In this document: piece after piece, positions 1 through 64,000 of the stretch
How the letters are laid out: every line of letters begins with the position of its first letter
How positions within the stretch are numbered: position 1 is the stretch's first letter
Assembly: GCA_046328265.1 (NCBI GenBank)
Contig: JAXLWW010000001.1
Span: 565,414 to 629,413 of the forward strand
Source of the DNA: Dehalococcoidia bacterium
Lineage (GTDB): Bacteria > Chloroflexota > Dehalococcoidia > SpSt-223
Length of the DNA: 64,000 nucleotides
Reading direction: 5' to 3'
Position numbers and translations under genes: made by a program
Notes under the pieces: generated by a model
What the model was told of the DNA's origin: nothing
The model's database searches: none
The model's input: only the letters and a program-made list of their open reading frames with translations

Positions 1-2162
1 GCGCGCTGCAGATTGTCGTCGTCGCGGCACTGCTTCACGATATAGGCGTTCTCGCGCAACGCTCGATGGATAGCTCCGGCCCGACGACTGGGCATGCAGC
101 GCTCGCTGCTGCCTTTGTCGCCGAGCGTGCTCCCGCGCCATTTCGTGAAGCGTCATCGCTGATTCTCGCCCACCATCGGCCCGACGACCGGCTAAGCCGG
201 ATACTCGAGGCCGCCGATCGGATCGCTGCAGCCGGCCCGGACGACGAAGACGCCGGTCGGCCGATCCTGCAACGGCGGTCGGCGATCCCGGCTATTTCCC
301 ACGACCCAACAACGCCCGCGCGTACCACGTCGTTCTTCGAGGTCGGGTCGCTTCCCAGTTCGCTCGAAGCGAATGCCCCACGCACCAGCCCGATGGAGCG
401 CGACGAGGTGCGCCGCCGACTGATCAGCCTGGCCGAGATGATTGCTACCGAACATATCGCCGCCGCGAGCCCGGACTTCACCTGCTATGTCCGCGGTCTG
501 CTCGACCTGATCGATCGGGTCGCCTGCTTCGCTCCAGCGCCGTCGCGCGAACCAAGTAATGACATCTCGCTTGCCACGCACCTTCGCTTGACCGCCGCAC
601 TGGCAGCTTGCCTGCTTCGCGATGATACCGACGACGCGACGCTTGGAGCCCTTGTTGCCGAGGACGGCGGATCGCTCGACGCGCCTGTTGCCGTGCTCGT
701 TTCCGGAGTGCTGAAGCGACATCCCACGCGTCCGGATAGCACGCTCAGCCTTCCGATGCTCCAGGCTCGTGCCCTGCTAGACGGCGAATTGACGTCGGCG
801 GTCGAGGATTGGCTGCTGCGCTCGCTCGACCTTCCGCCGGTCTGTCGGATTGCTGGAAGCAGCGAGGGGTTCCTTCTGCTGGTTCCGTTGGCCGCTCAGG
901 ACCGACTGCCGTCGATCGCCCTCGATCTCGAGCGCCGGCTACTCGATGGTGGTGGGGAAACCGCTGCCCGGCTTGCCTGGGAGCCGATATCCGGCCGTGG
1001 TATCGCCAACCGTGCCGGAACGCTGGTCGCCAACCTGGCCAGACAGCGCTCGGCGCCGCGGCCGTTTGGTTCGACGTCGGCGGCGGATCTCAGTCGGTTG
1101 TTTGCCGCCCGCGACCCCGACGACGACGATCGAGCAGCCGAGTTGGGCCAACTCGCCGACCAACTTCGCCAGGCTAGTCATTTGCTGGTAGCGGACGTCG
1201 AGGAGCCACTCGGACCCGTGCGGATCGTCGAGCGACCGTTGGCGGCCTTCGGCCGATCGATCGTAGTGGTGGCTGGCGCCACGCCGCCTGACCTCCCAGC
1301 CGGGGCGCGACGGGCGCGTCTGGAACGCTTTGGTCAGAGTGGCCCACATGAGGCCAGTTGGCGTGCCTGGGCGCAACGTCAATCGGCTCCGGTTGCCCTC
1401 GTCAGTCGACCGCCTTTCTCCCCGGCCAACGACGACTCGTCTGGGCTCTTGGTGCTCGATCTCGATTCGTCGAGGGATCTCCTCGCCGAAGGCCTGGCCA
1501 ACGCGCCCTTGGCTCGGGTGATCGATCTCTTGGGATTGCTCCAGCATTTCCTGCGGACGGTTGCGCCGATAGCCGCAGCCGAGCAGTCGGGCGTTCCGGT
1601 TGCGCTCGTCGCGACGGGCGCCGACGACCTGACGGTGGCTGCGCCTCCAGAAGCGTTGCCAAGAATTGGTTTCGCGGTTGCCCAGAGTCTGGCGGCGATC
1701 ACCGGCGAGCATCCGGCGCTTCGCTTGAGCGCCGCGGTGGCCCCGATCGGTCGTCCGGCTCAGGCCATCGCCGCAGCGGAGTGGCTCCTGCGCCAGTCCG
1801 CCAAGCGATACCGGCGCGTATCTGGTCGAGAAAAGGACGCCATCGCCCTGTTTGGCGGTACGGTTGGTTGGGACGAGTTCCCGGCGGTCTGGGAGCGCTA
1901 CACTCGCCTCAACGATCTCATCGGCAAACGGCGAGTATCACCTCGGCTGCTCGCCATCCTTCAGGCCGTCGATCGTGGCGGCGTTTGGAGGGCGACCTAC
2001 GACCTTCGCCAAATGTCCCAAGGTGGACGATTGCCGGAGGCGGACGCCGCCACCTTTGCCGCGGAGTTGGCACGCCCTGACAGTGCGGCTCGCCTCGCAC
2101 TCGCCGCCCGTTGGGCGGAGACAGCAGTTCAATCGCGCAACGCGGAGGCACGCCATGAATGA
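1..2162 (+). CDS. cas10: Cas10/Csm1 large subunit of a type III CRISPR-Cas effector, 5'-partial (about 10-20 codons lost at the window edge). HD domain present; palm GGDD replaced by GADD; no CxxC zinc finger.
   Basis: The reading frame is open from position 3, upstream of the annotated ATG at 66. It translates ALQIVVVAALLHDIGVLAQRS, which matches the N-terminal HD motif of Csm1 (consensus ...YGALLHDIGK...), followed by a second His cluster (ILAHHRPDD). Palm-2 strand LLVLDLDSS (DxD) and ALVATGADDLTVAAPPE sit where Cas10 has the GGDD motif. Size is ~710 aa. Genes immediately downstream are csm2-csm5. Confidence 0.8.
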   Translation, partial: ALQIVVVAALLHDIGVLAQRSMDSSGPTTGHAALAAAFVAERAPAPFREASSLILAHHRPDDRLSRILEAADRIAAAGPDDEDAGRPILQRRSAIPAISHDPTTPARTTSFFEVGSLPSSLEANAPRTSPMERDEVRRRLISLAEMIATEHIAAASPDFTCYVRGLLDLIDRVACFAPAPSREPSNDISLATHLRLTAALAACLLRDDTDDATLGALVAEDGGSLDAPVAVLVSGVLKRHPTRPDSTLSLPMLQARALLDGELTSAVEDWLLRSLDLPPVCRIAGSSEGFLLLVPLAAQDRLPSIALDLERRLLDGGGETAARLAWEPISGRGIANRAGTLVANLARQRSAPRPFGSTSAADLSRLFAARDPDDDDRAAELGQLADQLRQASHLLVADVEEPLGPVRIVERPLAAFGRSIVVVAGATPPDLPAGARRARLERFGQSGPHEASWRAWAQRQSAPVALVSRPPFSPANDDSSGLLVLDLDSSRDLLAEGLANAPLARVIDLLGLLQHFLRTVAPIAAAEQSGVPVALVATGADDLTVAAPPEALPRIGFAVAQSLAAITGEHPALRLSAAVAPIGRPAQAIAAAEWLLRQSAKRYRRVSGREKDAIALFGGTVGWDEFPAVWERYTRLNDLIGKRRVSPRLLAILQAVDRGGVWRATYDLRQMSQGGRLPEADAATFAAELARPDSAARLALAARWAETAVQSRNAEARHE

Positions 2163-2655
2163 AGCCCCGGAGCGTCGCGGACCCCCGCGCCAGGGCAACG
2201 CACCCCGGCCAGGCGGGCCGCCACGCGGCGACCGCCGACCGCCAGAACCGTACCGCCCGATCGACCCGAAGGACTTACGAGCGATTGTGGTAGATGGCAA
2301 CGCTGCCGCGACCGTCCAGGAGGCGCAACGTCTGGCTCGGGTGCTGGCCGGCGAGCGGCTCGAAGCGCGCCACGCGACCAGTGGAGCGTTGCGGACGCTC
2401 TGGGGAACGTTGCGGGAAATGGCGATTGACTGGCCAGTCGCAGCGGGTGGCGGTCTGCCCTTGCTTAAGCCGAGGCTTGCCTACCTTGCTGGCCGGGCTG
2501 GCCCGGCAGGACGCGGGGTTGGCGACCTTCAGTCGGTGATCGCGCCGGCGATTGACCTGGTGGGCGATGACCGGGACCGTTTCGATCACCTCGTCGATTT
2601 TGTCGAGGCCGTGATGGCCTATTACTTTGCCGGGCCGCAGTTCGGCGGCCGCTAA
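2155..2655 (+). CDS. csm2: Cas11/Csm2-like small subunit. Start overlaps the cas10 stop (ATGAATGA).
   Basis: 166-aa ORF lying exactly between cas10 and csm3. About 40 aa of Pro/Arg/Gly-rich low complexity at the N-terminus, then ~125 aa of predicted helical sequence (DLRAIVVDGNAAATVQEAQRLARVL...FDHLVDFVEAVMAYYF). Position and size fit Cas11; sequence similarity alone is weak. Confidence 0.5.
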   Translation: MNEAPERRGPPRQGNAPRPGGPPRGDRRPPEPYRPIDPKDLRAIVVDGNAAATVQEAQRLARVLAGERLEARHATSGALRTLWGTLREMAIDWPVAAGGGLPLLKPRLAYLAGRAGPAGRGVGDLQSVIAPAIDLVGDDRDRFDHLVDFVEAVMAYYFAGPQFGGR

Positions 2656-2670
2656 CTGAGGAGGACCGAG

Positions 2671-3483
2671 ATGGCCGACGGAACGCCGACCACGCTCTTT
2701 GGACGCATCATCTGCCGCGCCGTCGTCGAGGTCGAAACCGGGCTGCACGTCGGTGCAAGCACCGCAAGTGGCGCCGTGACCGGGCTGGACTTCCCGGTGG
2801 TGCGCGACGCTTTGACCGGCCAGCCGTACTTGCCAGGGTCGTCGCTCCGCGGGAAGTTGCGCGCCGAAACGGAGCGACTACTCGGGCTTGCGCCAAATGC
2901 GTCGGGCCGTGGCGGCCCGCAGTTCTACGTTCCGCAGAACCAGGCTGACTACGATTCAAACCCGATCGGCCGGTTGTTCGGCGTGCCAGGTGCTCGTTCG
3001 TTTCGGGTGGATGCCGCGGCCCGGCTGGTTGTGCGCGACGCCTTCCTGACACCGGACAGCGCTGCCGCGCTCAAACGAGCACGCACCGACCTCCCCTATA
3101 CCGAGGTGAAGGCCGAAGCCGCGGTCGACCGGATCACCGCTGAAGCGTTGCCTCGCCACATCGAGCGTCTGCCGGCGGGAGCGCGTCTCGGTCCGCTCGA
3201 ACTGGTCTACAGCGTCTATACCGCCCAAGACCTCGCCGATTTCACCTGGGTCGCTCGCGGCCTGCAACTGGTCGAGGACGACTATCTCGGCGGGCATGGA
3301 TCGCGCGGCAGCGGGAAGGTGCGATTCCGCGATATCGAGGTGGTGGTCCGGTCGCGCGCTGCCTATCGTGGGGAGGAGGGCGGCGCATTTGACCCTCGGA
3401 GGTTCGACGATGTCGGCACGTTGATTGCTGGTCTCGACGAACTCACGGGAGCGATCCGGACGGCGCTGGCGCTGCCCGCGTGA
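2671..3483 (+). CDS. csm3: Csm3 (Cas7-family RAMP backbone subunit). The putative target-RNA cleavage Asp is retained.
   Basis: Strong SD (GAGGAGG) 7 nt upstream of the ATG. Hallmark motifs GLHVGAS, GLDFPVVRD (Asp-containing loop), YLPGSSLRGKLR (Cas7 G-rich segment) and the C-terminal glycine-rich loop GGHGSRGSGKV. Confidence 0.85.
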   Translation: MADGTPTTLFGRIICRAVVEVETGLHVGASTASGAVTGLDFPVVRDALTGQPYLPGSSLRGKLRAETERLLGLAPNASGRGGPQFYVPQNQADYDSNPIGRLFGVPGARSFRVDAAARLVVRDAFLTPDSAAALKRARTDLPYTEVKAEAAVDRITAEALPRHIERLPAGARLGPLELVYSVYTAQDLADFTWVARGLQLVEDDYLGGHGSRGSGKVRFRDIEVVVRSRAAYRGEEGGAFDPRRFDDVGTLIAGLDELTGAIRTALALPA

Positions 3484-4409
3484 ACCTGACGCTGCTTCGC
3501 CTTCAGCCGAGAGGGCCGTTCCATTTTGGGACCGACCACACCGGTGCGCCTGCGCCGGTGATCGGCTCGGATACCCTCTTTAGCGCGGTTTGTCTGGCCC
3601 TGCGCGACCTGTTTGGTCCGGTGCGGCTGACCAGCTTCGTTCGGGTGGTGCGCAGTGCCGCCGACCCGCCGTTGCGGCTCTCGAACGCGATGCCCTTTTC
3701 GGGGAACGTGCTCTTTCTGCCCGCACTTTCAGGGGATGGCTGGGTCTCGCAGTCGCTATTTGAGGCGCAGATCGCCGGCGAGCCGCTACCAGAAACGCGG
3801 CACTTGCAGGCCGGCTGGCTTCAGGCATGCGAAGCCGACGACCTGCCAGTGGAGCGAGTATGGACGGTCGATCGCCGGCGACGGGTGCGGCTCGGAGCAG
3901 GAACGCCGGAGCCGTTCGAGGACAGCGCTGTGCGCTTTGCCTCCGGCTGCGGACTGGCAGTGCTGGCGTTGATCGACGCTGAGTGGCGGGACGACGTGCT
4001 TGCGGCGATCCGCTCGCTTGGTGACAGCGGGATTGGCGGACGGCGTTCGACCGGCGCTGGACAGTTCGATCTGGCGGTCGAATCACTCGACCTCCGCGTG
4101 CCGGATGCGCCGACGGCCTACTGTACGCTGTCGTATTACCTACCATCCGCACGTGAGCTTGAGCAGGGTGTCCTGAACGAGCCGGCTCACTACCGGATCG
4201 ACGACCGGACCGGCTGGACGAGCGGGCCAGCCGGCAGCTTTCGACACCGTTCGGTTCGGATGATTACCGCTGGTAGTGTCGTCGCGCCGGTTGACTCCCG
4301 GCCGCCGGTTGGTCGGCTCGCCGACGTCACACCGACGGGCTTTCGTGATCACGAGGTACTTCGCGCCGGTTGGAGCTTCCCCATCGGCGTTCGGGGTGGC
4401 GCTGCATGA
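3480..4409 (+). CDS. csm4: Csm4 (Cas5-family RAMP). GTG start overlaps the csm3 TGA (GTGA).
   Basis: N-terminus LLRLQPRGPFHFG...GSDTLFSAVCLAL matches the Csm4 signature (hSDTLFSAL). Glycine-rich loop GDSGIGGRRSTGAGQF. 4-bp overlaps with both neighbours. Confidence 0.8.
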   Translation: MNLTLLRLQPRGPFHFGTDHTGAPAPVIGSDTLFSAVCLALRDLFGPVRLTSFVRVVRSAADPPLRLSNAMPFSGNVLFLPALSGDGWVSQSLFEAQIAGEPLPETRHLQAGWLQACEADDLPVERVWTVDRRRRVRLGAGTPEPFEDSAVRFASGCGLAVLALIDAEWRDDVLAAIRSLGDSGIGGRRSTGAGQFDLAVESLDLRVPDAPTAYCTLSYYLPSARELEQGVLNEPAHYRIDDRTGWTSGPAGSFRHRSVRMITAGSVVAPVDSRPPVGRLADVTPTGFRDHEVLRAGWSFPIGVRGGAA

Positions 4410-5923
4410 GCGATGTGGCCCGCAACTACCGGCTCGTCGTCGACGTTCTGTCGCCGCTGGCGATTGGCTCAGGTGATTTGCCGCTTCTTCCGGAGTACGA
4501 CTACCTCGCGGACGAGGGTGCGCTGCTGGTGTACACCGCGGCGGCTGCGCGTGGTGATGATGGGCGATTGTATGGACGGCCCGACCCGGCCTATCGGCTG
4601 CCGTTTGGCGGCGTCGAGACCCGGGTCCGCTCCGACCGGTGATCAAGGACGTTCTTGGCGCTCCCTACCTGCCGGGAGCGCCCTGAAGGTGCGCTGCATA
4701 CCGGCATCGCCTCGGCTCTTCTCGAACGTGAGCGCGCGGTCGGCCGTCCGCTCAAGAAGGACGATATTGCGCCATCGGCGCGGTTCGCTGCGCAGCCAGT
4801 CGAGCGTCGGCTGTTCGGTGCACAGCCGCGAGCGAGCGGGTTGCGCGCGTTGCGAGTGAGTGACGCGATTGCCACCGAGGGAACGCGCCTCGCGCTCGCC
4901 GCCGTCCGCACCTGTGGGGTCGACGAGGGGAAGCTGGCCGCGTTATCCGAGAGGTTGGCGATCGAGGTGATCGCGCCTGGTGGGCGACTGGTCGGGTCCC
5001 TGACGATCGACGGCTCGTTCCTCGAGCAGACCGGCACGCGTTTCGAGGGAACGCCCAATCGCGGCGAGATCGGCGAGACGATCGCGCTTGCTCGCGAAGA
5101 AGGCCGTCGCCGGGCGGCCGCCGAGCGCGCCTATTTTGCGAGCGCAGGCGCGTCGGCTCTGGTTGCGTTGTTCGATGGGCTGCTCGCGTTGATCGGTACG
5201 GCCGGTGAGAACACCATGCTGGTCCAACTGGGCTGGGGAGCCGGTTGGGATTCGAAGAGCTTTGGCCCGGCGTTGACGGCCAGCGGCGACTGGCCGGCGA
5301 TCCGCGAGGAGTTCTTCGGTGGGCGAGGACGGCGCCCGGACCGCGGACGCTCTGGCGAGCGGCCACGTCCCGGCGAACGACGCTCTGGCGGTGGACGCCG
5401 TCCATCTGGGTTTCCGTCGACGCGCAAACTGGCCGATCAGGCCGGAGGACCGGGCTTTCCGCTTGGCTGGGCGCTTGTCTCTCTTGTTCCCGTCGGTGAG
5501 GCACTTCCGCTCCAAGCAACGATGCCAGCCGCCTGGCAGGATGACGCGTTCTTGGTCCAGGAGCGGGGCGCCGGTGGCGCACCAAGTCGCGCTGTTGAAA
5601 GTGTCGCACCGGCGTCGCCTTTCGCCGCGCTTCAGGCGCTGCTTAGTCCGCAGGCCGCGCCTGAGGAGCAGGGCGAGTCCGCACCTCCTCCGCCGATCGC
5701 CCGAATCGCCGATCGGGCGCTGAAAGTGGGGACGATACTCGACGCCGAGGTGGTCACGATCGAGGCGGCCAGGATCTTGGTCGATGTCGGGCGGACCGAC
5801 CCAGCCGCCCTTGATGCGGCGACCATCGGTGGCGGCAACCTCGAGGTGCGCTACCAGGTCGGACAGCGCCTACGGGTGCGGGTCATTACGCCGCCACCCT
5901 TCTTCCGCATCCGGTTGAGCTAA
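4406..5923 (+). pseudogene. csm5: Csm5 (Cas7-family RAMP) with its reading frame broken inside the conserved G-rich motif. ATG overlaps the csm4 stop (ATGA).
   Basis: N-terminal ORF MSDVARNYRLVVDVLSPLAIGSG... (Csm5-type LSPLHIGSG) ends at TGA 4640-4642. The hallmark ...VIKDVLGAPYLPG / SALK / GALHTGIASALLE... is spread over three reading frames within 4636-4700. A 422-codon ORF then resumes (4655-5923) carrying Csm5 C-terminal features (RALRVSD, LVQLGWGAGWDSKSFG) and an RG-rich insert. Confidence 0.7.
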
Positions 5924-6127
5924 GACTCCCCGGAACGCCGATTCTTCGTTGCCGCCAGGTTGCCGCTGAACGGTCATGGCGCGGGGGAGGGTGACGCCCG
6001 GCCATGGGCTGGTTCGCCGTGCCAAACATGGAACGCTCTCCTCGCCGGAGAAGCAGCACGACTTTCGGGCACATCAGGTCAATGCGAGGAGAGGGCGGGC
6101 GCTCCGGCCCGGCACTGGAACGATCCT

Positions 6128-6919
6128 TCAGATGGCGGGGGAAGCCCCGCCGTCGAAGTTGATTGCCGTTCCGGTGAGATAGCCAGCGAGCGTCGAGACA
6201 AGGAAGGCGATCAGACTCGCGGCTTCGTCGGCATCTGGAATATACCCAGCGGGCACTTCCCGCGCTGCTCTCTCGGCATACGCGCGGTCGAGATCGAAAT
6301 CGGGGTACATCGCCTGTGTTATGCGGTCGATCTGAGCGCTGCGCACCGTGCCGATGCAAACGGTGTTGACGGTGATGCCCTCGCCTGCGACTTCCTTCGA
6401 GAAGGCTTTGGTAAAAGCGATACCGGCGGCGCGGCTGACCGAGGTGGGGAGCGAGCCTGGGCCAGGCGTCTTGCCGCTGATCGCTGTCAGATTGACGATC
6501 CGGCCCCACCTCGCCTCGCGCATGTCCGGCAGCACCCGCCGGCTGCACCGGATCGCCCCGAGCAGCTTGAGATTGAGATCTTCCTGCCAGGCCTCGTCGT
6601 CGACCGCATCGAAGCGACGCGCCGCGGCGGTGCCGGCATTGTTGACCAGAATGGCGACCGGACCGTGCCGCTCGCGGATGATGTCAAAGAGACGATCGAC
6701 CTGGGCCGGATCGCGGACGTCGGCTGGCACACCCAGGACGGGAACGCCGGTTTCTTCCTCGAGTGATCGGGCGGTGGCGGCGAGACGCTCGGCATTGCGG
6801 GCGCAGATCGCGACCGTGGCGCCTTCGAGCGCAAAACGACGAGCGGTGGCGCGACCGATGCCGGCGCTCCCACCGGTAATGACGGCGACCTTGCCGGCGA
6901 TGCCGAGATCGAGCGGCAT
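6128..6919 (-). CDS. Short-chain dehydrogenase/reductase (SDR) family oxidoreductase.
   Basis: TGGSAGIGRA Rossmann motif, NNAG motif, and a catalytic-region spacing typical of classical SDRs. 263 aa. Confidence 0.9.
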   Translation of the reverse strand: MPLDLGIAGKVAVITGGSAGIGRATARRFALEGATVAICARNAERLAATARSLEEETGVPVLGVPADVRDPAQVDRLFDIIRERHGPVAILVNNAGTAAARRFDAVDDEAWQEDLNLKLLGAIRCSRRVLPDMREARWGRIVNLTAISGKTPGPGSLPTSVSRAAGIAFTKAFSKEVAGEGITVNTVCIGTVRSAQIDRITQAMYPDFDLDRAYAERAAREVPAGYIPDADEAASLIAFLVSTLAGYLTGTAINFDGGASPAI

Positions 6920-6932
6920 GGCGAACTCCCAG

Positions 6933-7958
6933 TTAGCGAAGCAATGGGGCGCAGGTATCGATGAGCGCCTTGGTACGCTGAAAGCGGCCGGCGCCGGTGT
7001 AATCTCGGCCGGTTGGGATCAGGATCGGAATGTCGCAACTGTCCCAGTGACCGAGCAACTGTTCGCGGGCTTGCTCGGAATCTCCGGCAATTCCCATTTC
7101 GTCGAGGATCTCGTCGGTGACGGCGTGGGCAACGGCGTCCATGCTGCGCTGGTTGAAGAACGCGTCCTGAATGGCGTTCTTTTCCGCGGTCCAACCGTGG
7201 AAGTCGAGCAACGATCCATAGGACCGGGTGGCAAGATAGTTGCCCAAGCCCATCTTACAGTCGTATCGGGCCGACTCCACGTCGTCGGACACGACGGTGG
7301 TGATCCAACGCCCCATATCGAATGATGAGCGGTCGCGCCCGGCCTTCTTGAGCCCGATCGCCACGTTTGGCTCGATGAACCCTTCGATAAAGCGGCGGGT
7401 ATAGCACGGATGACCCGCCATCCCCTCACAGAGTTCGCCGGCCAGTTGGGCCATCAGCTTGTTGACCGCGGCAATGTAGATCGGGACGCGCTCGCGTGGC
7501 TGCCAGGGGTCGCCATATCGGATTTGCGAGATGTCGTAGTAGGTTCCTTTGTAGGCGAGCGGCTCACTCGATTTGTGCGCCCAGACGGCGCGCATGATCT
7601 CGATGACTTCGCGGAGTTGGGGCGCCGGCTTTTCAACCTGAATGCCGTACTGAAACAGGTTCTGGCGTTTGGTGCCGGTGGCCAACCCAAGGATCATCCG
7701 GCCATTGGAAAGCTCGTCGACATCTGCCGATGCTGAGGCGGTGACGATCGGGTTGCGGATGAAGGAACGACAAACCCCCGAACCAATCTTGACGGTCGAG
7801 GTGTTACAGGCGAGGGCTGCGAGTGCGACAAAGGTATCTTGACCCGGGTCGTCGCTGGTGAAGACCATCTCGAAGCCGGCGGCTTCGGCGTACTTGGCAA
7901 GCTCGATCTTGTCGCGAAGGCTATTGCCGACTACTGAGATACCGAGACGTCGCGCCAT
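6933..7958 (-). CDS. LLM-class (luciferase-like) flavin/F420-dependent oxidoreductase.
   Basis: 341 aa. TIM-barrel LLM signature pattern (ILGLATGT..., GDPWQPRERVPIYIAA). Confidence 0.8.
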   Translation of the reverse strand: MARRLGISVVGNSLRDKIELAKYAEAAGFEMVFTSDDPGQDTFVALAALACNTSTVKIGSGVCRSFIRNPIVTASASADVDELSNGRMILGLATGTKRQNLFQYGIQVEKPAPQLREVIEIMRAVWAHKSSEPLAYKGTYYDISQIRYGDPWQPRERVPIYIAAVNKLMAQLAGELCEGMAGHPCYTRRFIEGFIEPNVAIGLKKAGRDRSSFDMGRWITTVVSDDVESARYDCKMGLGNYLATRSYGSLLDFHGWTAEKNAIQDAFFNQRSMDAVAHAVTDEILDEMGIAGDSEQAREQLLGHWDSCDIPILIPTGRDYTGAGRFQRTKALIDTCAPLLR

Positions 7959-7961
7959 CCT

Positions 7962-8300
7962 CTAGTCACCGTCCTGGGGTTGCTCTTTCTGTCCGTTGGA
8001 GGCGCGGCGACGCGGGCGGGATCGCGATCGAGGTGGCGCTGCGGGCGAACTCTCGGGCGGCTCGGCAGGGTGCTCGGGCTCGGTCCAGACCCTCTCGGAA
8101 AGGCGCATCAGGAGTTCACCGTCCGGGGCAAGGCCGACGGTTTCGAGGATGCCGCGGTCGAGCAGCCAACCGATGGCGTTTTCGGCAGAAGAAACCCGAG
8201 GATCGTCGGCCCAACCGCGCCATTCGGTATCGCGCCATTCACGGCCGCTGTCGCGACCACCATCACGGCCGCCGAACCGTTGATTTCGGTAGAAGGTCAT
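7962..8300 (-). CDS. Hypothetical small protein with an RGG/RD-rich N-terminus. Possibly co-transcribed with the LLM gene (3-bp gap).
   Basis: ORF only. No recognisable domain. High-GC context makes spurious ORFs common. Confidence 0.3.
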   Translation of the reverse strand: MTFYRNQRFGGRDGGRDSGREWRDTEWRGWADDPRVSSAENAIGWLLDRGILETVGLAPDGELLMRLSERVWTEPEHPAEPPESSPAAPPRSRSRPRRRASNGQKEQPQDGD

Positions 8301-8382
8301 CGGCGCTAACGGTATCGTTTGATGAGCGAGAAATCAAGACGTCGGGGCGGTCGGCGAGCGGATCCGCTCTCGGCAGGCCGTC

Positions 8383-8412
8383 TTGACGCCGGATCGAGCA
8401 CATTCCTATACT
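8383..8412 (+). promoter_or_regulatory. Sigma-70-like promoter for the tRNA-Thr/tRNA-Tyr transcript (-35 TTGACG, 18-nt spacer, -10 TATACT).
   Basis: TTGACG at 8383-8388 and TATACT at 8407-8412, about 45 bp upstream of the tRNA-Thr 5' end. Confidence 0.4.
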
Positions 8413-8457
8413 TGAATGCCTCGTAGCACCGCAGTCGGCGTTGGGCCGGCAGTCTGG

Positions 8458-8529
8458 GCCGACGTAGCTCAATGGTAGAGCAGCGGTTTTGTAAACCGCC
8501 GGTTGCGGGTTCGAATCCCATCGTCGGCT
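8458..8529 (+). tRNA. tRNA-Thr (anticodon UGU).
   Basis: Cloverleaf: acceptor GCCGACG/CGTCGGC, D-arm GCTC-AATGGTA-GAGC, anticodon stem GCGGT/ACCGC with loop TTTGTAA (TGT), T-loop TTCGAAT, discriminator T. CCA not fully encoded. Confidence 0.9.
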
Positions 8530-8550
8530 CCCGGCTACGAGTGTGTCCCT

Positions 8551-8638
8551 GGTAGGGTGGCCGAGTGGTTAATGGCGTCGGTCTGTAAAACCGATGGGCG
8601 GAAGCTCTACACTGGTTCGAATCCAGTCCCTACCACCA
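8551..8638 (+). tRNA. tRNA-Tyr (anticodon GUA), type II with long variable arm and encoded CCA.
   Basis: Acceptor GGTAGGG/CCCTACC, anticodon loop CTGTAAA (GTA), long variable arm TGGGCGGAAGCTCTACAC, T-arm ACTGG-TTCGAAT-CCAGT, 3' ACCA. Confidence 0.9.
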
Positions 8639-8666
8639 GGGCCCTGCCGCATGGCAGGGCTTCTTG
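8639..8666 (+). terminator. Intrinsic terminator after the tRNA operon (also between convergent genes).
   Basis: Hairpin GGGCCCTGCC-GCAT-GGCAGGGC followed by TTCTTG. Confidence 0.6.
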
Positions 8667-8677
8667 AATCGGATGAC

Positions 8678-9130
8678 CTAGCGAGAGACAGGAAGCGGGG
8701 CGAGACAGTCACGCAAAGAGCGAAGCGATTGTTCCATCGAGGCGGCGATCTCGCGCTCGAAGAAGAGCCGGCCGATTATTTTCACCAATGGGAGGCTCGG
8801 TAGGACGATCGTCGTTTCGAGGGTGGCGAGCGTGCCCTCGGGGATCGGCTCGAATAGCCACCGGCAGGTACTGTCGGGTCCGTCAAGCGTCCGCGCCGCC
8901 ATCACGTGCGGCAGGGAGAACTCAGTCACTTCGCAGTTCGCCCTGAGCGGGAAGCCGCGGACATTCGCCTCCCAGGCGAAGCGGCTGCCCAACCCATAGG
9001 GACGGTCGCTTTCCGGGCGAAAGTCGGTGAGATACTGGATGAACCGCACCACGTTGCGATAGTCCGCAACATAATGGAAGACCTCGTCCTGCGGGGCGGA
9101 AATCCGGATACATCGAGCGAGCGCGATCAT
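8678..9130 (-). CDS. SRPBCC (Bet v1/START/polyketide-cyclase-like) family protein. The longest ORF extends to 9190; the likely start is the internal Met (MIALARCIRISAPQDEVF...).
   Basis: ~150-aa core with the typical N-terminal I.AP.e.V...v.DY pattern. Size and hydrophobic pattern fit the SRPBCC fold. Confidence 0.5.
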   Translation of the reverse strand: MIALARCIRISAPQDEVFHYVADYRNVVRFIQYLTDFRPESDRPYGLGSRFAWEANVRGFPLRANCEVTEFSLPHVMAARTLDGPDSTCRWLFEPIPEGTLATLETTIVLPSLPLVKIIGRLFFEREIAASMEQSLRSLRDCLAPLPVSR

Positions 9131-9247
9131 CGAAAATCCATTTCTCTGGTGCTTGGCCGTGTCGGCGCGGTACGTAGTCCGCTGGACCATGCAGTCCAGA
9201 CTGCGAATGACCCTAGCAAACCAGCCTGCTTACTTCCAGTAGAACGC

Positions 9248-9439
9248 TCATGGCTTCTTTGCGTTGCGCTTGCCGATGCGATCGAGCACCTTCGACAGCA
9301 GATACGCTAGGCCGAGCGCCGCCACCGTTCCCACCGCGTAGCTGAGCAGTTCGTCCGGTCCAAATTGGCCGTCGTGGAGCGGATATGCCGCCGGCAGACT
9401 GAGGAGAACTGTATACATGCCGCGGATAGTGTAGTCCAT
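9248..9439 (-). CDS. Hypothetical small membrane protein (63 aa).
   Basis: ORF with one or two hydrophobic helices and a basic C-terminus. No homology recognised. Confidence 0.25.
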   Translation of the reverse strand: MDYTIRGMYTVLLSLPAAYPLHDGQFGPDELLSYAVGTVAALGLAYLLSKVLDRIGKRNAKKP

Positions 9440-9459
9440 CAGCGGGGGCGCTGTCCGGG

Positions 9460-9936
9460 GTGGTATACTTGCCTATGCCCTCGAAAGAAGCTGGTGAGCC
9501 GCTTGCGGTCAACCGGAAGGCGTTTCACGACTATTTCATCGACGAGACGTTCGAGGCAGGTCTGGCGCTGACCGGCACCGAGATCAAGTCCGTGCGTAAG
9601 GGGAATATCAACCTGCGCGAGGGCTATGTTCGGCCGGAAGGCGGCGAGATGTGGCTGCTCGGGGTGCATATCGCACCGTACGAGCAGGGGAACATTTACA
9701 ACCACGACCCGAGGCGACGGCGTAAGCTACTGCTCCACCGGCGCGAGATTGTCGAACTCTCGGCCAAGGTGAAGGAAAAAGGGCTGACGCTCGTGCCGCT
9801 GCGGGTCTACATCAAGAACGACGTGGCAAAGCTGGCATTTGGCCTGGCGCGCGGCAAGAAGCAGCACGACAAGCGCGATGCCATCGCCGAGCGCGATGCC
9901 AATCGTGAGATTGAACGGGCGCTCAAAGTCCACTGA
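9460..9936 (+). CDS. smpB: SsrA-binding protein SmpB. GTG start at 9460, alternative ATG at 9475.
   Basis: AVNRKAFHDYFIDETFEAGLALTGTEIKSVR and GYVRPEGGEMWLLGVHIAPY match the SmpB consensus. Followed directly by the tmRNA gene. Confidence 0.9.
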   Translation: MVYLPMPSKEAGEPLAVNRKAFHDYFIDETFEAGLALTGTEIKSVRKGNINLREGYVRPEGGEMWLLGVHIAPYEQGNIYNHDPRRRRKLLLHRREIVELSAKVKEKGLTLVPLRVYIKNDVAKLAFGLARGKKQHDKRDAIAERDANREIERALKVH

Positions 9937-9963
9937 TCGCCGGCTCGATGCCGGCACAATCGC

Positions 9964-10317
9964 GGGGACGCCAGGTTTCGACAGAGGGGGAAGTGACGCG
10001 ATTGCGAGCCGAGGAAGCCGATCCACTCGTAAACGATTCGGCGTGCCATAACTGGCAACACCAACTACGCTCTCGCCGCCTAAACAACGGTGACGTCTAC
10101 CCTCTCCTCATCCCGGCGGGCGGGGAGTGGGCGCCATGCAGCCGGGATGCTCGCCCGTTGACGTCGATAGGACGGGCGCTAAGACCCATCGGCTAGCCCG
10201 GAGGAACCCCGTCGGTGGGGGACCTTCAGGCGAAGCTCTAAATCGCCGACTACGCTCGTAGATATCGCGCAGTGATCTGCTCTGGACGGGGAGTTCGATT
10301 CTCCCCCGTCTCCACCA
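9964..10317 (+). ncRNA. ssrA: tmRNA (ssrA), 354 nt. Encoded tag ...NTNYALAA followed by TAA.
   Basis: 5' GGGGACGCCAGGTTTCGAC... and 3' ...GGACGGGGAGTTCGATTCTCCCCCGTCTCCACCA form a tRNA-Ala-like acceptor/T-arm with the G3:U wobble. Internal ORF ggc aac acc aac tac gct ctc gcc gcc taa at 10052-10081. Confidence 0.9.
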
Positions 10318-10319
10318 GC

Positions 10320-10352
10320 ACGAGGAGTCTCCGGTTTCGGCCGGGGGCTCTC
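10320..10352 (+). repeat. 33-bp GC-rich hairpin element, copy 1, immediately 3' of ssrA (possible terminator or att-like repeat).
   Basis: ACGAGGAGTCTCCGGTTTCGGCCGGGGGCTCTC. 31/33 identical to copy 2 at 15414-15446. Can fold CUCCGG-UUUCGG-CCGGGG. Confidence 0.5.
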
Positions 10353-10658
10353 TTGGTGAGTGACCACGATTGGCAGCCAATGTTGAGACCGCGTCTGGGT
10401 CGTCTCGGAGACAGGCCGGAACACCTGCTTGGGTCTAAATCCGATGCGAACAGCGGTTCGGCGGTTGAGTGGTGGGGAGACAGAGCTAGATGGTGGAGGC
10501 CACGGGTTGCCAGCCACGCGCCTGTCAAACGAATGCCAGGCGAGGCCATCCGATCCGGCTCCGCCCGGCGCGTCGATCTCGAGCACAATTGCCCGCCGCT
10601 CTGGAGGTGAGGGGAAACCGATTCGCCCGCGCGGCGGTCAACCGTCGCCCTCGCGCCC

Positions 10659-11294
10659 TCAGGCGGGCGCGGTTCTCTCGGTGGCCGGTACCTTTGCGCT
10701 GCCAACAGGGCGCTCAGCGGATGTCGGCGCTCCGATGATCTTGCTGCGGAGCAAGGCCAGGACCACCAGGATCACGCCGGCGGCGATTCCTGCCCAGTAG
10801 CCCACCTGGAGCCCGGTATACACGATGCCGGTTCCAACGTCGCTACCAACCGTGACAGTCACTTTTCCCATCATCGGCATGCCCGCCTGGGTGAGGCGCA
10901 TTGCGATGATAATGGTGGCTGTGAAAATGGAAATGAGGTAGGAGAGGCCAACCACGCCGATCAGTAGGGTTGGTAGCGATGCCTTCACCTTCCAAATGGT
11001 CAGCATCTTGTCCTTGGCAAAGAGACTGAACAAGAGGGCGGCCACGACGAGCCCAATGTAAAGCCACATTGTCGGTGCAATCCAGTCCGGTAGCGCCAGA
11101 TTGACGTTATCGGGCATGTACGTCAGGATCTTGTGCTCATTGACCTGCAGGCCCCAGGGATGGATCACCACGTGTTCGTTGCCCCTGATCTCCTGAACCC
11201 TGGCCGACCACCACGGCATAAACCAGGAAAAGAGTACCAAGCCGCCAGAGAGTAGGATCAACACTCGGTACAGCCAGACTCTGCTGCTTTTCAT
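10659..11294 (-). CDS. Hypothetical integral membrane protein (5-6 predicted TM helices).
   Basis: 211-aa ORF with multiple hydrophobic segments. No family recognised. Confidence 0.45.
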   Translation of the reverse strand: MKSSRVWLYRVLILLSGGLVLFSWFMPWWSARVQEIRGNEHVVIHPWGLQVNEHKILTYMPDNVNLALPDWIAPTMWLYIGLVVAALLFSLFAKDKMLTIWKVKASLPTLLIGVVGLSYLISIFTATIIIAMRLTQAGMPMMGKVTVTVGSDVGTGIVYTGLQVGYWAGIAAGVILVVLALLRSKIIGAPTSAERPVGSAKVPATERTAPA

Positions 11295-11325
11295 GGCTCT
11301 GCTGCCCCCTTTGCTGAAGTGAGAC

Positions 11326-12405
11326 TTATCGGAAGCGATAGTCGAGGTCTATTTGGAGCGGTTCAATCGCGCCAACGAGCTCTACTTTCAGAACCCTGTC
11401 GCCATCGAGCGTGATCGTTCTCCGGAAGTCCTCCCTACTGTCCATGTTGTTCTCGGGGATATAATGCTTGTACTCTCCCCCTCGGGTCGTGATGGTATCG
11501 CCAAGATACTCATAAGGAATGCCTTTGGGCATCCTATCAGAGGCCGAAACCGTGAGTTCGTACTCGCCCTTCGGCAATCCAATCGTCAGCATTCCGTGCT
11601 CGTCGGTGCGACCTCGGAAGGATGGCCCGGACTGTGCGAAGTAGACCTCAGCGTCTTGGATCGGAGTGTTGGTTTCCTTGTTGATCACCTCCACGGTGAC
11701 CGTATGGTCCGCGGGTTTCACCGTCGCGAAGCCAAAGCCGAAGGTGGATCCGGTATGCGGGAGCGCCATCTCTGGCTCAAGAAAGCGTGCCGCCCACTCA
11801 TGGCGCCCTTCGGTGTCTGGAGCGACGGTTTCCATCTCCGCGACGTAGAGAGCCGGCAATTCCGGATCCGAAGCGTCACCCAACACGCCGGTCGTGACGA
11901 GTGCCCCTTCGTGATCGTGGATCTCAACTTTCTTGCCGGCCAAATCGCAGCCAGAAGAGCAGTTGACACCGACCTTGAACGAGAACTTGGCGCTACGCAC
12001 GACCGGAGCAGGCATACCCCACACCACCAGGCTTGAGGTATGAGATTTTACGACAACAGAACATGGGACGGTGCTCTCCACGTGGAGGGCGCCTTGTTCC
12101 TCTTGTGGCGGGAACACAGCCTTCAGGTTGTGTTCTCCCGGGATCGCCGGCGCGACAATGAGGAACTCGCCGGTCTGGCAGGACGTTTCGTCGAATTCAC
12201 TGAGCTGAAGGCCATCGGCCAGAACGACGCCTTCTTCCATGATGCGGACTGATTTCCCTCGAAGGTCGCAGCCCGAATTGCACGAGACCCGGAGGTTCAG
12301 GGCTCTGGTCATGCCGGCATCGATTTCAGCTGGAGCCGGTCTGATCAAGGATGCACTAATCTGGTGCACCGTGGTCTGTTCCTGGACTGTAGTTTCGTCT
12401 TTCAC
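11326..12405 (-). CDS. Hypothetical secreted/cell-surface protein with two tandem Cys-containing beta-domains (CxSGCDLxGKxVxI) and a C-terminal carboxypeptidase-regulatory-like domain.
   Basis: Internal duplication LRVSCNSGCDLRGKSVRI... / KVGVNCSSGCDLAGKKVEI.... C-terminal segment VEVINKETNTPIQDAEVYF...GRTDEHGMLTIGLPKGEYELTVSA resembles CarboxypepD_reg/Cna-B-like folds. Confidence 0.45.
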   Translation of the reverse strand: MKDETTVQEQTTVHQISASLIRPAPAEIDAGMTRALNLRVSCNSGCDLRGKSVRIMEEGVVLADGLQLSEFDETSCQTGEFLIVAPAIPGEHNLKAVFPPQEEQGALHVESTVPCSVVVKSHTSSLVVWGMPAPVVRSAKFSFKVGVNCSSGCDLAGKKVEIHDHEGALVTTGVLGDASDPELPALYVAEMETVAPDTEGRHEWAARFLEPEMALPHTGSTFGFGFATVKPADHTVTVEVINKETNTPIQDAEVYFAQSGPSFRGRTDEHGMLTIGLPKGEYELTVSASDRMPKGIPYEYLGDTITTRGGEYKHYIPENNMDSREDFRRTITLDGDRVLKVELVGAIEPLQIDLDYRFR

Positions 12406-12505
12406 GATTCGCTATCCCGAGAGTCCGGCGAAATGAATGGCGAGAAGGGGAGACTTCTCCCCTTCTCGCAGATTGGTTATTGGTGACGTGCTGCGGTGGA
12501 GCAAG

Positions 12506-14558
12506 CTATGCTCGGGACGGCTCCTCTGCAGCATTTCTTCCGGCGTTGTAGCCCTGCGGGATGCACCGGCCCAGACCGTGCTGGGTCGTGCTGGCGGCGC
12601 ACTCGCCGGCAGCGTAGAGGCCGGGGATGATGGCGCCGCGAACGTCCTTCACCTGCATCTTCCCGTTGATCCAGATGCCACCAATGGTGTCGTGCAGCAT
12701 GATCGACGTCCAGGCGGCGTAGAACGGCGGTGCGTCAACCTTGTAAAGGGCTTGTTCTTCCCGAAGTCCTCATCCTCGCCCTTGTCAACCAAGGAATTCC
12801 AGCGCCGGAACGTCTCTTCGAGATTCGCCGGCGGCATGGGGATTTTGGACTTTGGCGATGTGCTGATCTTGGACGCCAGTTCGGCCAGCGTATTCGCGCT
12901 GAAGAAGTAGCCGTCCTCGGCGGTGTAGGGGGGCTTGATGTCCCATTTCTGACGCGTCACCGCCGCCGAGCGTCGAAGATGGCCCAGACACCGCCGGCAT
13001 CGTAGTCCGGCGCGGTCGAACCCTCGTTCATCATGACCGAGGCATCGGTCCAGCTATTCTTGTTGTACTTCTGCCTCATCCAGTCAATGCTGCAGTTCCG
13101 CCAATCCCACTGAACGAATTTTTCCGGCAGCGCTACGCGACCGGGCGGGTAGGCGGCTTCCGTTGGGTACCCGCCAGATTCCTCACGGTAGAAGCGCTTG
13201 CCAACCTGGTTGACGCAGATGACGTGTGGCCAGCCGGCAGAGCCAATATCGAGTCCGGACGATCGGGCAAAGGGGAAAACCGGCGACTTGGGGTCAACCT
13301 GATAGTACGGGTGCTGGGTGCCGATCACACTCCGCTTGCGCATCACAGCTTCAGTTTCATAGCTTGCAATGATGCCGGCAAATGCTTGGCCGCCAATTTC
13401 CGCGACGGCAATATGCCCCAAGCCGCTCTGACCGTTTTCGCCCGCGTATGGAGCGTTGGTCACTTGCAGCGCTTCAGGCCATCGCACATCCCAGATCTTG
13501 CGGAGTGTCTTGTTGCCCATCGGTCCGTTGGTGGCAATGATGACCGCCTTCTTGGCTTTGATGTTGACCGTGGGCTTGGTGGTATCGATGTTACCATCGG
13601 TGCGGAGGGGTTTCATGAGGGTGGTGCTGTTGGGGAGGGTGCGGGGAGAGTATTGCGCCCGAATGCCGATGACCGGTCCGGAGAGCGGCTGCTCCCGATA
13701 CAGTTGGTCGAACAAGTAGCTGAGAAGGAACTGGACACCCTTCTTCCGGGCGCTGTCCTCGAGCGGCCGAATAAGGCCGACACCGGTCTGGCCGGGCGGG
13801 TTCATGGCGCTTGCCTCGCCTTGCGCTTCGTGGACGGTTTGGGCCCGCCGGGAGGCAGAAACACCCGACTGACCATGGGCGCCGGAGAGGTCGGCGAATT
13901 TCACGCCGTTCGCCAGCAGGAAGTTGCGTACGGGGACCGCGGAGTCAGCAGCGACGCGGGACAACTCCCGGTCGTTAAATCGGTAGGTCCCTTTGCCTCC
14001 CTCGGTGACCGCAGACCAGTCCACCAGGTCCCGGAAGAGAATATCCGGCGAATCTGGACCGCCGAAGATGGTCTTGGTTCCTTCCTTCTGTTGGAGCGCA
14101 TCGTTGGCGCCAAGGGCGATGAACGACCCACTGGCCATCGCCCGTCCACCAACGTCGTAGTTCTGGTCCACCACGATAACTGATGCTCCGCTATCTCTGG
14201 CACTGATGGCAGCAGGCATTCCTGCGGCGCCGGACCCGATGATGACGACATCGGCTTCATAGTCCCAGGTGGTGGGATTCGCCGAACGTGCGACTGCGAC
14301 GGCGGTGCTGCCGCTCACCGCAACCGGGGTGGGCGGTGCGCTGGTTGCGACAGGAATCGCTTGTTGCGCGTCACTGGTGCAGGCTGCCAGCAGCGGGGCG
14401 CTAACCGAGACCCCCGCAACAGCCATCCCCGTGCGCTTTACAAACTCACGTCTTGTTACGCCACTGGGTGTCCCATTATCGTTGTTTTTTTTGTACCCAT
14501 GATGGCTATCTCCCGAAGAGAATTCAGACTGCTGTATACTAATCCTGAAGCGTGACAT
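12506..14558 (-). pseudogene. FAD-dependent oxidoreductase (KstD/fumarate-reductase flavoprotein-like) with a Tat signal and lipobox. The reading frame is broken twice near the 3' end.
   Basis: Start MSRFRIS...TRREFVKRTGMAVAGVSVSAPLLAAC (twin-arginine signal plus LAAC lipobox). FAD dinucleotide fold VVIIGSGAAGMPAAISA. The C-terminal homology continues in two other frames: ...WAIFDARRR* then TRQKWDIKPPYTAEDGYFFSANTLAELA...FGKNKP, then LYKVDAPPFYAAW...HDTIGGIWINGKMQV...IPGLYAAGECA. The second shift looks like a 1-nt indel in a C-run; the first lies in a CGG-repeat region. Confidence 0.7.
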
Positions 14559-14642
14559 TGTCAATCCTCTGTCAAAAAAAGAGTTCAGGGTCAGTGGGAT
14601 GAACTGATGCGGTGGGCGTGAATTGGGTGTAATCCCGGTGTC

Positions 14643-15400
14643 ATGCCACCGTTGCCGAACCTGAGTGGGTTGTCGCGAAGCGAGTTGGAAGCCCTGGTCG
14701 TGTCGTTGTACGCCGAGCAGTTCGAGGCGTGGGCGCCGGCCTTGGAAGGTCGCCTCAAGAGGGGCGGTCCACCAGCCAGCCTGCCCAACGCCAAGCCGCA
14801 GTCTCCGCCCGATCGGCCACCGAAGGCCCGTAAGCCGCGACCCCAACCGAGGTCGTCGTTCATGCCTTGGACACCTGTCCGGACTGCGGCGTCCACGTGC
14901 TCGGTGGCTGGGTCCAGCGGCGACGCGAAGTCATCGACCTGCCACCGCCCACCATTCGGGTCATCGAGCATCAGTTCGTCGCCCGAACCTTTCCGCTCTG
15001 TCGCAAACGGGTGACGCCGCCGGCGAGCGGGTTGGACGGCCTGCGGGTTGGCAGGCAGCGGTAGAGTTCCCCTCGGGTGAACTTCTTGGCGACCCTTCGC
15101 GAGGTGGGCCGGCGACCGGTCAAGACGGTGCAATGGCTGGTCCGGACGCGCTCCGGGCCTGCAGGTGAGCCTCGGGGCGATGGTGGCCACGCGGACCCAG
15201 CCGTAGCAAGCACGAACAATGCTGCCGAACGCAGCCCGCGTCACCTCGCCGTCAGTCGGAAGAACAGCGGGGGTACACGCTCGCTGGTGGGTAACGACAC
15301 CACGATGGCGCTGGCGACGCTCTTGGGCGCTTGCTGTCTGCGTCGGCTGGTCCCGCTCAGCCAAGTGCTTGGCGTTCTCGTTTCCCCGAAGCGCTGAATC
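14643..15400 (+). mobile_element. Decayed IS66-family transposase (TnpC) remnant: N-terminal coiled-coil, zinc-finger segment and C-terminal TNNAAER region in different frames, central DDE region missing.
   Basis: Frame a: LSRSELEALVVSLYAEQFEAW...KARKPRPQ. Frame b: CPDCGVHVLGGWVQRRREVIDLPPPTIRVIEHQFVARTFPLC (IS66 CPxCG...RVIEH...C motif). Frame c: TNNAAERSPRHLAVSRKN...LLGACCL (IS66 C-terminal TNNAAERALRP.AIGRKNWLF...TCKLNG motif, degraded). Confidence 0.7.
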
Positions 15401-15413
15401 CGTACGCGCGGAC

Positions 15414-15446
15414 TACGAGGAGCCTTCGGTTTCGGCCGGGGGCTCT
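15414..15446 (+). repeat. 33-bp GC-rich hairpin element, copy 2, abutting the IS66 remnant.
   Basis: ACGAGGAGCCTTCGGTTTCGGCCGGGGGCTCTC. 31/33 identical to copy 1 at 10320-10352, same orientation (direct repeat). Confidence 0.5.
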
Positions 15447-15604
15447 CGCCGTTTCAGCCGCCTATCGCCTCCAACAATTCGTTGCTGGATCTTCCGCACG
15501 TCGTACAATGCGATTTTGTTGGCAACCGTCCGATGCCGCCGGCGAGACACCTCGTAGGTACCGGAACGAGTGATGAGTTGCCTTGCTGAGGGTGCGGGGA
15601 CCGC

Positions 15605-16600
15605 ATGCGACGGATGGGTTGGCGGGTCGGCCTGGCCTGGATCATCTTGCTGATTGCCGGAGTGCTCCTTCCGCCGGTCGCCGCTGAGTTCGATCGCAGC
15701 GGTCGATCAGACTCGGCGTTGCTCCAAGGAGTGACCGGAACGCCGGCAAATCAGCGCTTCGCGCCGTTCACGTCGAGAAATGCCCGACAGGGCGATACTC
15801 CGGTTCCACCCGACCCGTCACGCACCCCGACCATCACCCCGCTCGTCTCGCCAACGCCGACCCGGACAGTCCCGCCCTCTGGCACATCGACCGCCACTCC
15901 AACGGCATCGCCGACACCAACCTCGACCGTGCCTTCCGGAGGAGCACTTCGGTTCGTTGCCGTCGGCGACAGCCTGACAGAGGGCATCGGCGACAGCCAG
16001 GGAATCGGCTACCCGGGCCGGTTGCTCAGTCAAGTTCTGACCAGTCGACCAGGGTCGACTATGCTCAATCTTGGCCGTTCCGGCTGGACCTCGACCGAGC
16101 TTATCAATGGCCAGAATGCGGAACCGAGCCAACTCGATGCCGCGGTGGCCGCCCAGCCGCATATCGTGCTGGTCTGGATTGGGAGCAACGACCTCTGGCA
16201 ACTCTACGACCTTGGCGACCCGACCAACGCCGACGAAGACACCGATCTGACCCGCTTCAGTACCAACATCGATACGATTCTCACACGGCTGAAAGCCGCC
16301 GGTGCGAAGTTGGCGATCGTGCTCGCCGACGATCAGACGAAGCGGCCCGGCGCAACGACCGCATCCTTGCCCGGAGTATCGGCCGAGGAGTGGACGAGGA
16401 TGTCTGCCCAGGTGGTTCGCTACAACAATGCTGTCCGCCAGCGCGCGACGCAGCATGGAGCAGTTCTGGTCGATTTCTCCAGCAGCACGATATTCACGAC
16501 CCCGGACCTGATGGACCCCGACGGCATTCATCCGAATGATGCCGGCTACGACGCGGTTACCCAGGTGTGGCGGGTTGCCATCCAGCCATTGTTGGGATAG
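15605..16600 (+). CDS. Secreted SGNH/GDSL-family hydrolase with a Pro/Thr-rich linker.
   Basis: N-terminal signal/TM segment, PT-rich spacer, then FVAVGDSLTEG (GDSL block I), GSNDL and the C-terminal DGIHPN (catalytic His block). Confidence 0.75.
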   Translation: MRRMGWRVGLAWIILLIAGVLLPPVAAEFDRSGRSDSALLQGVTGTPANQRFAPFTSRNARQGDTPVPPDPSRTPTITPLVSPTPTRTVPPSGTSTATPTASPTPTSTVPSGGALRFVAVGDSLTEGIGDSQGIGYPGRLLSQVLTSRPGSTMLNLGRSGWTSTELINGQNAEPSQLDAAVAAQPHIVLVWIGSNDLWQLYDLGDPTNADEDTDLTRFSTNIDTILTRLKAAGAKLAIVLADDQTKRPGATTASLPGVSAEEWTRMSAQVVRYNNAVRQRATQHGAVLVDFSSSTIFTTPDLMDPDGIHPNDAGYDAVTQVWRVAIQPLLG

Positions 16601-16645
16601 GGACCGCCGAGGTCGTGGCTTTGCAGGCATGGGACCCCATTTTCA

Positions 16646-17722
16646 TTGGCGCGGAGGTGTGGAGTGACCGCAAATCAGACGCGGGAGATCCGAACGCCGC
16701 GCTTCACTCGCGGTCCGGTGCGAATCGCCTACGACGTCCATGGCCATGGTGAACAAACTCTGGTTGTCATCCCCGGCTTTGTCAGCCACCTTGACTACGA
16801 CTGGGAAACCCCGGCGATACGTGGGCTTTACCAAAGGTTGGGGAGCGATCGCCGGCTGATCCGCTTCGATCGGCGCGGCACCGGTCTGTCTGACCGGCCG
16901 AGCGATCCGGAGGCGTACTCGCCCGAGGTTCAAATCGACGATGTGACGGCGGTGCTTGATGCAGCCGGGGTGCGACGGGCGGTGGTGTTTGCCTGGTCGA
17001 TCAGCAGTCCCATCGCCATCGCGTTTGCGGCGCGTTATCCCGAGCGGGTATCCCATCTGGTCCTCTATGGCAGCTTCGCCAGGCTCTTTCCCGGCCTGGG
17101 CTACCCAGCCGGCGTTGATCCCACGCTCTTCACCGCGCTGCTCGATATCGTCCGTGTCGAATGGGGCCTTGGTTCTCGTGCCCTCGCCGACGCATTCATC
17201 CCCGAGGCCGACCTCGAGCAGTTGGCCTGGTTCGCCGCCTATCAACGGGTGGGAACATCGCCGCAAGCGATGGTCGCGTTCGCGACGGCTGCCGGCCAGG
17301 CCGATCTGAGGCCGCTCCTGCCACTGGTCACGATGCCGGTGCTCGTACTCCACCGGCGCGAGGATCCGATTGTCCCGTTTGCTCTTGGCGAATACCTTGC
17401 CGGGAACCTTCCACAGGCGACGCTTCGCGATTTCCCCGGGCCACACCACTTGCCCTACCTCGGCGAGACCCAGCCCCTGACCGACGCCGTCACCAGCTTC
17501 TTGCGCGCCAGTTCGGGCGAGGGCCTGGCCCACACACTGAGCCCCCGCGAACTTGAAGTGTTGCGGCTGCTCGCCGAGGGACTGCAAAACCGCGATATCG
17601 CCAGCCGGTTGGGCGTCAGCCCGGCGACCGTTCGCCGCCACCTCGCAAACACCTTCATCAAGTTGGACGTGTCCACGCGCGCCGGCGCCGCGGCGTTCGC
17701 CTTCCGTCACGGGTTGGTCTAG
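16646..17722 (+). CDS. Two-domain protein: N-terminal alpha/beta-hydrolase fold fused to a C-terminal LuxR-type HTH.
   Basis: HGHGEQTLVVIPGFVSHLDYDW...AWSISSPIAIAFAARYPERV (nucleophile-elbow-like AWSIS) and C-terminal LSPRELEVLRLLAEGLQNRDIASRLGVSPATVRRHLANTFIKL (LuxR/GerE HTH). Confidence 0.75.
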   Translation: MARRCGVTANQTREIRTPRFTRGPVRIAYDVHGHGEQTLVVIPGFVSHLDYDWETPAIRGLYQRLGSDRRLIRFDRRGTGLSDRPSDPEAYSPEVQIDDVTAVLDAAGVRRAVVFAWSISSPIAIAFAARYPERVSHLVLYGSFARLFPGLGYPAGVDPTLFTALLDIVRVEWGLGSRALADAFIPEADLEQLAWFAAYQRVGTSPQAMVAFATAAGQADLRPLLPLVTMPVLVLHRREDPIVPFALGEYLAGNLPQATLRDFPGPHHLPYLGETQPLTDAVTSFLRASSGEGLAHTLSPRELEVLRLLAEGLQNRDIASRLGVSPATVRRHLANTFIKLDVSTRAGAAAFAFRHGLV

Positions 17723-17860
17723 CGTCGCTACATCATTTGGCGCATCCCGGCTGTTCCATTCGCCGCTCGAGAATGGCACGTCTGGTCGATGAGGGCGGGG
17801 CCTGTCTCTCGCTACAGTCACTTTGCCGTCGCGGAATGAGCCGGCGGCGAAAGGGACCGG

Positions 17861-18157
17861 ATGTACGCTATCGCCGTCGCCTGGAGCTTCCGCCGCGGGA
17901 ATGAGGACCTCATTCGCTTCGGCTACCGTGAGGTGATGCTTCCCGCCGCCCGGCATCGACCCGGTTTCCGACATGGCTATGTCGTTCGGATCGCCCCGGA
18001 CGCCTGGTTGACGGTCCTGCTGTTCGAGTCCCAGGCATTGCTGGAGGCCGCGATGACCGAACTGTCACCGCTCATCCGCCGCCACCACGGCCGGGTGCTG
18101 GCCGGGATGCAGCGCTATGCCGGCGAGGTAGAACTCGAGGAGGCTGCTATGCCGTGA
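17861..18157 (+). CDS. Small hypothetical protein, possibly antibiotic-biosynthesis-monooxygenase (ABM)/Dabb-like.
   Basis: 98 aa with an alternating pattern compatible with a ferredoxin-like ABM fold. Weak. Confidence 0.35.
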   Translation: MYAIAVAWSFRRGNEDLIRFGYREVMLPAARHRPGFRHGYVVRIAPDAWLTVLLFESQALLEAAMTELSPLIRRHHGRVLAGMQRYAGEVELEEAAMP

Positions 18158-18232
18158 CTGGCGCACCCTTCGTCACCGCAACGACGACCGAGCCAGGTCG
18201 AAAGCACCTCACCGATCGAAGGAGGAAGAGGC

Positions 18233-18676
18233 ATGTCCAGCGAGAAGAACAAGGCCCTCGTGTCCCGGTTCCACGACGAACTCTGGAATAAGCAAAACGC
18301 CGCCATCGTCGACGAGATGTGTGCGCCGTCCTACGCAGCATTCTTGGCGGGCGCACCGGTCGGTGGCGCCGATGGGCTGAAGATGGCGGCCGGCGCCTGG
18401 TATCTCGCCTTTCCCGATTTGCGCTTCACCGATGAACAATTGGTCGCCGATGGCGGTCAGGTCGCCGTTCGGTGGAGCGCCCGGGTCACCCACACCGGCC
18501 CATTGCACGGTCCCGGCGGAACCATCCCCGCAACCAATCGGCCGGCGATCTTCACCGGTATCGGCTTGTTCACCATCGAAGACGGCAAGATCATCGAACA
18601 GCGCGTTGAGCTTGATCAGCTTGGCTTGATGCAGCAACTTGGGGTGATCCCGGCTCCGACCGCGCCCGTCGCATAG
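18233..18676 (+). CDS. SnoaL-like ester cyclase / NTF2-like family protein.
   Basis: NKALVSRFHDELWNKQNAAIVDEMCAPSY...GIGLFTIEDGKIIEQRVELDQLGLMQQLG is a typical ester-cyclase pattern. RBS GGAGGAAGAGG upstream. Confidence 0.6.
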   Translation: MSSEKNKALVSRFHDELWNKQNAAIVDEMCAPSYAAFLAGAPVGGADGLKMAAGAWYLAFPDLRFTDEQLVADGGQVAVRWSARVTHTGPLHGPGGTIPATNRPAIFTGIGLFTIEDGKIIEQRVELDQLGLMQQLGVIPAPTAPVA

Positions 18677-18792
18677 CTGCGCTCCCCGCCAGACCCCTTC
18701 AAGCTCCCGGCCACCCGCCGGGGGCTTTCGCGATCCTCTCGGGCGGTCGCGGGAGACCGGGAATTCGTCCGCACCTCGCCGGCCGGTCAGGT

Positions 18793-19902
18793 ATGATGCA
18801 TTCATCGCAACGCGAGGAGGGAAGCGTGCGGATCGGGATCGCGTCGAGTCTCCGACCGATGCCGGGCGGCAGTTGGCAGGATTCGGTTGACAATCTGCGC
18901 TGGGTTGCCCAGTTTGCGGACCGCCATGGCTACCACGCCCTTTGGATGACCGAGCATCACTTCTTCGATCAGATCGGGACCGGGTCGCCAAATCTCCTGC
19001 TCGGCCATCTCGCAGCCTTCACTACCCGGCTGCGGCTGGGTGTTACGGTCAATCTGCTGCCGTTTCACCATCCGGTGCGGCTGGCCGAAGACCTTCTCTT
19101 GCTCGATCAAGTGAGTGGCGGTCGGCTGGACATCGGGATCGGCCGCGGTCATGCTCCGCTCGAGGTCGCGGTGCTTTCGCGCGATGCCGATCGCTCACGC
19201 GAGCTTTTCGACGATGGGTATCAGATCCTCGCTCACGCCTTTACCGGCGAGCCATTCGCCTTCGAGGGAATAACGACCAGTCTGCCACGCATCCAGGTGT
19301 TCCCGGGGCCGGTCCAGCGGATTGATCGGGCGGTGCCATTTTCCGGCCCGCCCTTCTACATGCCAATCACCTCGCCGCAGTCAATCGCCTACGCCGCCGA
19401 GCATGGGATCATCCCGCTGGTCGGCTATAGCAACCCCGAGCAGATAGCGGCATCGGTTCGCAACTTCGAGGCTGCGGCGGCGGCCGCCGGGGTCGGCGAG
19501 GAGCAACTCACCTGGGCGCTCGACCGGGTGGCAACCAACCGCCCGGTCTGCGTGGCCGACTCGCGCGACGAGGCCGAAGAATACATCCGCAGCCAGAGCG
19601 CCTACAGCCGGTATACCTTCGAAATGTGCCGTCTACCGGTCGGCGATCCGGGCTACACGCCCGAAGTCCCGCATCTTCCCCCCTACGACGGGCCAATCGA
19701 CGATCGCGGCGGCGCGATCTTCGGCACTCGCGATGATGTCGTCGAACGGATCCGAGACCTGGGAACTCTGGGCGTCCGCCAACTGGCGGTTGCCTTCGGG
19801 TTCTACACACCGGCCACGGTCTTCCGCCGCCAGCTTGAGCGGTTCACCGAGGAGGTCATGCCGCTGGTTTCCCAGAACAGTCTGCCCCATGGAGGACGCT
19901 GA
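18793..19902 (+). CDS. LLM-class flavin/F420-dependent oxidoreductase.
   Basis: HALWMTEHHF, LRLGVTVNLLPFHHPVRLAEDLLLLDQVSGGRLDIGIGRGH is the LLM TIM-barrel signature. Confidence 0.8.
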   Translation: MMHSSQREEGSVRIGIASSLRPMPGGSWQDSVDNLRWVAQFADRHGYHALWMTEHHFFDQIGTGSPNLLLGHLAAFTTRLRLGVTVNLLPFHHPVRLAEDLLLLDQVSGGRLDIGIGRGHAPLEVAVLSRDADRSRELFDDGYQILAHAFTGEPFAFEGITTSLPRIQVFPGPVQRIDRAVPFSGPPFYMPITSPQSIAYAAEHGIIPLVGYSNPEQIAASVRNFEAAAAAAGVGEEQLTWALDRVATNRPVCVADSRDEAEEYIRSQSAYSRYTFEMCRLPVGDPGYTPEVPHLPPYDGPIDDRGGAIFGTRDDVVERIRDLGTLGVRQLAVAFGFYTPATVFRRQLERFTEEVMPLVSQNSLPHGGR

Positions 19903-21488
19903 TGCGCGCCGGCTTGGTTCGTCTCTCGCTTCTGTCGATGGTGATTGTGGCAGCCTGTGCGCCGGCGCCGACCTCGTCAATTCCGCCGCCGCCGGCCGTA
20001 CCGGGCGATGTTCGCGAAGAACAGCAGATCCTGCGCGCTGCCGTGAGCGGGTTGCCCGCGAACATGACACCCCAGGTCTCCGCTTCGGCCTTCTATATGT
20101 TCTGGCCTTTTTACGACAACCTGACCCAGTTTGGCCCGAATTTCGAGCCACGACCGGCTGTGGCGGAAAAATGGTCGCTCTCGGCTGACGGACTGACCTG
20201 GACCTTCACCATTCGCAAGGACATGAAATGGACCGACGGTTCGCCGCTTACTGCTGAGGACGTCGCCTTTACCTTCTCGCAGGTCGTCGACTCCGGCTGG
20301 CCGCAACGATCCTTCTTTACAACCGTCACCGGCGCGAAGGCGATCAACGATACCACCGTTGACGTGACGACCCGGACGGTCGACATGAGCGTGCCAAACG
20401 GCGGAGCGTTCTTTTGGGTGGTGCCAAAGAAGTATTTCGAGTCGGTCGGTGGTTTCAACGGGTTCCGCGACAAGCCGATGGGGTCCGGACCGTACGAACT
20501 CGTCGACTTCAAGGCGAACGACCAGATTCGATTCCGGAAGAAGAGCACGCCCCATGCCTATCGGCGGGCGATCGCCGATGAAATTCAACTGCGGGCGATC
20601 CCTGAGCCGATCCAGTTGATCAACGGACTGCGGACCAATGAGATCGACATCGTCCCCTTCACCAACCTGACCGCCGAGAACGCCGAAGGACTGCGTCGGT
20701 CGGGAATGGTGGTGAATGCCTTCCACGTTTCGAATGTCTCGTACTCGATCCCGCAAGGGCCAAACGAAGTCCGTCAGTCGCCTTTGCGCGACAAGCGGGT
20801 CCGGCTGGCGCTCAACTATGCGGTCAACAAAGAAGCGATCGCCAAGACGGTCTATCGTGGCTTTGCCCAGCCGGTCGGTCAGTTTGCCGTCCCCGGAAGT
20901 GTCCTCTGGGATCCAGAAATCAAGCCCTTCCCCTACGACCCGGCAATGGCAAAACGGTTGCTGGCCGAAGCGGGTTACCCGAACGGTTTCAAGCTTCCCT
21001 ACGGGCTGGACTTTTCGCCAATGAGCCTGCAAGACACGGTGCTGGCGGTGCATGGTGACTTGTTGGCGGTCGGCGTCGAGGCTGACCTGAGGAACAACGA
21101 GAACGCGGTCATGCAAGACAAGATCTTTGGCCGCAACAATCAGCTACTGGGTGACATTTATGCCGGCGGGACCGGCGACCAGAATGGCTTTGGCGCAACC
21201 GTCCGGACCACCAATGGCTGCGGCAGGCCCGCCGGCGCGCCTGCCAACAACGTCTGGTATTGCAACCCGGAATGGGAGCGCGTCTTCGACCAACTCTACA
21301 CCGAGCGCGACGCCGCAAGGCGCCAGCAACTGGGTCGTCAGGTCACCGCTATCTTCCGTGAAGACGTGCCGGCGATCTTCGTGGTGCTGTCGCCGCTCTA
21401 TGTCGTCCACACGTCAAAGGTCCGTGACGTTCAGGTGCCGGCATCGATCGGCAACTGGAATATGGATTCGGTCTACAAGGTGAAATAG
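19902..21488 (+). CDS. ABC-transporter substrate-binding lipoprotein, family 5 (DppA/OppA/NikA-like). No permease or ATPase genes adjacent.
   Basis: Lipoprotein signal ...IVAACAP. 528 aa. Conserved SBP_bac_5 blocks (GSGPYELVDFKANDQIRFRK, ALNYAVNKEAI). Confidence 0.85.
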   Translation: MRAGLVRLSLLSMVIVAACAPAPTSSIPPPPAVPGDVREEQQILRAAVSGLPANMTPQVSASAFYMFWPFYDNLTQFGPNFEPRPAVAEKWSLSADGLTWTFTIRKDMKWTDGSPLTAEDVAFTFSQVVDSGWPQRSFFTTVTGAKAINDTTVDVTTRTVDMSVPNGGAFFWVVPKKYFESVGGFNGFRDKPMGSGPYELVDFKANDQIRFRKKSTPHAYRRAIADEIQLRAIPEPIQLINGLRTNEIDIVPFTNLTAENAEGLRRSGMVVNAFHVSNVSYSIPQGPNEVRQSPLRDKRVRLALNYAVNKEAIAKTVYRGFAQPVGQFAVPGSVLWDPEIKPFPYDPAMAKRLLAEAGYPNGFKLPYGLDFSPMSLQDTVLAVHGDLLAVGVEADLRNNENAVMQDKIFGRNNQLLGDIYAGGTGDQNGFGATVRTTNGCGRPAGAPANNVWYCNPEWERVFDQLYTERDAARRQQLGRQVTAIFREDVPAIFVVLSPLYVVHTSKVRDVQVPASIGNWNMDSVYKVK

Positions 21489-21508
21489 CGACCAGGAGGG
21501 TTCGTCCG

Positions 21509-22591
21509 ATGCGGATCGGGATCGGCACCACGCTCTGGCGTACCTGCGGCCATCCAGACTGGGACAAAGGAAACGACGCCTGGCCGAGCGAGATCGAACA
21601 TCTCATGTGGCAGGCGCGAATCGCCGACGAAGGCGGCTTCGACAGCGTCTGGCTGACCGAACATCACTTTTCCCATTGGTCTTCGGCGAGCGCCCCCTCG
21701 GTCATCCTCACCAACATGGCCGCGATAACCAGGCGGGTTCGGATTGGCTACGGCGTCGCCTTGGTGCCGTTCCACCACCCGGTGCATCTCGTGTCGGAGA
21801 TGCTCTGGGTGGACCAACTGAGCCGCGGCAGGCTCAACGTCGGATTGGGCCGCGGCCACGTCGCGTTGGAGGCAGCCGCCTTCGGAGCCAACCCAGATAC
21901 CAGCCGCCGCTCATTCGAAGAGGCGATGGAGGTGATCGTCCCGGCGTTGGAGGGTCGGCCGACGCCGAAGATCGATGGCGAGGTCTGGAAGATCCCCTCT
22001 CTGGAGATCACACCCGGCCCATTTCAAAAGCCACGACCGCCGATCTACATCGTCGCCACGTCCGACCATTCGTTGCGCTACTCGGCGCGGTGGCGCGCTC
22101 ATCCGATCTTTGGGATCGATAGCGCGGCAGGGTTAAAGCGGCAGATGGACCGCTTCCGCGAGATCGCGGCCGAAGGGGGCTTGGGCGAGACAGAAACCGA
22201 TCATCTGCTTTCGAATGCGAAGGCGACGCGGAAACTGATCGTCTCGCCTAGCCGAGCGGAAGCAGAGGAAGAATCGTTGCGGAGCCTCGCCGAACTCCAT
22301 CAGGCCTACCTTCGCGGGTTGCACCAGCCAGGCGACCCATCGCTTTGGGGTCCCTGGCGGCCGGTTACCGCTCAAGCTTTCTATGAGGAGTCTGCCGCCC
22401 CGATGCGCGGTGGCGAGCGGCATCATGTCTTCTGTGGGACACCGGACGATGTGGTTGAACAGATTCGCGCCTTCGAGGACGAGACCGGGATCCACCTTAT
22501 CTCGACCGCCGTCTCATCGCCGGGCATCGATCGGGCGTTTTGCGAGCGCAACCTGCGGTTGCTGATCGACGAAGTGCTGCCGCGGGTGTAG
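21509..22591 (+). CDS. LLM-class flavin/F420-dependent oxidoreductase (second copy in this cluster).
   Basis: DSVWLTEHHF..., VALVPFHHPVHLVSEMLWVDQLSRGRLNVGLGRGH. Confidence 0.8.
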   Translation: MRIGIGTTLWRTCGHPDWDKGNDAWPSEIEHLMWQARIADEGGFDSVWLTEHHFSHWSSASAPSVILTNMAAITRRVRIGYGVALVPFHHPVHLVSEMLWVDQLSRGRLNVGLGRGHVALEAAAFGANPDTSRRSFEEAMEVIVPALEGRPTPKIDGEVWKIPSLEITPGPFQKPRPPIYIVATSDHSLRYSARWRAHPIFGIDSAAGLKRQMDRFREIAAEGGLGETETDHLLSNAKATRKLIVSPSRAEAEEESLRSLAELHQAYLRGLHQPGDPSLWGPWRPVTAQAFYEESAAPMRGGERHHVFCGTPDDVVEQIRAFEDETGIHLISTAVSSPGIDRAFCERNLRLLIDEVLPRV

Positions 22592-22671
22592 GGACCGACT
22601 CCTTTGCGCCGCTCGCGAACTCGAACTACAAGTCAAGGTTAGCGATTTTGGGAGTGGTCGGCGCGCCCACG

Positions 22672-23610
22672 CTAACAAGCCCCTTGATTGTTCTGTTCGG
22701 TGGGCGATGGTTCTAGTTCGTGAGTTTCGAGAACGATCCACCCGTCGCCTTTGACTGCATTCTTGCCAACGTGGATAACCTCCCCCCATCTTAGCCAGGG
22801 GAGCAAGGGGGAGAGATCGCCGCGCCAGGTGGCCTGGCCAACGAGACCGCCGGTAGGAGTGACGCGACCCGAGCGGCGCGATCCGCTCCAGGTATCCCGC
22901 CAACGGGTAGAGTCCTCCATCAACACGGCTGCGCTTGCCGGTCTGCCAAGGTCGTGATCGAGCGAACGCCAGGCTTCGGGCGGTGGCGGACCGTCGCCAT
23001 AGAGGGTCGAGAGTGCCTCGACCCGCTCGAGGAGCCGACGTAGGAGAATACTCAGGTCAGGGCTTCGGACGAGCGCCCCGCGCTCGGTCAGGCGTAGAGG
23101 CGTCTTGAGGTCAATGGTGAGTGCGCTTGCTGCGCCGCCGGCTACCACATCGTCCGTTACGTCACCGTCTTGGTTGTCGCGCGGCGAGCGGCGCATGACC
23201 GAATCGAGTACCGAACGTCCGCGGCCACGACCAATCCCGTGCTCGGCGGCAAGCACAATTGCTGTGCTGACCGCGTCTTCGAAATCAATGGCCGGCCCAA
23301 TCAGGGTAACGCCGACGCGCCAGGTTTCGCCGACGGCTGCCGTCGCGTTCTCAGGTTCGATTGTGAAGGGGCGAGGTAGATCGCGCCCACGCGGCCAGGC
23401 CGGGTCGGTCCCACCCACCAGCAAGCAGAACGGACATGTTTGACGATGGTCTGGGTTGGGGGCGGGACCGTCGGGACAGGCAAGAGCACGAAGCGCGGTG
23501 ACGAACGCGCCGCGGAGCGCCGAGCCGGGATTGCTTCCCAGGTCGATCAGGTCGAAAGCACGCAGGGTAAACCAAAGCCGCCGCGCTCGCAGCCCGGTCT
23601 GGAGCGTCAC
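22672..23610 (-). CDS. Cas6-like RAMP-fold protein (solitary). GTG start overlaps the aceE stop (GTGA).
   Basis: N-terminus RLWFTLRAFDLIDLGSNPGSALRGAFVTALRAL and C-terminus GLVGQATWRGDLSPLLPWLRWGEVIHVGKNAVKGDGWIVL resemble the Cas6 pattern (G.vG.v...gd..l..ll.lgE..hvGk.t..G.G), including the G-x5-G-x-G glycine-rich loop. No CRISPR repeats adjacent. Identification is from remembered family signatures only. Confidence 0.45.
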   Translation of the reverse strand: MTLQTGLRARRLWFTLRAFDLIDLGSNPGSALRGAFVTALRALACPDGPAPNPDHRQTCPFCLLVGGTDPAWPRGRDLPRPFTIEPENATAAVGETWRVGVTLIGPAIDFEDAVSTAIVLAAEHGIGRGRGRSVLDSVMRRSPRDNQDGDVTDDVVAGGAASALTIDLKTPLRLTERGALVRSPDLSILLRRLLERVEALSTLYGDGPPPPEAWRSLDHDLGRPASAAVLMEDSTRWRDTWSGSRRSGRVTPTGGLVGQATWRGDLSPLLPWLRWGEVIHVGKNAVKGDGWIVLETHELEPSPTEQNNQGAC

Positions 23611-25994
23611 GCCGCGAGATCGAGTGCCGCAAACGCTGCGGCGATGATCGCGTCGGCGTCAATGCCGAAATGGCGATAGAGGTCGGCACGCGTCCCGGAT
23701 TGACCAAACTGATCGACGCCCAATGGAACGACCGGAGCGCCGAAGATGCCACCCAGAAAGGCAAGGCCGTGTGATGCGCCATCGGCGACGGTGACGATTG
23801 GCGCTCGCCGCTCGTCCCCCGGAATGAGTGTCTCCAACTGGCCGAGGCTGCTCGTCCCGCCGGCGCGCTGATGGCGTCGTCCGGCTGTTGCCGATACAAA
23901 GAGCCGGTTTGCGCTGGTGATGGCCAGAACGTTGGCCGCGACGCCTTCCCGGTGCAGTCGGCGAGCGGCCTCGACCGCCTCCGGAGTCATGGTTCCAGCG
24001 ACGGCGATCTGGACGATTGCCGACGGATCCGTGTCGGGCGCATCGTAGCGAGCGTCAATCAGCCGATAGCCGCCGGTCAGGACCTGACGCCGAAGCTCCT
24101 GTTCGCCGAGTCTGGCGAGCGCGCCATCGAGCAGTTGTTGGGCCAATGGTTTTGTTGAGAGCCGCAGATATGTGGAGCGCCCGTGCTTGCGGTCGGCGCA
24201 CTGACGCAGAGCTTCGAGCAGGATCCATTCGACTTCGCGGGCAAAAGCCGGCTCGTAGCTGATCAGGTTTGGCAGTTCCAGGCCGAGAGATGGAGTGACG
24301 GTCGATTGGTGTGCTCCACCTTCCGGGCTGAGCGAGATCCCAGACGGCGTACCGACGACAATGAACTTTGCTTCCGAATACAGACCGTGGATAAAGGCGT
24401 CCAACCCGCGAAGGACAAAGGGGTCGTAGACGGTCCCGATCGGGAGCAGAAGTTGGCCCAACAACTCTTGAGAAAGCCCGAGTTGCTCGAGCAGCAAGAA
24501 CAGGTTCATTTCCGAGATGCCAAGCTCGATGTGCTGGCCGGTTGGGCTGGGCTGCCAGCGTACCGGTTGCGGGCCCGTCTCGAAACTGTCCTCACCGGTC
24601 GCACTATAGACCCCGACGCGGTTGATCCAGCCGCCAAGGTTGGTCGAGACCGCGACGTCCGGCGCGACGGTGACGATCCGGGCGCCGATTTCCGGCAGGC
24701 GCGACAGTTCGACCAGCAACCGGCCGAGCGTCTCCTGAGTTGAGGTGATGGAAAGCGGGCGATGATCGATCTGGGGCGGGATGTCGTCGGGCGTCAGGGC
24801 AAGCACGTCGGATGGTTCGGCTGGTTCGCGAAGCCGGTTGGTCGCACGCTGACACAACTCCGCCTCGAGCGTGCCGCTCGGAAAGCGCGGCCATTCGTCC
24901 TCCGACGGGATACCCAGTCGAACCGCCAAGTCCTCCACCTGCTTGCCGGTCAGCAGGGCCGAATGGTTGAGCGGGTGACCGGCAATCGGCAACCCCCAGC
25001 CCTTGATGGTGTAGGCGAACACGACGCTCGGACGGTCGCGAACGCTGGCGGCTTGGTGAAGCACTTTCAGCAGTTCGCCAATGTCATGGCCACCAAGGTC
25101 GCTCAGCAAGTCGGGAATATCGGCGTCTGCGAAGAGCGCGAGCGCGCGCTCGACGCCGGCTGGGTCATCCGACCCGACGATAAGGCGCTCGCGGCAAATC
25201 GCGCCAGGCAACCGGATCGCCGCCTGGTATTCCTCGTTGCTCATGTCGTCAATTCGGGTGCGAAACGCTGCCCCACCTGGTCCAGCGAACACCTGCTGCA
25301 GTCGTCGGCCATATTTCGCTTCGACGACATGCCAGTCGCTGTCGCGAAACAGGGCTTGGAGTTGGCGGGCACGGATACCCGGGACGACCCGGTCAAGGCT
25401 CTGTCGGTTGAGATCAACGATCCAGATGACATTGCCAACATCGCGCAGATGCTCCTCGGTCACGGCCTCCCAGACGTTCCCTTCGTCCAGTTCCGCGTCG
25501 CCGACGAGCGCGATATACCGGCGATCTTCTGGGCCGCCGAAGTGAAAGCGGACATAGCGATCGGCGAGGGCGGCAAAGGCCGGCGCGGCAGCGCCTAGAC
25601 CGACCGATCCTGTCGAAAAGTCCACCGGGTCCGGGTCTTTCGTTCGACTTGGGTAGGCCTGAAGTCCGCCGAAACTGCGCAGGGTGGTGAGGTAGCGACG
25701 GTCGAGATTACCCAGCAGGTATTGGACAGCGTGATAGGCTGGCGAGGCGTGCGGTTTGACCGCCACGCGATCACCGGCGCGGAGAAACGAAAAGTACAGC
25801 GCCGTCAACGTCGCGACCATCGATGCCGACGAAGCTTGATGGCCACCGACCTTGGTGCCATCGACATCAGGACGGAGATTGTTGGCGTGGTGGACGATGT
25901 TCGTCGATAGCCAGAGCACTCGGCGTTGGATCCGATCGAGTGCGGCAAGTTCCTCTGGAGACGGCAGCCAATCGTGTGCCGGAGCTTGACGCAT
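23607..25994 (-). CDS. aceE: Pyruvate dehydrogenase E1 component, homodimeric AceE type (ThDP-dependent). Start placed at the ATG with a strong SD; the longest ORF begins at GTG 26054.
   Basis: Blocks collinear with E. coli AceE: LDRIQRRVLWLSTNIVHHAN, GGHQASSASMVATLTALYFSFLRA, FSTGSVGLG, LVGDAELDEGNVWE, VIWIVDLNRQSLD, and C-terminal FGQSGTRADLYRHFGIDADAII. SD AAGGAGG lies 6 nt before ATG 25994. Confidence 0.9.
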   Translation of the reverse strand: MRQAPAHDWLPSPEELAALDRIQRRVLWLSTNIVHHANNLRPDVDGTKVGGHQASSASMVATLTALYFSFLRAGDRVAVKPHASPAYHAVQYLLGNLDRRYLTTLRSFGGLQAYPSRTKDPDPVDFSTGSVGLGAAAPAFAALADRYVRFHFGGPEDRRYIALVGDAELDEGNVWEAVTEEHLRDVGNVIWIVDLNRQSLDRVVPGIRARQLQALFRDSDWHVVEAKYGRRLQQVFAGPGGAAFRTRIDDMSNEEYQAAIRLPGAICRERLIVGSDDPAGVERALALFADADIPDLLSDLGGHDIGELLKVLHQAASVRDRPSVVFAYTIKGWGLPIAGHPLNHSALLTGKQVEDLAVRLGIPSEDEWPRFPSGTLEAELCQRATNRLREPAEPSDVLALTPDDIPPQIDHRPLSITSTQETLGRLLVELSRLPEIGARIVTVAPDVAVSTNLGGWINRVGVYSATGEDSFETGPQPVRWQPSPTGQHIELGISEMNLFLLLEQLGLSQELLGQLLLPIGTVYDPFVLRGLDAFIHGLYSEAKFIVVGTPSGISLSPEGGAHQSTVTPSLGLELPNLISYEPAFAREVEWILLEALRQCADRKHGRSTYLRLSTKPLAQQLLDGALARLGEQELRRQVLTGGYRLIDARYDAPDTDPSAIVQIAVAGTMTPEAVEAARRLHREGVAANVLAITSANRLFVSATAGRRHQRAGGTSSLGQLETLIPGDERRAPIVTVADGASHGLAFLGGIFGAPVVPLGVDQFGQSGTRADLYRHFGIDADAIIAAAFAALDLAA

Positions 25995-26072
25995 CACCCC
26001 TCCTTGGGAACATCGCGGTTCGCCCGAAAAGGGTACCACGTCACCTTGAACCACGAAGAAGCGGTGCGCGAG

Positions 26073-27440
26073 TTATTGCAGGAAGGGAAGCTCTAACACT
26101 GCCGCAGTAATTGGCTGGAAGATGAGCCAAGGCAGCAACCCGAGGAGAAGTGAGATGAGCGCGAGGAGAAGGAGCCCGACGGTTGCGCCGAGGCTTTCAC
26201 GAGCGACCACTTCGGCGGGTGGCCGTCCAAGGAAGATCGCCCGAAAGGCTCGAAGGAAGGCGAACAGCAGCATCAGGTTGACCGCGCTCAGGCCAAGGGC
26301 CAGCCAGGGATTTGAATCGACCGCCAAGCGCGCCAACACCCAACGGCCCGGGAATGCGGCGAACAGCGGCACGCCGCCGATCGTCAAGCTCGCCGCCAGA
26401 AACGCAAGAGCGGTGCCCGGAAGCTGAGCGATCAAACCGAGCGGGGAGCCGATCTCGACCGACCCGACTCGCCGCTCGAGTTGACCAACCAGCGCCCAGA
26501 GCATCACGACCGCCAGGAGATTCGCGACAAGCACCGCCACCGCCGCGGTCACACTCGATCCCGAGCCGACCGAAATGCCGTACAGGACAAACCCAAGCTC
26601 TGCCGAACTGCCGTAGACGATCAGCCGTCGCAAGTCGCTGGCATTGAGCGCCAGGAGCGCTCCGCCGGCCGCGGTCACAACCGCCCCCACGGCCATGATT
26701 GCCCGGTTGCGCTCGGGTAGCACCAGCCAGGGTGCATCCGCTAACGTCGAAAACACGAGGACGATCGCCGTGAGATTGATCACCGCACACGCCAGGACGA
26801 CTGCCGCCGGTGGTGCAATGAAGGCGAAATCGGGCAGCCACATCTGAAAGGGAAAGGCGGCAATACGAAGACCAATTCCAATGACCAGCAGCGCCAACAC
26901 CACCTGGGCGATGGTACGCGTCTCACCTGCAATGCGGGTCGTCTCAATCAATGCGAATGCTGCCAGCAGGCCAAGCGCCGAGACGGCGGTCAGGGTGAGA
27001 TACTTCGAGCCGGCGAGCGCTTCGCGCACCAGCGTCGTGGCGGCCGGTGTGCGTGCCGGCAGCATGAACAGGACGCACACCCCGGCAAGTTGTAGAAAGA
27101 GACTGGCAAGAAATGGGTTGGTGACCAGGGTTCCGCCGATTGCTGCGCCATTGACAAGCAGCGCGGTCGGCGCAACTGCACGCGACTCGCGCTCACCCAG
27201 TGCGCAGGCTCCGACGAAGCCGATGAGGATCAACGGGATGAACAGCCGATCAAGCGGCTGGACCAACAATTGGACGCCGCCCATTTGAATGCTGTCCTCG
27301 CTACTCGCCAAGACCGTCAACACAAACTGAGCCGCGGCGGTCATCACCGAGATCCCCAGCCCAGCGCGTCGCCCAAGCAAGAGCGCCAGCGGCGCAGCCA
27401 GCCAGGGGACGAGTACCGCCGCCAGCAGGTGAAGCGCCAT
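26073..27440 (-). CDS. Proton-conducting membrane transporter subunit (NuoN/MrpD-like antiporter-type).
   Basis: 455 aa, ~14 TM helices. Conserved FPFQMWLPDFAFIAPPAAVVLA motif of the NuoL/M/N (Proton_antipo_M) family. Confidence 0.75.
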   Translation of the reverse strand: MALHLLAAVLVPWLAAPLALLLGRRAGLGISVMTAAAQFVLTVLASSEDSIQMGGVQLLVQPLDRLFIPLILIGFVGACALGERESRAVAPTALLVNGAAIGGTLVTNPFLASLFLQLAGVCVLFMLPARTPAATTLVREALAGSKYLTLTAVSALGLLAAFALIETTRIAGETRTIAQVVLALLVIGIGLRIAAFPFQMWLPDFAFIAPPAAVVLACAVINLTAIVLVFSTLADAPWLVLPERNRAIMAVGAVVTAAGGALLALNASDLRRLIVYGSSAELGFVLYGISVGSGSSVTAAVAVLVANLLAVVMLWALVGQLERRVGSVEIGSPLGLIAQLPGTALAFLAASLTIGGVPLFAAFPGRWVLARLAVDSNPWLALGLSAVNLMLLFAFLRAFRAIFLGRPPAEVVARESLGATVGLLLLALISLLLGLLPWLIFQPITAAVLELPFLQ

Positions 27441-28024
27441 CAGGTCGTCTCACCTTCCTGCTCGATATAGAGCAGGTAGGCCACCGCGACGGCCATCGCG
27501 AACTGGACCAACGCGGCTAAGAGCAGCCGCGCTAAGCCTGGCCCTTCGCTGAAAATCGATAGCAGGATGCTGGCGACTTCCTGCAGCAGCAGCACCGCGT
27601 AGCCGACCGTCAATACTCGCCGCGCCAGGACGAGGGAGATCAGCCCGACCGCTGCTAGCAAGTAGACGGCGAAATTGAGCCCTGGTGCGACATCGGGAAG
27701 TGGGTAGGTATCGGCGAGGCTATAGGCCACCACCAGGGCAAACAGCCCGGTTACGATGCGGTAGGGAAATCCAAAGGCATATTGCACGGTCGAGTTCAAC
27801 GTGCCCGGCAGCGTTCGGAGCGCTGCAAAAAGCACACCCACCGTGAACAGCCCGACCAGCAGGTGGACTGCCCCAAGCGCAAGGTTCGTTTCTGCTCCAA
27901 GGAGCAATGCGACGATCAGATAGACCGCCAGCAGCGCCGGAATGCCGATCCGCCAGGCCTCGGTAAGGATCAGGAGTGACACCGCCCCGACAAGCACCCC
28001 AACGATGAGAATCGAAAGCGTCAT
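27440..28024 (-). CDS. Hypothetical polytopic membrane protein between the two antiporter-like subunits (1-nt overlap, 3-nt gap).
   Basis: 194 aa, ~6 hydrophobic helices. Position suggests a small Mrp/complex-I-like accessory subunit. Confidence 0.4.
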   Translation of the reverse strand: MTLSILIVGVLVGAVSLLILTEAWRIGIPALLAVYLIVALLLGAETNLALGAVHLLVGLFTVGVLFAALRTLPGTLNSTVQYAFGFPYRIVTGLFALVVAYSLADTYPLPDVAPGLNFAVYLLAAVGLISLVLARRVLTVGYAVLLLQEVASILLSIFSEGPGLARLLLAALVQFAMAVAVAYLLYIEQEGETT

Positions 28025-28027
28025 GGG

Positions 28028-29689
28028 CTATCCCAGGAAGATAATCAAGATCCACAGTCCGAGGACGAGAACCGTCGCCATGTAGTAGCGGCCCTCGAGG
28101 AGTGCCAGTCCCTGGGCGAAGGTCCAAAGGATGAGCCGACCCACTCCAGCCAGCCGGCCGAGCAACACGCGGGTCTCGAACGGCGCAACGCGCTCCTCGC
28201 CCAACGGCTCGGTCCTATCCTCCAGAATGTCGTCCAGTCGGACAAGTCCGGGTTCGAACACCTCGCGACGCACCGGCAGACTGGAAGGCCGGCCACGCAT
28301 CGTTCCACCAAGAACTCCCACCACCCCGGCTACAATCAGTCCGCCGAACGCACCCAGTCCGCCATACCACGGCAGCGCGAACAGTTCGCCCCCGGTTGGC
28401 CGTGGCCGGGCGCCGAAGGCGGCTATAGCCGCGCGAGCAGCCGGGTCGATGGCGGTAAAGGCGAGCACCCCGGCCGCGACTGCCACGCCGATTGGCAAGG
28501 CAGCAGCAAGCAGCCGGATCGGCTGCTCACGGCCGGTGGGTTCGGCGCCGGGGGCGAAGAGCGTCAGCGCCATCCGCCCAAGCCCGGCTGCCGCGCCGCC
28601 CAGTCCAACCAGGGCAAGGGCAGCCAACACGAATCTCCCGTCACTCAGGGCACCGGCCAGCGAAACAGCATTGCCAACCGCCGCGCCACCAATGAGTGGA
28701 AAAGGGGAAACCGCCAGCGCACCCGTGACCATGAGCAGTCCGGTGAGCGGACGACTCCGGCCGGCGCCCATCAGGCTACCCAGTCCGGCGATTCCGCTTC
28801 CCTCGGTTATCCGGTCAAACGCCAGGGACAGCCCGGCCAGGGCCAGCATCGCCGGTGGGCCGATCAGGATTGCTGCCGGCTGGGTCGGGCTGATCCCCTG
28901 ACCAAGCGCCACGAGGCAGGCGCCCGCCTGGAGCGACGCGGTCGAGGCCAACAAGCGGGCTAGGGAATCCGCCCGTGCCGCGATCAGACCGGTTAACGCC
29001 ATCGTCGCCGCTCCCAACGCTGCGATCGCCTGAAGCCGCCAGGGGTCTGACGAATCGACGGAGAAACGAACGGCTATCGCCAGACCCGGCAGGACGATGG
29101 TTGCGAGGTTGATCGCGAATGCGCCGCGCAGCCCAGTGAGGGCGGTTTCGGCAAGGCCGTGAAACGGAAACTGAAAAAGTAGGAAAGCGAGGCCCAGCAC
29201 CAACGAGGCGAACCCCATCGGCGCCGCTACTCCGAACGCGGCGGCGGTAAGGAGGGCACACCCGGCGGCGAAGATACCGCCAAGGGCGCTTAGACGTGGC
29301 TCGTCGTCGAAACGCCGTGCCAACCCGGCGGCCAGCGGGAGCACCAACAACAAGCTTGCTGCCACCGCGAGGTTGGCCGCTGCCATCACCAGCAGGCCGA
29401 ACCCGAGGGCAAGCTGCCGTCCGAGGACAAAACGCCAGGGGATCGGCGACCGTAGATCGTCGAGCGCGACCGCCACCGCGATCACGGCGGCGCTCATCGC
29501 AAAGAGGGTGGTCAGAGCATCCACGTGCAAACTGAAGAAAAGGGCGATATCCGCGCTGCCAGGTATCCAGGGGATCCGGACGTCGACGGCAGGCCAGAGC
29601 GGCAAAGTAAGCGCACCGGCAGTGCTGGCCGAGAGCAGCCAGACCACGCGAACGGCGCGAGACCAACGCCGAACGAGCAGAACAACCAC
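28028..29689 (-). CDS. Divergent NuoL/MrpA-like proton-conducting membrane transporter subunit.
   Basis: 553 aa, polytopic. FLLFQFPFHGLAETALTGLRGAFAINLATIV is a degenerate version of the F.FH.WLPDA...SAL.H block. Exact start uncertain. Confidence 0.65.
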   Translation of the reverse strand: MVVLLVRRWSRAVRVVWLLSASTAGALTLPLWPAVDVRIPWIPGSADIALFFSLHVDALTTLFAMSAAVIAVAVALDDLRSPIPWRFVLGRQLALGFGLLVMAAANLAVAASLLLVLPLAAGLARRFDDEPRLSALGGIFAAGCALLTAAAFGVAAPMGFASLVLGLAFLLFQFPFHGLAETALTGLRGAFAINLATIVLPGLAIAVRFSVDSSDPWRLQAIAALGAATMALTGLIAARADSLARLLASTASLQAGACLVALGQGISPTQPAAILIGPPAMLALAGLSLAFDRITEGSGIAGLGSLMGAGRSRPLTGLLMVTGALAVSPFPLIGGAAVGNAVSLAGALSDGRFVLAALALVGLGGAAAGLGRMALTLFAPGAEPTGREQPIRLLAAALPIGVAVAAGVLAFTAIDPAARAAIAAFGARPRPTGGELFALPWYGGLGAFGGLIVAGVVGVLGGTMRGRPSSLPVRREVFEPGLVRLDDILEDRTEPLGEERVAPFETRVLLGRLAGVGRLILWTFAQGLALLEGRYYMATVLVLGLWILIIFLG

Positions 29690-29936
29690 GGCCCCAATGG
29701 CAAGCGCGACCGGGGCGCCAACGACGGCGACGGCGATAGCTACCTCGGATCAGGAGGCCCACCTGGACGGCCGGGCCGGCCACCTCTGCGGCGGCTGGGC
29801 GGGAAGTATAGCGACCGAGAGCGAGCCGGGCCGTCTGGTATCATCGGGACGGGCCCACTCCGCTGGCTGGGTGGGACGGCGAACCTTGTGCGGGCCTGCG
29901 CCGCGGCCGCGCGGACCAATGGTGGACGGTGGGCGG

Positions 29937-31028
29937 ATGCCGGTGACTCTCACCTATATGGCAATTTTCGCCGTCGCCCTGATGCTGGCGGTCTCCGGTA
30001 CGCCCCTCGCTCGCCGCATCGCGATTCGAGTCGGGTTGGTCGACCAGCCGGCGGCCCGCAAGGTCCACCGAGTGCCGGTACCACTGATGGGCGGCGTGGC
30101 GATTTGGATCGCGCTGGTCAGCGCGCTGATGCTTTTCACCGACCGGTTCAACCTCCCCCAACTCGGTGCAATCTTGCTCGGGGCGACGGTCGTCTCGATT
30201 ACCGGGCTACTCGACGACCGCCAGGGCCTTTCCCCCTATGCCAAGCTAGTCGCCCAATCGGTCGCGACCGTCCCGTTGGTCCTCTCGGGGATCCGGGTCG
30301 AATCAGCGACACCTTGGAACGAGGTGAACTTGGCGCTCACCTTCTTATGGGTCGTCGGTATCACCAACGCCTTCAACCTGCTTGACAACATGGACGGTTT
30401 GGCGGCGAGTGTCGCGGCGGTCGCCAGCGGCTTCTTTCTGGTACTGGCGGCGGGCAGCGGTCAGTTTCTGGTCGCTAGCCTGTCGGCGGCGATCGCCGGT
30501 GCTTGTCTCGGCTTTCTTCGGTTCAACTTCCTCGCCCCGGCGCGGATTTTCATGGGCGACGCTGGCAGCCTCCTGCTGGGCTACTTGCTTGCCGCGCTGG
30601 GGATCAAACTCCGGTTCGAGAACGATCCGACGGTGACGTTGTTGATCCCGATCCTCGTGCTGGGCATCCCTATCTTCGATACCACGCTCGTTACGATCTC
30701 CCGGCTCCGGCGTCGTCTCAACCCACTCACCTCGGCTGGCAAGGACCACCTATCGCATCGCCTGACGATGCTTGGGCTGAGTGGGCGGGAAGCGGTCATG
30801 CTGATCGTGATGATCGGCGGCGTTCTGGGTCTGGCGGCGTTGTTTCTCAGCGACGCCGGTCGGGTGGAGGCGCTCGCGATCGCTGTCACCGCCGCCGCCG
30901 CCGCGGTCTATGGGCTGGTCCGGCTTGAACTCATTTATCGCCGGTCATCGGGTCTGGAACGGTCAGAGAATCGCAATCGGCGAGAGATACCGCGCCCGCC
31001 CTTTCCGCAGGAGCCTGAGGAAGTCTGA
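29937..31028 (+). CDS. Glycosyltransferase family 4: WecA/MraY-like UDP-HexNAc:polyprenol-phosphate HexNAc-1-phosphate transferase.
   Basis: ITNAFNLLDNMDGLAAS hallmark, DDRQGLSPYAKL, ~10 TM helices. Start chosen at ATG 29937 (MPVTLTYMAIF...); the longer ORF upstream overlaps the antiporter gene. Confidence 0.8.
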   Translation: MPVTLTYMAIFAVALMLAVSGTPLARRIAIRVGLVDQPAARKVHRVPVPLMGGVAIWIALVSALMLFTDRFNLPQLGAILLGATVVSITGLLDDRQGLSPYAKLVAQSVATVPLVLSGIRVESATPWNEVNLALTFLWVVGITNAFNLLDNMDGLAASVAAVASGFFLVLAAGSGQFLVASLSAAIAGACLGFLRFNFLAPARIFMGDAGSLLLGYLLAALGIKLRFENDPTVTLLIPILVLGIPIFDTTLVTISRLRRRLNPLTSAGKDHLSHRLTMLGLSGREAVMLIVMIGGVLGLAALFLSDAGRVEALAIAVTAAAAAVYGLVRLELIYRRSSGLERSENRNRREIPRPPFPQEPEEV

Positions 31029-31182
31029 GTTGGCGGGCGAGCATCACTCCGGTTCGGACGTCTGGCGTCGGTGATGTGCCGGTATCCGGCTTAGCACGTT
31101 GGCGAGAGAAAAGCGCCGTTCGGATGCGAGGGGCGCCGGCCCGGTCAAGCGAGATTGAGCAAACGACGTCGGGGTGAACGAG

Positions 31183-31473
31183 CTACCCGGACAATCGCGC
31201 TATGGCCTCGGCCTGATCGATGCCTTCGACGACTATGCGCTTGTGGCGGGCATGTGTCCCCTGAACGATAACGACCTGACGTTGGCGCACTCCGAGAACC
31301 CCGGCGAGGTATCTGACGAGGGCGGCATTGGCTTTGCCGTCGACAGCGGGTGCGGCAATCCATAGTCGAAGGGCGCCGCTTGGCTGAAGCTCGAGCGCAT
31401 TTCGCTTTGCGCCGGTGGCGACAGTCAGGCCGAATCTCGCGGTCAGTCGCTCCAAAACCGCTGTTCCTGCCAT
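31183..31473 (-). CDS. DUF167 (YggU) family protein.
   Basis: LRLWIAAPAVDGKANAALVRYLAGVLGV...QGTHARHKRIVVEG matches the YggU pattern (APPVDGQAN...LVKFL...G...RHK). Confidence 0.7.
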   Translation of the reverse strand: MAGTAVLERLTARFGLTVATGAKRNALELQPSGALRLWIAAPAVDGKANAALVRYLAGVLGVRQRQVVIVQGTHARHKRIVVEGIDQAEAIARLSG

Positions 31474-32096
31474 GGGTCGGCGTCGTTGTGGTAGCCGAGT
31501 TGCTCCCAGAACCCGATCCGGTCTTCGGCAAGCAGTTCAAGGCCGCGAATCCACTTGGCGCTCTTCCAAAAATAGCGCTTTGGTACCACCAGACGAAGCG
31601 GGTACCCATGGTCGAGGGTCAACGGTTCTCCGTTGTGCTCGTAAGCAAGCAGGACGTCGTCATCATACAGCGCATCGATCGGGAGGTTGGCGGTGTAGCC
31701 ATATTCGGCATGAGCGACGGCGAACTTCACCTCTGGCTTTGGACCAGCAAGCGCCAGCACGTCTTTGAGGGCGATGCCCGTCCATCGATTGTCGAGCTTG
31801 CTCCAACGAGTAACACAATGGATGTCCGACATCGTCTCGATGCGAGGCAGTGCCAGAAACTGCTCCCAGGACAGTTCGACCGACTGCTCGACGAGGCCCC
31901 AGACTCGAAACGTCCAGGTCGTGAGATCGGCCTTGGGGACCGGGCCATAATGAAGCACCGGCCACTTCTCAGTCAGAACCTGCCCTGGGGGCACCCGGAC
32001 CTGGATCGATGGGTCGAGCGACTGGCGGCGAAACGGATTGAACACGATGGTCTCTTCCTCGTGGCAGTTGAGCCTGCGATCATTGTACGAGGGCAC
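31443..32096 (-). CDS. Molybdopterin-dependent oxidoreductase, YedY/MsrP (sulfite-oxidase fold) family.
   Basis: IHCVTRWSKLDNRWTG, NGEPLTLDHGYPLRLVVP and the overall size fit MsrP catalytic subunits. Confidence 0.8.
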   Translation of the reverse strand: MPSYNDRRLNCHEEETIVFNPFRRQSLDPSIQVRVPPGQVLTEKWPVLHYGPVPKADLTTWTFRVWGLVEQSVELSWEQFLALPRIETMSDIHCVTRWSKLDNRWTGIALKDVLALAGPKPEVKFAVAHAEYGYTANLPIDALYDDDVLLAYEHNGEPLTLDHGYPLRLVVPKRYFWKSAKWIRGLELLAEDRIGFWEQLGYHNDADPWQEQRFWSD

Positions 32097-32171
32097 GGAT
32101 CATGCGACAAGATCGGCGGTTGCGGCTCGATTCGGCCATCCGCTATCCTGGCTGCGAAAGCGAGGCCGACC

Positions 32172-33428
32172 GTGTACCGCGCGCCGCGGGGAATGCAGGA
32201 TATCCTCCCCGACGATCAACCCGACTGGCAGCACCTTCTCCATCTCTGTGACGACATCGCTCAACGCTACGGCTATCGTCGTATCGATACGCCACTTGTC
32301 GAATCTACCGACGTCTTTTCGCGGGCGGTGGGAGACACGACCGACGTCGTCGAGAAGGAGATGTACACCTTCCAGGACAAAGGGGACAACTCGCTCACCT
32401 TGCGTCCCGAGTACACCGCCTCGGTCTGCCGCGCCTATCTCGAACATGGGATGGCGTCGTGGCCGCAGCCGGTCAAGCTCTATAGCGTTGGCCCGCTCTT
32501 TCGCTACGACCGGCCCCAGGCTGGCCGATACCGCCAGTTCCACCAATTCAATGCGGAGGCCATCGGCGAATCGGACCCGACCCTCGACGCCGAAATTGTC
32601 GACATGGCCGGCCGGTTGTTCGAGGTGGCGGGTATCCCGGCGGTGGCGTTGCTGATCAACAGCATTGGAGACGCCGATTGCCGGCCGGCCTATATCGAGG
32701 CGCTCCGCACCTACTTCGCCGGCCACGCGGAAGAACTTTGCAGCGATTGCCGGGACCGGCTGGAACGAAATCCGTTACGGCTCCTTGACTGCAAGAGCCC
32801 GGGCTGCCATCGACTTGGCGACCATGCCCCGAAAAGCATCGACTACCTCTGCCCTGCCTGCGCCCAGCACTTTCAGCGTCTGATCGGTTTTCTTGACCGT
32901 CTCGGTCGCCCCTGGCACATCGATCACCGGCTGGTGCGCGGGCTGGACTACTACACTCGGACCGTCTTTGAATACCAGCCGGCGGACGTGGGCGGGCAAA
33001 GCACGATCGGCGGCGGTGGGCGCTACGATGGGCTGATCGCCCAACTTGGTGGTCGAGCCACCCCGGGGATCGGCTTTGCCACCGGGCTCGAACGGATCCT
33101 GCTCAACCGTAAGAAGGCGGGTGTCGAAGCGCCGCAGCCTGCCCAACCGGTCGCGTACATCGTGACGATCGGCGCGGAGTCCGAAGTCGAAGCGGTCGCG
33201 CTGGCAGCCACCCTCCGGGCGCGTGGCATCCCGACGCTTGGACCAGTCGGCGGGCGTGGAGTGAAAGGACAGATGCGCCAGGCCAACGCATCCGGCGCAA
33301 AGTACGCGATAATCCTCGGTCCGGACGAGATCGCCGCTGGGGAAGCGCACCTAAAACCGCTGCACGGCGGGGATCCGCGCAACGTGCCTCTCGGCGACGT
33401 GGTTGCGTCCCTGATCGGTGACACCTAA
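32172..33428 (+). CDS. hisS: Histidine--tRNA ligase. GTG start chosen; the longest ORF (from 31350) overlaps the antisense msrP-like gene.
   Basis: N-terminus YRAPRGMQDILP, class II motifs (LTLRPEYTASVCRAY, FRYDRPQAGRYRQFHQFNAE, GGGRYDGL), anticodon-binding C-terminus. Confidence 0.9.
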   Translation: MYRAPRGMQDILPDDQPDWQHLLHLCDDIAQRYGYRRIDTPLVESTDVFSRAVGDTTDVVEKEMYTFQDKGDNSLTLRPEYTASVCRAYLEHGMASWPQPVKLYSVGPLFRYDRPQAGRYRQFHQFNAEAIGESDPTLDAEIVDMAGRLFEVAGIPAVALLINSIGDADCRPAYIEALRTYFAGHAEELCSDCRDRLERNPLRLLDCKSPGCHRLGDHAPKSIDYLCPACAQHFQRLIGFLDRLGRPWHIDHRLVRGLDYYTRTVFEYQPADVGGQSTIGGGGRYDGLIAQLGGRATPGIGFATGLERILLNRKKAGVEAPQPAQPVAYIVTIGAESEVEAVALAATLRARGIPTLGPVGGRGVKGQMRQANASGAKYAIILGPDEIAAGEAHLKPLHGGDPRNVPLGDVVASLIGDT

Positions 33429-33517
33429 CTCGCCATTCAATTCTATCGTGAGAGATCTGGGGGCTGTCTCCGCTCCAGTGGTGGGGTGAGCGAGGCTGTA
33501 CCGATGACCCGAGGTGC

Positions 33518-34594
33518 TTGATGTACCACCGCCTGGACGCCGTTGTGAGTCGCTACGAAGATCTTGCCCAAGCGCTTGCCGACCCGGCGAACCTGAACGA
33601 CTACGAACTGTTAATTAGGCTGAATAAAGAGCGCACCGAGATCGAACCGGTGGTCGAACTGTATCGCGACTACCGCAAGGTCGAAGGTGATCTCGCGGAT
33701 GCGCGCCAACTCCTCGACGAGGAGAGCGATACCGAACTTGTCGCGATGGCCAAAGACGAGATCGGCCGGCTCGAGCCAATGCGCGAGCAACTTGACGAGC
33801 GGCTGAAACTCGCCCTCCTGCCGAAAGACCCGAATGACGACAAGAACGTCTTCATGGAGGTGCGGGCCGGTGTCGGCGGCGAGGAGGCGGCGTTGTTTGC
33901 CGCGGACCTGTTCCGGATGTACACCCGCTACGCCGAGCGCCAACGCTGGAAGGTCGAAGTGGTCGACCTGAGCGAGGCTGAGGCAGGTGGTTATAAGGAA
34001 GTCGTCTTCGAGGTACAGGGCCGCGGAGCATACAGCCGATTGAAATGGGAAAGCGGCGTCCATCGGGTACAGCGGGTGCCCGTGACCGAAGCCCAAGGCC
34101 GAATCCACACGTCGACCGCAACGGTGGCAGTGCTGCCCGAGGTCGAAGACGTCGACTTCGAGATCCGCGACGACGACGTCGATATGGAATTCTATCGCTC
34201 CGGCGGCGCCGGAGGACAGAACGTCAACAAGGTGTCGACTGCTGTCCGGCTGCTCCACAAACCAACCGGTATCGTCGTCACCTGTCAGGACGAGCGTTCG
34301 CAGTTGAAAAACCGGCTCAAAGCGATGGCGGTCCTGCGGGCTCGTCTGTACGAAAACGAGCAGCGCAAGCGTGACGAGGCGATGGCCGCCGACCGGCGGG
34401 CGCAGGTGGGCGCCGGCGAACGCTCCGAGAAGATTCGGACCTACAACTTCCCTCAGGACCGCCTGACCGACCACCGGATAGGTCTGACGACCCACGGCCT
34501 GCCGGGGATCCTCGATGGCTCGATAGACCAGGTGATCGATGCGCTCGCCCTCGCGGACCGTACCCGTAAGCTGCAAGCCGAGGGCGTCGCCTAA
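33518..34594 (+). CDS. prfA: Peptide chain release factor 1.
   Basis: [12 protein letters not shown] (PxT motif), GGQ motif ([13 protein letters not shown]). 358 aa. Confidence 0.95.
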
Positions 34595-34612
34595 GCTGGC
34601 CATCGGGCGATC

Positions 34613-35479
34613 GTGAGCGGCGAGGTGGATCGGCGCACGGGACCCGAGGGTTTCAACGTCGAGCGTGCGTTGCGCCAGGCTCGTGCAACGCTGGCAGCGG
34701 CAGGCGATGACGAAGCCGAAGCCGCCGCCGAGCGGCTGCTGATGCATCTGCTTGGTGTGGAGCGGGCGCGACTGCTCACCCATCGCGAGCGCCCTCTCTC
34801 CCTCGACGAACAACGACTGTTCGCGGCGGTGATCGCAAGACGCGCCACTGGAGAGCCAGTCCCCTACATCACCGGCCGCCAAGCGTTTCGAACACTCGAT
34901 CTCGAGGTGAACCGGGATGTCCTGATCCCCCGCCCCGAGAGCGAGTTGTTGGTCGACGTTGCGATCGAGCGTCGCTCTGGACTGGCTGTCGAAGTTGGAA
35001 CCGGGTCGGGTGCGATCGCGCTGGCAATCGCCACCGAATCGCCTCGATTGCGCGTTGTCGCCACCGAGCGGTCTGGCCCTGCTCTCCGGGTGGCGCGGCG
35101 CAATCGCGATCGGCTGGGTCTCGAGGTTGCCCTCATTCAGACCGACCTGATCGCCGGTATAATCAGCCCAATTGACGTACTCGTCGCCAACCTGCCGTAC
35201 ATCGATCGTGTCGGCCTGGCCAAACTCCCGACTGGCGTGCGCGAGTGGGAACCTCAGGCGGCGCTTGATGGAGGTCCTGGGGGTCTGGTACTGATTGGGG
35301 CGCTTCTGGTGTCCGCGCGCCGTGTGCTTGCGCCGGGCGGCTTGGTCGTGCTTGAGATCGCCTTCGATCAGGGAGCGCCGGCGGCGGCGCTTGCTCGGCG
35401 TGCGTTTCCTGCGGCGCGGGTCGACGTGCTGCGAGACCTGGCTGCCCACGACCGAGTTGTCCGAATTTCACTGAAGTGA
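34613..35479 (+). CDS. prmC: Release-factor glutamine N5-methyltransferase PrmC/HemK.
   Basis: SAM-binding [13 protein letters not shown], catalytic VANLPYI (NPPY-type). Located immediately after prfA. Confidence 0.85.
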
Positions 35480-35552
35480 AACGCCGGGATATGCTGCTGC
35501 GTATGTATGCCAGAACGGCGTCAAGGCGCCGCAGTGCAGGCAGGGTGAAAGA

Positions 35553-36629
35553 ATGGCACGGGGCACCACCCAATTCGAAGATATCGTTCGGCTTGACGAT
35601 GGCGACGCGCCGTACGACGAAATTTCCCAGGATGGCGAGCCAGGTGAGGCTGCCGACTATGTCGTCGATGATGAAGACGAGGACGATGCCGATTTGTATC
35701 CGGCGCCGCTCGACGATGAAGAACTCCCCAATGCCATCGGCGTCTATCTGCGCGACATCCGCCCAGTCAAGCTGCTGACCAAAGCCGACGAGCAGACGCT
35801 CGCAAAGGCAATTGAGGAGGGCGAGGCCGCCCGCACGTTGCTAAAGCAGGATGCCCTTTGCGCCGACACTCGGGCCGAAGCCGAGGCGTTGGTGGCCACC
35901 GGTGACGATTCACGCCGCCGCCTGACCGAGGCAAACCTTCGCCTGGTGGTCAACGAGGCGAAGAAGTACCTCAATCGGGGGCTTACACTCGGTGATCTGA
36001 TCCAGGAAGGAAACCTTGGGCTGATGCGCGCGGTCGAGAAGTTCGACTACAAGCGCGGCTTCAAGTTCTCGACCTACGCGACGTGGTGGATCCGTCAGTC
36101 AATCATGCGGGCGATCGCCGACCAGGCTCGAACGATCCGGATCCCGGTCCATATGATTGAGGCAATCAACAAGATGATGCGCGCCGCCCGGCGAATCCAG
36201 CAGGCGACCGGGCGCGAAGCCACGCCAGACGAGTTGGCTCGCGATCTCGAGATACCGGTTGCGAAGGTCATGCTGATCATCAAGGCGGCCCAGCGGCCTA
36301 TCTCCCTCGAAACGAAGATCGGCGACGAAGATGATGGTCTCCTCTCCGAACTTGTCGAGGACAAGACGGCCCTCTCGCCAGCGGAGGCGGCCACCCACGA
36401 AGTGCTTCGCAACGAAGTGACCGCGATGCTCGATCAGCTTTCCGAGCGCGAGAGGCGGATCGTCCAACTTCGGTTCGGGCTCCACGACGATCGGTCACGC
36501 ACCCTCGAGGAAGTCGCCCGCGAGGTCGGGCTGACCCGCGAACGGATCCGGCAGATCGAAGGTCAGGCGCTTTCCAAGCTGCGGCAGCAGCGCCACCTGC
36601 CCGGGCTCCGCGAGTACCTGCACGACTAA
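35553..36629 (+). CDS. RNA polymerase sigma-70 family factor (group 1/2, RpoD/SigA-like) with an acidic N-terminal region.
   Basis: Region 2 [37 protein letters not shown], region 3, and region 4 [27 protein letters not shown]. Confidence 0.85.
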
Positions 36630-36692
36630 TTGGCGAAAGGCCGCACCCTCAGGTGAAGATTCGGCCAGCTTCAAGACGGAGTGAGGGACGCA

Positions 36693-37274
36693 ATGCAGGC
36701 AATCTGCGTCTTTTGTGGTTCGCGTGCCGGGGATCGGGCGACCTTCGAGACTTCCGCCAGATTGGTCGGTGAGACGATCGCCCAGCGAGGGCTCACGCTC
36801 GTCTATGGCGGTGGACGGGTGGGGCTGATGGGTGTGGTGGCCGACGCCGCGCTCGCAGCCGGTGGTCGGGTGATCGGCGTCATTCCCGAGCCGCTCGCCG
36901 CCAAGGAGATCGCCCATAGTGGACTGACCGAACTGCACTTGGTTCGCTCGATGCACGAGCGCAAGGCTCTGATGGGTGAGCTATCAGACGGTTTCGTCAC
37001 GCTGCCGGGTGGCTTTGGCACCCTCGAGGAGTTCTTTGAGGTGCTGACCTGGGGTCAGCTCGGAATTCACCGCAAGCCGTGCGGTCTGTTGAACGTGGAC
37101 CGCTACTTCGACCCGCTTGTCGCGTTCTTCGATCGTGCGTTGAACGACGGATTCATCACGGCGGAGCATCGTCGCCTTGTCCTCCAGGCCGCGACCCCAT
37201 CAGCGTTGCTCGGCCTGATGGATCGGTATGTCCCGCCTGCCGGCGCCAATTGGGTGACGGTAGAGGAAATGTAG
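36693..37274 (+). CDS. LOG-family cytokinin riboside 5'-monophosphate phosphoribohydrolase-like protein (TIGR00730).
   Basis: MQAICVFCGSRAG, VYGGGRVGLMG, PGGFGTLEEFFE are LOG signatures. SD GAGGGA upstream of ATG 36693. Confidence 0.85.
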   Translation: MQAICVFCGSRAGDRATFETSARLVGETIAQRGLTLVYGGGRVGLMGVVADAALAAGGRVIGVIPEPLAAKEIAHSGLTELHLVRSMHERKALMGELSDGFVTLPGGFGTLEEFFEVLTWGQLGIHRKPCGLLNVDRYFDPLVAFFDRALNDGFITAEHRRLVLQAATPSALLGLMDRYVPPAGANWVTVEEM

Positions 37275-37414
37275 CCGCCCACCGCGACTATCGCGACCTT
37301 TCGGCCGCCTTGCGGGTGCTGGTTCCTCCCATTGGGGAGAATGCGGACCGAGCCGGTCTGCGTGGAGAGATCGGGGCCGTGGTGCGCCAGTGTCTGGCTG
37401 CCTGGAACTCGCTC

Positions 37415-37957
37415 CTAGCTGAGACGGCCGGAAAGCTCGGCCGTGACCGGTGCACCGGATTCGCGGGCGCAGTACGGGCAAACATGCCAGCGAAGATGGA
37501 GGGCACGTCCACAGCCGGAACAGATCTTCTTGAGCCGCGTTCGGCAATTCGGGCAGAGAAGAAACTCATCCTCGACACGTGCCTTGCACTTGGGGCAGGC
37601 GCCTTGCTCTTCGATCTCCGAGAGCAAGCTTTCTTCTTCCAGGGTACGTTCGTACTGCTCGGCGATCGTTTCGCGTGGTCGGAGCAAGAGATAGAGGATC
37701 ATTCCCGGGATGTTGAAGACAAGTACCAGCAGAATCGCAAAGAATGCGGTGAAGATGTTTCGGCTACGCGAACGGATGTCGCGAAGTGTCCAAATGAGGA
37801 GAGCTACCCAGAATGCCACGAGGTAGGCGACAATCAGTGCGACCGCCAGCGTGATGTAGATCTCAAGACCTTGCACGGCAAGAACTGTAGCAGGCGTCCG
37901 GATTGACTTCAACTGGAACCGATTCTTATACTCGGCCAAAGTCCCGCATCGAGCCAT
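37415..37957 (-). CDS. Membrane protein with a C-terminal double zinc-ribbon.
   Basis: Two TM helices followed by CPKCKARVEDEFLLCPNC...CSGCGRALHLRWHVCPYC. Confidence 0.5.
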   Translation of the reverse strand: MARCGTLAEYKNRFQLKSIRTPATVLAVQGLEIYITLAVALIVAYLVAFWVALLIWTLRDIRSRSRNIFTAFFAILLVLVFNIPGMILYLLLRPRETIAEQYERTLEEESLLSEIEEQGACPKCKARVEDEFLLCPNCRTRLKKICSGCGRALHLRWHVCPYCARESGAPVTAELSGRLS

Positions 37958-37958
37958 T

Positions 37959-39116
37959 GTGAGTTCTCCTGACGTGTTTGACCTGGTAATAGTCGGCGGC
38001 GGCCCCGCCGGTGCGGTGCTGGCGCGCGAGACGGCCGCTCGCGGTCTTCGGACGGTGCTGCTCGAAAAAGACCGGCTTCCGCGTTACAAGACCTGTGGCG
38101 GTGGCGTCCAAGCGCGCGTCGCCCGTCTGCTCGAACTCGATCTCAGCCCGGTTATCCGCACGTCGGTTGATCGGATTGTCTTTACCCACCGTCTGACCCG
38201 ACCGATCAAACGGGTTTCCGAGAGGCCGGTCGTTCACATGGTGATGCGGGACACCTTCGACCATTTCCTGGTCGAGCAGGCGGCCAAAGCCGGGGCGGAA
38301 GTCCGTGACCGAACTCGAGTGGACCGGGTGGACTGCGATGTACTCGGTGTCAGCGTGGTAACCGGGTCAGGGAAAGTCCGAGGGCGCCTCGTCGTCGGGG
38401 CAGACGGCGCGAACAGCCGGGTGGCTCGCGACGTCGGGTTGGCTGGTGGCGCTGACATCGATCTGGCGCTCGAAGCGGAGATCGTCACGCCCGAGGTCGA
38501 CCGCGAGCGCTGGGCAACAACCGCCCTGCTCGATCTCGGCTCGCTGCCAAGCGGCTATGGTTGGCTCTTTCCGAAAGGCGATGGGCTGTCGGTTGGGGTC
38601 GGTGGACCAATCGAGGATCGTGCGCTGTTTCGCGACTACTACGAGCGATTGCGCCGCTACCTCGGGCTGGAAACCGCCCCAGTTGAACGTTTCAGTGGTC
38701 ACCAACTGACCCTTCGGCGACCGGGCGCACCGATCGTCGCCGGTCGGGCGCTTCTGCTCGGAGACGCCGCCGGTTTGGTCGATCCGTTCACCGGCGAAGG
38801 GTTGCTTGGCGCGGTGGTGAGTGCCAAACTTGCCGTCGATCCCTTGATCCGGGCCATCGAGACAGGTCCAGACGCGCTCGTCGGCTACCAGCACGCCGTC
38901 GACCGCGAGTTGATGCCCGAACTCCTCGAAGCGCGGATCTTGCTGCGGGTCTTCAACCGGATGCCGCGTCTGGCTCACCGGCTGATGGCGACCGGGGACC
39001 TTTTCTGGCGCAATCTCGCCCGGCTGATGCTTGGCGACGCCGATTATCGAACGGTCGGACGTGGGTCATTCCGGATTGGTTGGCGACTGCTCGATAGGCT
39101 GTTGCCGGCCGCATGA
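37959..39116 (+). CDS. Geranylgeranyl reductase family FAD-dependent oxidoreductase.
   Basis: FDLVIVGGGPAGAVLA dinucleotide motif, LPRYKTCGGGV, ~385 aa. Typical ChlP/GGR-family pattern. Confidence 0.8.
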   Translation: MSSPDVFDLVIVGGGPAGAVLARETAARGLRTVLLEKDRLPRYKTCGGGVQARVARLLELDLSPVIRTSVDRIVFTHRLTRPIKRVSERPVVHMVMRDTFDHFLVEQAAKAGAEVRDRTRVDRVDCDVLGVSVVTGSGKVRGRLVVGADGANSRVARDVGLAGGADIDLALEAEIVTPEVDRERWATTALLDLGSLPSGYGWLFPKGDGLSVGVGGPIEDRALFRDYYERLRRYLGLETAPVERFSGHQLTLRRPGAPIVAGRALLLGDAAGLVDPFTGEGLLGAVVSAKLAVDPLIRAIETGPDALVGYQHAVDRELMPELLEARILLRVFNRMPRLAHRLMATGDLFWRNLARLMLGDADYRTVGRGSFRIGWRLLDRLLPAA

Positions 39117-39958
39117 ACCCGATCGAGATTGGTCTGCTGGTGCTGCTAGGTATCTTTGCGGGTACCTACGGCACGATTATCGGGGCGGGCGGCGGTTTTA
39201 TCCTCGTTCCGGCACTTGCCTGGGTGCCAGCCTACGCCGCCCTCTCGGCGGAGGCTCTCACCGGCGTGTCATTGGTCGCGGTGTTTTGCAATGCTGTCTC
39301 GGCCGTGATCGCCTACTGGCGGCAGCGCCGGATCGACGTCCCGATTGCGCTTACGCTTGGGCTTTTCGCGGTACCGGGCAGCGTCCTCGGCCGTACGGTC
39401 GTCACATGGCTCGACCGCAACCGCTTCGAGGCAGCCTTCGGGGCACTGCTGGTGGCAATCGCGGTCTACCTCGTCGTCCGCAAGCCGCCGATCAACCGGT
39501 CAGCCGGCGACAAGCCGCCGCCGCCTGGGGTCCTGCGTCGCAGCTACCGGCTCCTTGCCGGCGAACAGACGACCGTTGACGTCGACATGCGAATTGGCGC
39601 GGTCGCCAGCTTCTTGATCGGCTTTCTCGCAAGCCTTTTTGGTGTCGGCGGCGGTCTGATGATGGTGCCGACGATGGTGTCGTTGATGTCGGTCCCGCCG
39701 ATCGTGGCGACGGCAACCTCGCAGATGTATCTGCTGACAACCTCTGGCGTCTCGCTCACAACCGACCTGTTCAATGGTGGCGCAAGTCCGCTCGAACACC
39801 TGGGTTTGGCGCTACCGCTTTCGGTCGGGGTGATTGTGGGTGCCCAGGTGGGGGCACGGATCTCGCGGCGGCTTGGCGCGCGCTGGATTGTCCGAATGCT
39901 CGCGGTGGCGCTCGGACTGGCCGGGGCACGTCTGGTTTGGGCGGGGCTGAGCGGCTGA
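39113..39958 (+). CDS. TauE/SafE (DUF81) family sulfite/anion exporter.
   Basis: Two repeated 4-TM halves with the TauE signature (GTYGTIIGAGGGFILVPAL ... GVGGGLMMVPTMV). Confidence 0.8.
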   Translation: MNPIEIGLLVLLGIFAGTYGTIIGAGGGFILVPALAWVPAYAALSAEALTGVSLVAVFCNAVSAVIAYWRQRRIDVPIALTLGLFAVPGSVLGRTVVTWLDRNRFEAAFGALLVAIAVYLVVRKPPINRSAGDKPPPPGVLRRSYRLLAGEQTTVDVDMRIGAVASFLIGFLASLFGVGGGLMMVPTMVSLMSVPPIVATATSQMYLLTTSGVSLTTDLFNGGASPLEHLGLALPLSVGVIVGAQVGARISRRLGARWIVRMLAVALGLAGARLVWAGLSG

Positions 39959-39998
39959 GCGATACAATCCGGACGCTTCACAGGCGCGCGAGGGCAAG

Positions 39999-40838
39999 GT
40001 GATTGAAATCAACATCGACCCAACGATGTTTACGGTCGGGCCGTTCGCGATCACCTGGCACGGGTTCTTCTCGGCGGTCGGGCTTTTCATCGGCGTCTGG
40101 GTGACCGCGCGCCTGGCCACCACCGTCGGGATGACCTCCGACGATGTCTACAACGGTGCGCCCTGGGCAGTGGTCGGCGGTCTCCTCGGCGCACGGCTGT
40201 TTCACGTCGTCGACCGCTGGGACTATTACGGCCAGAATCCGATGCAGATCATCGCAATCACCGAGGGAGGTATCGCGATCTATGGCGCGGTGGTCGGCGG
40301 CATCATCGCGGGGTATCTCTATGCGCGCTATGCCAAGTTGCCGGTGCCCTTATTTGCCGATGCCGCGGCCATTGGTCTCATGGTCGGCCAAGGGATCGGC
40401 CGGATCGGAGACATCATCAACGGCGAGCATCTGGGTCGGCCGTTCGATGGATCCTGGGCGGTGGTCTATACCCACCCCGCCACGTTGGGCCAGATCGGCG
40501 TGCCGGTCCACCTGGCGGTTGGCTATGAACTGCTGCTTGATCTCGCGGCCTTTGGCCTGCTGCTCTTTCTCTGGAAGAAGCTTCCGGGCGGTGTGATCTT
40601 TTGGGTCTATGTCGCTCTCTATTCGGCGATCCGGTTGGGGACCGGGTTCTTTCGGATCGACACCATCTGGGTGGCCGGTCTCTCACAACAACAGCTTCTG
40701 GGGATCCTCGGTATCGTGATTGGCCTGCCGATGGCGTTCTGGACGTACGGGCGGGGCCGACGTGCCGTGGGAGCAGAAGAGCCGGACGTCGAACCAGCCG
40801 AGCCAGTCGAACCAGCTTCGCCAGAGCCGACCGGCTAG
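39999..40838 (+). CDS. lgt: Prolipoprotein diacylglyceryl transferase.
   Basis: GPFAITWHGFF, GARLFHV, and the Lgt signature GRIGDIINGEHLG. Confidence 0.9.
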   Translation: MIEINIDPTMFTVGPFAITWHGFFSAVGLFIGVWVTARLATTVGMTSDDVYNGAPWAVVGGLLGARLFHVVDRWDYYGQNPMQIIAITEGGIAIYGAVVGGIIAGYLYARYAKLPVPLFADAAAIGLMVGQGIGRIGDIINGEHLGRPFDGSWAVVYTHPATLGQIGVPVHLAVGYELLLDLAAFGLLLFLWKKLPGGVIFWVYVALYSAIRLGTGFFRIDTIWVAGLSQQQLLGILGIVIGLPMAFWTYGRGRRAVGAEEPDVEPAEPVEPASPEPTG

Positions 40839-41131
40839 CGGACTTGCCCCCAGCGCATACCGGTGGGCGGGTCGGCGAACGGTCGTGGAGTTGGGATCCG
40901 GTCGATGGGGCTGAGGAGCGCGACATCTCGCCGAACTGCATCGAGGTCGTCCCAGAGCCGTTGAGCGTTCTGGGTCTGGGCCAGGGCGCGCCGAATCGCG
41001 CCGCGTAGGATGTCGGGCGCAAGCGAAACGTCGAGGGCAAAATGACGATCGAGCAGGGAGTCGATCACGGCATCGTCAGGGCTGCCGGGCAAAGCGGCGA
41101 ACTCGGCCGCAAATCGTTCGAAGGCCGCCAT
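40835..41131 (-). CDS. Hypothetical protein (98 aa).
   Basis: ORF only. 4-bp overlap with the lgt end on the opposite strand. Confidence 0.25.
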   Translation of the reverse strand: MAAFERFAAEFAALPGSPDDAVIDSLLDRHFALDVSLAPDILRGAIRRALAQTQNAQRLWDDLDAVRRDVALLSPIDRIPTPRPFADPPTGMRWGQVR

Positions 41132-41214
41132 CCAGGTTCCTCCTTCGATAACAATCGGCCACCGCCGCGTGTTGTTACAGAGGCGTTGGTCCTGAGACCT
41201 GGACGACGTTTTGG

Positions 41215-42338
41215 CTAGGAGGGCTCCGAGACCCCGCGGCCCTGGCTGTCATCTCCGGTGAGGAGCGGGGAAAAGGCTGTCTGGCCCGCGAGGTCGCCGG
41301 ATGGTGCGGGACGAGAAGGGCGGCGGCGCGCGCGGAGGCGGTTGACTCGCCAGACGAGACGGCTAAACGGGGTGGCGGCGGATAAGAGCGCGCGGGTGGT
41401 ATCGCGTTGGGAGGGAAGGTTCGCTTTCGGGTCGGCGAGATAGGAGCCTGGCAGACCATCGACGACCCAGAGGTGGAAGCCAGGGTCGGGTAGGGATTTC
41501 GCGGCAGCGCGGGCCTGTCGATAGAGCCAGATCAGCCGTTCGCGACGGGTAACCTCGTCAGGATAAGGGGCAACGAGGTTGATCTCGTTGACGGTAACGT
41601 CCTCTTCCTGGTCGATGAGATAGTCGAGCAGGATGTGAAACGAGCAGATCCAGGGAACGTAGGCGTCAATCGTCTGGCGAATTTCAACGGTGCTGGGGAC
41701 GCCCCGTACCGCCAGGCGCATCAGGGCGAACATCCCGAGGGTCGATCCACAGGCGGCCGCAAACTCCCACCAATCGAGACCGGGGCGTCGGTGCCCGGCA
41801 TACCAACGCACCATCGCCGCAATCCCGACGCTTGGTGGGCGGAGGTGCTTGTACTCTTGGAGGTCCGCGAACCGCACGACACGCTCGGCGACCGCCGCTG
41901 AGACCGCCGCAAAGCCCGGCAACTGTTCGCCAGACCGACGGGTCGCCTCGACCAGGGCAGCGAGGTAGCCCCCGTCGTCGTGCTGCGGGTGTAGCGCGTA
42001 GTAACTACCACGTCGCGGCCCGATTTCGACGGCATCAAGCATCGCGCCGTGCAACTGGCGGTAGTCCGCGCCATCGTCGGACGTGCCGCGGTCGCAGATC
42101 GTGTCGAGATAATCGGCGATCGTCTGGAGGGCAACGATACCGGTGATTATCGGGCCGGGATCGTCCAAGAGAGTGGCATAGGCGACACCGCCCTCGCAGT
42201 GAAACCGCTTGGTGGTGATCGCCTCGACGGCGTGCTCGCGGAGCAACGGGTCTGGGATCCGCTGGGCGCGCGGGAGCCATACCCGATCGAGACGCCGGTC
42301 GACAGCGGGAACGGCGCGGAACAGATAGTCGAATGAGA
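41215..42338 (-). CDS. DUF2600/YtpB-like protein (tetraprenyl-beta-curcumene synthase family). Start uncertain; the long ORF N-terminal extension overlaps the next gene.
   Basis: ~370-aa core with ALQTIADYLDTICDR and HILLDYLIDQEEDV blocks reminiscent of YtpB-family terpenoid synthases. No in-frame ATG/GTG at the expected start. Confidence 0.4.
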
Positions 42339-42350
42339 GCCTCGCGGTTC

Positions 42351-42554
42351 TCAGCGTTTGGCGCCCTTGAGTTTGACCGGCCGGTCTGCGGAAAAAGCTG
42401 CCAGCGCCAGCACCGCCATGATCGCCGCCATCCCGGCAAGTTGGAGCGCCCAGATCAGATTGAATGCGCCCGTGCCAAACGAGATCGCCGCCAGCGTCGC
42501 GCCAATACAGAGGAGCGTCGCGAGTGTGAAAATCGTTCCCTGGAGATACTGCAT
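42351..42554 (-). CDS. Small two-TM membrane protein (67 aa).
   Basis: Clean hydrophobic helices plus a basic C-terminal tail (KLKGAKR). Sits between pheT and the YtpB-like gene. Confidence 0.35.
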   Translation of the reverse strand: MQYLQGTIFTLATLLCIGATLAAISFGTGAFNLIWALQLAGMAAIMAVLALAAFSADRPVKLKGAKR

Positions 42555-42562
42555 AACTTCTC

Positions 42563-44941
42563 CTAGCCGCGCAGGGCGGCGCCAAACTGGCGGCGCAGCC
42601 GTTCGACCAAACCGCTTCGAATTCTCGACACCTCGTCCTCGGTCAGGGTGCGGTCGGGTGCACGGAACCGAAGCGAGAAGGCGAGCGATTTCCGGCCCGG
42701 CTCGAGCGGCACGCCGCGGTAGACGTCGAACAGCCGGACCTCTTGAACGAAGCGGCCGCCGGCCAGCACCTCGCCGAGCCGCTCGGCCTCGACCGCTTCG
42801 TCGACGACCAGAGCCACGTCCTGAACGACGTCGGGGAAGCGTGAGATTGGCTGATAGACCGGGATGGACTGGTTGACCAGTTTATGCACCTCAAGCTCGA
42901 AGTAGACCACCCGCTCGTCCAGATCAAACGCCTGGCGGACCTCCGCGCTGACTTCGCCAAGGGTGCCGATCGTCGTGCCGTCGCGCTGCACCTCTGCCGC
43001 TCGCCCTGGATGATAGAACGGATCGTCGGAACGCGCGACTTCGAGATTCAGACGGAGTTGGCGGCCGATCGTCTCGATGATCCCCTTTCCGTCGAAGAAA
43101 TCGTAGGGCCCGGGTGAATCGAGCCACGACAACCGGCCACGCGGCCCGCAGAGGGCGGCCGCCAGGAGCGGGCGCTCATCCGGCAAATCGTCCTCGCGTG
43201 GCAGATAAATCAGACCAACCTCGAAAATAGCCAACCCGTCTTGCTGACGCCGAACGTTGTCCGCAAGGGTCTTGAGGATGCTCGGGCGGATACTGGTACG
43301 GAGCACCGCTTGATCCGCGCTCATCGGGTTCAGCAGGGCGATCGGCTCCGGCGCCTGGCCGGCACGACTGAGGAAGTCCCGACCAACCAGTGGATAGGTG
43401 ATCACCTCTTGCAACCCGGCGGCGACCATCAGGTCGCGCAAGAAATCGCTCGTGACCAGCACCGGATCGGCCGGCGTCGCCGGGATCGGCCCGGTCAATT
43501 GGGTCGCCGGAAGTTCGTCATAGCCGATGATCCGTGCAACTTCTTCGACGAGGTCCTCGGTCAAGTTCAGGTCGCGGCGCCAGTAGGGCGGGGTGATCCC
43601 CAGTGCGTCGTCGTGCCGAGACGTTTGCGCGCCGAGCGACCGGAAGACGCTCTCGATCCGGTCGAGCGGCCAGCGAACGCCGAGGATGCGCTCGACGTCG
43701 GCTTCGCGGAGGATACGCGGTTCGCCGGCAACCCGACCCGGGTACTCATCAATCAGGCCGGTCGCAACCTCGCCGCCGGCAACCTCGATCAAGAGGCGGC
43801 AGGCGCGCTGGAGCGCCGGGACGGTCAGGTCCGGACTGATCCCCTTTTCGAAGCGTAGCGACGCCTCTGAGCGCATTCGCAGCCGAGTGGCGGTGCGACG
43901 GATAGTGTAGTTATGGAAGTTCGCCGATTCGAGCAGGATGTCCCTGGTACCCTCGGTCACCTCGGTTGCCAACCCACCCATCACCCCGGCAATCGCAATT
44001 GCCCGCTCGGGGTCGGCGATCACCAGCATCGACGGGTCAAGCGGCCGATCGACGCCGTCGAGCGTGGTCAACTGCTCGCCCAGCCGGGCACGCCGGACGA
44101 TGACCGTGTCCCGAGCAATCGTCGTGGCATCGAACGCGTGCATCGGCTGGCCGAATTCGAGCATGACATAATTGGTCACATCGACGACGTTGTTGATCGG
44201 ACGCATCCCGGCCGCCAAGAGGCGGTCCTGCAGCCAGGCCGGCGACTCGCCGATGGTGACGCCACGGACGAGAGCCGCGCTGTATCGGCCACAGAGGTCA
44301 GGGTCGTCGATCTGAACGGTAAAACGATCCGAGATAGCAGGGTCGTTCTGCGGGTAGTCGAGGGGCGGAGGCTGGACCGGCTGACCCGAGATCGCCGAAA
44401 CCTCCCACGCTACCCCGAGCATTGACAACAGGTCGGGCCGGTTCGGAGTTGTCTTGAGGTCGAAGATGGTGTTGCCGAGCAAGTCAGCCAGCAGGTCCCC
44501 GACCCGCGATGTGGGAGAAAGCACCAGGATACCGCTGTGGTCATCGCCGAGGCCGAGTTCCTTTGCCGAGCAGACCATCCCCGCGGACTCGATGCCCCGG
44601 ATCTTGATCGGCCGGAGGGTGATTGGCTCGCCGCTGTAGCCGTCGAGCAGTTGGGCGCCGACCGGGGCAAACGGAACCCGTTGGCCGACCTCGAGGTTGG
44701 GTGCGCCGGTCACGATAGTCTGCTGCCGGTCGCCAAGGTCCACCGTTGCCAGCACTAGCCGGTCGGCGTTCGGGTGCGGGTCGATCCGGATGACTTCGGC
44801 GACCCGGATATCGGCCCAATCTCCGCCGATGCGTTGGATCGATTCGATCTCATCGCCGGCCATGGTCAGCCGGTGGGCGAGTTCCTCGGTAGGGAGCGAC
44901 CAGCCAACATAGTCGCGCAGCCAGTTGAGCGACACTTTCAT
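42563..44941 (-). CDS. pheT: Phenylalanine--tRNA ligase beta subunit.
   Basis: 792 aa. N-terminus MKVSLNWLRDYV, B3/4 and B5 blocks, C-terminal FDVYRG...SLAFSLRFRAPDRTLTEDEV. Confidence 0.95.
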   Translation of the reverse strand: MKVSLNWLRDYVGWSLPTEELAHRLTMAGDEIESIQRIGGDWADIRVAEVIRIDPHPNADRLVLATVDLGDRQQTIVTGAPNLEVGQRVPFAPVGAQLLDGYSGEPITLRPIKIRGIESAGMVCSAKELGLGDDHSGILVLSPTSRVGDLLADLLGNTIFDLKTTPNRPDLLSMLGVAWEVSAISGQPVQPPPLDYPQNDPAISDRFTVQIDDPDLCGRYSAALVRGVTIGESPAWLQDRLLAAGMRPINNVVDVTNYVMLEFGQPMHAFDATTIARDTVIVRRARLGEQLTTLDGVDRPLDPSMLVIADPERAIAIAGVMGGLATEVTEGTRDILLESANFHNYTIRRTATRLRMRSEASLRFEKGISPDLTVPALQRACRLLIEVAGGEVATGLIDEYPGRVAGEPRILREADVERILGVRWPLDRIESVFRSLGAQTSRHDDALGITPPYWRRDLNLTEDLVEEVARIIGYDELPATQLTGPIPATPADPVLVTSDFLRDLMVAAGLQEVITYPLVGRDFLSRAGQAPEPIALLNPMSADQAVLRTSIRPSILKTLADNVRRQQDGLAIFEVGLIYLPREDDLPDERPLLAAALCGPRGRLSWLDSPGPYDFFDGKGIIETIGRQLRLNLEVARSDDPFYHPGRAAEVQRDGTTIGTLGEVSAEVRQAFDLDERVVYFELEVHKLVNQSIPVYQPISRFPDVVQDVALVVDEAVEAERLGEVLAGGRFVQEVRLFDVYRGVPLEPGRKSLAFSLRFRAPDRTLTEDEVSRIRSGLVERLRRQFGAALRG

Positions 44942-44989
44942 CGGAAAGCCACCTCAGCCGCCCGGCAAGCGCCAGTGCGGAACCATCGT

Positions 44990-46051
44990 CTAGGCAAACT
45001 GTTTCAAGAACCGGATGTCGTTGCCGTAGAACAGCCGGATGTCATCAATCTGATGGAGCAACAGGTTGAAGCGTTCGACGCCGCCGCCAAAGGCGAAACC
45101 GGTGTAGCGCGATCCATCGACCCCGGCATACTCGAGGACATGCGGGTGGACCATGCCGGCGCCCATCACCTCGATCCAGCCGCTGCGCTTGCAGAACGAG
45201 CAGCCGGCGCCTTCGCAGACCCAGCAATCGACCGCCACGTCGACGCCTGGCTCGACGAAGGGAAAGAAGTCGCAGCGAAATCGAATTCGACGCCGTTCGC
45301 CAAACATCCGCTTGACGAAGGTATAGATAGTCCCCTTGAGATCGGCCATCGTGACGCCCTCTCCGACTGCCAACCCCTCAAACTGGTAGAACACCGATTC
45401 GTGGGTTGCGTCGGTCGCCTCATAGCGATAGACCCGGCCAGGAACGACGACCCGCACCGGCGGCGACTGCTTCTCGAGGACGCGCACCTGCATCGGCGAG
45501 GTGTGGGTGCGCAGCAACATCGGCTTTTCGGCCCCGTCCTCGGAGGTGATCCAGAACGTATCCCATTGATCGCGCGCCGGGTGACCCGGCGGAATGTTGA
45601 GCGCTTCGAAATTGTAATAGTCCCATTCGACTTCGGGGCCGGAAACGATGTCGAACCCGAGGGAGGAGAACACGGTTGCGATACGACGGATCATCTGAGT
45701 GGTCGGGTGCAGTCCGCCGACCTGGACCGGCCGGCCCGGCAGGGTGATGTCGACGCGCTCGCTCTCGATCGACGCGGCACGGGACGCTGCCTCAATCTCC
45801 TCGGCGCGGGCGGCAAAGGCCGTTTCGAGGGCGTCTTTGACCTGGTTGGCCGCCTGGCCGGCGCGCGGCCGCTCTTCAGCCGGGAGAGTTCCGAGTCCGC
45901 GCATCACGTCGTTGACCGCGCTCTTGCGACCGAGATACCGCGTTCGCCAGCGGTCCAGCTCGTCGGCGTTGGCCGCGTCGGCAAGCAGCCGACGCGCTTC
46001 GCTTTCAAGGGCGCGCAGTTGATCGAGCACCGCTTCTTCTCCAGACAGCAA
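44990..46051 (-). CDS. pheS: Phenylalanine--tRNA ligase alpha subunit (TTG start).
   Basis: Class II motifs (FRCDFFPFVEPG, GWIEVMGAGMVHP, GFAFGGGVERF). Confidence 0.95.
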   Translation of the reverse strand: MLSGEEAVLDQLRALESEARRLLADAANADELDRWRTRYLGRKSAVNDVMRGLGTLPAEERPRAGQAANQVKDALETAFAARAEEIEAASRAASIESERVDITLPGRPVQVGGLHPTTQMIRRIATVFSSLGFDIVSGPEVEWDYYNFEALNIPPGHPARDQWDTFWITSEDGAEKPMLLRTHTSPMQVRVLEKQSPPVRVVVPGRVYRYEATDATHESVFYQFEGLAVGEGVTMADLKGTIYTFVKRMFGERRRIRFRCDFFPFVEPGVDVAVDCWVCEGAGCSFCKRSGWIEVMGAGMVHPHVLEYAGVDGSRYTGFAFGGGVERFNLLLHQIDDIRLFYGNDIRFLKQFA

Positions 46052-46325
46052 GAGCGGCTCACGTTCAGGGACGAACGCGAACCGCTCCGTGGTACCACCC
46101 TGTTGGGCCGAATGGCCCGCTCAGCCCCACCTGCCGAATCGGCGGTGGGATCGCTCGATATCGGGAGCAACCCGCCCGGTCCTACCCACCCCCTGGGGGC
46201 TTCAGCCGGGAACTCCGAAGGGAACTTCGTACTCGGTCTGCCGGGGACGGCTCCCAGCCTCAAGGCCGTCCCTCTCTGCGCGGTTTCGCGAGCCTACTCG
46301 CTTCATCACCGTCATTCTCAGTTGT
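46052..46325 (-). promoter_or_regulatory. T-box riboswitch leader (tRNA-Phe responsive) for pheST. Its terminal helix overlaps the TTG start codon, suggesting translational control.
   Basis: mRNA-sense sequence contains the K-turn UGAUGA, the AG-bulge GCGCAGAGAGGG, a loop with UUC, and the T-box core AACAGGGUGGUACCACGG (consensus AGGGUGGNACCGCGG; bulge UGGU complements the ACCA end with discriminator A). This is followed by GAGCGGUUCGCG...CGUGAGCCGCUC ending in the start codon. Confidence 0.65.
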
Positions 46326-46573
46326 CGGCGGATTGTACGGTCCTGGCCCGCAATTTGGCGAGCGCGTCGCATGGTTGATGGACGCGCTTCTCCTTCACCC
46401 CGCCTCAGTGTTCTGGAAATTGCGACAGAACCCAACTGTATCGACGGGAGTGCGCCGGTGCGGTTGCGACCGCGCACCTCCCGCCAACCGAGTGGTGGTC
46501 CGCTGGTATACAATTGCCGCTCGGCGCGGCCATCGGGCCGCCGTGGTAGACTGCGCCCGGCGCGAGGAAGCCG

Positions 46574-47650
46574 ATGTTGCCGCTCCAAACTCAGCTTGTC
46601 GGCAGCTACAGCAAGCCACCCTGGCTCTTCGCCCGCGAGCGCTTTCCATTTCACCGGGAAGAAGACGCTTGGCGTCCGGGACTCGAGCGCCGATCTGCCG
46701 CCCAAGACGATGCCACGCTACTGGCGATCTACGAGCAAGAACACGCCGGGTTGGATCTGATCACCGATGGCGAGCAACGCCGGGGCCGATTCGACCTCTA
46801 CTTCTTACGGTACGGCGGCATCGACACCGACCAGATGGGCCGGCGCGAACTCGTCCAAGATCGGGACATGTCCGGATCCGACCTGCGACAAGAATTCAGC
46901 ACCGCCTGGCAGGACCCGAACCGGGCGCTTGCGCCGCGGGTCTTTGCCCCGGTGCGGTGGGTCAAACCGATTGCGTTGGACGATCTTCACTTTCTGCGAC
47001 ACCACACCGACCGACCGGTCAAAATGACCGTCCTCGGGCCGCTCACGTCAGCCTGCCGGGTCGTGGACGAGTATTACGGCGACTTCGCCGCTCTGGTAAT
47101 GGACCTGGCGGCGGCGGTGAACGACGAACTCCGCAGCCTTCAGGCAACCGGCGCAGATGTTCTCCAACTCGACGAACCGGACGTGTTCTTGCGGCGAGCG
47201 CGGACGCTTGAACTCACCGAAAGGGCACTCAACCGGGCGTTGGATGGTATCGCCGTCCCGACGATCGTCCACCTCTGTCACGGTTACCCGACGAGTGCAA
47301 TCAACAAGCGGGTCAGTCAGTTCTACGGGGATGCCCTGGCGGCGGTGGCACGCACCCGTGTGACCGGCATCAGCCTCGAATGGGAAGAGCCGGGCTACGA
47401 CGAGACGATCCTTGACGCGTGCGGCGACAAGGCGGTCGTCCTCGGAGTACTCAATCTCGGCTCTGAGCAGATCGAGACGGTGGCGTCTATCGCCGGGCGG
47501 GTCACGCAGGCGCTTCGGATCATCCCGCCGGAGCGGCTTTCGCTCGCTCCCGATTGCGGTCTCTGGCACCTGCCGCGAGAGATCGCCTATCGGAAGATCC
47601 GGGCGATGGCGCTCGCAGCGCAGGCCGTTCGAGCGGATTTGGCGATCTAG
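46574..47650 (+). CDS. Cobalamin-independent methionine synthase (MetE) C-terminal-domain-like methyltransferase.
   Basis: TQLVGSYSKPPWL, GADVLQLDEPDV, IVHLCHGY, VVLGVLNLGSEQIETV...LAPDCGLWHLPRE parallel MetE C-domain motifs. Confidence 0.8.
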   Translation: MLPLQTQLVGSYSKPPWLFARERFPFHREEDAWRPGLERRSAAQDDATLLAIYEQEHAGLDLITDGEQRRGRFDLYFLRYGGIDTDQMGRRELVQDRDMSGSDLRQEFSTAWQDPNRALAPRVFAPVRWVKPIALDDLHFLRHHTDRPVKMTVLGPLTSACRVVDEYYGDFAALVMDLAAAVNDELRSLQATGADVLQLDEPDVFLRRARTLELTERALNRALDGIAVPTIVHLCHGYPTSAINKRVSQFYGDALAAVARTRVTGISLEWEEPGYDETILDACGDKAVVLGVLNLGSEQIETVASIAGRVTQALRIIPPERLSLAPDCGLWHLPREIAYRKIRAMALAAQAVRADLAI

Positions 47651-47671
47651 TCCCAACGAAGGGGAGGTACG

Positions 47672-48856
47672 GTGGAGTTCAGTTTCAAAGACCACGACGA
47701 GTTCCGGAACGACGTCGTTGCTTGGTGCAAGCAGAAATGGCCGCCGCATGGTTTCGCACCGCCGATGCGGGTCGGTCAGCGCGCCGAGACGGACTTCTGG
47801 AAAGAAGCCGAGGAGTGCCAGCAGGAACTTGGCGAGCGCGGCTGGCTGACCGGCGCCTGGCCGGTCGAGTATGGCGGTGGCGCCTGGCCGCGCGTCAAAC
47901 AAGCCATGTTCAACGAGTTGGCCGCCTATCACCGGATCCGGGGCACCGGCAACGCGAACCTCGGGGTCAGCACGATTGGCCCAACGATCATGATTTACGG
48001 CTCCGACGAGCAGAAAGAGAAATTCCTGCCCATGATCTCGCGCGGCGAGATCCGCTGGTCCCAGGGCTATTCGGAGCCAGACGCCGGGTCGGACCTCGCG
48101 AGCCTCCGGACGCGCGCCGTCGCCGATGGAGACGAGTTTGTTATCAACGGCGCCAAGATTTGGAATCACTCCCAGCACTCGGACTACATCTTCCTGCTCA
48201 CCCGCACCGACCCAGACGTGCCGAAGCACAAAGGCATCACCCAGTTCATACTGCCCCGCCACTCGCCCGGCGTGACGGTCCAGCCGATCCTCGATGCCTA
48301 TGGACAGGAGCGATGGACCCTGCTCACCCTCGAAGACGTTCGCCTGCCGCGGTCGGCGATGGTCGGCGAACTGAATCGTGGCTGGTATCAGACCGCTACC
48401 TCGCTCGACTTCGAGCGCTCGCAGATGGCTTGGGTCGGCCAAGCGCGTCGGCTGCTGGAGCAGTTGATCGAAGGGCTGAAGACCGAAACTCGTCATGGCC
48501 AGCCGGTCCTGGGCGACCCCTTCGTCCGCGACACGATCGGCCATGAACTGGTCTGTCTGGAGATGGCACGCTGGTTCGGCTATCGGATCGCCTACCTGCA
48601 AGATCAAGGCCGGGTGCCGAACGCCGAAGCATCGATGTCCAAGGTGTTTGCGACCGAAACCCAGCAGCGGATTCAACGGCTTGGGGTGAACCTGCTCGGG
48701 CCGCTTGGCCTGCTGTCGCAAGGCTCGGAATGGGCCAAGATGGACGGCTATTGGGACGAGGAGTACTGGAATGCGCCCGGCACGACTCTGGCCGGCGGCG
48801 CGTCGGAGATCCAGCGCAACATCATCGCCACTCGCGGCCTTGGGCTGCCGCGCTAG
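47672..48856 (+). CDS. Acyl-CoA dehydrogenase family protein.
   Basis: WSQGYSEPDAGSDLASLRTRAVADGDEFVINGAKIW (ACAD signature). 394 aa. Confidence 0.85.
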   Translation: MEFSFKDHDEFRNDVVAWCKQKWPPHGFAPPMRVGQRAETDFWKEAEECQQELGERGWLTGAWPVEYGGGAWPRVKQAMFNELAAYHRIRGTGNANLGVSTIGPTIMIYGSDEQKEKFLPMISRGEIRWSQGYSEPDAGSDLASLRTRAVADGDEFVINGAKIWNHSQHSDYIFLLTRTDPDVPKHKGITQFILPRHSPGVTVQPILDAYGQERWTLLTLEDVRLPRSAMVGELNRGWYQTATSLDFERSQMAWVGQARRLLEQLIEGLKTETRHGQPVLGDPFVRDTIGHELVCLEMARWFGYRIAYLQDQGRVPNAEASMSKVFATETQQRIQRLGVNLLGPLGLLSQGSEWAKMDGYWDEEYWNAPGTTLAGGASEIQRNIIATRGLGLPR

Positions 48857-48863
48857 GAGGACA

Positions 48864-49944
48864 GGTGCTCGAGCTTCAGCTCAACGAAGAAGAGGCGTTC
48901 ATCCAGCGCGTCGCACGCGACTTTCTTCGCGATCGGGTGCCAACCCGCGAGGTGCGTGACGTCGAGCGCTCGCCGGTCGGCTATGACGAAGCCGTCTGGA
49001 AGGAAATCCAAGACCTTGGCTGGGTCGGCCTGCCATTCAGCAGTGAAGTCGGTGGCTCGGAATCGAGCTTTGTCTCGGTGGCGGTGTTGGCGGAAGAGCT
49101 TGGCCACGCCTGCTATCCCGGTCCTCTCCGGGCGGTCTGGTCCTACGGTCTGTTGTTGGAAAAGCTCAACGATACCGCCAACCTATCGTCGCTTATCGCC
49201 GGCGAGCAGGTCGGCGTACCGGCGCTTTGGGAAGCGGGTGGCCCCTTTGACCTCGACGCGACCAGCGCAACGGTCGATGCCGATGGAACCCTTGCGGGGA
49301 CGAAACTGCTGGTCGCCTATGCAAACGCGGCCAACCGCTACCTCGTGCTGGCGCGCCAGGGAGATGCGCTGCGGTTGGCCCTGGTCGATGCCGGAACGGT
49401 CGAGCGAATCAAGACGCCGTCCTCGACCGGTGACCCGCTGTTTGCTCTCAAGCTCGATGGCGCGAAGGCGATCCAGGTGTATGCAGCGGACGGCCGGGCG
49501 GTGCTGGGGGAGGTCTTGCTCAAACTGGCGGCGATTGACTGCGCCTGGATGGTCGGCCTGGCCGGGAAGGCGTTTGAGTTGGCGGTCGAATACGCCAAGA
49601 CGCGGGTCCAGTTTGGCCGGCCGATTGGCGCGTTTCAGGCTGTCCAGCACAAGATCGCCGACATCGGCATCGACGTCGAGGGTGGCCGTTTCCTCGCCTA
49701 TCGCGCGGCCTGGGCGGTTGAGAAATCACCTGCTGAGGCCGACTTGGCGATCCATTACGCCAAGGCCTGGCTCAACGGGGCGACCGAGCATATCGTCAAG
49801 GAGGGGTTCCAGGTCCATGGCGCGATGGGCATGACCTGGGAATATGACTTGCAGCTTGCCCTCCGCAGGCTGAAGTTCTCCAGCCTCTGCTACGGCGACG
49901 AGCATTTCCACCGCAACAAGGTGCTCGAAGCCATCGGCGTCTGA
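48864..49944 (+). CDS. Acyl-CoA dehydrogenase family protein (second, probable partner subunit). GTG start after AGGAGG.
   Basis: C-terminal ACAD domain pattern (FGRPIGAFQAVQHKIADIGIDVEG...QVHGAMGMTWEYDLQLALRRLK). Confidence 0.75.
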
Positions 49945-49964
49945 AAGTCACGGGCGAGCGGCCG

Positions 49965-51464
49965 CTACCGGTGCGTTTGAAGATCGGTCTGGGTCGCTCG
50001 CGTCCTAATTGTGAAAACGCTGTCTCCCGATAGGACGCCGCCGCGGCCAAACAGTCGGCCGCCTTGCCAGTTCGAAAGACCAAGCTCGGGCCGATTCAAC
50101 GCATACTGACCGTCCACCCAACGGGTGAATCCATTGCCGACAAAGGGTGCATCGATCGCCCGGAAGAACGCCTCATCCGCACCGGGCCGCGTGCTGATCA
50201 ACGAGGCGATGAAGCGCGGGCTGTAGGCATTACAGAGCCGTACCGCTTCGTCCACGCTTTCGACACCGACCAGGGTCAACTCCGGTGTCTCCTCCCACTC
50301 CCATTCCGTCCCCAACTCCTCGATTGGTAGCCGTTCGGCGAGCGTCTCCTGGCGGTCGCCCTCGGCGCGTCGGATCGTCACGACCCGCCCGAACCAATCG
50401 GCCGGGACGAGGTCTTCTGACCCCTCTGCCACGTGCAGTTTCACGCCAAACCGCAGGTCGCCGACCTCGAGGATCGTGGCAAGGAACCTCGAAACAAGCT
50501 CGGGGCGCGACCGAACTATCGCGCAGACGTTGAGCGAATTGCACACCTTGCGGTCGAGCGAGTGACCGACGGCCGCGGCAAAGGCGTCAGCATCGGCGCT
50601 CTCGTCGGCGATGATCCAGGCGCCGCCGGTGCCGTGCAGACTGACCGGAACTCCGGCCTGACGGGCAACCGCGCCAAGCTGTGCCACGGCCTGGCCGCTG
50701 CCGCGGGCAACTGCCAGGGCAAGCCGGCCATCGGCGAACATCGCCCAGCCAGCCGCCCGTTCGGCGCTCTCGACCAACTCGACGACGCCTTCGGGAAGAC
50801 CCGCTTCGGCCACCGCCGGACGAAGCGCCGCCGCCATCATTGCCTGCGCCGTTTTCAGGGCGTCGCTCCCGATCCGAAAGACCACCGTGTTTCCGCCACG
50901 CAACACACCGGTTGCATCGGCAAAAACGTTGGGACGCCCCTCGAAGACGAAGCCGACCACGCCCAGACCATCGACCACCTGCTCAACCGTCCAGCCTTCA
51001 TGCTCGATTGTCTCGACTACCCGGCCACGTGGACTGGGAAGGTCGCGCCAGAGGCGCAGCCCGGCAATCATGTCGGCGCGCATCCTCTCGCTCACCGCGA
51101 GGCGAGTCGTCGATCTGCCGCGCGCTCGGGCGGCAGCGACATCTTCGGCGTTCGCCTGAACCACCTGATGCCAGATTGTCTCGTTCTCCAAGTGCCGGGC
51201 GAATTCCTCATAGAAGCGGGTGATTGCCTCGTCCGATACCGACCCCAGTGCCAGAAACGCAGAAGCCGCCCGGTCGATTGCGGTGGCGGCGACGCGCTGC
51301 ACCTCTGCCGGCAGGTGGAGGATTTCCCCGTCAATCACGATCAACTGGTCGCCCGGCTTGAAACGTTCCGCGAGCGCAGCATCGACGTGTGCCAACCGGT
51401 TTCCGCCGTAGAGGATCGGCATGCCCGCCGCGAGGGTCGTCAGGATTGGCGTCTCGATCAGCAT
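49965..51464 (-). CDS. Aldehyde dehydrogenase superfamily, ProA (gamma-glutamyl phosphate reductase)-like, with a ~70-aa N-terminal extension.
   Basis: FEGRPNVFADATGVLRGGNTVVFRIGSDAL and GAWIIADESADADAFAAAVGHSLDRKVCNSLNVCAIV parallel the ProA blocks (SRPNV...LKGGSEA, catalytic-Cys region TCNAAETLLVH). Confidence 0.5.
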   Translation of the reverse strand: MLIETPILTTLAAGMPILYGGNRLAHVDAALAERFKPGDQLIVIDGEILHLPAEVQRVAATAIDRAASAFLALGSVSDEAITRFYEEFARHLENETIWHQVVQANAEDVAAARARGRSTTRLAVSERMRADMIAGLRLWRDLPSPRGRVVETIEHEGWTVEQVVDGLGVVGFVFEGRPNVFADATGVLRGGNTVVFRIGSDALKTAQAMMAAALRPAVAEAGLPEGVVELVESAERAAGWAMFADGRLALAVARGSGQAVAQLGAVARQAGVPVSLHGTGGAWIIADESADADAFAAAVGHSLDRKVCNSLNVCAIVRSRPELVSRFLATILEVGDLRFGVKLHVAEGSEDLVPADWFGRVVTIRRAEGDRQETLAERLPIEELGTEWEWEETPELTLVGVESVDEAVRLCNAYSPRFIASLISTRPGADEAFFRAIDAPFVGNGFTRWVDGQYALNRPELGLSNWQGGRLFGRGGVLSGDSVFTIRTRATQTDLQTHR

Positions 51465-51746
51465 ACTCGCAGTATGCCATGCCTGGAGCGGGCATAGCGA
51501 CCTCCGATGCGCGCTTCCCTGCCGCTTCGCACGGCGCGGTATCTGAACGGAAAGGCGAAACCAGCAACACCGAAACGACGAGGGATCGCCATCCCGAGGT
51601 CGTCGGGGGAGGTCCGCTCAGGTTGTGAGGACCGGGCCGGGTTGGATACACTTTCGGTGATTACGCACGCCCGTGGATCCCGGCGGTCCTGCCCAGTCTG
51701 GGCCCCGGCCGGCGCCGAAGCGGGCGGAGGAAAGAAAGGATTCGCC

Positions 51747-52505
51747 GTGCCTTCTGTTGTCTCCATGAAAACGTTGCTGGAAGCTGGTGTCCACTTTGGC
51801 CACCAAACGCGCCGTTGGGACCCTCGGATGAAGCAGTACATCTTCACCGAGCGAAACGGTATTCACATCATCGATCTCCAGCAGACCGTTACCAAGCTGA
51901 ACGAGGCGTACAACTTCGTCCGCGAACTGACTGCCGGCGGCGGTCGAATCATCTTCGTTGGCACCAAGAAGCAAGCCCAAGAGGCGGTCGAACAGGAAGC
52001 GGCCCGCGCCGGCCAGTTCTACATCAACCATCGTTGGCTCGGCGGCACGCTGACCAACTTCCGCACCATCGAGCAGCGTTTGGCGTACCTGGTCCGCCTG
52101 CATGACCGAAAGCTGAAGGGCGAGTTCGAGTACCTACCGAAGAAGGAAGTGATTAAGCTCGAGGAAGAACTGGCAAAGCTTCAGAGGCTTCTCGGCGGCG
52201 TGCTCGAGATGACGAGCCTTCCGCAGGCGTTGTTCATCATCGATCCAAACAAGGAGCGGATCGCGGTCGCCGAGGCTCGTCGGCTCGAGATCCCGATTGT
52301 CGCGTTGGTGGATACCAACTGCAATCCGGACGAGATCGACTATCCAATTCCGGCCAACGACGATGCAATCAGAGCCGTCAAGCTGCTGGCCGGCAAGATC
52401 GCCGACGCCTGCATGGAAGGCCAGAGGATCGCCCAGGAGTTGGACGAGGGTTCGGACACTCCGACGCCCGACAAGGACGCTGAAGCAGAAGAAGCCGAGG
52501 AATAG
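51747..52505 (+). CDS. rpsB: 30S ribosomal protein S2 (GTG start).
   Basis: [45 protein letters not shown]. Confidence 0.95.
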
Positions 52506-52570
52506 ATCAAGCCGGTTGGCCGGTTTTTCCCAAGACGTTGCTGTATCTCTTGTAACTAGATGGAGGATCG

Positions 52571-53805
<1,235 letters not shown>

Positions 53806-53835
53806 TACCGCCATCGGTCTTGACGGAGGGTACCG

Positions 53836-54393
53836 GTGATTGAGGAAGTCATTTCCGACGCCGAACAACGGATGCACAAGACAGTCGAATCACTCAAACG
53901 CGAGCTAGCGAACATCCGCACCGGTCGCGCGTCGCCAGGCCTGATCGAGCGGCTCCCCGTCGACTACTACGGCACCGCTACCCCGCTCCAGCAGCTTGCT
54001 CAGATCGCGACGTCCGAAGCACGCACTCTCGTGATCACGCCATATGACCGCGGCGCCTTTAGCGGTATCGAGAAGGCAATCCAGAAGTCCGATCTCGGCC
54101 TCAATCCGTCCAACGATGGCCGGGTGATCCGGATCGTCTTTCCGCCACTCACCGAGGAGCGGAGAAAGGATCTGGTCCGGCTCGTACGCAAGCAAGTCGA
54201 AGAACATAAGGTCGCGATGCGGAACATCCGGCGGGATTCGGACAAGCTGATGCGCGAGTTGCAAAAGGAAGGTGGGATCTCGGCTGACGAGGAGAAGCGC
54301 GCGGAGGACCGGCTTCAGAAGCTGACCGACCAAGGTACAACCGAGGTCGAAAAGATCGGCAAACTGAAAGAAGCCGAAGTGCTCGAGGTCTAG
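53836..54393 (+). CDS. frr: Ribosome recycling factor.
   Basis: ANIRTGRASPGLIERLPVDYYG, VAMRNIRRDS. 185 aa. Confidence 0.95.
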   Translation: MIEEVISDAEQRMHKTVESLKRELANIRTGRASPGLIERLPVDYYGTATPLQQLAQIATSEARTLVITPYDRGAFSGIEKAIQKSDLGLNPSNDGRVIRIVFPPLTEERRKDLVRLVRKQVEEHKVAMRNIRRDSDKLMRELQKEGGISADEEKRAEDRLQKLTDQGTTEVEKIGKLKEAEVLEV

Positions 54394-54395
54394 AC

Positions 54396-55163
54396 ATGAA
54401 GGCAATGCGCCACGACCGCGAGCCACTGGTTGGAGTGAACACCGACCCGGCCGGCGATCCGGCTATCCAGCCCGTTCCACGTCACGTCGCAATCATCATG
54501 GACGGCAATGGCCGCTGGGCAAAGCAGCGCCGTCTGCCACGCCAAGCCGGCCATCGCGCCGGCACCGAGAACATCCGCCGTATCATCGAAGGTTTCGCTG
54601 AGCACGGCGTCGAGTGCCTGACGCTTTATGCGTTTTCGACCGAAAACTGGACGCGTCCCCCCGATGAGGTCGATTTTCTGCTCAACCTGATCCCAGAGGT
54701 GCTCGACCGCGAAACCGAGAAGTTGCACGAGCGCGGCGCTCGACTGCTCCACGTTGGCCGGCTGGATGCGCTCGCCCCGGAAATTCAGCGTGCCGTCAAC
54801 GATGCGATTGAACTCACAAAGGAAAATCAACGGATCACCGTCAACCTGGCTTTCAACTATGGCGGCCGGGCCGAGATTGTCGATGCGGTCCGGGCGATCG
54901 TTGCCGCTGGGATCGCACCCGAGGCGATCACTGATGAGGTGATCACCGCCCATCTCTACACTGCTGGACTGCCGGATCCAGACCTCGTGATCCGCACCGC
55001 CGGAGAAATGCGCCTGTCGAACTTCCTGATCTGGCAGGCCGCCTACGCTGAGTACTACTCGACCCCGGTATACTGGCCAGACTTCGGCAAGAACGAAGTG
55101 CGGGAAGCGCTCCTTGCCTTCAGCCAGCGTAAGCGCCGGTTCGGCGGGCTCGACCCCCACTGA
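54396..55163 (+). CDS. uppS: Di-trans,poly-cis-undecaprenyl-diphosphate synthase.
   Basis: HVAIIMDGNGRWA, AFSTENWTRP, RTAGEMRLSNFLIWQAAYAEYY. Confidence 0.95.
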   Translation: MKAMRHDREPLVGVNTDPAGDPAIQPVPRHVAIIMDGNGRWAKQRRLPRQAGHRAGTENIRRIIEGFAEHGVECLTLYAFSTENWTRPPDEVDFLLNLIPEVLDRETEKLHERGARLLHVGRLDALAPEIQRAVNDAIELTKENQRITVNLAFNYGGRAEIVDAVRAIVAAGIAPEAITDEVITAHLYTAGLPDPDLVIRTAGEMRLSNFLIWQAAYAEYYSTPVYWPDFGKNEVREALLAFSQRKRRFGGLDPH

Positions 55164-55170
55164 GGAGCCT

Positions 55171-55989
55171 ATGCTCCGTCTTCGGGTGATCAGTTCACTG
55201 ATCTTGATCCCGATCCTGGTTGGCGCGGCCTGGTTTGGTGAACCCTGGGTTTCCATAGTCGTCGGTGCGTTCGTCCTAGCGGGCGCCTATGAATTCATGG
55301 TGCTTGCCGAGCGAGCCGGGTATTACCCGCTCAAGCTGACTGGCATCGTGCTGGCATTCCTCTTTCTCATCGCCGCCAGCGTTCAGGCGAACCTGCTGGC
55401 CGCCAGCCGGCAGAATGTCGTGCCGGTCGCGCTCACCGTCGCGGTCGTCGCGGTGCTGGTCATCCGGCTGTTTCGCAAGGATGCAACGGAGGCATTCGCG
55501 GACTGGGGGGTCACGCTTGGTGGAGCGCTCTGGACCGGATGGCTTCTCGCCCATTGGGTGCTTTTGCGTGATTTCGAGCCGAACGGCCGGTCTTGGGTGA
55601 TCCTGGCGCTTCTGCTCACCTTCACCTCGGACACCAGTGCCTATACCTTTGGCCGGACGCTCGGGCGGCATCGCCTGGTCCCGACGATCAGCCCGAGCAA
55701 GACCTGGGAGGGCGCAGCCGGATCGCTGATCGTCACCCCGTTTATGGCCTGGGCCTTGACGGTCCTGCTGGGGCTACCGGTTGCGCCGGTTCCGGCGCTA
55801 GGGCTTGGGCTGGCGGTCAGCCTGGCAGCCCAGACCGGCGACCTGGTCGAGTCGGCGATCAAAAGAGCCGCCCAGGTCAAAGATGCGGGCGGGCTGATCC
55901 CGGGTCACGGCGGTGTGCTCGATCGGATGGACAGCCTCACCTTTGTCGCGGTGGTCGTATACTATCTGGGTCCGCTGCTTAGCTCCTGA
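55171..55989 (+). CDS. cdsA: Phosphatidate cytidylyltransferase.
   Basis: Polytopic. C-terminal SAIKRAAQVKDAGGLIPGHGGVLDRMDS (CdsA signature). Position after uppS. Confidence 0.85.
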   Translation: MLRLRVISSLILIPILVGAAWFGEPWVSIVVGAFVLAGAYEFMVLAERAGYYPLKLTGIVLAFLFLIAASVQANLLAASRQNVVPVALTVAVVAVLVIRLFRKDATEAFADWGVTLGGALWTGWLLAHWVLLRDFEPNGRSWVILALLLTFTSDTSAYTFGRTLGRHRLVPTISPSKTWEGAAGSLIVTPFMAWALTVLLGLPVAPVPALGLGLAVSLAAQTGDLVESAIKRAAQVKDAGGLIPGHGGVLDRMDSLTFVAVVVYYLGPLLSS

Positions 55990-55994
55990 CGGTT

Positions 55995-57170
55995 GTGAGG
56001 CGCCACTCGATGAGCATTCCACGCCGGATCGCCATTCTCGGCTCAACCGGTTCGATCGGTACCCAGACCCTCGATGTGGTTCGTGCCTTTCCCGATCGGT
56101 TTGAGATCGTTGCGCTTGCCGCCGGACGGGTCACCCCACAATTTCGTGACCAGGTCGCCGAGTTTGCGCCAAGGCTGGTTGCGAGCCGCGACGAACCGGG
56201 TTGGTCAGCCGACGACGGGCATTCGGCGAGCCTCGAGGAGATTGCCACCGCCGATGATGTCGATTTGGTGGTGATGGCGACGCCCGGTGGTGCGGGCATC
56301 GGACCAACCGTCGCCGCACTCGATGCTGGCAAGCCGGTTGCTCTCGCCAACAAGGAAGCGCTGGTTGCGGCCGGCGAGATCGCGACGGCCGCCGCTCAGC
56401 GGAGTGGCGCACCGATCTTGCCGATCGACAGCGAGCATAGCGCCCTCTGGCAATGTCTCCACGAGCAGGCTGCCTGCGTCCCGCCGAGTGCCACGCCGAT
56501 GGGCATCGAGCGGCTGATCCTGACCGCCTCGGGCGGCGCGTTTCGCGATCGTCCGGCCGAAACGCTTGCCTCGTTGAAAGCCGAGGACGCCCTGAATCAT
56601 CCCACCTGGGCGATGGGGCCAAAGGTGACGATTGACAGCGCCAGCTTGCTGAACAAAGGGTTCGAACTTATCGAGGCGCACTGGCTGTTCGGTCTGCCCT
56701 ACGACCGGCTTGCCGTCTTGATCCACCGTGAGAGCATCGTCCATTCGTTGGTCGAGTTCGTGGATGGCGCACTCAAAGCGCAACTTGGCGCGCCGGACAT
56801 GCGCACGCCGATCCAGTATGCCCTGACCTTCCCAGAGCGTCTCGCCAACGAGCGGCTGCCACGGCTCGACCTCGGAGCGATTGGCCAACTCCGGTTTGAG
56901 AACCCCGAGGTAGGACGGTACCCGCTGCTCGACCTTGCGCTTGCAGCCGGCCGGGCTGGCGACGCCTATCCAGCGGTGCTGGGCGGTGCGGACGAGGCCG
57001 CCGTCGATCTGTTCCTCCGCGACGAGATTCGCTTTGGAGACCTTGCCCCGTTGGTCGGCCTGGCGCTCGATGCGTTTACCGGGAGCGGCGAACTTACCCT
57101 TGAGGCGGTTCTCGATGCCGACCGCTGGGCTCGGCAGTATGTCTATCAGCAGGTCAGGGTTGCGGTGTAG
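55995..57170 (+). CDS. dxr: 1-deoxy-D-xylulose 5-phosphate reductoisomerase (start may be the internal Met at 56010).
   Basis: RIAILGSTGSIGTQTLDV, LANKEALV, IDSEHSALWQCL, NHPTWAMGPKVTIDSASLLNKG. Confidence 0.95.
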   Translation: MRRHSMSIPRRIAILGSTGSIGTQTLDVVRAFPDRFEIVALAAGRVTPQFRDQVAEFAPRLVASRDEPGWSADDGHSASLEEIATADDVDLVVMATPGGAGIGPTVAALDAGKPVALANKEALVAAGEIATAAAQRSGAPILPIDSEHSALWQCLHEQAACVPPSATPMGIERLILTASGGAFRDRPAETLASLKAEDALNHPTWAMGPKVTIDSASLLNKGFELIEAHWLFGLPYDRLAVLIHRESIVHSLVEFVDGALKAQLGAPDMRTPIQYALTFPERLANERLPRLDLGAIGQLRFENPEVGRYPLLDLALAAGRAGDAYPAVLGGADEAAVDLFLRDEIRFGDLAPLVGLALDAFTGSGELTLEAVLDADRWARQYVYQQVRVAV

Positions 57171-57272
57171 CCGAGCGTGCCGCGGGCCTCGAAAATTCAG
57201 AACGACGACGCTCGGTGGCAGGCTGGACCGAACTTCCACTGCTGAGCAATAGACCGTATTAGGATTGCAACG

Positions 57273-58775
57273 ATGGAAATCGAGATCAAGCTGCGTTTGC
57301 TCGAACGGGCAACCGCCGACGATCTCGCCGCGATCGACTTCGCACCCTACGTCCGTGCCGAGCCTGAGCGGCACGACCTCCAGGATTGGTTGTTCGACAC
57401 CGCCGACGGGGTGCTCGCTGCCCGCCGGCAGGCGCTGCGTGTCCGGCGCGACGGCGGCCGGTTGCTCGTCACCTACAAAGGGCCACCCGAGGGTTCGGGA
57501 CATCTCCACCAACGCGAGGAAATCGAGGTCCTGGTCGAGCACGAACCGGCTGAGAGCGGTGACTGGCCGCCGGCAATCCGCGAGGCTATCGGCGAGATCG
57601 ACCCGATGGCGCTCACCATCATCGTTGGAGTCACGAACCATCGCATCGCCTGGCGCCTGTACCGCGACGGCGCACCGGTGGCCGAGCTTGTCCTCGATGA
57701 TGGCCAGGTCGCGGTTGGAGCCGAGCGGGAGGCATTCCATGAGATTGAAGTCGAGTTGTTGCCCGGTGGAACCACCGACGATTTGACGGTAATCGAGCAG
57801 CGGCTGGCCGAACGATTGAAGGTTGTACCCGAGAATCGCTCGAAGCTGGAGCGGGCTCTCACCCTGCGTCGCCGCCTGACCATTCCAGGTGGCGCGGCGT
57901 TGCCCTCGACCGGCTCGCGATCACTGCGCAAGAACCTCGACCGCCTGCGCGCGGCCGAAGGTGTCGCCTTGGAGGGGATCGACCCGGACGGTGTCCACGA
58001 CCTGCGGGTTGCGCTGCGAAGGCTCCGCACGGCGCTGCAAATCATGGCCGGGGCAGGCGTCGCTCCGAAACGGCTCGGAACGCTGCGGCGGCGCCTGCGA
58101 GCATTGGCCCGCTCGGCTGCGTCGGTGCGCGACGCCGACGTCCAACTTGCCGCCATGGACGGACTCAACGACGTGCCGGAAGGGCTTGTGGCCGCGGTAG
58201 AGCGCCAACGAGCCGAGGGCCGCGACCGGCTGATCGCTGCCCTTCAGCAGGCCAAGACCGCGCGAGCGCTCGTCCGGCTGGACGACGAGATCGTCCGCTT
58301 GCGCCGGCATGGCGAGGCGTCGCCACCGGCGAACGGCGCCCGTTGGCTGACCCGTCACTTTGCCGGGTCGCGTCTCTGGGATCGCTACGAGGCGGTTGCC
58401 GCCTATGAGGGCGCCCTTGGCGAGCCAGACGGTGAGACACTCCATCGTTTGCGGATCGCTATCAAGCGACTGCGCTACGCCATCGAGTTCTTCGAGGAGG
58501 CGCTCGGTCCTGAGGCGAAGGGAATTCGAACGCTGTTGGCGGAGTTGCAGGACCTGCTGGGCGCCCACCACGACGCGACGGTAGCGATCGACCTCGCTCA
58601 CTCGCTCGAGGGGGCCGACCCCGCAGCCGTCGATCGCTTTGTCATTGGCCGACAAGAGTTCTGCCGTGAACTCGTCCAGCAAGTACAATCTCGCTGGCAT
58701 CAGCTCGGCGGGCCGACGTTTCGCGAACTGCTCGGCCGTTGTCTCGCCCCGTCCTCCTCCGAGCGTCAGGACTAA
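57273..58775 (+). CDS. CYTH-CHAD two-domain protein (triphosphate tunnel metalloenzyme fused to a CHAD domain).
   Basis: N-terminal MEIEIKLRL (EIE-K CYTH start) with conserved acidic/basic strands, then a C-terminal helical CHAD region with recurring HxLRIAxKRLRY motifs. Confidence 0.7.
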   Translation: MEIEIKLRLLERATADDLAAIDFAPYVRAEPERHDLQDWLFDTADGVLAARRQALRVRRDGGRLLVTYKGPPEGSGHLHQREEIEVLVEHEPAESGDWPPAIREAIGEIDPMALTIIVGVTNHRIAWRLYRDGAPVAELVLDDGQVAVGAEREAFHEIEVELLPGGTTDDLTVIEQRLAERLKVVPENRSKLERALTLRRRLTIPGGAALPSTGSRSLRKNLDRLRAAEGVALEGIDPDGVHDLRVALRRLRTALQIMAGAGVAPKRLGTLRRRLRALARSAASVRDADVQLAAMDGLNDVPEGLVAAVERQRAEGRDRLIAALQQAKTARALVRLDDEIVRLRRHGEASPPANGARWLTRHFAGSRLWDRYEAVAAYEGALGEPDGETLHRLRIAIKRLRYAIEFFEEALGPEAKGIRTLLAELQDLLGAHHDATVAIDLAHSLEGADPAAVDRFVIGRQEFCRELVQQVQSRWHQLGGPTFRELLGRCLAPSSSERQD

Positions 58776-58796
58776 CGGCTTCCGTCGGGAGGACAT

Positions 58797-59960
58797 GTGG
58801 CGTTTCGTCTTGCGCCAGTCGCGCTTTTGGCCGTGCTTCTGCTCTCAGTGCTTCTGGTTAGCGCCCCACGCTCCAGCAGCGCCGACCAACCGGTTCGAGC
58901 CGATGGGCCCGTCCTGATCTTCCGAGAGCGCGAATCGGCCGGCCCGCTGTTCATTCCGCCACCGGCCGCGCCCGGCGATCTCCGACCAATGGCCGCCTCG
59001 TTCCAGGTAACCTATACCGGCTTCACCCCGGAGGCGCGCGCCGCTTTCCAGTACGCGGTTGATATTTGGGCCAGCCAACTGAATTCGGCGGTGCCGATCG
59101 CCGTCGATGCCCAGTTTACGCCGCTTCAGCAAGGCGTATTGGGATCAGCACGGGCCTTCGACTACTGGGCGAATTTCACCAACGCACCACGGACTCAAAC
59201 CTTCTACCCGGTTGCTTTGGCGAACAAACTCAGCGGAACCGACCGTGCGGGTTCGGACATTGTCACGAGGTTCAATTCCAACTATCCGGACTGGTACTTT
59301 GGCACCGACGGCCGCCCCGGATCAGAACAGTTTGACTTCGTCTCGGTTGTGTTACACGAATTGGCCCACGGTCTTGGCTTTGCGGGGTCCGCATTTGAGG
59401 ATTCGGGAGCATTTTACTACGGGCTGACGAACGATTGGCCGATCATCTACGACCGCTATGTCCGGAACGCGGCGGGAAACCCGATCCTCAGCTTTCCGAG
59501 TGGTTCGGCCGCGCTTGGAAGCCAGTTGACCGGAGGCAATCTCTTCTTCAACGCCCCGGCAACCAACGCAGCCAACGGCGGCGCACCGGCAAGGCTCTAT
59601 GCTCCAAGCCCGTGGAGGCAGGGGTCGAGCTATTCTCACCTCGACGAAACAACCTTCGGCCGGGGCACGGTCAATTCTCTCATGACCCCGTTCATTGGTA
59701 GAGGCGAGGCGATCCACAACCCCGGGGCGGTCACCCTTGCGATGCTCGGCGATATGGGCTGGGTGGCGGCATCCTCGACGCCGACCCTCACGCCGACAGC
59801 GACTGCCACTGCTCGCTCCCTCCAGGCGCTCTCAGTCGTTGTCCGGGACCTGCGGACCGCTACGCCAACGGTGACGGCGACGCGCACCGTGACGCCGACG
59901 TTGACCGCAACGCGGACGGTTACTCCGACCGCCACCCTCACTCGCACGCCGACCCCCTAA
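58797..59960 (+). CDS. Secreted HExxH zinc-metallopeptidase-like protein with a C-terminal Thr/Pro-rich repetitive tail.
   Basis: Signal peptide MAFRLAPVALLAVLLLSVLLVSA. VVLHELAHGLGF (HExxH). C-terminal TPTVTATRTVTPTLTATRTVTPTATLTRTPTP encoded by ~27-bp tandem DNA repeats (59800-59950). Confidence 0.55.
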   Translation: MAFRLAPVALLAVLLLSVLLVSAPRSSSADQPVRADGPVLIFRERESAGPLFIPPPAAPGDLRPMAASFQVTYTGFTPEARAAFQYAVDIWASQLNSAVPIAVDAQFTPLQQGVLGSARAFDYWANFTNAPRTQTFYPVALANKLSGTDRAGSDIVTRFNSNYPDWYFGTDGRPGSEQFDFVSVVLHELAHGLGFAGSAFEDSGAFYYGLTNDWPIIYDRYVRNAAGNPILSFPSGSAALGSQLTGGNLFFNAPATNAANGGAPARLYAPSPWRQGSSYSHLDETTFGRGTVNSLMTPFIGRGEAIHNPGAVTLAMLGDMGWVAASSTPTLTPTATATARSLQALSVVVRDLRTATPTVTATRTVTPTLTATRTVTPTATLTRTPTP

Positions 59961-60298
59961 CTGGCGACAACGACCGGCGCCGAAGCTCAGTGAACCTGCG
60001 CATTGCATCTGGTGGCTGAGCGCGAATTGCGCGCCGTTCATCCCGGTGAGTGTTTGGACGCCGGTCGGGCGCGACGTGGCGCCTGTTCTCGGCACCCTGC
60101 GGGGGTGCGCGGCCGGCAGATGGGACACCCGCCAAGGTTCACGGCGCCGGCTGCTTCGCAGTCCTTCTGAGCAATGCTTGCTGGGCATCGCAATCGGTTC
60201 GCTTGGGCCAGGCAGCCGCGGCCAGGCGTCGCGCGGCGCTTTCTGGTATGAAATGGCAAACCGGTAGAGGCCGGCAATCTTCGGATAGAGGGAGCGCC

Positions 60299-60721
60299 AT
60301 GCCGAAAGCAAAGCGCATCGACCACGTGAGTATTGCAGTCCCATCGCTCGACGAGGCATTGACCTTCTTCGACGGCGTCTTCGACGTCAAACGCGAAAAG
60401 GTCAAGTTCTTCGAATCAGCGGACTTCTACGGCGCGATATTTCACGTGGGAGAGAGCAAGTTTGAACTGCTCGCGCCCAAAGGGGAGGATAGTTTCCTCC
60501 ACCGGTTTCTGGAGAAGGGCCCAGGATTTCACCACGTGACCGTGCAGGTGGAGAGCCTGGCGGCAATGCGAGAACGGCTGAATGAACTCGGCATCGCCAC
60601 CTTCGGCGGCAAAAAGGCCACCGGCGGCTTCGACGAGACGTTCATCCACCCGAAGAGCGCGTACGGCGTCCTATTCCAGATCATGGAAGAGGTCTGGGAG
60701 GATATCGCCGAGCAGGAGTAG
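60299..60721 (+). CDS. VOC (glyoxalase/bleomycin-resistance/dioxygenase) family protein, possibly methylmalonyl-CoA-epimerase-like.
   Basis: IDHVSIAVPSLDEALTFF...FHHVTVQVESLAAMRERLNELGI (paired beta-alpha-beta-beta-beta modules). SD GGGAG upstream. Confidence 0.7.
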   Translation: MPKAKRIDHVSIAVPSLDEALTFFDGVFDVKREKVKFFESADFYGAIFHVGESKFELLAPKGEDSFLHRFLEKGPGFHHVTVQVESLAAMRERLNELGIATFGGKKATGGFDETFIHPKSAYGVLFQIMEEVWEDIAEQE

Positions 60722-61210
60722 TTATTTTGGCTGGAGGTCAAACGAGATGACTTTCCAGTCACTCCCGCTCTGGCGGAGTTCCAACTCGACGGTGCCGGAT
60801 TTGCCGGATTTAAAGGTGCCGGTGCCGGACCAGGTTGCAACGCCGTTGTTGATATTGCGGCTGGAGAAGGACCAGGTGGCTGGCTCGGCTTGACCGCGCG
60901 TAACCAACTGCTGGAACTGGTTCACGTTGCCAACCTCGCGCTGGAGCGCCGGGTCCATCATGCCGTAGGCCTTCTGCCAGTTGCCGTCGCGCATTGCCGA
61001 CAAGAAGTCGTTCGATACCGTATCGACCGGGCCAAACGCCGCGCCGAGGCCAACCGCCGTCAGCCCGCCGATTGCAAAGAACCCACCCACGCAGACCACA
61101 CACAACAGCAGGACAGCGCACCCGCCGCCGATCAGCAGATTGCGATTGCGGTTGGAACGTGGTGGTGCTGGAGGAACGCCCGGATTCGCCGCGCCGTAGT
61201 CACCTTGCAT
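60722..61210 (-). CDS. Hypothetical membrane-anchored protein (single N-terminal TM, extracytoplasmic domain).
   Basis: ORF with one TM helix (LLIGGGCAVLLLCVVCVGGFFAIG) and a ~110-aa soluble domain. No family recognised. Confidence 0.4.
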   Translation of the reverse strand: MQGDYGAANPGVPPAPPRSNRNRNLLIGGGCAVLLLCVVCVGGFFAIGGLTAVGLGAAFGPVDTVSNDFLSAMRDGNWQKAYGMMDPALQREVGNVNQFQQLVTRGQAEPATWSFSSRNINNGVATWSGTGTFKSGKSGTVELELRQSGSDWKVISFDLQPK

Positions 61211-61298
61211 CCCATCCCCCTAGGTATCCGGCGCTTCCGGCCGGTCGTTCGCCCATTCTAGGCAAAACAACGCTTGGAATGTGCAACTCGGTTCCCCA

Positions 61299-63095
61299 TT
61301 AGGCGCCTACCGGCGTAATCTCGCGAAACTGGCGGCGGTGGAGGTCGGCGTACAGACCGTCGGCGGCAAGCAGCGCGTGGTGCGTGCCTTGCTCGACGAC
61401 CCGGCCGCCGTCAATCACGAGGATCAGATCGGCGTTGCGGATGGTGCTCAGACGGTGAGCGATGACGAGGCTGGTTCGGCCACGCAGGATTTGGGCAACC
61501 GCCTGCTGGACCAGCGCCTCGGTTCGGGTGTCGATCCGGCTGGTCGCCTCGTCGAGGATCAAGATACTCGGCTCGGTCAAGATCGCTCGAGCGAAGCTGA
61601 TCAGTTGGCGTTGTCCGTTGCTGAGCGAGCGTCCGCCTTCGGTCACCACGGTGTCGTAGCCGGCGGGAAGCCGCTCGATGAAGCCATCAGCATGGACCAC
61701 GCGCGCCGCCTCTTTGATTTCCTCGCGTCCGGCGGTCGGGCGTCCAAAGGCGATGTTCTCGGCGATCGTTCCGCTAAAGAGAAACGGGTCCTGCAGCACC
61801 ACGGCGATGTTGTGGCGAAGGTCATCTCGACGTATCTCTCGCACGTCGATCCCGTCAACACGCACAGCGCCGTGCGAGACATCGTAAAAGCGCGGTACCA
61901 ACGAAGCGATCGTCGTCTTCCCGGCGCCGGTCGGGCCGACGAGCGCGATCGTTTGTCCAGCGGGGAGCGTAAAGCTTATGTCTTTAAGCACCGGCTGGCC
62001 TGGCACATACTCGAAGGTGACGCGGTCGAATGCGATCTCCCCTGCCAGCCTGCCCACCGTTGTGGCGCCTGGCGGGTCGGGCGCCTGACCGGGCTGATCG
62101 ATCAACTCGTAGATCCGTTCGGCCCCGGCGAGGGCTGGCTGAACCTGAGCCGCCAACTGGCTGACGATCTGGATCGGTCGGAAGAATTGCTGGACATAGA
62201 GCAAGAACGCAGCAACGACCCCGACCGCGATTTCGCCGCGCAGCGCGAGGTATCCGCCAAAGCCGATCACGATCGAGATGCCCAGCGTGCTCAGCACGTC
62301 AATCGCCGGGGTGAACGCCGAAGTAATTGCCGTCGCTTGGACGTTCGCGTTCCGGTTCGCGGCGTTGAGCTGGCGAAACCGGTCCACGTTCTGCTCGGTC
62401 CGGTTGAAGGCCTGGGATTCTCGGATGCCGGTAATGTCTTGCTCAAGCACCGCCGAGACATCGCCAACCGTCTTGCGGGTCTTCCGGTAGGCACGCCGCG
62501 CCCGCCGGGTAAAGAGGCGGGTGGTGAGCGCCATGATCGGCATGACTGGCGCGCATGCGAGCGCCAATCGCCAGTCCAGCACGGCCATCGCGACCAACGT
62601 GCCAGCGAGACCGAAGAAGACGCTCAAGACCTGGCTGAGGCCCGGTCCGAGCAGGAGGTTGAGCGTCTCCATGTCATTGACCAGCCGGCTCTGGAGATCA
62701 CCGGAGGCGTGGCGGTCGAAGAAGGCAATCGGCAACCGTTGGATCTTGCCAAACACTCGGGTGCGCAACGTCGCCATGACGCCTTGACCGATCCTGCCGA
62801 TCGTCACCAACTGGCCGCGAACCGCCAACAGCCCGAGCAAATAGCTCGCCCCGAGTGCGAGGGTGAATTGAACCAGCCGTCCAACATTCTGGTTGGCGAT
62901 CATGTCGTCGATCGCCACGCCGACGATCCAGGGACCGACCGCGGTCATCGTACCGCTCACCAAAGTCAAGGCCAGCAGCCAAAGCAACGACCTGCGATAG
63001 GGCGGTAGTTCGCCGAGCAAGCGACGAAACGCCGCGCTCCGTCGACGCGCCCGCTCCTCCGAGGCCTGAGCGACCTGCTCGATGCCGCCCCACAT
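61299..63095 (-). CDS. ABC transporter ATP-binding/permease protein (type I exporter half-transporter, MsbA-like).
   Basis: 6-TM domain plus NBD with Walker A GPTGAGKTT, signature LSNGQRQLIS, Walker B ILILDEATS. Confidence 0.9.
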   Translation of the reverse strand: MWGGIEQVAQASEERARRRSAAFRRLLGELPPYRRSLLWLLALTLVSGTMTAVGPWIVGVAIDDMIANQNVGRLVQFTLALGASYLLGLLAVRGQLVTIGRIGQGVMATLRTRVFGKIQRLPIAFFDRHASGDLQSRLVNDMETLNLLLGPGLSQVLSVFFGLAGTLVAMAVLDWRLALACAPVMPIMALTTRLFTRRARRAYRKTRKTVGDVSAVLEQDITGIRESQAFNRTEQNVDRFRQLNAANRNANVQATAITSAFTPAIDVLSTLGISIVIGFGGYLALRGEIAVGVVAAFLLYVQQFFRPIQIVSQLAAQVQPALAGAERIYELIDQPGQAPDPPGATTVGRLAGEIAFDRVTFEYVPGQPVLKDISFTLPAGQTIALVGPTGAGKTTIASLVPRFYDVSHGAVRVDGIDVREIRRDDLRHNIAVVLQDPFLFSGTIAENIAFGRPTAGREEIKEAARVVHADGFIERLPAGYDTVVTEGGRSLSNGQRQLISFARAILTEPSILILDEATSRIDTRTEALVQQAVAQILRGRTSLVIAHRLSTIRNADLILVIDGGRVVEQGTHHALLAADGLYADLHRRQFREITPVGA

Positions 63096-64000
63096 CAGAC
63101 CGTTCCCCCGCTAGGGACCGGCTCCGACAAGAGTTGCGAGCCGAGAATGTCGTTGTAGAGTTGGCTTTCGTCGAGCAGTTCCTCGTGGGTGCCCGACGCG
63201 ATGAGTCGGCCGCTTTCGAGCAGCAAGATCCGGTCGGCGTCGCGCACCGTGCTGATCCGTTGAGCAATCACGAAAACGGTCGTCTGCTTGTCGTTCATCA
63301 GGTTGTCCATCGCGGCCTGGATCTTTACCTCGGTGGCCGCGTCCACCGCCGAGGTGCTGTCGTCGAGGATCAGCAGCTTGGGCCGCACCAGCAAGGCACG
63401 GGCGATGGCGATTCGCTGTTTCTGGCCGCCAGACAGACCAACTCCGCGGTCGCCAATCGTCGTGTCATAGCCAAGCGGTTGCTCGCGGATGAACTCGGCG
63501 GCTTGAGCCGCCCCGGCGGCGGCCTCGATCTCGGCAGCGGTCGCGTCCGGCTTACCGAAGGCAATGTTGTCGCGAATGGTGCCGCGGACCAGTTGGGTGT
63601 CCTGCATGACGATGCCGATCTGATCGCGCAGGCTGGTGAGGGTCACGTCGCGAAGGTCGTGACCATCGATCCGAATACTGCCACTGGTCGGGTCGTAGAA
63701 GCGCGGGAGCAAATTGACGACCGTGCTCTTCCCTGACCCGGTTGCCCCGAGGATCGCCACCGTTTGGCCCGGCTCGACGACGAAGCTGAGATCGCTCAGG
63801 ACTGGCCGCTCGTCTCCTGGATAGCGAAACGAAATCTGGTCGAATTCAACCCGGCCATCGATCGGCGGCATGACAATCGCACCTGGCTTGTCGGCGACGT
63901 CGATATCCGATTCCAGCACCTCGAAAACGCGGATCGCCGATGCGTCCGCCCGCGCCGCGGCCACCGACAGGAAGCCAAACGACAGCACCGGAAAGAGCAG
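63095..64000 (-). CDS. ABC transporter ATP-binding/permease protein (partner half-transporter). N-terminal TMD continues beyond the window end.
   Basis: NBD with Walker A GATGSGKST, signature LSGGQKQRIA, Walker B LILDDSTSAVD. The frame stays open to the window edge. 1-bp junction with the downstream partner suggests a heterodimeric exporter. Confidence 0.85.
   Translation of the reverse strand: MLFPVLSFGFLSVAAARADASAIRVFEVLESDIDVADKPGAIVMPPIDGRVEFDQISFRYPGDERPVLSDLSFVVEPGQTVAILGATGSGKSTVVNLLPRFYDPTSGSIRIDGHDLRDVTLTSLRDQIGIVMQDTQLVRGTIRDNIAFGKPDATAAEIEAAAGAAQAAEFIREQPLGYDTTIGDRGVGLSGGQKQRIAIARALLVRPKLLILDDSTSAVDAATEVKIQAAMDNLMNDKQTTVFVIAQRISTVRDADRILLLESGRLIASGTHEELLDESQLYNDILGSQLLSEPVPSGGTV

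What the first reader, a model, noticed from the sequence alone, without database searches (positions are those of the whole stretch)
1..5923. Type III (Csm-type) CRISPR-Cas effector cassette with no array, cas6, adaptation or CARF genes downstream
The cassette cas10(HD)-cas11-csm3-csm4-csm5 is compact and overlap-coupled (ATGA/GTGA junctions) and runs into the 5' window edge. The next 58 kb hold no repeat-spacer array. The only cas6-like gene is 17 kb away, and there is no cas1/cas2 or csm6/csx1/can-type ancillary gene. Only one Csm3-type Cas7 is present, and csm5 is disrupted. Either the array and cas6 lie just upstream of the window, or this is a degenerating or orphan effector module. The subunit set (single Cas7 backbone paralogue, Cas10 without zinc finger) is also not the textbook III-A layout.
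Basis: partly seen in the sequence, partly recalled or inferred. Interest (0 to 1): 0.6.

Follow-up and report, generated by a model that had tools for sequence, protein, structure and literature searches.

The report
Stripped-down type III-A CRISPR effector operon
This is a real, selectively maintained CRISPR type III-A effector operon in a Dehalococcoidia genome that appears to have lost its alarm-signal chemistry and sits far from any repeat array; the apparent broken gene is probably a sequencing artefact.

Summary
The cassette is real: cas10(HD)-csm2-csm3-csm4-csm5 at window 1-5923, all best-matching III-A models.

The window has no array, cas1, cas2 or CARF/SAVED gene. Its only cas6 is at 22723-23610 (-).

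The csm5 "disruption" is three 1-nt homopolymer deletions within 66 bp. A 99.86%-identical independent assembly has an intact 506-aa csm5, so this is probably a long-read artefact.

The gene directly upstream of cas10 is a housekeeping bifunctional nuclease, not an array or cas6. The same holds in five related lineages (Cas10 54-57% identical), none with an array within 10 kb. Every cas gene shows dN well below dS, so the module is conserved and vertically inherited, not decaying.

What is unusual:
- Cas10 keeps its HD residues but has lost the zinc finger and the Palm1 GDxSGIQ motif. GGDD is degenerate (GADD here, xxDG in relatives).
- Csm5 carries a conserved C-terminal S1-like domain.
- cas6 is translationally coupled to an aceE-like gene.

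Best reading: a reduced III-A variant without cOA signalling, guided from unlinked arrays. Whether such arrays exist is untested.

The parts
1..2162 (+). cas10/csm1, large subunit. It is 726 aa in full; the GTG start lies 19 nt before the window. HD motif LLHDIG at 30-47, HH at 168-188, Palm2 DxD at 1455-1472, degenerate GGDD (T-G-A-D-D) at 1614-1628. No zinc finger and no Palm1 GDxSGIQ motif.
   Evidence: TIGR02578 Csm1 4.9e-42 (144.5 bits, below the 170-bit cut-off) and Pfam HD. PADLOC Cas10/Cas10a match residues 12-350 only. Full length comes from L001. Motif states come from alignments A1 and A3 and a profile search against PDB Cas10 chains.
2155..2655 (+). csm2 (Cas11 small subunit); overlaps the cas10 stop by 8 nt.
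   Evidence: PF03750 Csm2_III-A 4.1e-10, above cut-off. TIGR01870 3.4e-7. PADLOC Csm2.
2671..3483 (+). csm3 (Cas7 backbone RNase). The catalytic Asp codon is at 2788-2790, in the motif GLDFPVVRD.
   Evidence: TIGR02582 2.6e-57 (194 bits against a 90-bit cut-off). Aligns to solved Csm3 chains with the Asp of G(I/T)DNPV conserved.
3480..4409 (+). csm4 (Cas5 family); GTGA overlap with csm3.
   Evidence: TIGR01903 3.6e-48. PF17953 Csm4_C 5.5e-13.
4406..5923 (+). csm5 (Cas7 family, cap at the crRNA 3' end). It reads as two ORFs in the window (4406-4642 and 4655-5923) and as an intact 506-aa gene in L001.
   Evidence: TIGR01899 8.7e-10 on the window fragment. PADLOC Csm5 5.7e-18 on the intact L001 protein. 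Matches T. onnurineus Csm5 (6mur_F) up to about residue 331.
4619..4686 (+). Cluster of three 1-nt homopolymer deletions relative to L001 (after 4619, 4673 and 4685). They create a 22-codon out-of-frame stretch with TGA at 4640-4642.
   Evidence: Base-by-base comparison of the window with L001. The other 9 differences over 8.5 kb are substitutions, 7 of them synonymous.
5723..5920 (+). C-terminal S1-like (OB-fold) domain of Csm5, joined to the Csm5 core by an Arg/Gly/Pro-rich linker (about 5330-5720).
   Evidence: Conserved in the three orthologues with complete, unshifted csm5 sequences: L001, L004, L006. Pfam S1 is the only hit but below threshold (E 0.013, 0.14, 0.02). hhalign against an S1 profile gives 75% probability, E 2.5e-5, over 64 columns spanning the whole domain. 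The AF2 single-sequence model was too poor to use.
22723..23610 (-). cas6 (AF_1859_N + CRISPR_Cas6 family), unlinked from the csm operon in this genome.
   Evidence: PADLOC Cas6 PDLC01477 8.7e-62. 51-59% identical to the cas6 of relatives. The HxxxCPxC motif and the G-rich loop HVGKNAVKGDGW are invariant.
23607..25994 (-). aceE-like (pyruvate dehydrogenase E1 type) gene whose stop overlaps the cas6 start by 4 nt. The same coupling occurs in the relatives, where this gene lies between csm5 and cas6.
   Evidence: tblastn 80% identity to the L004 E1 gene. Pfam PDH_E1_M and transketolase domains in L004 and L006. Coordinates.

Best explanation
This is a functional, chromosomally fixed, reduced type III-A (Csm) interference module of a small Dehalococcoidia clade.

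Shown:
- The five subunit genes are intact in the population, conserved under purifying selection, and preceded by a conserved promoter-like motif (an invariant extended -10) and a conserved leader hairpin.
- Cas10 keeps its HD nuclease residues, and Csm3 keeps its catalytic Asp.
- Cas10 has lost the zinc finger and the Palm1 GDxSGIQ motif, and its GGDD motif is degenerate.
- No CARF or SAVED effector, cas1, cas2 or array lies near the operon in any of the six lineages.
- cas6 is kept but sits elsewhere in this genome, coupled to an aceE-like gene.

Inferred mechanism:
1. Cas6 cuts pre-crRNA from one or more arrays located elsewhere in the genome. Repeats are probably about 37 nt and end in ACTGAAA(C/G), as for this Cas6 family elsewhere.
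2. The Csm complex binds complementary transcripts.
3. Csm3 cuts the RNA, and the Cas10 HD domain cuts nearby single-stranded DNA.
4. No cyclic-oligoadenylate signal is made, which is why no CARF effector is kept.
5. The S1-like domain fused to Csm5 probably adds an RNA-binding surface at the crRNA 3' / target 5' end. It could take over part of the role that recruited S1-containing housekeeping RNases play in Staphylococcus.

The csm5 frameshifts in the window are most likely consensus errors of a long-read assembly.
For: Identity of the parts:
- All five proteins best-match III-A models.
- The Csm3 catalytic Asp aligns with solved Csm3 structures.
- HD residues H19, D20, H64, H65 and D79 are invariant across the clade and the outgroups.

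Reduced cyclase:
- Outgroup Cas10s carry GDxSGIQxFxYT, CxxC...CxxC, LRMDVDxLG and YSGGDDLFxVG. The clade lacks the first two.
- At GGDD the window has GADD; relatives have SADG (twice), TTDG, TWDG and TADG.
- None of these is among the motifs seen in effector-linked Cas10s (PMC11229360, read).
- Sister protein P0127 keeps SGGDD but already lacks the zinc finger, which suggests stepwise loss.
- Loss of cyclase goes with loss of CARF and SAVED genes in other subtypes (PMC12669027).

Maintenance:
- Conserved synteny holds across the five relatives. In all five, BFN sits directly upstream of cas10. In the four with longer contigs the order is GMC oxidoreductase, KGG protein, BFN, then cas10. Where the contig extends far enough downstream, cas10-csm5 is followed by E1 and cas6.
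- dN/dS is 0.05-0.3 for every cas gene.
- Identity to the window's lineage is lowest for Cas10, E1 and BFN alike, which fits co-divergence.
- An invariant GTGATATACTGC motif and a leader hairpin lie upstream of cas10 in all six lineages.

csm5:
- An intact 506-aa allele exists in a 99.86%-identical assembly. The three differences that matter are homopolymer deletions. 7 of the 9 SNPs are synonymous.

Upstream gene:
- BFN and Cas10 have consecutive NCBI accessions on the same 662,382-bp contig. L011 shows BFN plus an intergenic region homologous to the one in L006.

Cas6 family and its repeats:
- 29 of 80 distant Cas6 loci carry arrays of 37-nt repeats with a covarying stem and an ACTGAAAS tail.

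S1-like domain:
-.
Against: - No array was found, so the source of crRNA is entirely inferred. None was seen in the window, within 10 kb of the operon in five relatives, or as solitary cognate-type repeats (3 hits in the window against a shuffle mean of 0.9 and a shuffle maximum of 3).
- The window's own Cas10 retains both Asp residues (GADD) and the Palm2 DxD, so residual or altered nucleotide chemistry cannot be excluded for this lineage.
- Cas10 scores below NCBIfam's Csm1 cut-off, and the Pfam Palm2 hit is sub-threshold.
- The S1 assignment rests on sub-threshold Pfam hits and a 75% hhalign probability. Both structure models were unusable (pLDDT 48).
- dS is saturated, so the dN/dS values are rough.
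- Whether the csm5 frameshifts are errors cannot be settled without reads.
Confidence: 0.58

Rival explanations
1. Domesticated, array-independent effector. The clade has no CRISPR arrays at all. The Csm complex, fixed at a housekeeping locus and inherited vertically, is loaded with some non-CRISPR RNA, or with none, and serves a host function such as transcript-guided RNA or DNA surveillance or regulation.
For: - No array lies within 10 kb in any of the six lineages, and none in the 64-kb window.
- There are no adaptation genes.
- The chromosomal position is unusually stable, among housekeeping genes, with co-divergence.
- cas6 is co-translated with a metabolic gene.
- Signalling chemistry has been lost.
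Against: - cas6 is kept under purifying selection with its family hallmarks. That is hard to explain without repeat-containing substrates.
- Type III loci without adjacent arrays are common and usually use arrays in trans (PMC12669027; PMC11229360).
- Only about 20 kb per relative and 64 kb here were examined, out of Mb-sized genomes.
Confidence: 0.14
2. The module is a decaying remnant of a former III-A locus, csm5 is already a pseudogene, and Cas10 is losing its domains.
For: - The window has a stop at 4640 in csm5.
- The L002 csm5 is frameshifted in its linker, and its E1 gene is fragmented.
- Cas10 has lost motifs.
- There is no array, cas1 or cas2.
Against: - An intact csm5 exists in a 99.86%-identical assembly.
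- dN/dS is far below 1 for all six cas genes across saturated divergence.
- The catalytic HD residues and the Csm3 Asp are conserved.
- The promoter-like motif and the leader are conserved.
- The frameshifted copies are on very long MAG contigs (662 kb and 810 kb). From my recollection, not checked here, KatS3mg genomes come from long-read metagenomics, where homopolymer indels are expected.
Confidence: 0.08
3. Ordinary signalling-competent III-A, dispersed. In the window's lineage GADD plus DxD still supports synthesis of a nucleotide messenger. The effectors, array, cas1 and cas2 are simply encoded elsewhere in the genome.
For: - The window's Cas10 keeps both Asp residues of the GGDD position and the DxD.
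- A second-position variant, GEDD, occurs in effector-linked Cas10s (PMC11229360).
- Effector-less loci often rely on other loci in the same genome (same paper).
Against: - The Palm1 GDxSGIQ motif and the zinc finger are gone.
- All five relatives have xxDG, without the second Asp or either Gly, so any activity would be specific to this lineage.
- The C-terminal half of Cas10 fails to match Cas10 models at normal thresholds.
- There is no CARF or SAVED gene in 64 kb.
Confidence: 0.15

Closest known systems
Subtype III-A (Csm) systems, e.g. Staphylococcus epidermidis, Streptococcus thermophilus, Thermococcus onnurineus, Mycobacterium tuberculosis
   Same: - Same five genes in the same order (cas10-csm2-csm3-csm4-csm5).
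- Every protein best-matches III-A profiles.
- Cas10 has an N-terminal HD domain, and Csm3 has the catalytic Asp.
- The closest full outgroup locus (L095) is a textbook III-A: cas10-csm2-csm3-csm4-csm5, a Cas_Cas02710 (Csx1/Csm6-like CARF-family) gene, cas6, cas1, cas2 and an array.
   Different: - The Cas10 cyclase motif is degenerate, the Palm1 motif is lost and the zinc finger is deleted.
- No csm6/csx1.
- No adjacent array, cas1 or cas2.
- cas6 belongs to a different Cas6 family, one found in type I loci elsewhere.
- Csm5 carries an extra linker of about 130 aa plus an S1-like domain.
- The locus is syntenic and vertically inherited.
Subtype III-F (e.g. Thermotoga lettingae type)
   Same: - The functional profile is the same: Cas10 with an HD nuclease, no cyclase motif, no ancillary effectors, and usually no adjacent array or adaptation genes (PMC11229360; PMC12669027).
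- So this system probably works like a III-F: HD nuclease plus Cas7 RNase, without cOA.
   Different: - As I recall, III-F has a single Cas7 family gene and no Csm5, and its proteins form their own families.
- Here Csm5 is present, all subunits match III-A models, and the Cas7_IIIf model scores only E = 0.009.
- The nearest Cas10 relatives are III-A type.
[quoted passage not shown]
   Same: Reductive evolution: the cyclase is inactivated and the CARF and SAVED ancillary genes are lost with it. III-G and III-H also lack adaptation modules (PMC12669027).
   Different: - Those subtypes have Cmr-type subunits (III-C) or distinctive subunits (Csx26 in III-G; a divergent Cas11 replacing the Cas10 C-terminus in III-H).
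- Here the subunits are plain Csm2-5, and the C-terminal domain of Cas10 is retained.
Csm5-mediated recruitment of PNPase, RNase J2 and RNase R in S. epidermidis III-A
   Same: Csm5 is the subunit that interfaces with RNA-binding housekeeping nucleases for crRNA 3' maturation and target degradation (PMC5389561, PMC6447361 and PMC9762709, found).
   Different: Here an S1-like RNA-binding module appears to be fused to Csm5 itself. No paper in the searched library mentions Csm5 together with an S1 domain. The function is untested.

Membership tests
Type III-A (Csm) effector module | Cas10/Csm1 large subunit | tested here: met
   TIGR02578 4.9e-42 (144.5 bits, below the 170-bit equivalog cut-off). 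PADLOC Cas10/Cas10a 6.8e-21 over residues 12-350. A clade profile hits solved III-A Cas10 chains at 1e-8. The match is divergent but unambiguous.
Type III-A (Csm) effector module | Csm2-type Cas11 small subunit | tested here: met
   PF03750 40.9 bits against a 24.8-bit cut-off. TIGR01870 31.1 against 30.6.
Type III-A (Csm) effector module | Csm3 (Cas7) with the catalytic Asp for target RNA cleavage | tested here: met
   TIGR02582 194 bits against a 90-bit cut-off. The Asp in GLDFPVVRD aligns with G(I/T)DNPV of solved Csm3.
Type III-A (Csm) effector module | Csm4 (Cas5) and Csm5 present, in the order cas10-csm2-csm3-csm4-csm5 | tested here: met
   TIGR01903 164.5 bits against 55. TIGR01899 38.6 against 38.3 on the window fragment. 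PADLOC Csm5 5.7e-18 on the intact allele. Gene order.
Type III-A (Csm) effector module | Active Cas10 Palm/cyclase (GGDD or an accepted variant), which is near-ubiquitous in III-A | tested here: not met
   The window has GADD; relatives have SADG, TTDG, TWDG and TADG. Palm1 GDxSGIQ is absent. None is among the effector-linked motif variants listed in PMC11229360. Activity itself was not measured.
Type III-A (Csm) effector module | CARF-family ancillary effector (Csm6/Csx1) in the locus. This is typical, not obligatory. | tested here: not met
   None among 146 ORFs of the window. None in the Pfam annotation of the relatives' loci. The outgroup L095 has one.
Type III-A (Csm) effector module | Adjacent CRISPR array, cas6 and cas1-cas2. 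This is typical, not obligatory. | tested here: not met
   No array. cas6 is present but 17 kb away. No cas1 or cas2. The rest of the genome could not be searched.
Subtype III-F | Cas10 with an HD domain but an inactivated cyclase, and no ancillary effectors | tested here: met
   Description of III-F from PMC11229360.
Subtype III-F | A single Cas7-family gene with no Csm5, and III-F-specific protein families (criterion from my own recollection) | tested here: not met
   Csm5 is present. The Cas7_IIIf model scores E = 0.009 against 2e-58 for Csm3.
Subtype III-C / III-B (Cmr) | Cmr-type subunits (Cmr1, Cmr3-6) | tested here: not met
   Cmr4 and Cmr6 models give only weak N-terminal RAMP-motif hits (E 1e-6 to 0.07), far below the Csm models.
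S1 RNA-binding domain (PF00575), for the Csm5 C-terminus | Sequence match to the S1 profile over the whole domain | tested here: inconclusive
   Pfam S1 scores 13-16 bits against a 22-bit cut-off in three orthologues. A PDB profile search gave no hit. The AF2 model had pLDDT 48.

The most novel reading that the evidence does not exclude
The clade carries no CRISPR array anywhere. This Csm complex would then be a domesticated, vertically inherited RNA-guided or RNA-sensing nuclease at a housekeeping locus. Its Cas6 is co-translated with an aceE-like enzyme, and its Csm5 is equipped with an S1 RNA-binding domain. It would act on endogenous or non-CRISPR RNAs rather than as adaptive immunity.
Probability: 0.12. 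Interest if true: 0.8.

Novelty: new variant of a known kind. Interest (0 to 1): 0.45.

Why it matters
Surveys report cyclase domains as near-ubiquitous in III-A, with about 92-97% of all Cas10s predicted active (PMC11229360, PMC12669027). Named cyclase-less subtypes (III-C, F, G, H) all have distinctive subunit sets.

Here a plain Csm gene set shows what looks like stepwise loss within one small lineage:
- outgroups have the zinc finger and GGDD;
- the sister protein has no zinc finger but keeps GGDD;
- the window has GADD;
- the relatives have xxDG.

The CARF gene, cas1, cas2 and the adjacent array are missing along with it. That gives a natural series for asking which Cas10 elements are needed for signalling, and whether HD nuclease plus Csm3 RNase alone is enough for a selectable function.

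The apparent Csm5-S1 fusion would be a testable clue to how Csm5 engages RNA. The stable, syntenic position among housekeeping genes is unusual for a defence locus.

On the practical side, NCBI labels this Cas10 only as 'HD domain-containing protein', so such loci are easily missed.

Tried and rejected
- Close-relative scan of GTDB genomes with the Cas10 protein found nothing. A profile scan found only KatS3mg060, which was already in hand.
- A homologue search with the Csm5 C-terminal 101 aa returned nothing, and the search was wasted.
- The AF2 models of the Csm5 C-terminus (pLDDT 47.8) and of Cas10 with a 6-sequence alignment (pLDDT 48.0) were too poor, so no fold searches were run.
- phmmer of Cas10 against the PDB found no Cas10. 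Only the clade profile did.
- A PDB profile search with the S1-like domain gave no hit.
- The degenerate CRISPR-like repeats in L006 (28-36 nt, period 61-73) were checked in all other loci and in the window. They are specific to L006 and L007, so they say nothing about the window.
- The PADLOC 'CARF3/CasR' hits in the window trace to the LuxR HTH of ORF 16646-17719 and were rejected as CARF.
- The BFN nuclease upstream was considered as a Cas-linked accessory and rejected. It has thousands of homologues at about 70% identity across Dehalococcoidia and evolves like a housekeeping gene, with dN/dS of 0.02-0.07.
- Rfam at gathering threshold found only tRNAs and tmRNA.
- A planned covariance model of the Cas6-family repeat was dropped because variable loop lengths misaligned the stem. 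A stem-plus-tail pattern scan, with positive controls, replaced it.

Full report
**The observation.** Window 1-5923 (+) holds five tightly packed genes. HMM searches identify them as follows:
- Cas10/Csm1 with an HD domain: TIGR02578 4.9e-42; PF01966.
- Csm2: PF03750, above cut-off.
- Csm3: TIGR02582, 194 bits.
- Csm4: TIGR01903, 164 bits.
- Csm5: TIGR01899 on the window fragment; PADLOC Csm5 5.7e-18 on the intact allele.

All five best-match III-A models rather than Cmr, III-D or III-F models. The window cuts off only the first 19 nt of cas10. A Logan contig from SRR26348421 (L001, 8634 bp, 99.86% identical over 8505 aligned bases) supplies the GTG start and 110 nt upstream.

**What is absent.** I found no repeat-spacer array in the 64 kb, using TRF, a periodic k-mer scan, the repeat finder and Rfam. 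A PADLOC scan of 146 ORFs on both strands beyond position 5900 found Cas6 but no Cas1, Cas2, Csm6/Csx1, CARF or SAVED. The few 'CARF3/CasR' hits belong to the LuxR-type HTH (residues 294-341) of an alpha/beta-hydrolase ORF at 16646-17719. By inspection of the translations, partly confirmed with Pfam, the rest of the window is housekeeping: smpB and tmRNA, tRNAs, hisS, a sigma-70 gene, pheST, and rpsB-tsf-pyrH-frr-uppS-cdsA-dxr. The only cas6 is at 22723-23610 (-).

**The 'disrupted' csm5.**
- In the window, csm5 has an in-frame TGA at 4640-4642.
- Against L001 the cause is three single-base deletions, each in a homopolymer: CCCC>CCC at 4619, GGGG>GGG at 4673 and AAA>AA at 4685.
- L001 encodes an uninterrupted 506-aa Csm5 with the canonical PYLPGSALKGALH motif.
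- The other nine differences over 8.5 kb are substitutions. Seven are synonymous and two are conservative changes in the Csm5 linker. That is the pattern expected of a gene under purifying selection.
- The window's parent contig is 662 kb, which suggests a long-read assembly. A second very long MAG contig (L002, KatS3mg060) also shows frameshifts in csm5 and in the neighbouring E1 gene.
- I therefore rate a consensus error as the more likely cause, at roughly 3:1, but only reads can settle it.

**What lies upstream, and the relatives.**
- Cas10 has only six clusters in a 5.8-billion-protein collection, and one GTDB representative genome carries it.
- The five relatives (Cas10 54-57% identical to the window's) were recovered with up to 10 kb of flank.
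- In all five, a bifunctional-nuclease (BFN, PF02577) gene on the minus strand lies directly upstream of cas10.
- In the four with longer contigs the order is GMC oxidoreductase, KGG stress protein, BFN, then cas10-csm2-csm3-csm4-csm5. Where the contig extends far enough, an aceE-like E1 gene, cas6 and smpB/tmRNA follow.
- None of these loci has an array or a cas1, cas2 or CARF gene.
- For the window's own genome, the BFN orthologue (P0010) lies on the same 662,382-bp NCBI contig. Its accession (MFN8532461.1) directly precedes that of Cas10 (MFN8532462.1).
- A 1375-bp Logan contig from the same run shows BFN, a 193-aa ORF, and an intergenic stretch homologous to the BFN-cas10 spacer of L006.
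- So neither an array nor cas6 is 'just upstream'.
- BFN itself is housekeeping. It has thousands of homologues at about 70% identity in Dehalococcoidia and dN/dS of 0.02-0.07.
- In this genome the E1-cas6 pair has been moved 17 kb away and inverted, but it is still coupled by a 4-nt overlap.

**Not decaying.**
- Pairwise dN/dS is 0.14-0.29 for cas10, 0.05-0.13 for csm2, 0.08-0.14 for csm3, 0.12-0.27 for csm4, 0.19-0.23 for csm5 and 0.09-0.31 for cas6.
- Synonymous sites are saturated (dS above 1), so these values are rough, but dN is far below dS throughout.
- The window's lineage is the most divergent for Cas10, E1 and BFN alike, as expected for vertical co-divergence.
- Upstream of cas10, an invariant GTGATATACTGC (an extended -10 motif), a CTGCCG...CGGCAG hairpin and an AAGGGA ribosome-binding site are shared by all six lineages.

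**Cas10 is the unusual part.** An exhaustive profile search gave 1491 Cas10 relatives. It found the clade, one sister protein (P0127, 40% identity), and then a gap to 800-850-aa Cas10s. In the alignment with these outgroups:
- The HD residues (H19, D20, H64, H65, D79) are invariant.
- The outgroups have the Palm1 motif GDxSGIQxFxYT, a CxxC...CxxC zinc finger, LRMDVDxLG and YSGGDDLFxVG.
- The clade has lost the Palm1 motif, and the zinc-finger segment is deleted.
- The clade keeps the DxD.
- At GGDD the window reads G-A-D-D; relatives read SADG (twice), TTDG, TWDG and TADG. The HMMER alignment is one residue out of register. The MAFFT register is supported by the downstream Gly.
- The sister P0127 lacks the zinc finger but keeps SGGDD, which suggests stepwise loss.

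None of these motifs is among those Hoikkala et al. saw in effector-linked Cas10s (PMC11229360). Makarova et al. 2025 note that cyclase inactivation goes with loss of CARF and SAVED genes (PMC12669027). The closest outgroup with a full contig (L095) is a textbook III-A: cas10-csm2-csm3-csm4-csm5, a Cas_Cas02710 (Csx1/Csm6-like CARF-family) gene, cas6, cas1, cas2 and a 10-repeat array. In the clade, the slot between csm5 and cas6 is occupied by the E1 gene instead.

**Cas6 and its likely substrates.**
- The window's Cas6 keeps its family's hallmarks: HxxxCPxC and the HVGKNAVKGDGW loop.
- A metagenome scan returned 80 distant homologues at 31-38% identity.
- Of these, 29 have arrays, usually 2-3 kb downstream. 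The repeats are 37 nt, with a covarying 4-bp stem (ACCC/GGGT, ATCC/GGAT, GCTC/GAGC) and an ACTGAAA(C/G/T) tail.
- One such locus is type I: Cas3-Cas8a-Cas7-Cas5a-Cas6-Cas1-Cas2-Cas4.
- A stem-plus-tail scan recovered essentially all repeats in three control arrays. It found only 3 scattered hits in the window (shuffle mean 0.9, maximum 3) and one lone hit in the KatS3mg060 locus (L002, seen again in L003 and L008, which are other recoveries of the same genome).
- So the expected kind of repeat can be named, but none lies in the sequence available to me.

**Csm5 extension.** Solved Csm5 proteins align only to about residue 331. The remaining roughly 170 aa are an Arg/Gly/Pro-rich linker and a 66-aa domain, conserved in L001, L004 and L006. 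S1 is the only Pfam hit, below threshold in all three. hhalign against a small S1 profile gives 75% probability (E 2.5e-5) across the full domain. I call it S1-like and probable, not proven. No paper in the searched library links Csm5 with an S1 domain.

**Mechanism.**
- Shown: the parts list, their conservation, the retained HD and Csm3 catalytic residues, the degenerate cyclase, and the absence of linked ancillary genes, adaptation genes and arrays.
- Inferred: Cas6 processes pre-crRNA from arrays elsewhere in the genome. The complex binds complementary transcripts. Csm3 cleaves RNA and the HD domain cleaves DNA. No cOA is made. The S1-like domain helps hold RNA at the Csm5 end.
- In function this resembles III-F and III-C. 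In membership it is a III-A derivative that fails the 'active cyclase' feature.

**Limits.**
- Whole genomes could not be scanned, so the existence of arrays is open.
- Cyclase inactivity is predicted from motifs, and the window's GADD is the least degenerate version.
- Structure prediction failed.
- The origin of the frameshifts needs reads.

I rate this a new variant of a known kind, of moderate interest.

Noticed in passing
window 23607-23610; L004 18444-18447; L006 18444-18447: An aceE-like (PDH E1, about 795 aa) gene overlaps the cas6 start by 4 nt in every lineage where both genes are intact. In the relatives it sits between csm5 and cas6, where the textbook outgroup L095 has its CARF gene. 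The pair stayed together when it moved 17 kb away in this genome. E1 is 80-87% identical between lineages, so it looks like a housekeeping gene. Why cas6 rides on it is unexplained.
   Followed up: partly
L006 7340-7520 and 8630-9090 (also in L007): There are three families of degenerate direct repeats (28-36 nt, period 61-73 nt, 2-4 copies each) in non-coding DNA between the GMC oxidoreductase, KGG and BFN genes. An ATTGAAAC string lies nearby. This could be a fossil CRISPR array. It is absent from the other lineages.
   Followed up: partly
L001 50-110 (just upstream of window position 1); aligned in A8: An invariant GTGATATACTGC (extended -10 motif), a conserved CTGCCG...CGGCAG hairpin and an AAGGGA ribosome-binding site precede cas10 in all six lineages. 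The hairpin's role (leader structure or regulator site) is unknown.
   Followed up: partly
L013-L092 (80 metagenome loci): The Cas6 family with the HxxxCPxC motif is linked to 37-nt repeats with a covarying 4-bp stem and an ACTGAAA(C/G/T) 3' tail in 29 loci. One annotated locus (L013) is a type I system with Cas8a and Cas5a plus a WYL-domain gene.
   Followed up: partly
window 26073-29689 (-): A strong positive AT skew (+0.3) at 26-30 kb coincides with three consecutive polytopic membrane-protein genes (Nuo/Mrp-antiporter-like by eye) on the minus strand.
   Followed up: partly
window 8457-10317: tRNA-Thr, tRNA-Tyr, smpB (9460-9936) and tmRNA (9964-10317; tag GNTNYALAA) lie 2.5-4.4 kb downstream of csm5. 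In the relatives, smpB and tmRNA lie next to cas6 instead. hisS, the sigma-70 gene and the LOG gene, which lie upstream of cas10 in the relatives, are at 31-37 kb here in the opposite orientation. This shows several rearrangements around the locus.
   Followed up: partly
L002 14542-18560: In the KatS3mg060 MAG, csm5 is frameshifted in its Arg-rich linker and the E1 gene is broken into fragments. The Logan contig for the same organism (L003) ends just before the csm5 frameshift. This is either long-read indel error or real decay in that lineage.
   Followed up: no
window 16646-17719 (+): An alpha/beta-hydrolase fused to a LuxR-type HTH gives PADLOC 'CARF3--CARF' and 'CasR' hits down to E = 1.6e-7, through the HTH only. 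It is a trap for automated CRISPR-ancillary annotation.
   Followed up: yes
window 59862-59929: A 30-nt tandem repeat (2.3 copies, 78% matches) lies in a poorly coding stretch (58.8-60.0 kb) that has only doubtful ORFs. It was not examined.
   Followed up: no
L011 794-1375; L002 8560-9096: A conserved ORF of 178-193 aa with no Pfam match lies beyond BFN in the window's genome and in KatS3mg060. It is missing from L004, and repeat-rich non-coding DNA takes its place in L006.
   Followed up: no

Follow-up and report, generated by a model that had tools for sequence, protein, structure and literature searches.

The product of positions 1-2162 of the window, the 64 kb stretch analysed here, is the Cas10/Csm1 protein of a type III-A (Csm) CRISPR effector encoded on the chromosome of a Dehalococcoidia bacterium (Chloroflexota). 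Comparison with relatives indicates that the composite Palm1/Palm2 ATP pocket is eroded and the four-Cys zinc finger deleted in the small clade formed by this protein and its sisters. The locus is devoid of the csx1/csm6, cas1 and cas2 genes that its nearest canonical relative has. We favour, and hold to be quite likely, the reading of a known type III-A system in a signalling-free version and not of a novel one: its RNA-guided Csm complex would have the HD DNase and the Csm3 RNase as its only activities. The features of the cas10 gene on which the analysis is built are the following:

1..2162, + strand: cas10/csm1, the type III-A large subunit, read in frame 3 (TIGR02578, E = 4.9e-42)
24..50, + strand: AALLHDIGV, motif of the HD nuclease; H19 and D20 lie at 36-41 (Pfam HD, E = 8.5e-6)
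687..731, + strand: degenerate Palm1 motif VAVLVSGVLKRHPTR; the consensus there is LVGGDxSGVQxFIYT
1098..1151, + strand: approximate position where the zinc-finger (4-Cys) segment of the linker is missing, residues about 373-390 of P0001
1446..1472, + strand: Palm2 DxD strand LLVLDLDSS (D493, D495), invariant in 112/112 aligned sequences
1599-1646, + strand: Palm2 motif segment VALVATGADDLTVAAP, from re-translation
1617..1628, + strand: GADD in Palm2, aligned with the GGDD of relatives (G546, A547, D548, D549), from re-translation and the alignment of relatives

The cas10 frame runs without interruption from the edge of the window to its stop codon at 2160-2162. The full product, P0001, is a 726-aa protein that is 100% identical to the window translation and has its first seven codons, including the start, upstream of the window; the Logan contig reaches only 129 nt past this edge. 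The match to the NCBIfam Csm1 model TIGR02578 misses the equivalog cut-off (144.5 bits vs 170), and the Pfam Cas10 palm2 model also stays under its threshold (16.5 bits vs a cut-off of 27). A profile of the Cas10 family hits solved Csm1 structures with E = 5e-123, which supersedes the marginal Csm1 match (E = 0.02) given by P0001 alone in a phmmer search of the PDB. The top match of that phmmer search, Tll0287, was rejected as a fortuitous hit on an Ala-rich region. The AF2 model of P0001 (pLDDT 93.3, pTM 0.94) finds Csm1 structures in Foldseek with E = 1e-22 and TM scores of 0.73-0.76, and its best 50 matches are all Csm1. The model, the Foldseek hits and the profile together delineate a complete Csm1 fold with HD, Palm1, linker, Palm2 and C-terminal helical domains. 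Among the matches listed in a search of genome contigs with the profile of the family alignment are distant Cas10 proteins of Poribacteria, Binatia and others. Public records label proteins of the P0001 type only as 'HD domain-containing protein' or 'hypothetical'; labels like these, and scores short of the NCBIfam cut-off for Csm1, could make automated surveys overlook such loci.

The HD nuclease domain is well preserved. AALLHDIGV, read in the first-pass annotation as an intact Csm1 HD motif, was recovered by re-translation at 24-50, and further conserved residues of the domain (H38, H64, H65, D79) run to about position 240. All residues found in more than 90% of relatives are kept (H19, D20, G22, R27, H38, H64, H65, D79, D194, S196, H200), which bears out that reading; at two columns of the domain that relatives conserve, K23 and E85, the clade has V and G, respectively. 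Constraint differs along the protein. Within the clade, pairwise identity is 0.85 for HD, 0.69 for D4, 0.60 for Palm2 and 0.50 for Palm1. The corresponding outgroup values are 0.49 for Palm2, 0.40 for Palm1 and 0.37 for HD. The order of constraint in the clade, with HD highest and Palm1 lowest, is thus the reverse of that in canonical relatives.

The Palm2 domain keeps the DxD strand and carries GADD where GGDD is found in 144/150 of the nearest full-length relatives; P0001 also keeps the invariant K608. The only proteins without GGDD among these 150 are the six clade members; in the five sisters, which are the closest relatives of P0001, the position reads TWDG, TTDG, TADG or SADG and the last Asp of the motif is gone. 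The alignment puts GADD at the GGDD position, and a search of P0001 for a second GGDD-like motif found none. The first-pass annotation had described this same succession of LLVLDLDSS and GADD, and the coordinates and relatives agree with it, except that it called the GADD site a cyclase P-loop; GGDD is the catalytic β-hairpin of the GGDEF/Palm fold.

Damage is more extensive around the ATP-binding residues. The Palm1 motif at 687..731 has the metal-binding Asp changed to Val and three residues deleted, and the Palm1 motifs GDxSGxQxFxY and GGG are gone from P0001. In Cas10 of L. lactis, D253, S277, Y304, S546 and Y572 bind two ATPs and Mg; D253 is the Palm1 Asp, and the adenine-binding Tyr/Ser pairs are S277/Y572 and Y304/S546 (PMC11417356). 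Profile alignment assigns to these five residues V243, A264, A291, L517 and A544 of P0001, respectively. The pattern extends to the whole clade, a column being counted as clade-replaced if at least 85% of the 105 outgroup sequences share its residue and every clade member has it changed; residues that hold the two ATPs and Mg in the L. lactis protein are among those affected. Such columns in Palm1 are D243, a Ser and a Gly that are deleted, Q245, F247, Y249, Y291, G294, G295 and K358; in Palm2 they are R491, G498, S517, Y544 and W556. At S264 of Palm1, Ala is found in the query and one sister and Ser persists in four.

The cyclase of P0001 is, on these alignments, very probably dead. The change of GGDD to GADD is the weakest evidence for this loss and the missing ATP-binding residues are the decisive one. 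The G-to-A change weighs little because AGDD, SGDD and like first-position variants of GGDD are found in loci with effectors, although GADD is absent from the variants seen there (PMC11229360). The initial proposal that cyclic oligoadenylate (cOA) signalling is weakened or lost, derived from the G-to-A change together with the lack of a CARF effector, therefore stands on firmer ground than it was given: the Palm1 Asp and both Tyr/Ser pairs are replaced and the sisters are xxDG.

The zinc finger is missing too. P0001 has four Cys and no CxxC, and the four Cys columns conserved in 88-91% of relatives are gaps or Ala in it. The absence of Cys pairs noticed at the outset is thus real and corresponds to a deletion of the conserved segment. 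The loss is not unique to the clade: CxxC is also missing from 24/150 relatives, and about 10-16% of the relatives bearing GGDD have no four-Cys zinc finger.

The csm genes come directly downstream of cas10, and cas6 lies apart from them:

2155..2655, + strand: csm2 (cas11), model match
2671..3483, + strand: csm3 (cas7), TIGR02582, E = 2.6e-57
3480..4409, + strand: csm4 (cas5), TIGR01903, E = 3.6e-48
4406..5923, + strand: csm5, model match, broken in the window assembly
22708..23610, - strand: cas6, Pfam CRISPR_Cas6, E = 1.5e-12, 51-58% identity to Cas6 of relatives

The four genes directly after cas10 match the III-A equivalog models of Csm2, Csm3, Csm4 and Csm5; they form with it an operon that cas10 opens, and relatives have them in the same order. 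Csm3 retains its catalytic Asp, D40 (GLDFPVVRD, codon 2788-2790). In the window, the csm5 gene is broken by an in-frame stop and by three 1-nt homopolymer deletions (after 4619, 4677 and 4686); L001, assembled independently from the same population, has the gene whole (506 aa). cas6 lies 17 kb from the csm operon on the opposite strand, parted from it by an inversion of about 20 kb, and the order downstream in relatives is csm5, an E1-like gene and cas6. cas6 is translationally coupled to this housekeeping-like (pyruvate-dehydrogenase-E1-like) gene, which would occupy the former csx1 slot. The neighbourhood of cas10 is kept in relatives, with a GMC oxidoreductase, a KGG protein and a BFN gene upstream and the E1-like gene, cas6 and SmpB downstream; the window has these neighbours too, in a rearranged order. 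The KGG-repeat protein and the BFN-domain gene were considered as accessories and set aside as likely housekeeping neighbours because they give no defence-family signal.

Partners for signalling and adaptation were sought over a wider range. No gene for a CARF, SAVED or other cOA-responsive effector was found by Pfam and PADLOC in the 57 ORFs called in the window, and tblastn of the window with Csx1, Cas1 and Cas2 of the nearest canonical relative gave no match. Pfam overlooks the CARF-HEPN protein of that relative altogether; therefore, we relied on PADLOC and tblastn for CARF. Neither CARF, cas1, cas2 nor a CRISPR array was detected within 10 kb around cas10 in three syntenic relatives, and csx1 was not found in their 22 kb loci either. 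These results agree with the early remark that no CARF effector is encoded nearby. TRF, k-mer chain and repeat searches found no CRISPR array in the window, L008 and L010. Upstream of cas10 in L012 there are degenerate repeats with a period of 61-73 nt; their interpretation as a mini-array with a conserved spacer belonging to the system was rejected because they are not conserved in other genomes.

The clade of P0001 is small, with six clusters at 90% identity and one at 50% identity. Four loci are complete (the window, L008, L010 and L012); their Cas10 proteins are only 53-56% identical and their synteny is common. cas10, csm2, csm3 and csm4 are full-length and open, and cas6 is kept, in 4/4 of them. 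The three cas10-csm4 genes of the partial contig L017 are open as well. In L008, csm5 and the E1-like gene are frameshifted. The Cas proteins diverge more than their neighbours, with 53% identity for Cas10 and 51% for Cas6 vs 89% for SmpB and 80% for E1. Synonymous sites have reached saturation at such distances (protein identity 53-64%).

In L014, the nearest canonical relative, the order is cas10-csm2-5-csx1-cas6-cas1-cas2 followed by the start of an array, and its csx1, between csm5 and cas6, is a CARF-HEPN gene (PADLOC E = 3e-85). The Cas10 of the clade nests among III-A Csm1 proteins bearing GGDD, and the loss of the cyclase would therefore be independent and secondary within III-A. The succession of steps can be followed through P0007, a partly degenerate intermediate with GGDD still in place but with neither the zinc finger nor several residues of the pocket; the clade afterwards shed what remained of the ATP pocket, together with the final Asp of GGDD. 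Elsewhere too, loss of cOA signalling as a secondary event is an established trend (PMC8730458), and 8% of Cas10 proteins have no cyclase (PMC11229360).

In the functioning that we propose, cOA synthesis would be lost and the Palm domains would remain as a structural and allosteric scaffold. Binding of a transcript complementary to the crRNA would then set in action only the ssDNase of the Cas10 HD domain and the cleavage of target RNA by Csm3, a mode of action for which biochemical work on the cOA-deficient Csm of L. delbrueckii (LdCsm) gives the example. Retention of the HD residues and of the Csm3 catalytic Asp speaks for the effector restricted to HD nuclease and Csm3 RNase that had been suggested at first reading. 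The invariant DxD and the retained D548 would fit the situation in LdCsm, where the Palm2 DxD serves allosteric activation of the DNase independently of a cyclase. The DNase may here be weaker or differently regulated because the zinc-finger linker, important in LdCsm, is deleted. Some residual or altered nucleotidyl-transferase activity may persist in P0001, and is conceivable because only one of the four residues of GGDD is changed in the query and K608 and the two Asp of DxD are present.

Three other readings were weighed. That the cyclase is still active, with GADD tolerated like AGDD and SGDD and the effector encoded elsewhere in the genome, is very unlikely. It could draw on the conservation of G546, D548, D549, D493, D495 and K608, on the several first-position variants of effector-carrying loci (PMC11229360), and on an effector search that covered 64 kb of the genome only. 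However, GADD is not one of those variants (PMC11229360), both Tyr/Ser adenine pairs and the Mg-binding Asp of Palm1 are replaced (PMC11417356), and the sisters at the same syntenic locus have xxDG. The Palm domains are also the fastest evolving within the clade, and the canonical relative has a csx1 that is missing here. We regard as unlikely that the locus is a decaying, non-functional III-A remnant in which HD conservation is merely residual. The preservation of cas10, csm2, csm3, csm4 and cas6 in all four complete loci despite 53-56% Cas10 identity argues against decay, as do the HD domain, whose 85% identity in the clade far exceeds that of the rest of Cas10, the catalytic residues kept in HD and Csm3, and the intact csm5 of L001. 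Decay would account for the lack of an array, cas1 or cas2 nearby, for the frameshifted and interrupted csm5 of the window and the frameshifts of csm5 and the E1-like gene in L008, for the displacement of cas6 through the inversion and for the remnants of degenerate repeats that precede cas10 in L012.

The effector might alternatively be domesticated, vertically inherited without array or adaptation genes and devoted to some task of the host, RNA-guided regulation for example, or fed in trans by a distant array; this is highly improbable. The chromosomal neighbourhood common to relatives, with the same genes rearranged in the window, would suit it, as would the coupling of cas6 to a housekeeping-like gene and the lack of array and adaptation genes, both in the 64 kb window and up to 10 kb from the cas10 of relatives. 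Yet type III systems often draw on distant arrays, the genomes are MAGs, whose bins frequently lose arrays, and Cas proteins that diverge much faster than their neighbours are more typical of defence genes. The related proposal of a III-A effector stripped of signalling, adaptation and local array that was long kept at one locus, as an exapted host RNA-guided module or as a complex fed only in trans, is improbable as well; it would make of this locus an exapted or trans-fed effector, not a conventional immune locus. The signalling-free III-A effector remains the reading we prefer. Cyclase domains are otherwise near-ubiquitous in III-A, and this effector would be a natural and readily understood example of cOA signalling lost secondarily there. 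The surviving DxD, D548 and K608 could inform on a non-catalytic role of Palm in the allosteric or structural switching of the HD DNase, and a Csm without zinc finger and cyclase could serve as a compact model for RNA-activated control of a DNase.

The closest functional parallel is LdCsm, the III-A system of L. delbrueckii subsp. bulgaricus (Lin et al. 2020), which has QGDD, no cOA synthesis and no Csm6 (PMC7214462). It is a robust RNA-activated DNase that requires the HD dyad and the Palm2 DxD, the latter for allostery, and its zinc-finger linker (E415, C416, C419) plays an important part both in the binding of ssDNA and in the DNase (PMC7214462). LdCsm and the window locus have in common the III-A gene set, an intact Cas10 HD and the Palm2 DxD; the GGDD position is non-canonical in both (QGDD vs GADD), and the Csm6/Csx1 partner missing in LdCsm was not found at the window locus either. 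Restoring GGDD in LdCsm leaves the activity absent for an unclear cause (PMC7214462), whereas the cause is visible in the window Cas10, where the Tyr/Ser pairs and the Palm1 Asp are gone. LdCsm differs also by keeping the four-Cys linker, of which the Cys segment is deleted here, and by adjoining an array of 16 spacers, when none was found in the 64 kb window. No close sequence relationship between the two shows in the phmmer search of the PDB with P0001, whose matches to solved Csm1 chains were only marginal and did not include LdCsm.

A Mycobacterium-type III-A locus has the composition cas10-csm2-csm6-cas1-cas2; L014 and the solved Csm of M. canettii stand for it in this comparison. Its Cas10 belongs to the same family as P0001, which is 31% identical to P0008 of L014 and superposes in Foldseek on the M. 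canettii Csm structure 8wfx with a TM of 0.73. The order csm2-csm5 is the same in L014 and in the window, and only the canonical relatives have GGDD, the Palm1 motif GDLSGVQRF, at least two CxxC pairs, a CARF-HEPN gene, cas1, cas2 and an array.

Subtypes III-C and III-F have a Cmr-like gene set and a reduced single-Cas7 set, respectively. Their Cas10 cyclase is inactivated, HD is often present and no cOA effectors are known for them (PMC8730458, PMC11229360). The window locus resembles them by the absence of a cyclase active site, immunity being presumed to be independent of signalling in these subtypes. Unlike them, it has subunits that match the III-A equivalogs Csm2-Csm5 and a Cas10 that groups with III-A Csm1.

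The protein encoded at the start of the window is unmistakably a divergent Csm1. Pfam finds the HD domain only, with a sub-threshold Cas10 palm2 match, and the NCBIfam Csm1 model TIGR02578 gives E = 4.9e-42 with 144.5 bits, under its curated cut-off of 170. A profile of 112 family members gives E = 1e-96 to 5e-123 against all solved Csm1. The AlphaFold2 model built with the family alignment as input is confident (pLDDT 93.3, pTM 0.94), and its best 50 PDB matches by Foldseek consist entirely of Csm1 chains (E down to 1e-22, TM 0.73-0.76). The cas10 gene occupies + strand frame 3, which stays open between the window edge and a stop codon at 2160-2162; L001, a short-read contig assembled independently from the same population, places the gene's start 21 nt before window position 3, so that 7 codons are missing from the window. 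P0001 (726 aa) is identical to the window protein and is recorded as 'MAG: HD domain-containing protein [Dehalococcoidia bacterium]'. The motifs read in the first-pass annotation are found at 24-50 (HD string AALLHDIGV), 1446-1472 (DxD string LLVLDLDSS) and 1617-1628 (GADD, within VALVATGADDLTVAAP at 1599-1646). A TGATATACT box, conserved and similar to an extended -10 element, and after it a CTGCC...GGCAG hairpin precede the cas10 start by ~60 nt in L001 (40-90, upstream of the window) and in the relative L012 (9935-9975), and are likely the operon promoter and 5' leader.

The four genes after cas10 match the III-A equivalogs Csm2, Csm3, Csm4 and Csm5:
2155-2655, csm2
2671-3483, csm3
3480-4409, csm4
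4406-5923, csm5

Csm3 keeps its catalytic Asp, in GLDFPVVRD. Relative to L001, csm5 is interrupted in the window assembly: homopolymer runs have lost 1 nt at three places within 67 nt (4619-4686). Jointly, these deletions put the conserved RAMP motif (L001: PVIKDVLGAPYLPGSALKGALHT) out of frame and bring in a TGA stop. Of the nine substitutions that separate window and L001, six also fall in csm5, two of these being non-synonymous. The lesions stem from faulty assembly or are a genuine inactivating variant.

HMMER, run exhaustively against 1.84 billion representatives, yielded 4716 relatives. The query clade (P0001 and five close sisters) is a single 50%-identity cluster, followed by the partly degenerate P0007 and, after a wide score gap, by canonical proteins of 800-880 aa. 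GGDD stands at the aligned position in 144 of the 150 nearest full-length relatives; the six others are the query (GADD) and its five sisters (TWDG, TTDG, TADG and, twice, SADG). The query has drifted less than its sisters at the motif itself. Column-by-column comparison with 105 outgroup sequences reveals wider changes. The Palm1 motif GDxSGxQxFxY has become SGVL---KRHPT, the Palm1 GGG turn SSE, and the K358 position Ala. Palm2 has lost R491, G498, S517, Y544 and W556 and kept D493, D495, D548, K608 and K618.

Residues holding two ATPs and metals in L. lactis Cas10 (PMC11417356), placed on the query by profile-to-structure alignment
D253, Mg for ATP1: V243
S277, adenine of ATP1: A264
Y572, stacks on ATP1: A544
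Y304, stacks on ATP2: A291
S546, adenine of ATP2: L517
D520, metal ligand: D493, kept
D576, third residue of the GGDD motif: D548, kept
D577, metal ligand: D549, kept

Neither adenine-recognition pair survives, nor does the Palm1 metal ligand, and the G-to-A substitution is the smallest of the cyclase defects. Being common to all six proteins, the pocket losses are older than the clade split.

The absence of Cys pairs stands: P0001 has four Cys and zero CxxC. The four zinc-finger Cys columns, 88-91% conserved in the outgroup, fall in a segment deleted in the clade and in P0007, which makes these proteins ~100 aa shorter. Loss of CxxC is not unique to the clade, 24 of the 150 relatives having none. 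P0007 shares 38% identity with the query; the finger and several pocket residues are gone from it but GGDD and the Palm1 Asp remain, which gives it the look of an intermediate.

The HD motif, described as intact from the sequence, is indeed so: nearly all residues of this domain conserved in the 105 outgroup sequences are retained (H19, D20, G22, R27, H38, H64, H65, P67, D79, D194, S196, H200), K23 and E85 deviating from the family consensus.

Mean pairwise identity by domain, within clade and in the canonical outgroup
HD: 0.85 and 0.37
HD extension: 0.73 and 0.37
D4: 0.69 and 0.30
Palm2: 0.60 and 0.49
Linker: 0.56 and 0.24
Palm1: 0.50 and 0.40

The domains rank in opposite order in the two groups. 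In the clade, constraint is strongest on the HD domain, and the Palm domains behave as a scaffold.

No CARF, SAVED or CHAT gene is found among the 57 ORFs called in the window (PADLOC on 57/57, Pfam on 56; the E1-like gene by PADLOC and homology to the relatives' E1), in agreement with the earlier claim of no CARF effector nearby. The window also has no cas1 or cas2, and tblastn with Csx1, Cas1 and Cas2 of the canonical relative gives no match in it. There is no CRISPR array in the 64 kb, nor within 10 kb of cas10 in three syntenic relatives. The nearest canonical relative with a usable contig (P0008 on L014) has GGDD, the zinc finger and the order cas10-csm2-5-csx1-cas6-cas1-cas2, its contig ending in the first repeat of an array. 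Since L014 has csx1, a CARF-HEPN gene, together with GGDD and the clade loci have neither, the clade has lost the sensor-effector gene from this locus along with the cyclase pocket, the expected outcome if signalling was abandoned. The CARF-HEPN protein (L014 6312-7757) has zero Pfam matches at E up to 0.1, yet PADLOC assigns it to Csx1 with E = 3e-85; Pfam-only screens would overlook CARF effectors of this lineage. L012 carries degenerate direct repeats of 61-73 nt period, intergenic upstream of cas10 (6860-7600, 8631-8840, 8982-9088), including three copies of 35 nt spaced 72-73 nt apart and a unit of 29 nt similar to a type I-E repeat. These repeats, possibly the remains of CRISPR arrays, have no conserved counterpart in L008, in L010 or in the window.

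Three long-contig relatives (L008, L010, L012) and the upstream part of the partial contig L017 have one common neighbourhood:
upstream: HisRS, molybdopterin oxidoreductase, GMC oxidoreductase, KGG-repeat protein, BFN-domain gene (opposite strand)
cas genes: cas10-csm2-5, E1-like gene, cas6
downstream: SBP/LLM genes, SmpB

The window holds the same genes reordered by a ~20 kb inversion, from the E1-like gene to past SmpB and tmRNA (about 5930-26060; rearrangement also at 31350-37270), so that cas6 and csm5 are 17 kb apart and on different strands. The window has HisRS, sigma-70 and a LOG-family gene, which relatives carry upstream of cas10, at 31-37 kb on the + strand. Features of the inverted segment are:
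8458-8529 and 8551-8635, tRNA genes
9460-9936, smpB
9964-10317, tmRNA gene (Rfam, 160 bits)
22708-23610, - strand, cas6, adjoining the PDH-E1-like gene
22708-26054, - strand, E1-like gene and cas6 (L010 16060-19346; L012 16060-19379)

The tRNA genes, smpB and tmRNA gene are 2.5-4.4 kb downstream of csm5, with no evident integrated element; smpB neighbours cas6 in relatives too. In the window, L010 and L012 the PDH-E1 (AceE-like) gene (~795 aa) runs 4 nt into the start of cas6, to which it is translationally coupled. In L010 and L012 it lies between csm5 and cas6, the slot of csx1 in L014. Its product is 80-87% identical between genomes with ~53% identical Cas10, and in L008 the gene is broken by several frameshifts. 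A CYTH-CHAD protein of the triphosphate tunnel metalloenzyme family (57273-58772) is encoded among the housekeeping genes rpsB, tsf, pyrH, frr, uppS, cdsA and dxr, with no link to the CRISPR locus seen.

Fold, operon membership, active-site composition, effector gene co-loss at the locus and the pattern of domain constraint are shown by the data. In the working model, the crRNA-loaded Csm complex would bind a complementary transcript, Csm3 would cleave it and a conformational change would switch on the Cas10 HD ssDNase, the complex producing no second messenger. The closest experimental precedent is LdCsm, the L. delbrueckii III-A complex, which has QGDD and a robust DNase activated by RNA, makes no cyclic oligoadenylate (cOA) and has no Csm6; its Palm2 DxD is required for allosteric DNase activation and the DD of GGDD is dispensable (PMC7214462). 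Invariance of D493 and D495 with drift at the GGDD position fits these requirements. However, ssDNA binding by LdCsm relies on the zinc-finger linker, absent in the query.

A trend towards secondary loss of cOA signalling is recognised; such loss defines III-C and is characteristic of III-F (PMC8730458). Across 1113 surveyed loci, 8% of Cas10 proteins have no cyclase, III-A cyclases are near-ubiquitous and GADD is not among the variants found with effectors (PMC11229360). A specialist would find the present case unsurprising, tidy and possibly useful, with no new principle. Unlike III-C and III-F, the window has III-A gene content and Cas10 affinities; signalling has probably been lost independently inside III-A, together with the zinc finger, at a chromosomal site conserved in a Dehalococcoidia lineage.

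Follow-up and report, generated by a model that had tools for sequence, protein, structure and literature searches.

The csm5 gene in the stretch of DNA analysed here (64,000 nucleotides, hereafter the window) is deposited with a broken reading frame, and this break most likely stems from an error in sequencing or assembly, because an almost identical intact copy of the gene is present in another dataset. The lesions are thus probably technical, residing in the consensus of this metagenome-assembled genome (MAG) of a Dehalococcoidia bacterium, probably a long-read one as the 662-kb contig (662,382 bp) suggests, and the organism most likely carries an intact csm5 of 506 codons. The deposited frame and the landmarks around its break are as follows:

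4406..5923, + strand: csm5 as deposited; with three bases restored it yields a type III-A Csm5 of 506 aa (TIGR01899, PF03787, intact allele, solved-structure matches)
4406..4642, + strand: N-terminal ORF, ATG at 4406 and 78 codons, ended by TGA at 4640-4642; "hypothetical protein" at NCBI (P0009, MFN8532466.1, U0556_02845)
4620..4622, + strand: contraction site 1, CCC in the window against CCCC in the intact allele, in the context GAGACCCCGGGT
4655..5923, + strand: downstream ORF, TTG start, 422 aa; labelled Csm5 at NCBI (MFN8532467.1)
4657..4682, + strand: small hairpin, rich in GC, whose 9-bp stem (GGCGCTCCC / GGGAGCGCC) is perfectly paired
4663..4700, + strand: N-terminal RAMP motif PYLPGSALKGALHT, legible only over three frames
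4674..4676, + strand: contraction site 2, GGG in the window against GGGG in the intact allele (CTGCCGGGGAGC), inside the LPG-SALK motif
4686..4687, + strand: contraction site 3, AA in the window against AAA in the intact allele (CCTGAAAGGTGC), beyond which the original frame is back

The ATG at 4406 overlaps the stop codon of csm4, and the N-terminal and downstream ORFs share one common frame. Between them the RAMP motif is scattered, with PGPLRPVIKDVLGAPYLPG read in the 4408 frame, SALK in the 4407 frame and GALHTGIASALLER in the original one. An earlier note on this DNA had described the stop at TGA 4640-4642, the motif readable across three frames and the resumption of a 422-codon ORF, all of which are confirmed; its placing of the frame hops in short runs of G, A and C is borne out by the C, G and A run contractions seen against the intact allele. 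The interval which it gave for the shifts (4636-4700) holds for sites 2 and 3, the first shift (4620-4622) lying upstream of the TGA and just outside that range. All three lesions are single-base contractions of same-base runs and together span 66 bp; the chance of three indels falling within 67 bp is P = 1.6e-4 over 8.5 kb and 5.7e-3 if they are confined to csm5. In the case of a consensus error, the deposited csm5 would undercall three short runs by one base each within these 66 bp (C4>C3, G4>G3, A3>A2), which is why the frame would pass through all three phases and expose the TGA. Such undercalls would probably stem from a stretch of poor consensus where coverage was low or came from mixed strains, the assembly then being a hybrid or long-read one.

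Some local sequence symmetry is found around the sites. The contraction at site 1 gives rise to a GACCCGGGTC palindrome that is perfect, and the 9-bp hairpin is flanked by the other two sites: its right arm begins at site 2, and site 3 lies 4 nt past that arm. A template-switch "correction" of a quasi-palindrome, as one real event, is nevertheless unsupported, since the folding energies of the broken and intact forms are -27.3 and -27.4 kcal/mol, respectively, with unremarkable z-scores.

The Logan assembly of SRR26348421 (L001) matches window positions 1-8502 with 99.86% identity, the alignment containing nine substitutions and three indels. All three indels sit in csm5, each of them a base absent from the window (CCCC>CCC, GGGG>GGG and AAA>AA), and L001 carries a single intact csm5 of 506 codons (P0010). 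It had been proposed that two extra bases would restore an ORF of 505 codons; in fact three bases are absent and the intact gene is one codon longer. Seven of the nine substitutions are synonymous, the two replacements (M/V and L/M) are conservative, and there is no substitution within ~800 bp on either side of the break. The difference between the two alleles is concentrated further downstream:

5522..5713, + strand: cluster of six substitutions (two conservative replacements, four synonymous) that separates two natural csm5 haplotypes (L006 versus L001)

The window alleles in this cluster are common to WBZR01050139.1 (L006), which is 99.9% identical to the window and begins at window position 5008, short of the break, while the other set is found on L001. 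Because of this difference in haplotype, L001 is not strictly the same strain as the window; both haplotypes conserve the protein. Exact look-ups of the Csm3 and Csm4 proteins returned L001 alone, hence one independent assembly spans the break. The exact-protein look-up revealed no other indexed assembly encoding the truncated products of 78 and 422 aa, and a 36-mer taken from between the shift sites had no exact match in the genome or metagenome contig collections. A comparison with orthologous loci, which the earlier note had recommended, showed that the orthologues, like the L001 allele, are single intact csm5 ORFs.

Csm5 is the terminal Cas7-like RAMP subunit of type III-A Cas10-Csm effector complexes, and the intact csm5 encodes a predicted subunit of this kind. 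The product of the repaired gene scores 59.6 bits with TIGR01899 (E 3.5e-16; curated cutoff 38.3) and 41.8 with the RAMPs family PF03787 (cutoff 22.1). In addition, csm5 is the last gene of a cas10-csm2-csm3-csm4-csm5 operon, the position expected of it, and the original assignment of the gene is thereby upheld. The upstream part of the operon is free of lesions:

1..4409, + strand: upstream operon part, intact by profile matches; two differences from L001, both synonymous
start 18 nt ahead of the window, end 2162, + strand: cas10, intact
2155-2655, + strand: csm2, intact (PF03750)
2671-3483, + strand: csm3, intact (TIGR02582, 194 bits)
3480-4409, + strand: csm4, intact (TIGR01903, 164 bits)

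The best solved-structure matches of the csm5 product are all Csm5 chains (COG1332 / TIGR01899; 6MUR_F, 6IQW_F, 6IFK_H, 6XN3_J and 7UZZ_E), with which it shares the HMM score, the last place in the operon, the PGSxxKG block and the glycine-rich loop. The restored protein also fits six to seven homologues in length (501-520 aa) and sequence, with 45-60% identity across the break, and in the alignment the homologues read ...PGPxRPV... across site 1. The intact allele and all homologues aligned share both RAMP hallmarks, P-G-S-x-x-K-G-A and G-W-G-x-G-W, without variation. It is the former, with the invariant columns P91, G92, S93, K96, G97 and A98, that is split over three frames in the deposited window. 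The break had been assigned to the Cas7 G-rich hallmark; the broken block is instead the N-terminal RAMP motif, and the true G-rich hallmark, as the glycine-rich loop of RAMP proteins is defined in PMC3150331, is undamaged:

5231..5248, + strand: glycine-rich loop GWGAGW, intact; invariant G278, W279, G280, G282 and W283

Two further anomalies had been reported in the neighbourhood, and these differ in nature:

12509..14560, - strand: FAD_binding_2 oxidoreductase with a Tat-type signal, broken twice (Pfam, L002, orthologues)
14834..15397, + strand: IS66 transposase remnant with a large internal deletion, retaining the zf-IS66 domain and, of the DDE domain, no more than the final ~35 residues

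The FAD oxidoreductase gene is indeed frame-broken. At its 3' break the window has AAA (12745-12747) where a contig of the same strain (L002), otherwise 100% identical over 1,958 bp, has AAAA, so the signature of csm5 is repeated in a second gene. The other (5') break consists of two extra nucleotides at 12971-12972 relative to the orthologues and lies outside any same-base run; a search for a same-strain comparator at this break yielded none, the orthologues (P0012 and P0141) being only 84% identical at the nucleotide level. Meanwhile, the IS66 remnant, which gave no hit in a motif text search and was located by Pfam, is not frameshifted, contrary to what had been supposed. It is a real remnant with an internal deletion, and its structure is identical in the independent contig L013 (0 indels). 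Remodelling of the region, as had been suspected, is evident from this shared remnant and from the position of cas6, which lies ~17 kb from the csm operon on the other strand, whereas csm5, cas6 and the FAD gene are adjacent in relatives at 84% identity. Since the 2-nt insertion in the FAD gene adjoins a genuine IS66 remnant in a rearranged locus, real lesions do occur near csm5.

Further frame breaks were sought by Pfam scans of selected ORFs, because a GC content of 64% made gene maps based on GC3 or codon usage too noisy. Some two dozen further ORFs of the window gave full-length matches in a single frame, which agrees with the earlier statement that the housekeeping genes are intact, although its count of roughly 50 exceeds the two dozen or so that were checked. 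Another ~11 kb of sequence, set against independent assemblies, is without any indel, and among the sequence compared breaks are located in csm5 and the FAD oxidoreductase gene only.

That a sequencing error was possible had already been allowed for, and the clustered run contractions and the intact L001 allele fit this well. Indels against near-identical assemblies are, in four cases out of four, one-base contractions of 3-4-base runs (C4>C3, G4>G3, A3>A2 and A4>A3), and no signs of decay are seen in the csm5 operon, where cas10, csm2, csm3 and csm4 carry no lesions. The residual error characteristic of nanopore metagenome genomes is the run-length indel, which leads to apparent frameshifts and to truncation of ORFs (PMC9600527). 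The indels found here share with such errors the single-base miscounts, the apparent frameshifts and the split or truncated ORFs; they differ in that the runs are short (true length 3-4) and the lesions are clustered in two accessory genes instead of being scattered, the platform of the MAG being itself a probable assignment. In KatS3mg060 (L003), another MAG with a very long contig, the csm5 orthologue likewise has indel breaks.

Several observations sit less comfortably with a consensus error. Random errors should strike housekeeping genes too, yet the ~11 kb of other sequence is free of indels and about two dozen ORFs are intact; low or mixed coverage of a local kind could account for breaks being seen in csm5 and the FAD gene alone. 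Runs of 3-4 bases are short for typical run-length errors, the second break of the FAD gene is a 2-nt insertion that does not fall in a same-base run, and L001 represents a haplotype different from that of the window.

The same observations might be taken to indicate a genuine, very recent and strain-specific knockout of csm5, produced by one clustered mutational event such as an error-prone repair patch with -1 slips in short runs. The lesions are, after all, present in the deposited sequence, the breaks are restricted to dispensable genes with ~11 kb of other compared sequence devoid of indels, the neighbourhood is truly remodelled (the shared IS66 remnant, cas6 apart from the csm operon, the 2-nt insertion in the FAD gene), and the csm5 haplotype of the window differs from the intact one. 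However, three independent -1 events in 66 bp are very improbable (P ~6e-3 even within the gene), hence a single multi-lesion event would be needed, and such an event would have left no substitution over ~800 bp on either side and no lesion in the rest of the operon. Moreover, the broken allele is found in no other assembly, and a second gene shows the same type of contraction relative to a contig with 100% identity elsewhere. A knockout therefore seems unlikely, though it deserves to be kept in mind. If true, the strain would produce one fragment of 78 aa and, at best, another of 422 aa that is without the PGSxxKG motif, leaving the Cas10-Csm complex without a functional Csm5 cap; a natural csm5-null strain beside an intact haplotype would be of modest interest.

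Gradual pseudogenisation, that is, long-term decay of a dispensable type III system, is a highly improbable account of the break. Real decay of dispensable genes had been favoured previously; in its favour are two to three disrupted accessory genes within 15 kb among intact housekeeping genes, the lack of any CRISPR array in the 64-kb window and the Cas10 palm motif, which reads GADD and not GGDD. With genuine frameshift pseudogenes of degenerating CRISPR-Cas loci csm5 does share the premature stop, the split ORF and its place as an accessory gene near a mobile-element remnant. Nevertheless, its lesions are all run contractions within 66 bp and are not spread over the gene, scattered secondary lesions and an excess of replacements are missing, the upstream genes are lesion-free, and the sole assembly spanning the site (L001) has an intact allele at 99.86% identity. 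With seven of the nine substitutions synonymous and the protein conserved in both haplotypes, signs of relaxed selection are not observed either. The pattern in csm5 would appear to fit an error of the local consensus or, at the most, a single event of very recent date, and does not seem to fit gradual decay.

Programmed recoding, with a full-length product made by ribosomal frameshifting, transcriptional slippage or TGA read-through, would profit from the three shifts totalling -3 and from the flanking ORFs sharing one frame, but is scarcely credible. Three separate -1 shifts within 66 nt would be required. Site 1 lacks the canonical X XXY YYZ form of a slippery sequence, sites 2 and 3 have no more than 2-3 identical bases, and runs of that length do not suffice for slippage during transcription. 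The orthologues, like the near-identical allele, are all plain single ORFs, and the neighbouring genes use TGA as an ordinary stop (e.g. csm4 at 4407-4409).

With a consensus error as the preferred explanation, the main value of the csm5 case is one of caution. In the public record the gene appears as two entries, a "hypothetical protein" of 78 aa and a "Csm5" of 422 aa, from which readers could wrongly infer a defective or decaying type III system. As the comparison points to a whole gene in nature, the break should not be used for biological inference before the reads have been checked.

A more useful by-product is the unusual architecture of the protein itself. Solved Csm5 proteins are mostly of 340-403 aa (one chain has 559 aa), against 506 aa here; the protein also differs in having an Arg/Gly-rich insertion, a linker of ~90 aa predicted to be disordered and a C-terminal S1-like OB fold:

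5318..5410, + strand: Arg/Gly-rich low-complexity insertion within the Csm5 core, a variable region among homologues
5711..5920, + strand: C-terminal S1-like OB-fold domain (AF2, Foldseek, phmmer), with a Pro/Ala-rich, predicted disordered linker between it and the core

The tail is modelled by AF2 as five strands with pLDDT 86-91. S1 domains (bS1, Tex, exosome, PNPase and RNase E) dominate its top 50 Foldseek matches in the PDB (E ~1e-3), and in phmmer it matches P0135, which has seven S1 repeats, with an E value of 2.6e-8. The Pfam S1 profile (PF00575) remains below the gathering threshold, at 14.0 bits versus 22 (E 0.068), and a second member of the clade scores 13.4 bits; the five-stranded OB barrel, the structural neighbours and the sequence link together mark the tail as S1-like. 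Csm5 proteins of ~500 aa with such a tail form about half a dozen 50%-identity clusters, whose named source genomes belong to Chloroflexota.

In Staphylococcus, Csm5 recruits the housekeeping nucleases PNPase and RNase R, which aids the work at the crRNA 3' end or on target RNA. It may tentatively be suggested that a small Csm5 clade acquired an S1-like RNA-binding domain of its own on a long flexible tether, together with the Arg/Gly-rich insertion, and that direct capture of the crRNA 3' end, or of target RNA, could be a function of the tail. This reading of the clade stands whether the frame break of csm5 is real or not. Literature searches for an S1 or OB domain on Csm5 returned only Makarova et al. 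2011 (PMC3150331), who describe an S1-domain fusion in a variant type III system with Csx10 / all1473. In both cases a component of a type III effector module carries a fused S1/OB-fold domain for RNA binding; the published case concerns a III-B variant, with no mention of Csm5 as the partner in the fusion, whereas here the S1-like tail is borne by a III-A-type Csm5. The S1-tailed Csm5 may represent a type III-A effector variant that is new, and is worth separate study. The Cas10 associated with it keeps the HD motif, while its cyclase (palm) motif is degenerate, with GADD instead of GGDD in the window and TTDG in a relative.

The gene csm5, the fifth of a cas10-csm2-csm3-csm4-csm5 operon, is interrupted in the deposited sequence. 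The reading frame opened by the ATG at 4406 ends after 78 codons at a TGA (4640-4642); PGPLRPVIKDVLGAPYLPG is then found in frame from 4408, SALK in frame from 4407 and GALHTG... in the original frame, which the N-terminal ORF shares with a downstream ORF. These frame readings show that the earlier note was correct in describing a motif split over three frames before a 422-codon ORF resumes. The NCBI products of the two halves, MFN8532466.1 (78 aa) and MFN8532467.1 (422 aa), originate from a 662,382 bp contig of a Dehalococcoidia bacterium MAG. The block affected, taken earlier for the G-rich hallmark, is the conserved N-terminal RAMP motif, and the glycine-rich loop itself is unbroken. The features concerned are as follows.

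Ending at 2162: cas10 (111-2291 on L001, a contig of the Logan assemblies; 3040-5760 on L003, contig BPIC01000002.1 of KatS3mg060)
4406-5923, + strand: csm5
4620-4622: contraction site 1, CCCC in L001 to CCC in the window
4655-5923, + strand: downstream csm5 ORF, 422 aa, TTG start
4657-4682: GC-rich hairpin with a perfect 9-bp stem (GGCGCTCCC / GGGAGCGCC), adjoining contraction sites 2 and 3
4674-4676: contraction site 2, GGGG to GGG
4686-4687: contraction site 3, AAA to AA
5231-5248, + strand: glycine-rich loop GWGAGW of Csm5

An intact Csm5 of 506 aa (P0010), which falls in the same 90%-identity protein cluster as the csm5 product(s) of the window, is encoded on L001, an 8.6-kb contig of SRR26348421. 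Alignment of L001 with positions 1-8502 revealed 99.86% identity, nine substitutions and only three indels, all of them bases absent from the window and each located in a short same-base run. When the three bases are put back, a single csm5 ORF results, and the break region reads GGVETPGPLRPVIKDVLGAPYLPGSALKGALHTG and aligns without gaps to six homologues (501-520 aa, 45-60% identity). The correction needed thus amounts to three bases and 506 codons, where two bases and 505 codons had been anticipated earlier. The restored product scores 59.6 bits against TIGR01899 (Csm5; cutoff 38.3) and also matches the RAMP superfamily in Pfam, and Csm3 and Csm4 score far over their NCBIfam cutoffs. Six of the substitutions lie within 192 bp (5522-5713; four synonymous, two conservative) and represent two natural csm5 haplotypes, with the window alleles common to a third, independent contig (WBZR01050139.1, L006) and the other set found on L001; both haplotypes are real, and the protein is conserved in both.

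Two further genes had been reported as frame-broken, and they lie downstream among the following features.

8458-8529 and 8551-8635: two tRNA genes, in the interval from the csm operon to the FAD gene
9460-9936 and 9964-10317: smpB, then tmRNA, in the same interval
12509-14560, - strand: FAD_binding_2 oxidoreductase with a Tat signal and two frame breaks
14834-15397: IS66 transposase remnant, retaining the zf-IS66 domain and, of the DDE domain, just the final ~35 residues
22672-23610, - strand: cas6

The oxidoreductase, annotated at NCBI as a 453-aa fragment, is broken twice. One break results from AAA at 12745-12747, where a same-strain contig (L002; 100% identity over 1,958 bp apart from this base) has AAAA; the 5' break is a 2-nt insertion (12971-12972) when compared with four orthologues that are 84% identical. 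The IS66 remnant, on the other hand, recurs unchanged in an independent Logan contig (L013). It therefore represents a genuine relic of an internal deletion, and no frameshift is involved.

Sequencing error, which the earlier note had allowed for, is likely to account for the csm5 break as an artefact of the consensus; the deposited sequence does contain the break, but the cell probably does not. Each of the four indels that separate the window from near-identical assemblies shortens a 3-4-base run by one base, and the AAAA to AAA change in the FAD gene carries the same signature. For three random indels to lie within 67 bp of one another, P = 1.6e-4 over 8.5 kb, or 5.7e-3 if all are confined to csm5. 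The operon is free of decay from cas10 to csm4, and the 78-aa and 422-aa products are encoded by no other indexed assembly. The residual errors typical of nanopore-derived metagenome genomes are miscounted run lengths, which give rise to apparent frameshifts and truncated ORFs (PMC9600527), and the 662-kb contig suggests long reads, a platform we infer. In KatS3mg060, a further Dehalococcoidia MAG with a very long contig, the csm5 orthologue (L003 8001-9540, 65% identity) is likewise broken by indels, with one shift near a G5 run at ~8975 and a surplus of two bases near 9500, just ahead of the stop; this was also counted towards a technical cause.

A genuine, very recent knockout by a single event seems rather unlikely. 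Counting against a technical cause are the haplotype of L001, which is not strictly the same strain, the position of the 12971-12972 insertion outside any same-base run, the lack of indels in ~11 kb of other sequence compared with independent assemblies, and about two dozen other ORFs that are unbroken in a single frame; any errors must therefore be local rather than general. Programmed recoding and gradual decay have a negligible probability, and the decay of a dispensable csm5 favoured by the earlier note is disfavoured by cas10 to csm4, which differ from L001 by two changes only, both synonymous, as well as by the clustering of the lesions and the synonymous nature of seven of the nine substitutions (the others being M/V and L/M). 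As a biological finding, the break is ordinary. The contraction at site 1 produces a perfect 10-nt palindrome (GACCCGGGTC). A test for a template-switch origin at a quasi-palindrome gave no support, since the broken and intact alleles do not differ in folding energy.

More worth following are the rearranged locus and the C-terminal part of Csm5. All members of this clade comprise ~500 aa (501-520), versus 340-403 aa for most solved Csm5 chains, and the additional length is made up of the following regions in the window.

5318-5410, + strand: Arg/Gly-rich insertion
From ~5500, + strand: Pro/Ala-rich linker of low predicted confidence
5711-5920, + strand: conserved C-terminal tail of ~70 aa

The tail is predicted by AF2 to form a five-stranded barrel (pLDDT 86-91), and its top 50 Foldseek PDB hits are mostly S1 domains (E ~1e-3), including those of ribosomal protein bS1, Tex, exosome subunits, PNPase and RNase E. 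A phmmer search of 1.84 billion representatives returned no more than about six close relatives; its other hits were multi-S1 proteins, among them P0135 with seven S1 repeats (E 2.6e-8); the Pfam S1 match was sub-threshold (E 0.068). The C terminus of Csm5 in this clade is thus predicted to be a conserved S1-like OB-fold domain, tethered by the linker. In Staphylococcus epidermidis, PNPase and RNase R are recruited and stimulated by Csm5 for crRNA maturation (PMC9762709); speculatively, a built-in S1 module could allow Csm5 to make direct contact with target RNA or with the 3' end of the crRNA. Our literature search for Csm5 with an S1 domain or OB fold yielded no Csm5 report, only S1 fusions from a different type III variant (PMC3150331).

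In relatives at 84% identity (L015, L016), one strand carries the csm5 end, cas6 and the FAD gene side by side; a CarboxypepD_reg gene, a 211-aa ORF and tmRNA come next after the FAD gene. In the window, cas6 and the FAD gene are ~8 kb apart, the IS66 remnant marking the start of this gap, and the cas10-csm5 block (1-5923) is found on the other side of tmRNA and smpB, oriented opposite to cas6 and the FAD gene. By its gene order, the locus is therefore genuinely rearranged. The earlier suggestion of a non-functional or remodelled type III complex thus stands in part as to remodelling, while loss of function is not demonstrated. L001 ends within the first of the two tRNA genes. No CRISPR array was found within the 64-kb window and no CARF or Csm6 gene among the ORFs scanned. 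Cas10 has kept its HD motif (AALLHDIGV), and its palm/cyclase motif reads GADD in the window and TTDG in the KatS3mg060 orthologue, a hint that this clade may do without cyclic-oligoadenylate signalling.

Follow-up and report, generated by a model that had tools for sequence, protein, structure and literature searches.

The window, by which we mean the whole stretch of 64,000 nt analysed here, begins with a type III-A csm cassette on the plus strand and carries, on the minus strand, a cas6 gene whose start codon overlaps the stop codon of a gene for a 2-oxoacid dehydrogenase E1. The main features are the following, L002 being a related locus that was used for comparison.

3 to 2,162, plus strand: cas10/csm1 (PADLOC Cas10); its 5' end lies beyond the window edge, and no lesion is seen
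2,155 to 2,655, plus strand: csm2 (PADLOC Csm2; 73% identity in tblastn with the Csm2 of L002), intact
2,671 to 3,483, plus strand: csm3 (PADLOC Csm3, E = 2e-58), intact
3,480 to 4,409, plus strand: csm4 (PADLOC Csm4, E = 6e-30), intact
4,406 to 5,923, plus strand: csm5 (PADLOC Csm5), disrupted, with an in-frame TGA at 4,640–4,642
5,924 to 26,072: segment inverted relative to L002, roughly 20 kb long (about 5.9–26.1 kb), delimited by gene-by-gene tblastn synteny
22,672 to 23,610, minus strand: cas6, 312 aa, GTG start; a CRISPR repeat endoribonuclease of the PF27225+PF10040 family
23,607 to 23,610, minus strand: E1/cas6 junction GTGA, in which the TGA stop of E1 overlaps the GTG start of cas6 by 4 nt, as seen in the sequence
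23,607 to 25,994, minus strand: 2-oxoacid dehydrogenase E1, homodimeric type (a ThDP enzyme), 795 aa; the "aceE" of an earlier, sequence-only reading of this DNA
26,030 to 26,038, minus strand: extended -10-like motif TGGTACCCT, about 45 nt upstream of the E1 ATG

The 312-aa ORF, the protein motifs quoted for it and the GTGA overlap, all described in the sequence-only reading, were found where it had placed them. RLWFTLRAF occupies residues 11–19 of the protein, ALRGAF residues 31–36 and EVIHVGKNAVKGDGW residues 277–291, and the glycine-rich loop HVGKNAVKGDGW near the C terminus spans residues 280–291 (window 22,738–22,773). At the junction, the plus strand reads TCAC at 23,607–23,610, that is, GTGA on the coding strand, an arrangement that suggests translational coupling of E1 and cas6. 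The gap to the csm genes, put at about 17 kb in that reading, measures 16,749 nt.

The E1 ORF extends upstream to a GTG at 26,054. The ATG at 25,994, which is preceded by the Shine-Dalgarno sequence AAGGAGG (26,005–25,999), is the likely start, and the 795 aa counted from it equal the length annotated by NCBI.

The remaining genes of the window are housekeeping genes, among them those for HisRS, PheRS beta, a sigma-70 factor, Lgt, an ABC transporter, smpB with tmRNA, and two tRNAs. On the plus strand, the tRNAs (8,458–8,529 and 8,551–8,635) and smpB (about 9,433–9,927), immediately followed by the tmRNA (9,964–10,317), all lie within the inverted segment. Convergent with cas6, at 18,793–22,591 on the plus strand, an SBP_bac_5 gene stands between two luciferase-like monooxygenase paralogues; the adjacency of cas6, luciferase-like and SBP_bac_5 genes is shared by the related locus L001, and in L093 and L094 the SBP_bac_5 gene directly follows cas6.

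Identity, fold and family of Cas6

The ORF encodes a genuine, standard Cas6 endoribonuclease. The PADLOC Cas6 model PDLC01477 matches it over residues 7–295 (E = 1.1e-61), and its score against the Pfam family PF10040 (CRISPR_Cas6) is 48.3 bits, the cut-off being 25; none of the NCBIfam models matches it. An identical protein (100%) from a Dehalococcoidia MAG, MFN8532485.1, bears the NCBI name Cas6. The combination of PF27225 (AF_1859_N) and PF10040 is present in 112 of the 112 homologues found, and in an alignment of 37 family members the window protein retains all of the invariant (13/13) and near-invariant (24/24) columns. Within the glycine-rich loop, G282, G288 and G290 are invariant across these 37 members. 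A metagenome scan with a single Cas6 protein as query confirmed no relatives.

When the protein was compared with PDB sequences by phmmer, a single spurious match (E = 0.2) and no solved Cas6 were obtained. Because this search was uninformative, a comparison of folds was needed. The AlphaFold2 model, for which the alignment of the 37 family members served as input, has a pLDDT of 91.6 and a pTM of 0.89 and consists of two ferredoxin-like/RRM (RAMP) domains. In a Foldseek search of the PDB, the top 37 matches were all Cas6 proteins or Cas6 domains, the best with E = 3e-14 and a probability of 1.00, and the target-normalised TM-score reached up to 0.73. TTHB231, TTHA0078, the Cas6 proteins of Sulfolobus and S. 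thermophilus, and the Cas6 domain of a Cas6-RT-Cas1 protein were among the matches. The Cas6 call of the sequence-only reading is thus borne out by PADLOC, by PF10040, by AlphaFold2 with Foldseek and by the NCBI name; the check that it had proposed, by profile and by predicted fold, assigned the ORF to a Cas family and found the ferredoxin/G-loop fold present.

The solved Cas6 structures chosen for closer comparison were those of Thermus thermophilus (TTHB231/TTHA0078; 4c9d, 4c8y), Sulfolobus solfataricus (4ill) and Streptococcus thermophilus (6fjw). The window protein shares with them the two ferredoxin-like (RAMP) domains and the C-terminal glycine-rich loop, although its sequence identity to them is just 10–16%. 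It is also longer (312 aa, as compared with about 240–280) and, unlike them, has a conserved CPxC motif, and its Arg-Gly motif (ALRGA) stands at the position of the catalytic His37 of TTHA0078.

Outside the clade described below, relatives with 36–39% identity were found in Chloroflexota type I loci (L086–L089), where the gene order is cas8-cas7-cas5-cas3-cas6-cas1-cas2-cas4. Arrays lie directly downstream in these type I relatives, with 37-nt repeats in which a 4–5 bp hairpin is followed by ACTGAAAC. Hairpin repeats of this kind are the classical substrate of Cas6, which leaves an 8-nt 5' handle when it cuts them. For the Cas6 family, therefore, linkage to cas genes and to arrays is established by the type I loci, and in the clade cas6 ends the csm operon. 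The type I members and the window protein have the same two-domain architecture (PF27225+PF10040). Whereas the type I members follow cas3 and have arrays, the cas6 of the clade comes last in a type III-A csm operon, with E1 before it and with neither cas1/cas2 nor an array nearby. In two of the type I loci (L086, 7,561–10,972; L088, 7,564–10,990), cas6 comes after a cas3 of 808–815 aa, with an 8-nt overlap in L086 and a short gap in L088; this cas3 has the same position as the 795-aa E1 and a similar size, which is probably a coincidence. The identity, fold and family of the protein, and the type of its system, are all already known.

The E1 gene and its neighbours

The upstream gene is a housekeeping gene. 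Its product aligns over its full length with the E. coli pyruvate dehydrogenase E1 (1l8a; E = 2e-39, residues 38–810 to 77–855), keeps the ThDP/Mg motif GDx(26)N as GDAELDEGN...DLNRQ, and contains the Pfam domains Transketolase_N, PDH_E1_M and Transketolase_C_1. More than 8000 homologues were found, the best of which, from Chloroflexota and Poribacteria, are 55–80% identical. A lipoyl-E2 gene directly follows E1 in seven of 80 loci, and in one further locus (L090) E2 is divergently adjacent. The full-length alignment, the ThDP motif and the E2 neighbours identify a genuine 2-oxoacid dehydrogenase E1. Its score against the aceE equivalog model TIGR00759, however, is 196.8 bits and so falls far below the cut-off of 859.9, which marks it as a divergent E1 and not the canonical aceE. 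The label "aceE" given in the sequence-only reading accordingly stands as far as an E1 of the homodimeric type is concerned, but not as the name of the canonical gene (197 vs 860 bits). Compared with E. coli AceE, with which it shares the full-length alignment and the ThDP/Mg motif, the window protein, some of whose family members have adjacent E2 genes, lacks about 70 N-terminal residues.

No Cas6 or Csm gene was found within 10 kb of E1 in any of the 80 loci from other lineages (0/80), nor in L090 and L091. The dN/dS values, which are upper bounds since dS is saturated, are about 0.09 for E1, about 0.12 for csm3 and 0.17–0.44 for cas6. The more than 8000 homologues, the E2 partners, the low dN/dS and the absence of cas linkage in other lineages mark E1 as a housekeeping gene. 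The recurrent linkage to cas genes expected of a CRISPR accessory is missing, since E1 is linked to them in a single narrow clade only. The co-occurrence of E1 and cas6 in related genomes, another check that had been proposed, was thus found within this clade and in none of the E1 loci elsewhere.

Upstream of E1, the motif TGnTAC[CG]CT is kept in four clade genomes (the window, L001, L002 and L084), as seen both in an alignment and in a motif scan. Similar motifs (TGnTACnnT-like) also precede E1 in the unrelated Chloroflexota loci L062, L074 and L090. A scan for consensus sigma-70 promoters and terminators around E1-cas6 gave nothing useful and did not call the TGGTACCCT motif. Judging by its position and conservation, TGGTACCCT may be an extended -10 promoter of E1's own, which would serve the E1-cas6 pair.

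Operon order, inversion and decay in the clade

Comparison with related Dehalococcoidia genomes showed where cas6 comes from. In L002/L003, the order is cas10-csm2-csm3-csm4-csm5-E1-cas6, on one strand and with the genes overlapping or closely spaced; the Cas6 of this locus is 51% and its E1 80% identical to the window proteins. The same gene order was found in L001 and L084. E1 and cas6 overlap by 4 nt in the window, in L002/L003 and in L093 (a short contig), and by 14 nt in L084. In L092 (positions 1–1,791), cas6 comes directly after csm5, 116 nt past the called (frameshifted) csm5 ORF, and there is no E1 between them; downstream, L092 has a FAD-binding protein 88% identical to that of window 12,957–14,846. 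The order in the relatives, together with the lack of E1 in L092, indicates that E1 was inserted into the cas operon and not that Cas6 was recruited to a metabolic operon. The most economical account is that E1 entered between csm5 and cas6 in the ancestor of the other clade genomes, so that L092 would probably represent the state before the insertion; a loss of E1 from L092, instead of a gain elsewhere, could also have produced this distribution. The alternative offered in the sequence-only reading, that a metabolic operon had recruited a RAMP-fold RNase, finds no support here: the movement went the other way, with E1 now sitting inside a cas operon.

The separation of cas6 from the csm genes in the window is due to one inversion. 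The csm genes of L002 are collinear with the window up to 5,920 (tblastn), and the genes for E1, Cas6, SmpB, a polyketide-cyclase-like protein, a luciferase-like protein and a short-chain dehydrogenase are then reversed in both order and strand relative to L002, from 26,015 down to 6,131. From 26,076 on, the antiporter-like genes are collinear with L002 again. The csm5 stop and the motif upstream of E1 therefore bracket one breakpoint; the antiporter-like gene at 26,073–27,440 (minus strand) has the other at its 3' end, so that E1-cas6 now stands 78 nt downstream of this gene on the same strand. Inverted repeats were searched for at the breakpoints, and none were found. Judged from this synteny, Cas6 appears solitary only because the inversion carried it off with E1.

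The gene set for a type III-A system is complete in the window, with a cas10 that has an HD domain and with csm2, csm3, csm4 and csm5. The state of the genes in the clade, in which all sequences come from MAGs, so that single frameshifts could be assembly errors, is as follows.

Window: csm2, csm3, csm4, E1 and cas6 intact; csm5 broken; cas10 without visible lesion (5' end outside)
L001 (GCA_026003895.1): cas10 to csm4 and cas6 intact; csm5 with one frameshift; E1 a pseudogene in four frame segments
L002/L003: cas10, csm2, csm3, csm4, csm5, E1 and cas6 all intact
L084 (GCA_026003915.1): cas10 and csm5 multiply frameshifted; csm3 and csm4 frameshifted; csm2 without frameshift; E1 and cas6 intact
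L092 (GCA_009612915.1): csm5 frameshifted; E1 absent; cas6 intact; cas10 to csm4 outside the view
L093: E1 partial (contig end), no lesion seen; cas6 intact; csm genes outside the view

Damage to csm5 was found in four of the five genomes (the window, L001, L084 and L092), with L002/L003 as the only intact case, and cas6 is intact in all six (6/6). The decayed stretches form a mosaic pattern (L084, 1,500–7,600; L001, 7,570–10,000). In the window, some 20 codons around the TGA of csm5 align with the L002 homologue only when read in a different frame; the gene is either disrupted, or two nearby indel errors in the MAG could have produced the same picture. An alignment with the Cas10 proteins of L001 and L002 showed that the HD motif LHDIG (window 33–47) is conserved. 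At the site of the Palm cyclase motif, the window has GADD (1,617–1,628), L002 has SADG and L001 has TTDG, instead of GGDD, and genes for CARF proteins or Csm6 are absent from the part in view. Because the cyclase motif is degenerate, cyclic-oligoadenylate signalling has probably been lost in this clade. With respect to known type III-A (Csm) operons with cas6, the clade has the same cas10(HD)-csm2-csm3-csm4-csm5 set, and cas6 adjoins the operon in the relatives. It differs from them in the E1 nested between csm5 and cas6 and in the cyclase motif (GADD/SADG/TTDG and not GGDD), and the window differs further in that csm5 is disrupted, the operon is split by the inversion, and no csm6/CARF gene, array or adaptation genes are in view. 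The type III module of the window looks decayed.

Neither Tandem Repeats Finder nor a search for spaced direct repeats detected CRISPR-like repeats in the 64 kb; the sequence-only reading had noted that no repeats flank cas6, and this holds for the whole window. The repeat end ACTGAAAC has only two matches in the window, which is the level of chance, and both are inside genes. In the relatives of the clade, no arrays were found near cas6 in the fetched flanks, which covered up to 10 kb on each side. Other cas genes are absent from the 64 kb. When ten ORFs at 35–49 kb were searched with PADLOC, no csm gene was found, and the sole match was "MzaA" at 35,553–36,629 (plus strand; E = 1.6e-56), which we rejected: by Pfam it is a sigma-70 factor (regions 1.2, 2, 3 and 4) and not a defence gene.

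Origin and present role of the E1-cas6 pair

The explanation that we favour, and consider highly probable as regards the identity and the history of the protein, is that the protein is a standard Cas6 whose gene originally closed the type III-A operon of the window, became the second cistron of a nested E1 and was displaced by an inversion. In the ancestor of the clade, E1 with its own upstream region would have landed between csm5 and cas6, and the stop codon of E1 would have come to overlap the cas6 start codon. In the window genome, about 20 kb would subsequently have been inverted, moving E1-cas6 to the opposite strand at a distance of 17 kb from csm5 and placing the pair just downstream of an antiporter-like operon. 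There, ribosomes that terminate at the end of E1 may reinitiate at the GTGA and go on to translate cas6, the second cistron of that mRNA. The protein would attach to a CRISPR repeat at its short hairpin and cleave at the base of the hairpin, giving the 8-nt 5' handle used by type I/III complexes.

Direct support comes from the profile and fold assignments, from the family's link to arrays, and from the gene orders that reveal the inversion and the descent from the operon; what we infer is the promoter, the coupling, and the present-day activity and substrate of Cas6. As to the substrate, it counts against this explanation that no array was found in the window or within 10 kb in the clade. The partner effector also looks impaired, csm5 being disrupted. 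Further points against it are the lack of repeats at the breakpoints, the promoter motif that the scanner did not call, and the risk of errors in MAGs. The proposal of the sequence-only reading, that Cas6 processes crRNA for the type III cassette, is upheld with respect to descent, cas6 being the last gene of the operon in L002/L003, L001 and L084. Its present service to the cassette is doubtful because of the disrupted csm5, the degenerate cyclase motif and the lack of a visible array; Cas6 may still serve the csm complex.

The intactness of cas6 beside damaged csm genes can be read in more than one way. Cas6 could be kept for the sake of a different CRISPR-Cas system or array in another part of the genome, whose crRNAs it would process, and not for the damaged csm cassette; this we regard as possible but rather unlikely. 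Such a role would fit a gene that is intact in 6/6 clade genomes and keeps all the conserved columns of its family, where csm5 is damaged in 4/5 genomes and all the csm genes of L084 except csm2 are frameshifted. It would also fit the type I linkage of the nearest Cas6 relatives outside the clade, and a dN/dS that stays below 0.45 even with saturated dS. The 64 kb, however, hold no further cas genes or arrays, and this reading overlaps the favoured explanation, differing from it only in the effector served. That Cas6 is instead a functionless remnant of a type III-A locus in decay throughout the clade, and the last part of it to have escaped damage so far, seems improbable to us. Independent lesions in csm5 (the window, L001, L084, L092), in cas10, csm3 and csm4 (L084) and in E1 (L001), the degenerate GGDD of Cas10 and the absence of an array nearby would all agree with it, and the highest dN/dS values of cas6 are those of pairs with L084 and L092. 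With some 9–10 frameshifts per 6 kb in L084, moreover, a gene of 0.9 kb would by our estimate escape with a probability of roughly 0.2–0.25. Against this, cas6 is intact in every clade genome although its amino-acid sequence has diverged by about 50%, and it keeps all 37 invariant or near-invariant columns, which would be unexpected under neutrality across so long a period.

The overlap of the two genes could also mark a selected unit, in which E1 is a functional type III accessory or Cas6 has taken on a role in partnership with E1. The overlap is indeed kept in the window, L002/L003, L084 and L093, the pair stayed together through the inversion, and L084 keeps intact only E1 and cas6. We nevertheless consider this highly improbable: cas neighbours are lacking in all of the other loci of the E1 family (80/80), its partner elsewhere is E2, the evolutionary rate of E1 is that of a housekeeping gene, E1 is a pseudogene in L001 while csm1–4 and cas6 are intact there, and it is missing between csm5 and cas6 in L092. 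A cyclic-oligoadenylate-controlled effector is, in addition, unlikely where the cyclase motif of Cas10 is degenerate, and we rejected E1 as an effector of this kind on the grounds of that motif, the distribution of E1 and the L001 pseudogene. A literature search on Cas6, type III systems and pyruvate dehydrogenase returned only unrelated papers, and none described a link between E1 and cas6. Very unlikely, too, is a non-defence role with E1 for which Cas6 would have been kept after the decay of the effector, for example the binding or processing of the E1 transcript or of another host RNA; if true, it would explain why cas6 is intact and overlapped wherever E1 is intact, and why the two travelled together through the inversion.

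On the favoured explanation, then, the apparent orphan Cas6 in a metabolic operon is a displaced standard Cas6 and should not be counted as a new context for a RAMP RNase. The unusual element is the E1 nested in the csm operon, with its stop codon overlapping the cas6 start, which we consider a lineage-specific accident and not a new mechanism. A housekeeping gene that is nested in a cas operon and overlaps cas6, to which it would be coupled, is a warning for screens that assign accessory genes through guilt by association. In this Dehalococcoidia clade, a type III-A locus can be seen at several stages of its gene-by-gene loss, with cas6 persisting, and the clade could show what selection keeps Cas6 once its effector is gone.
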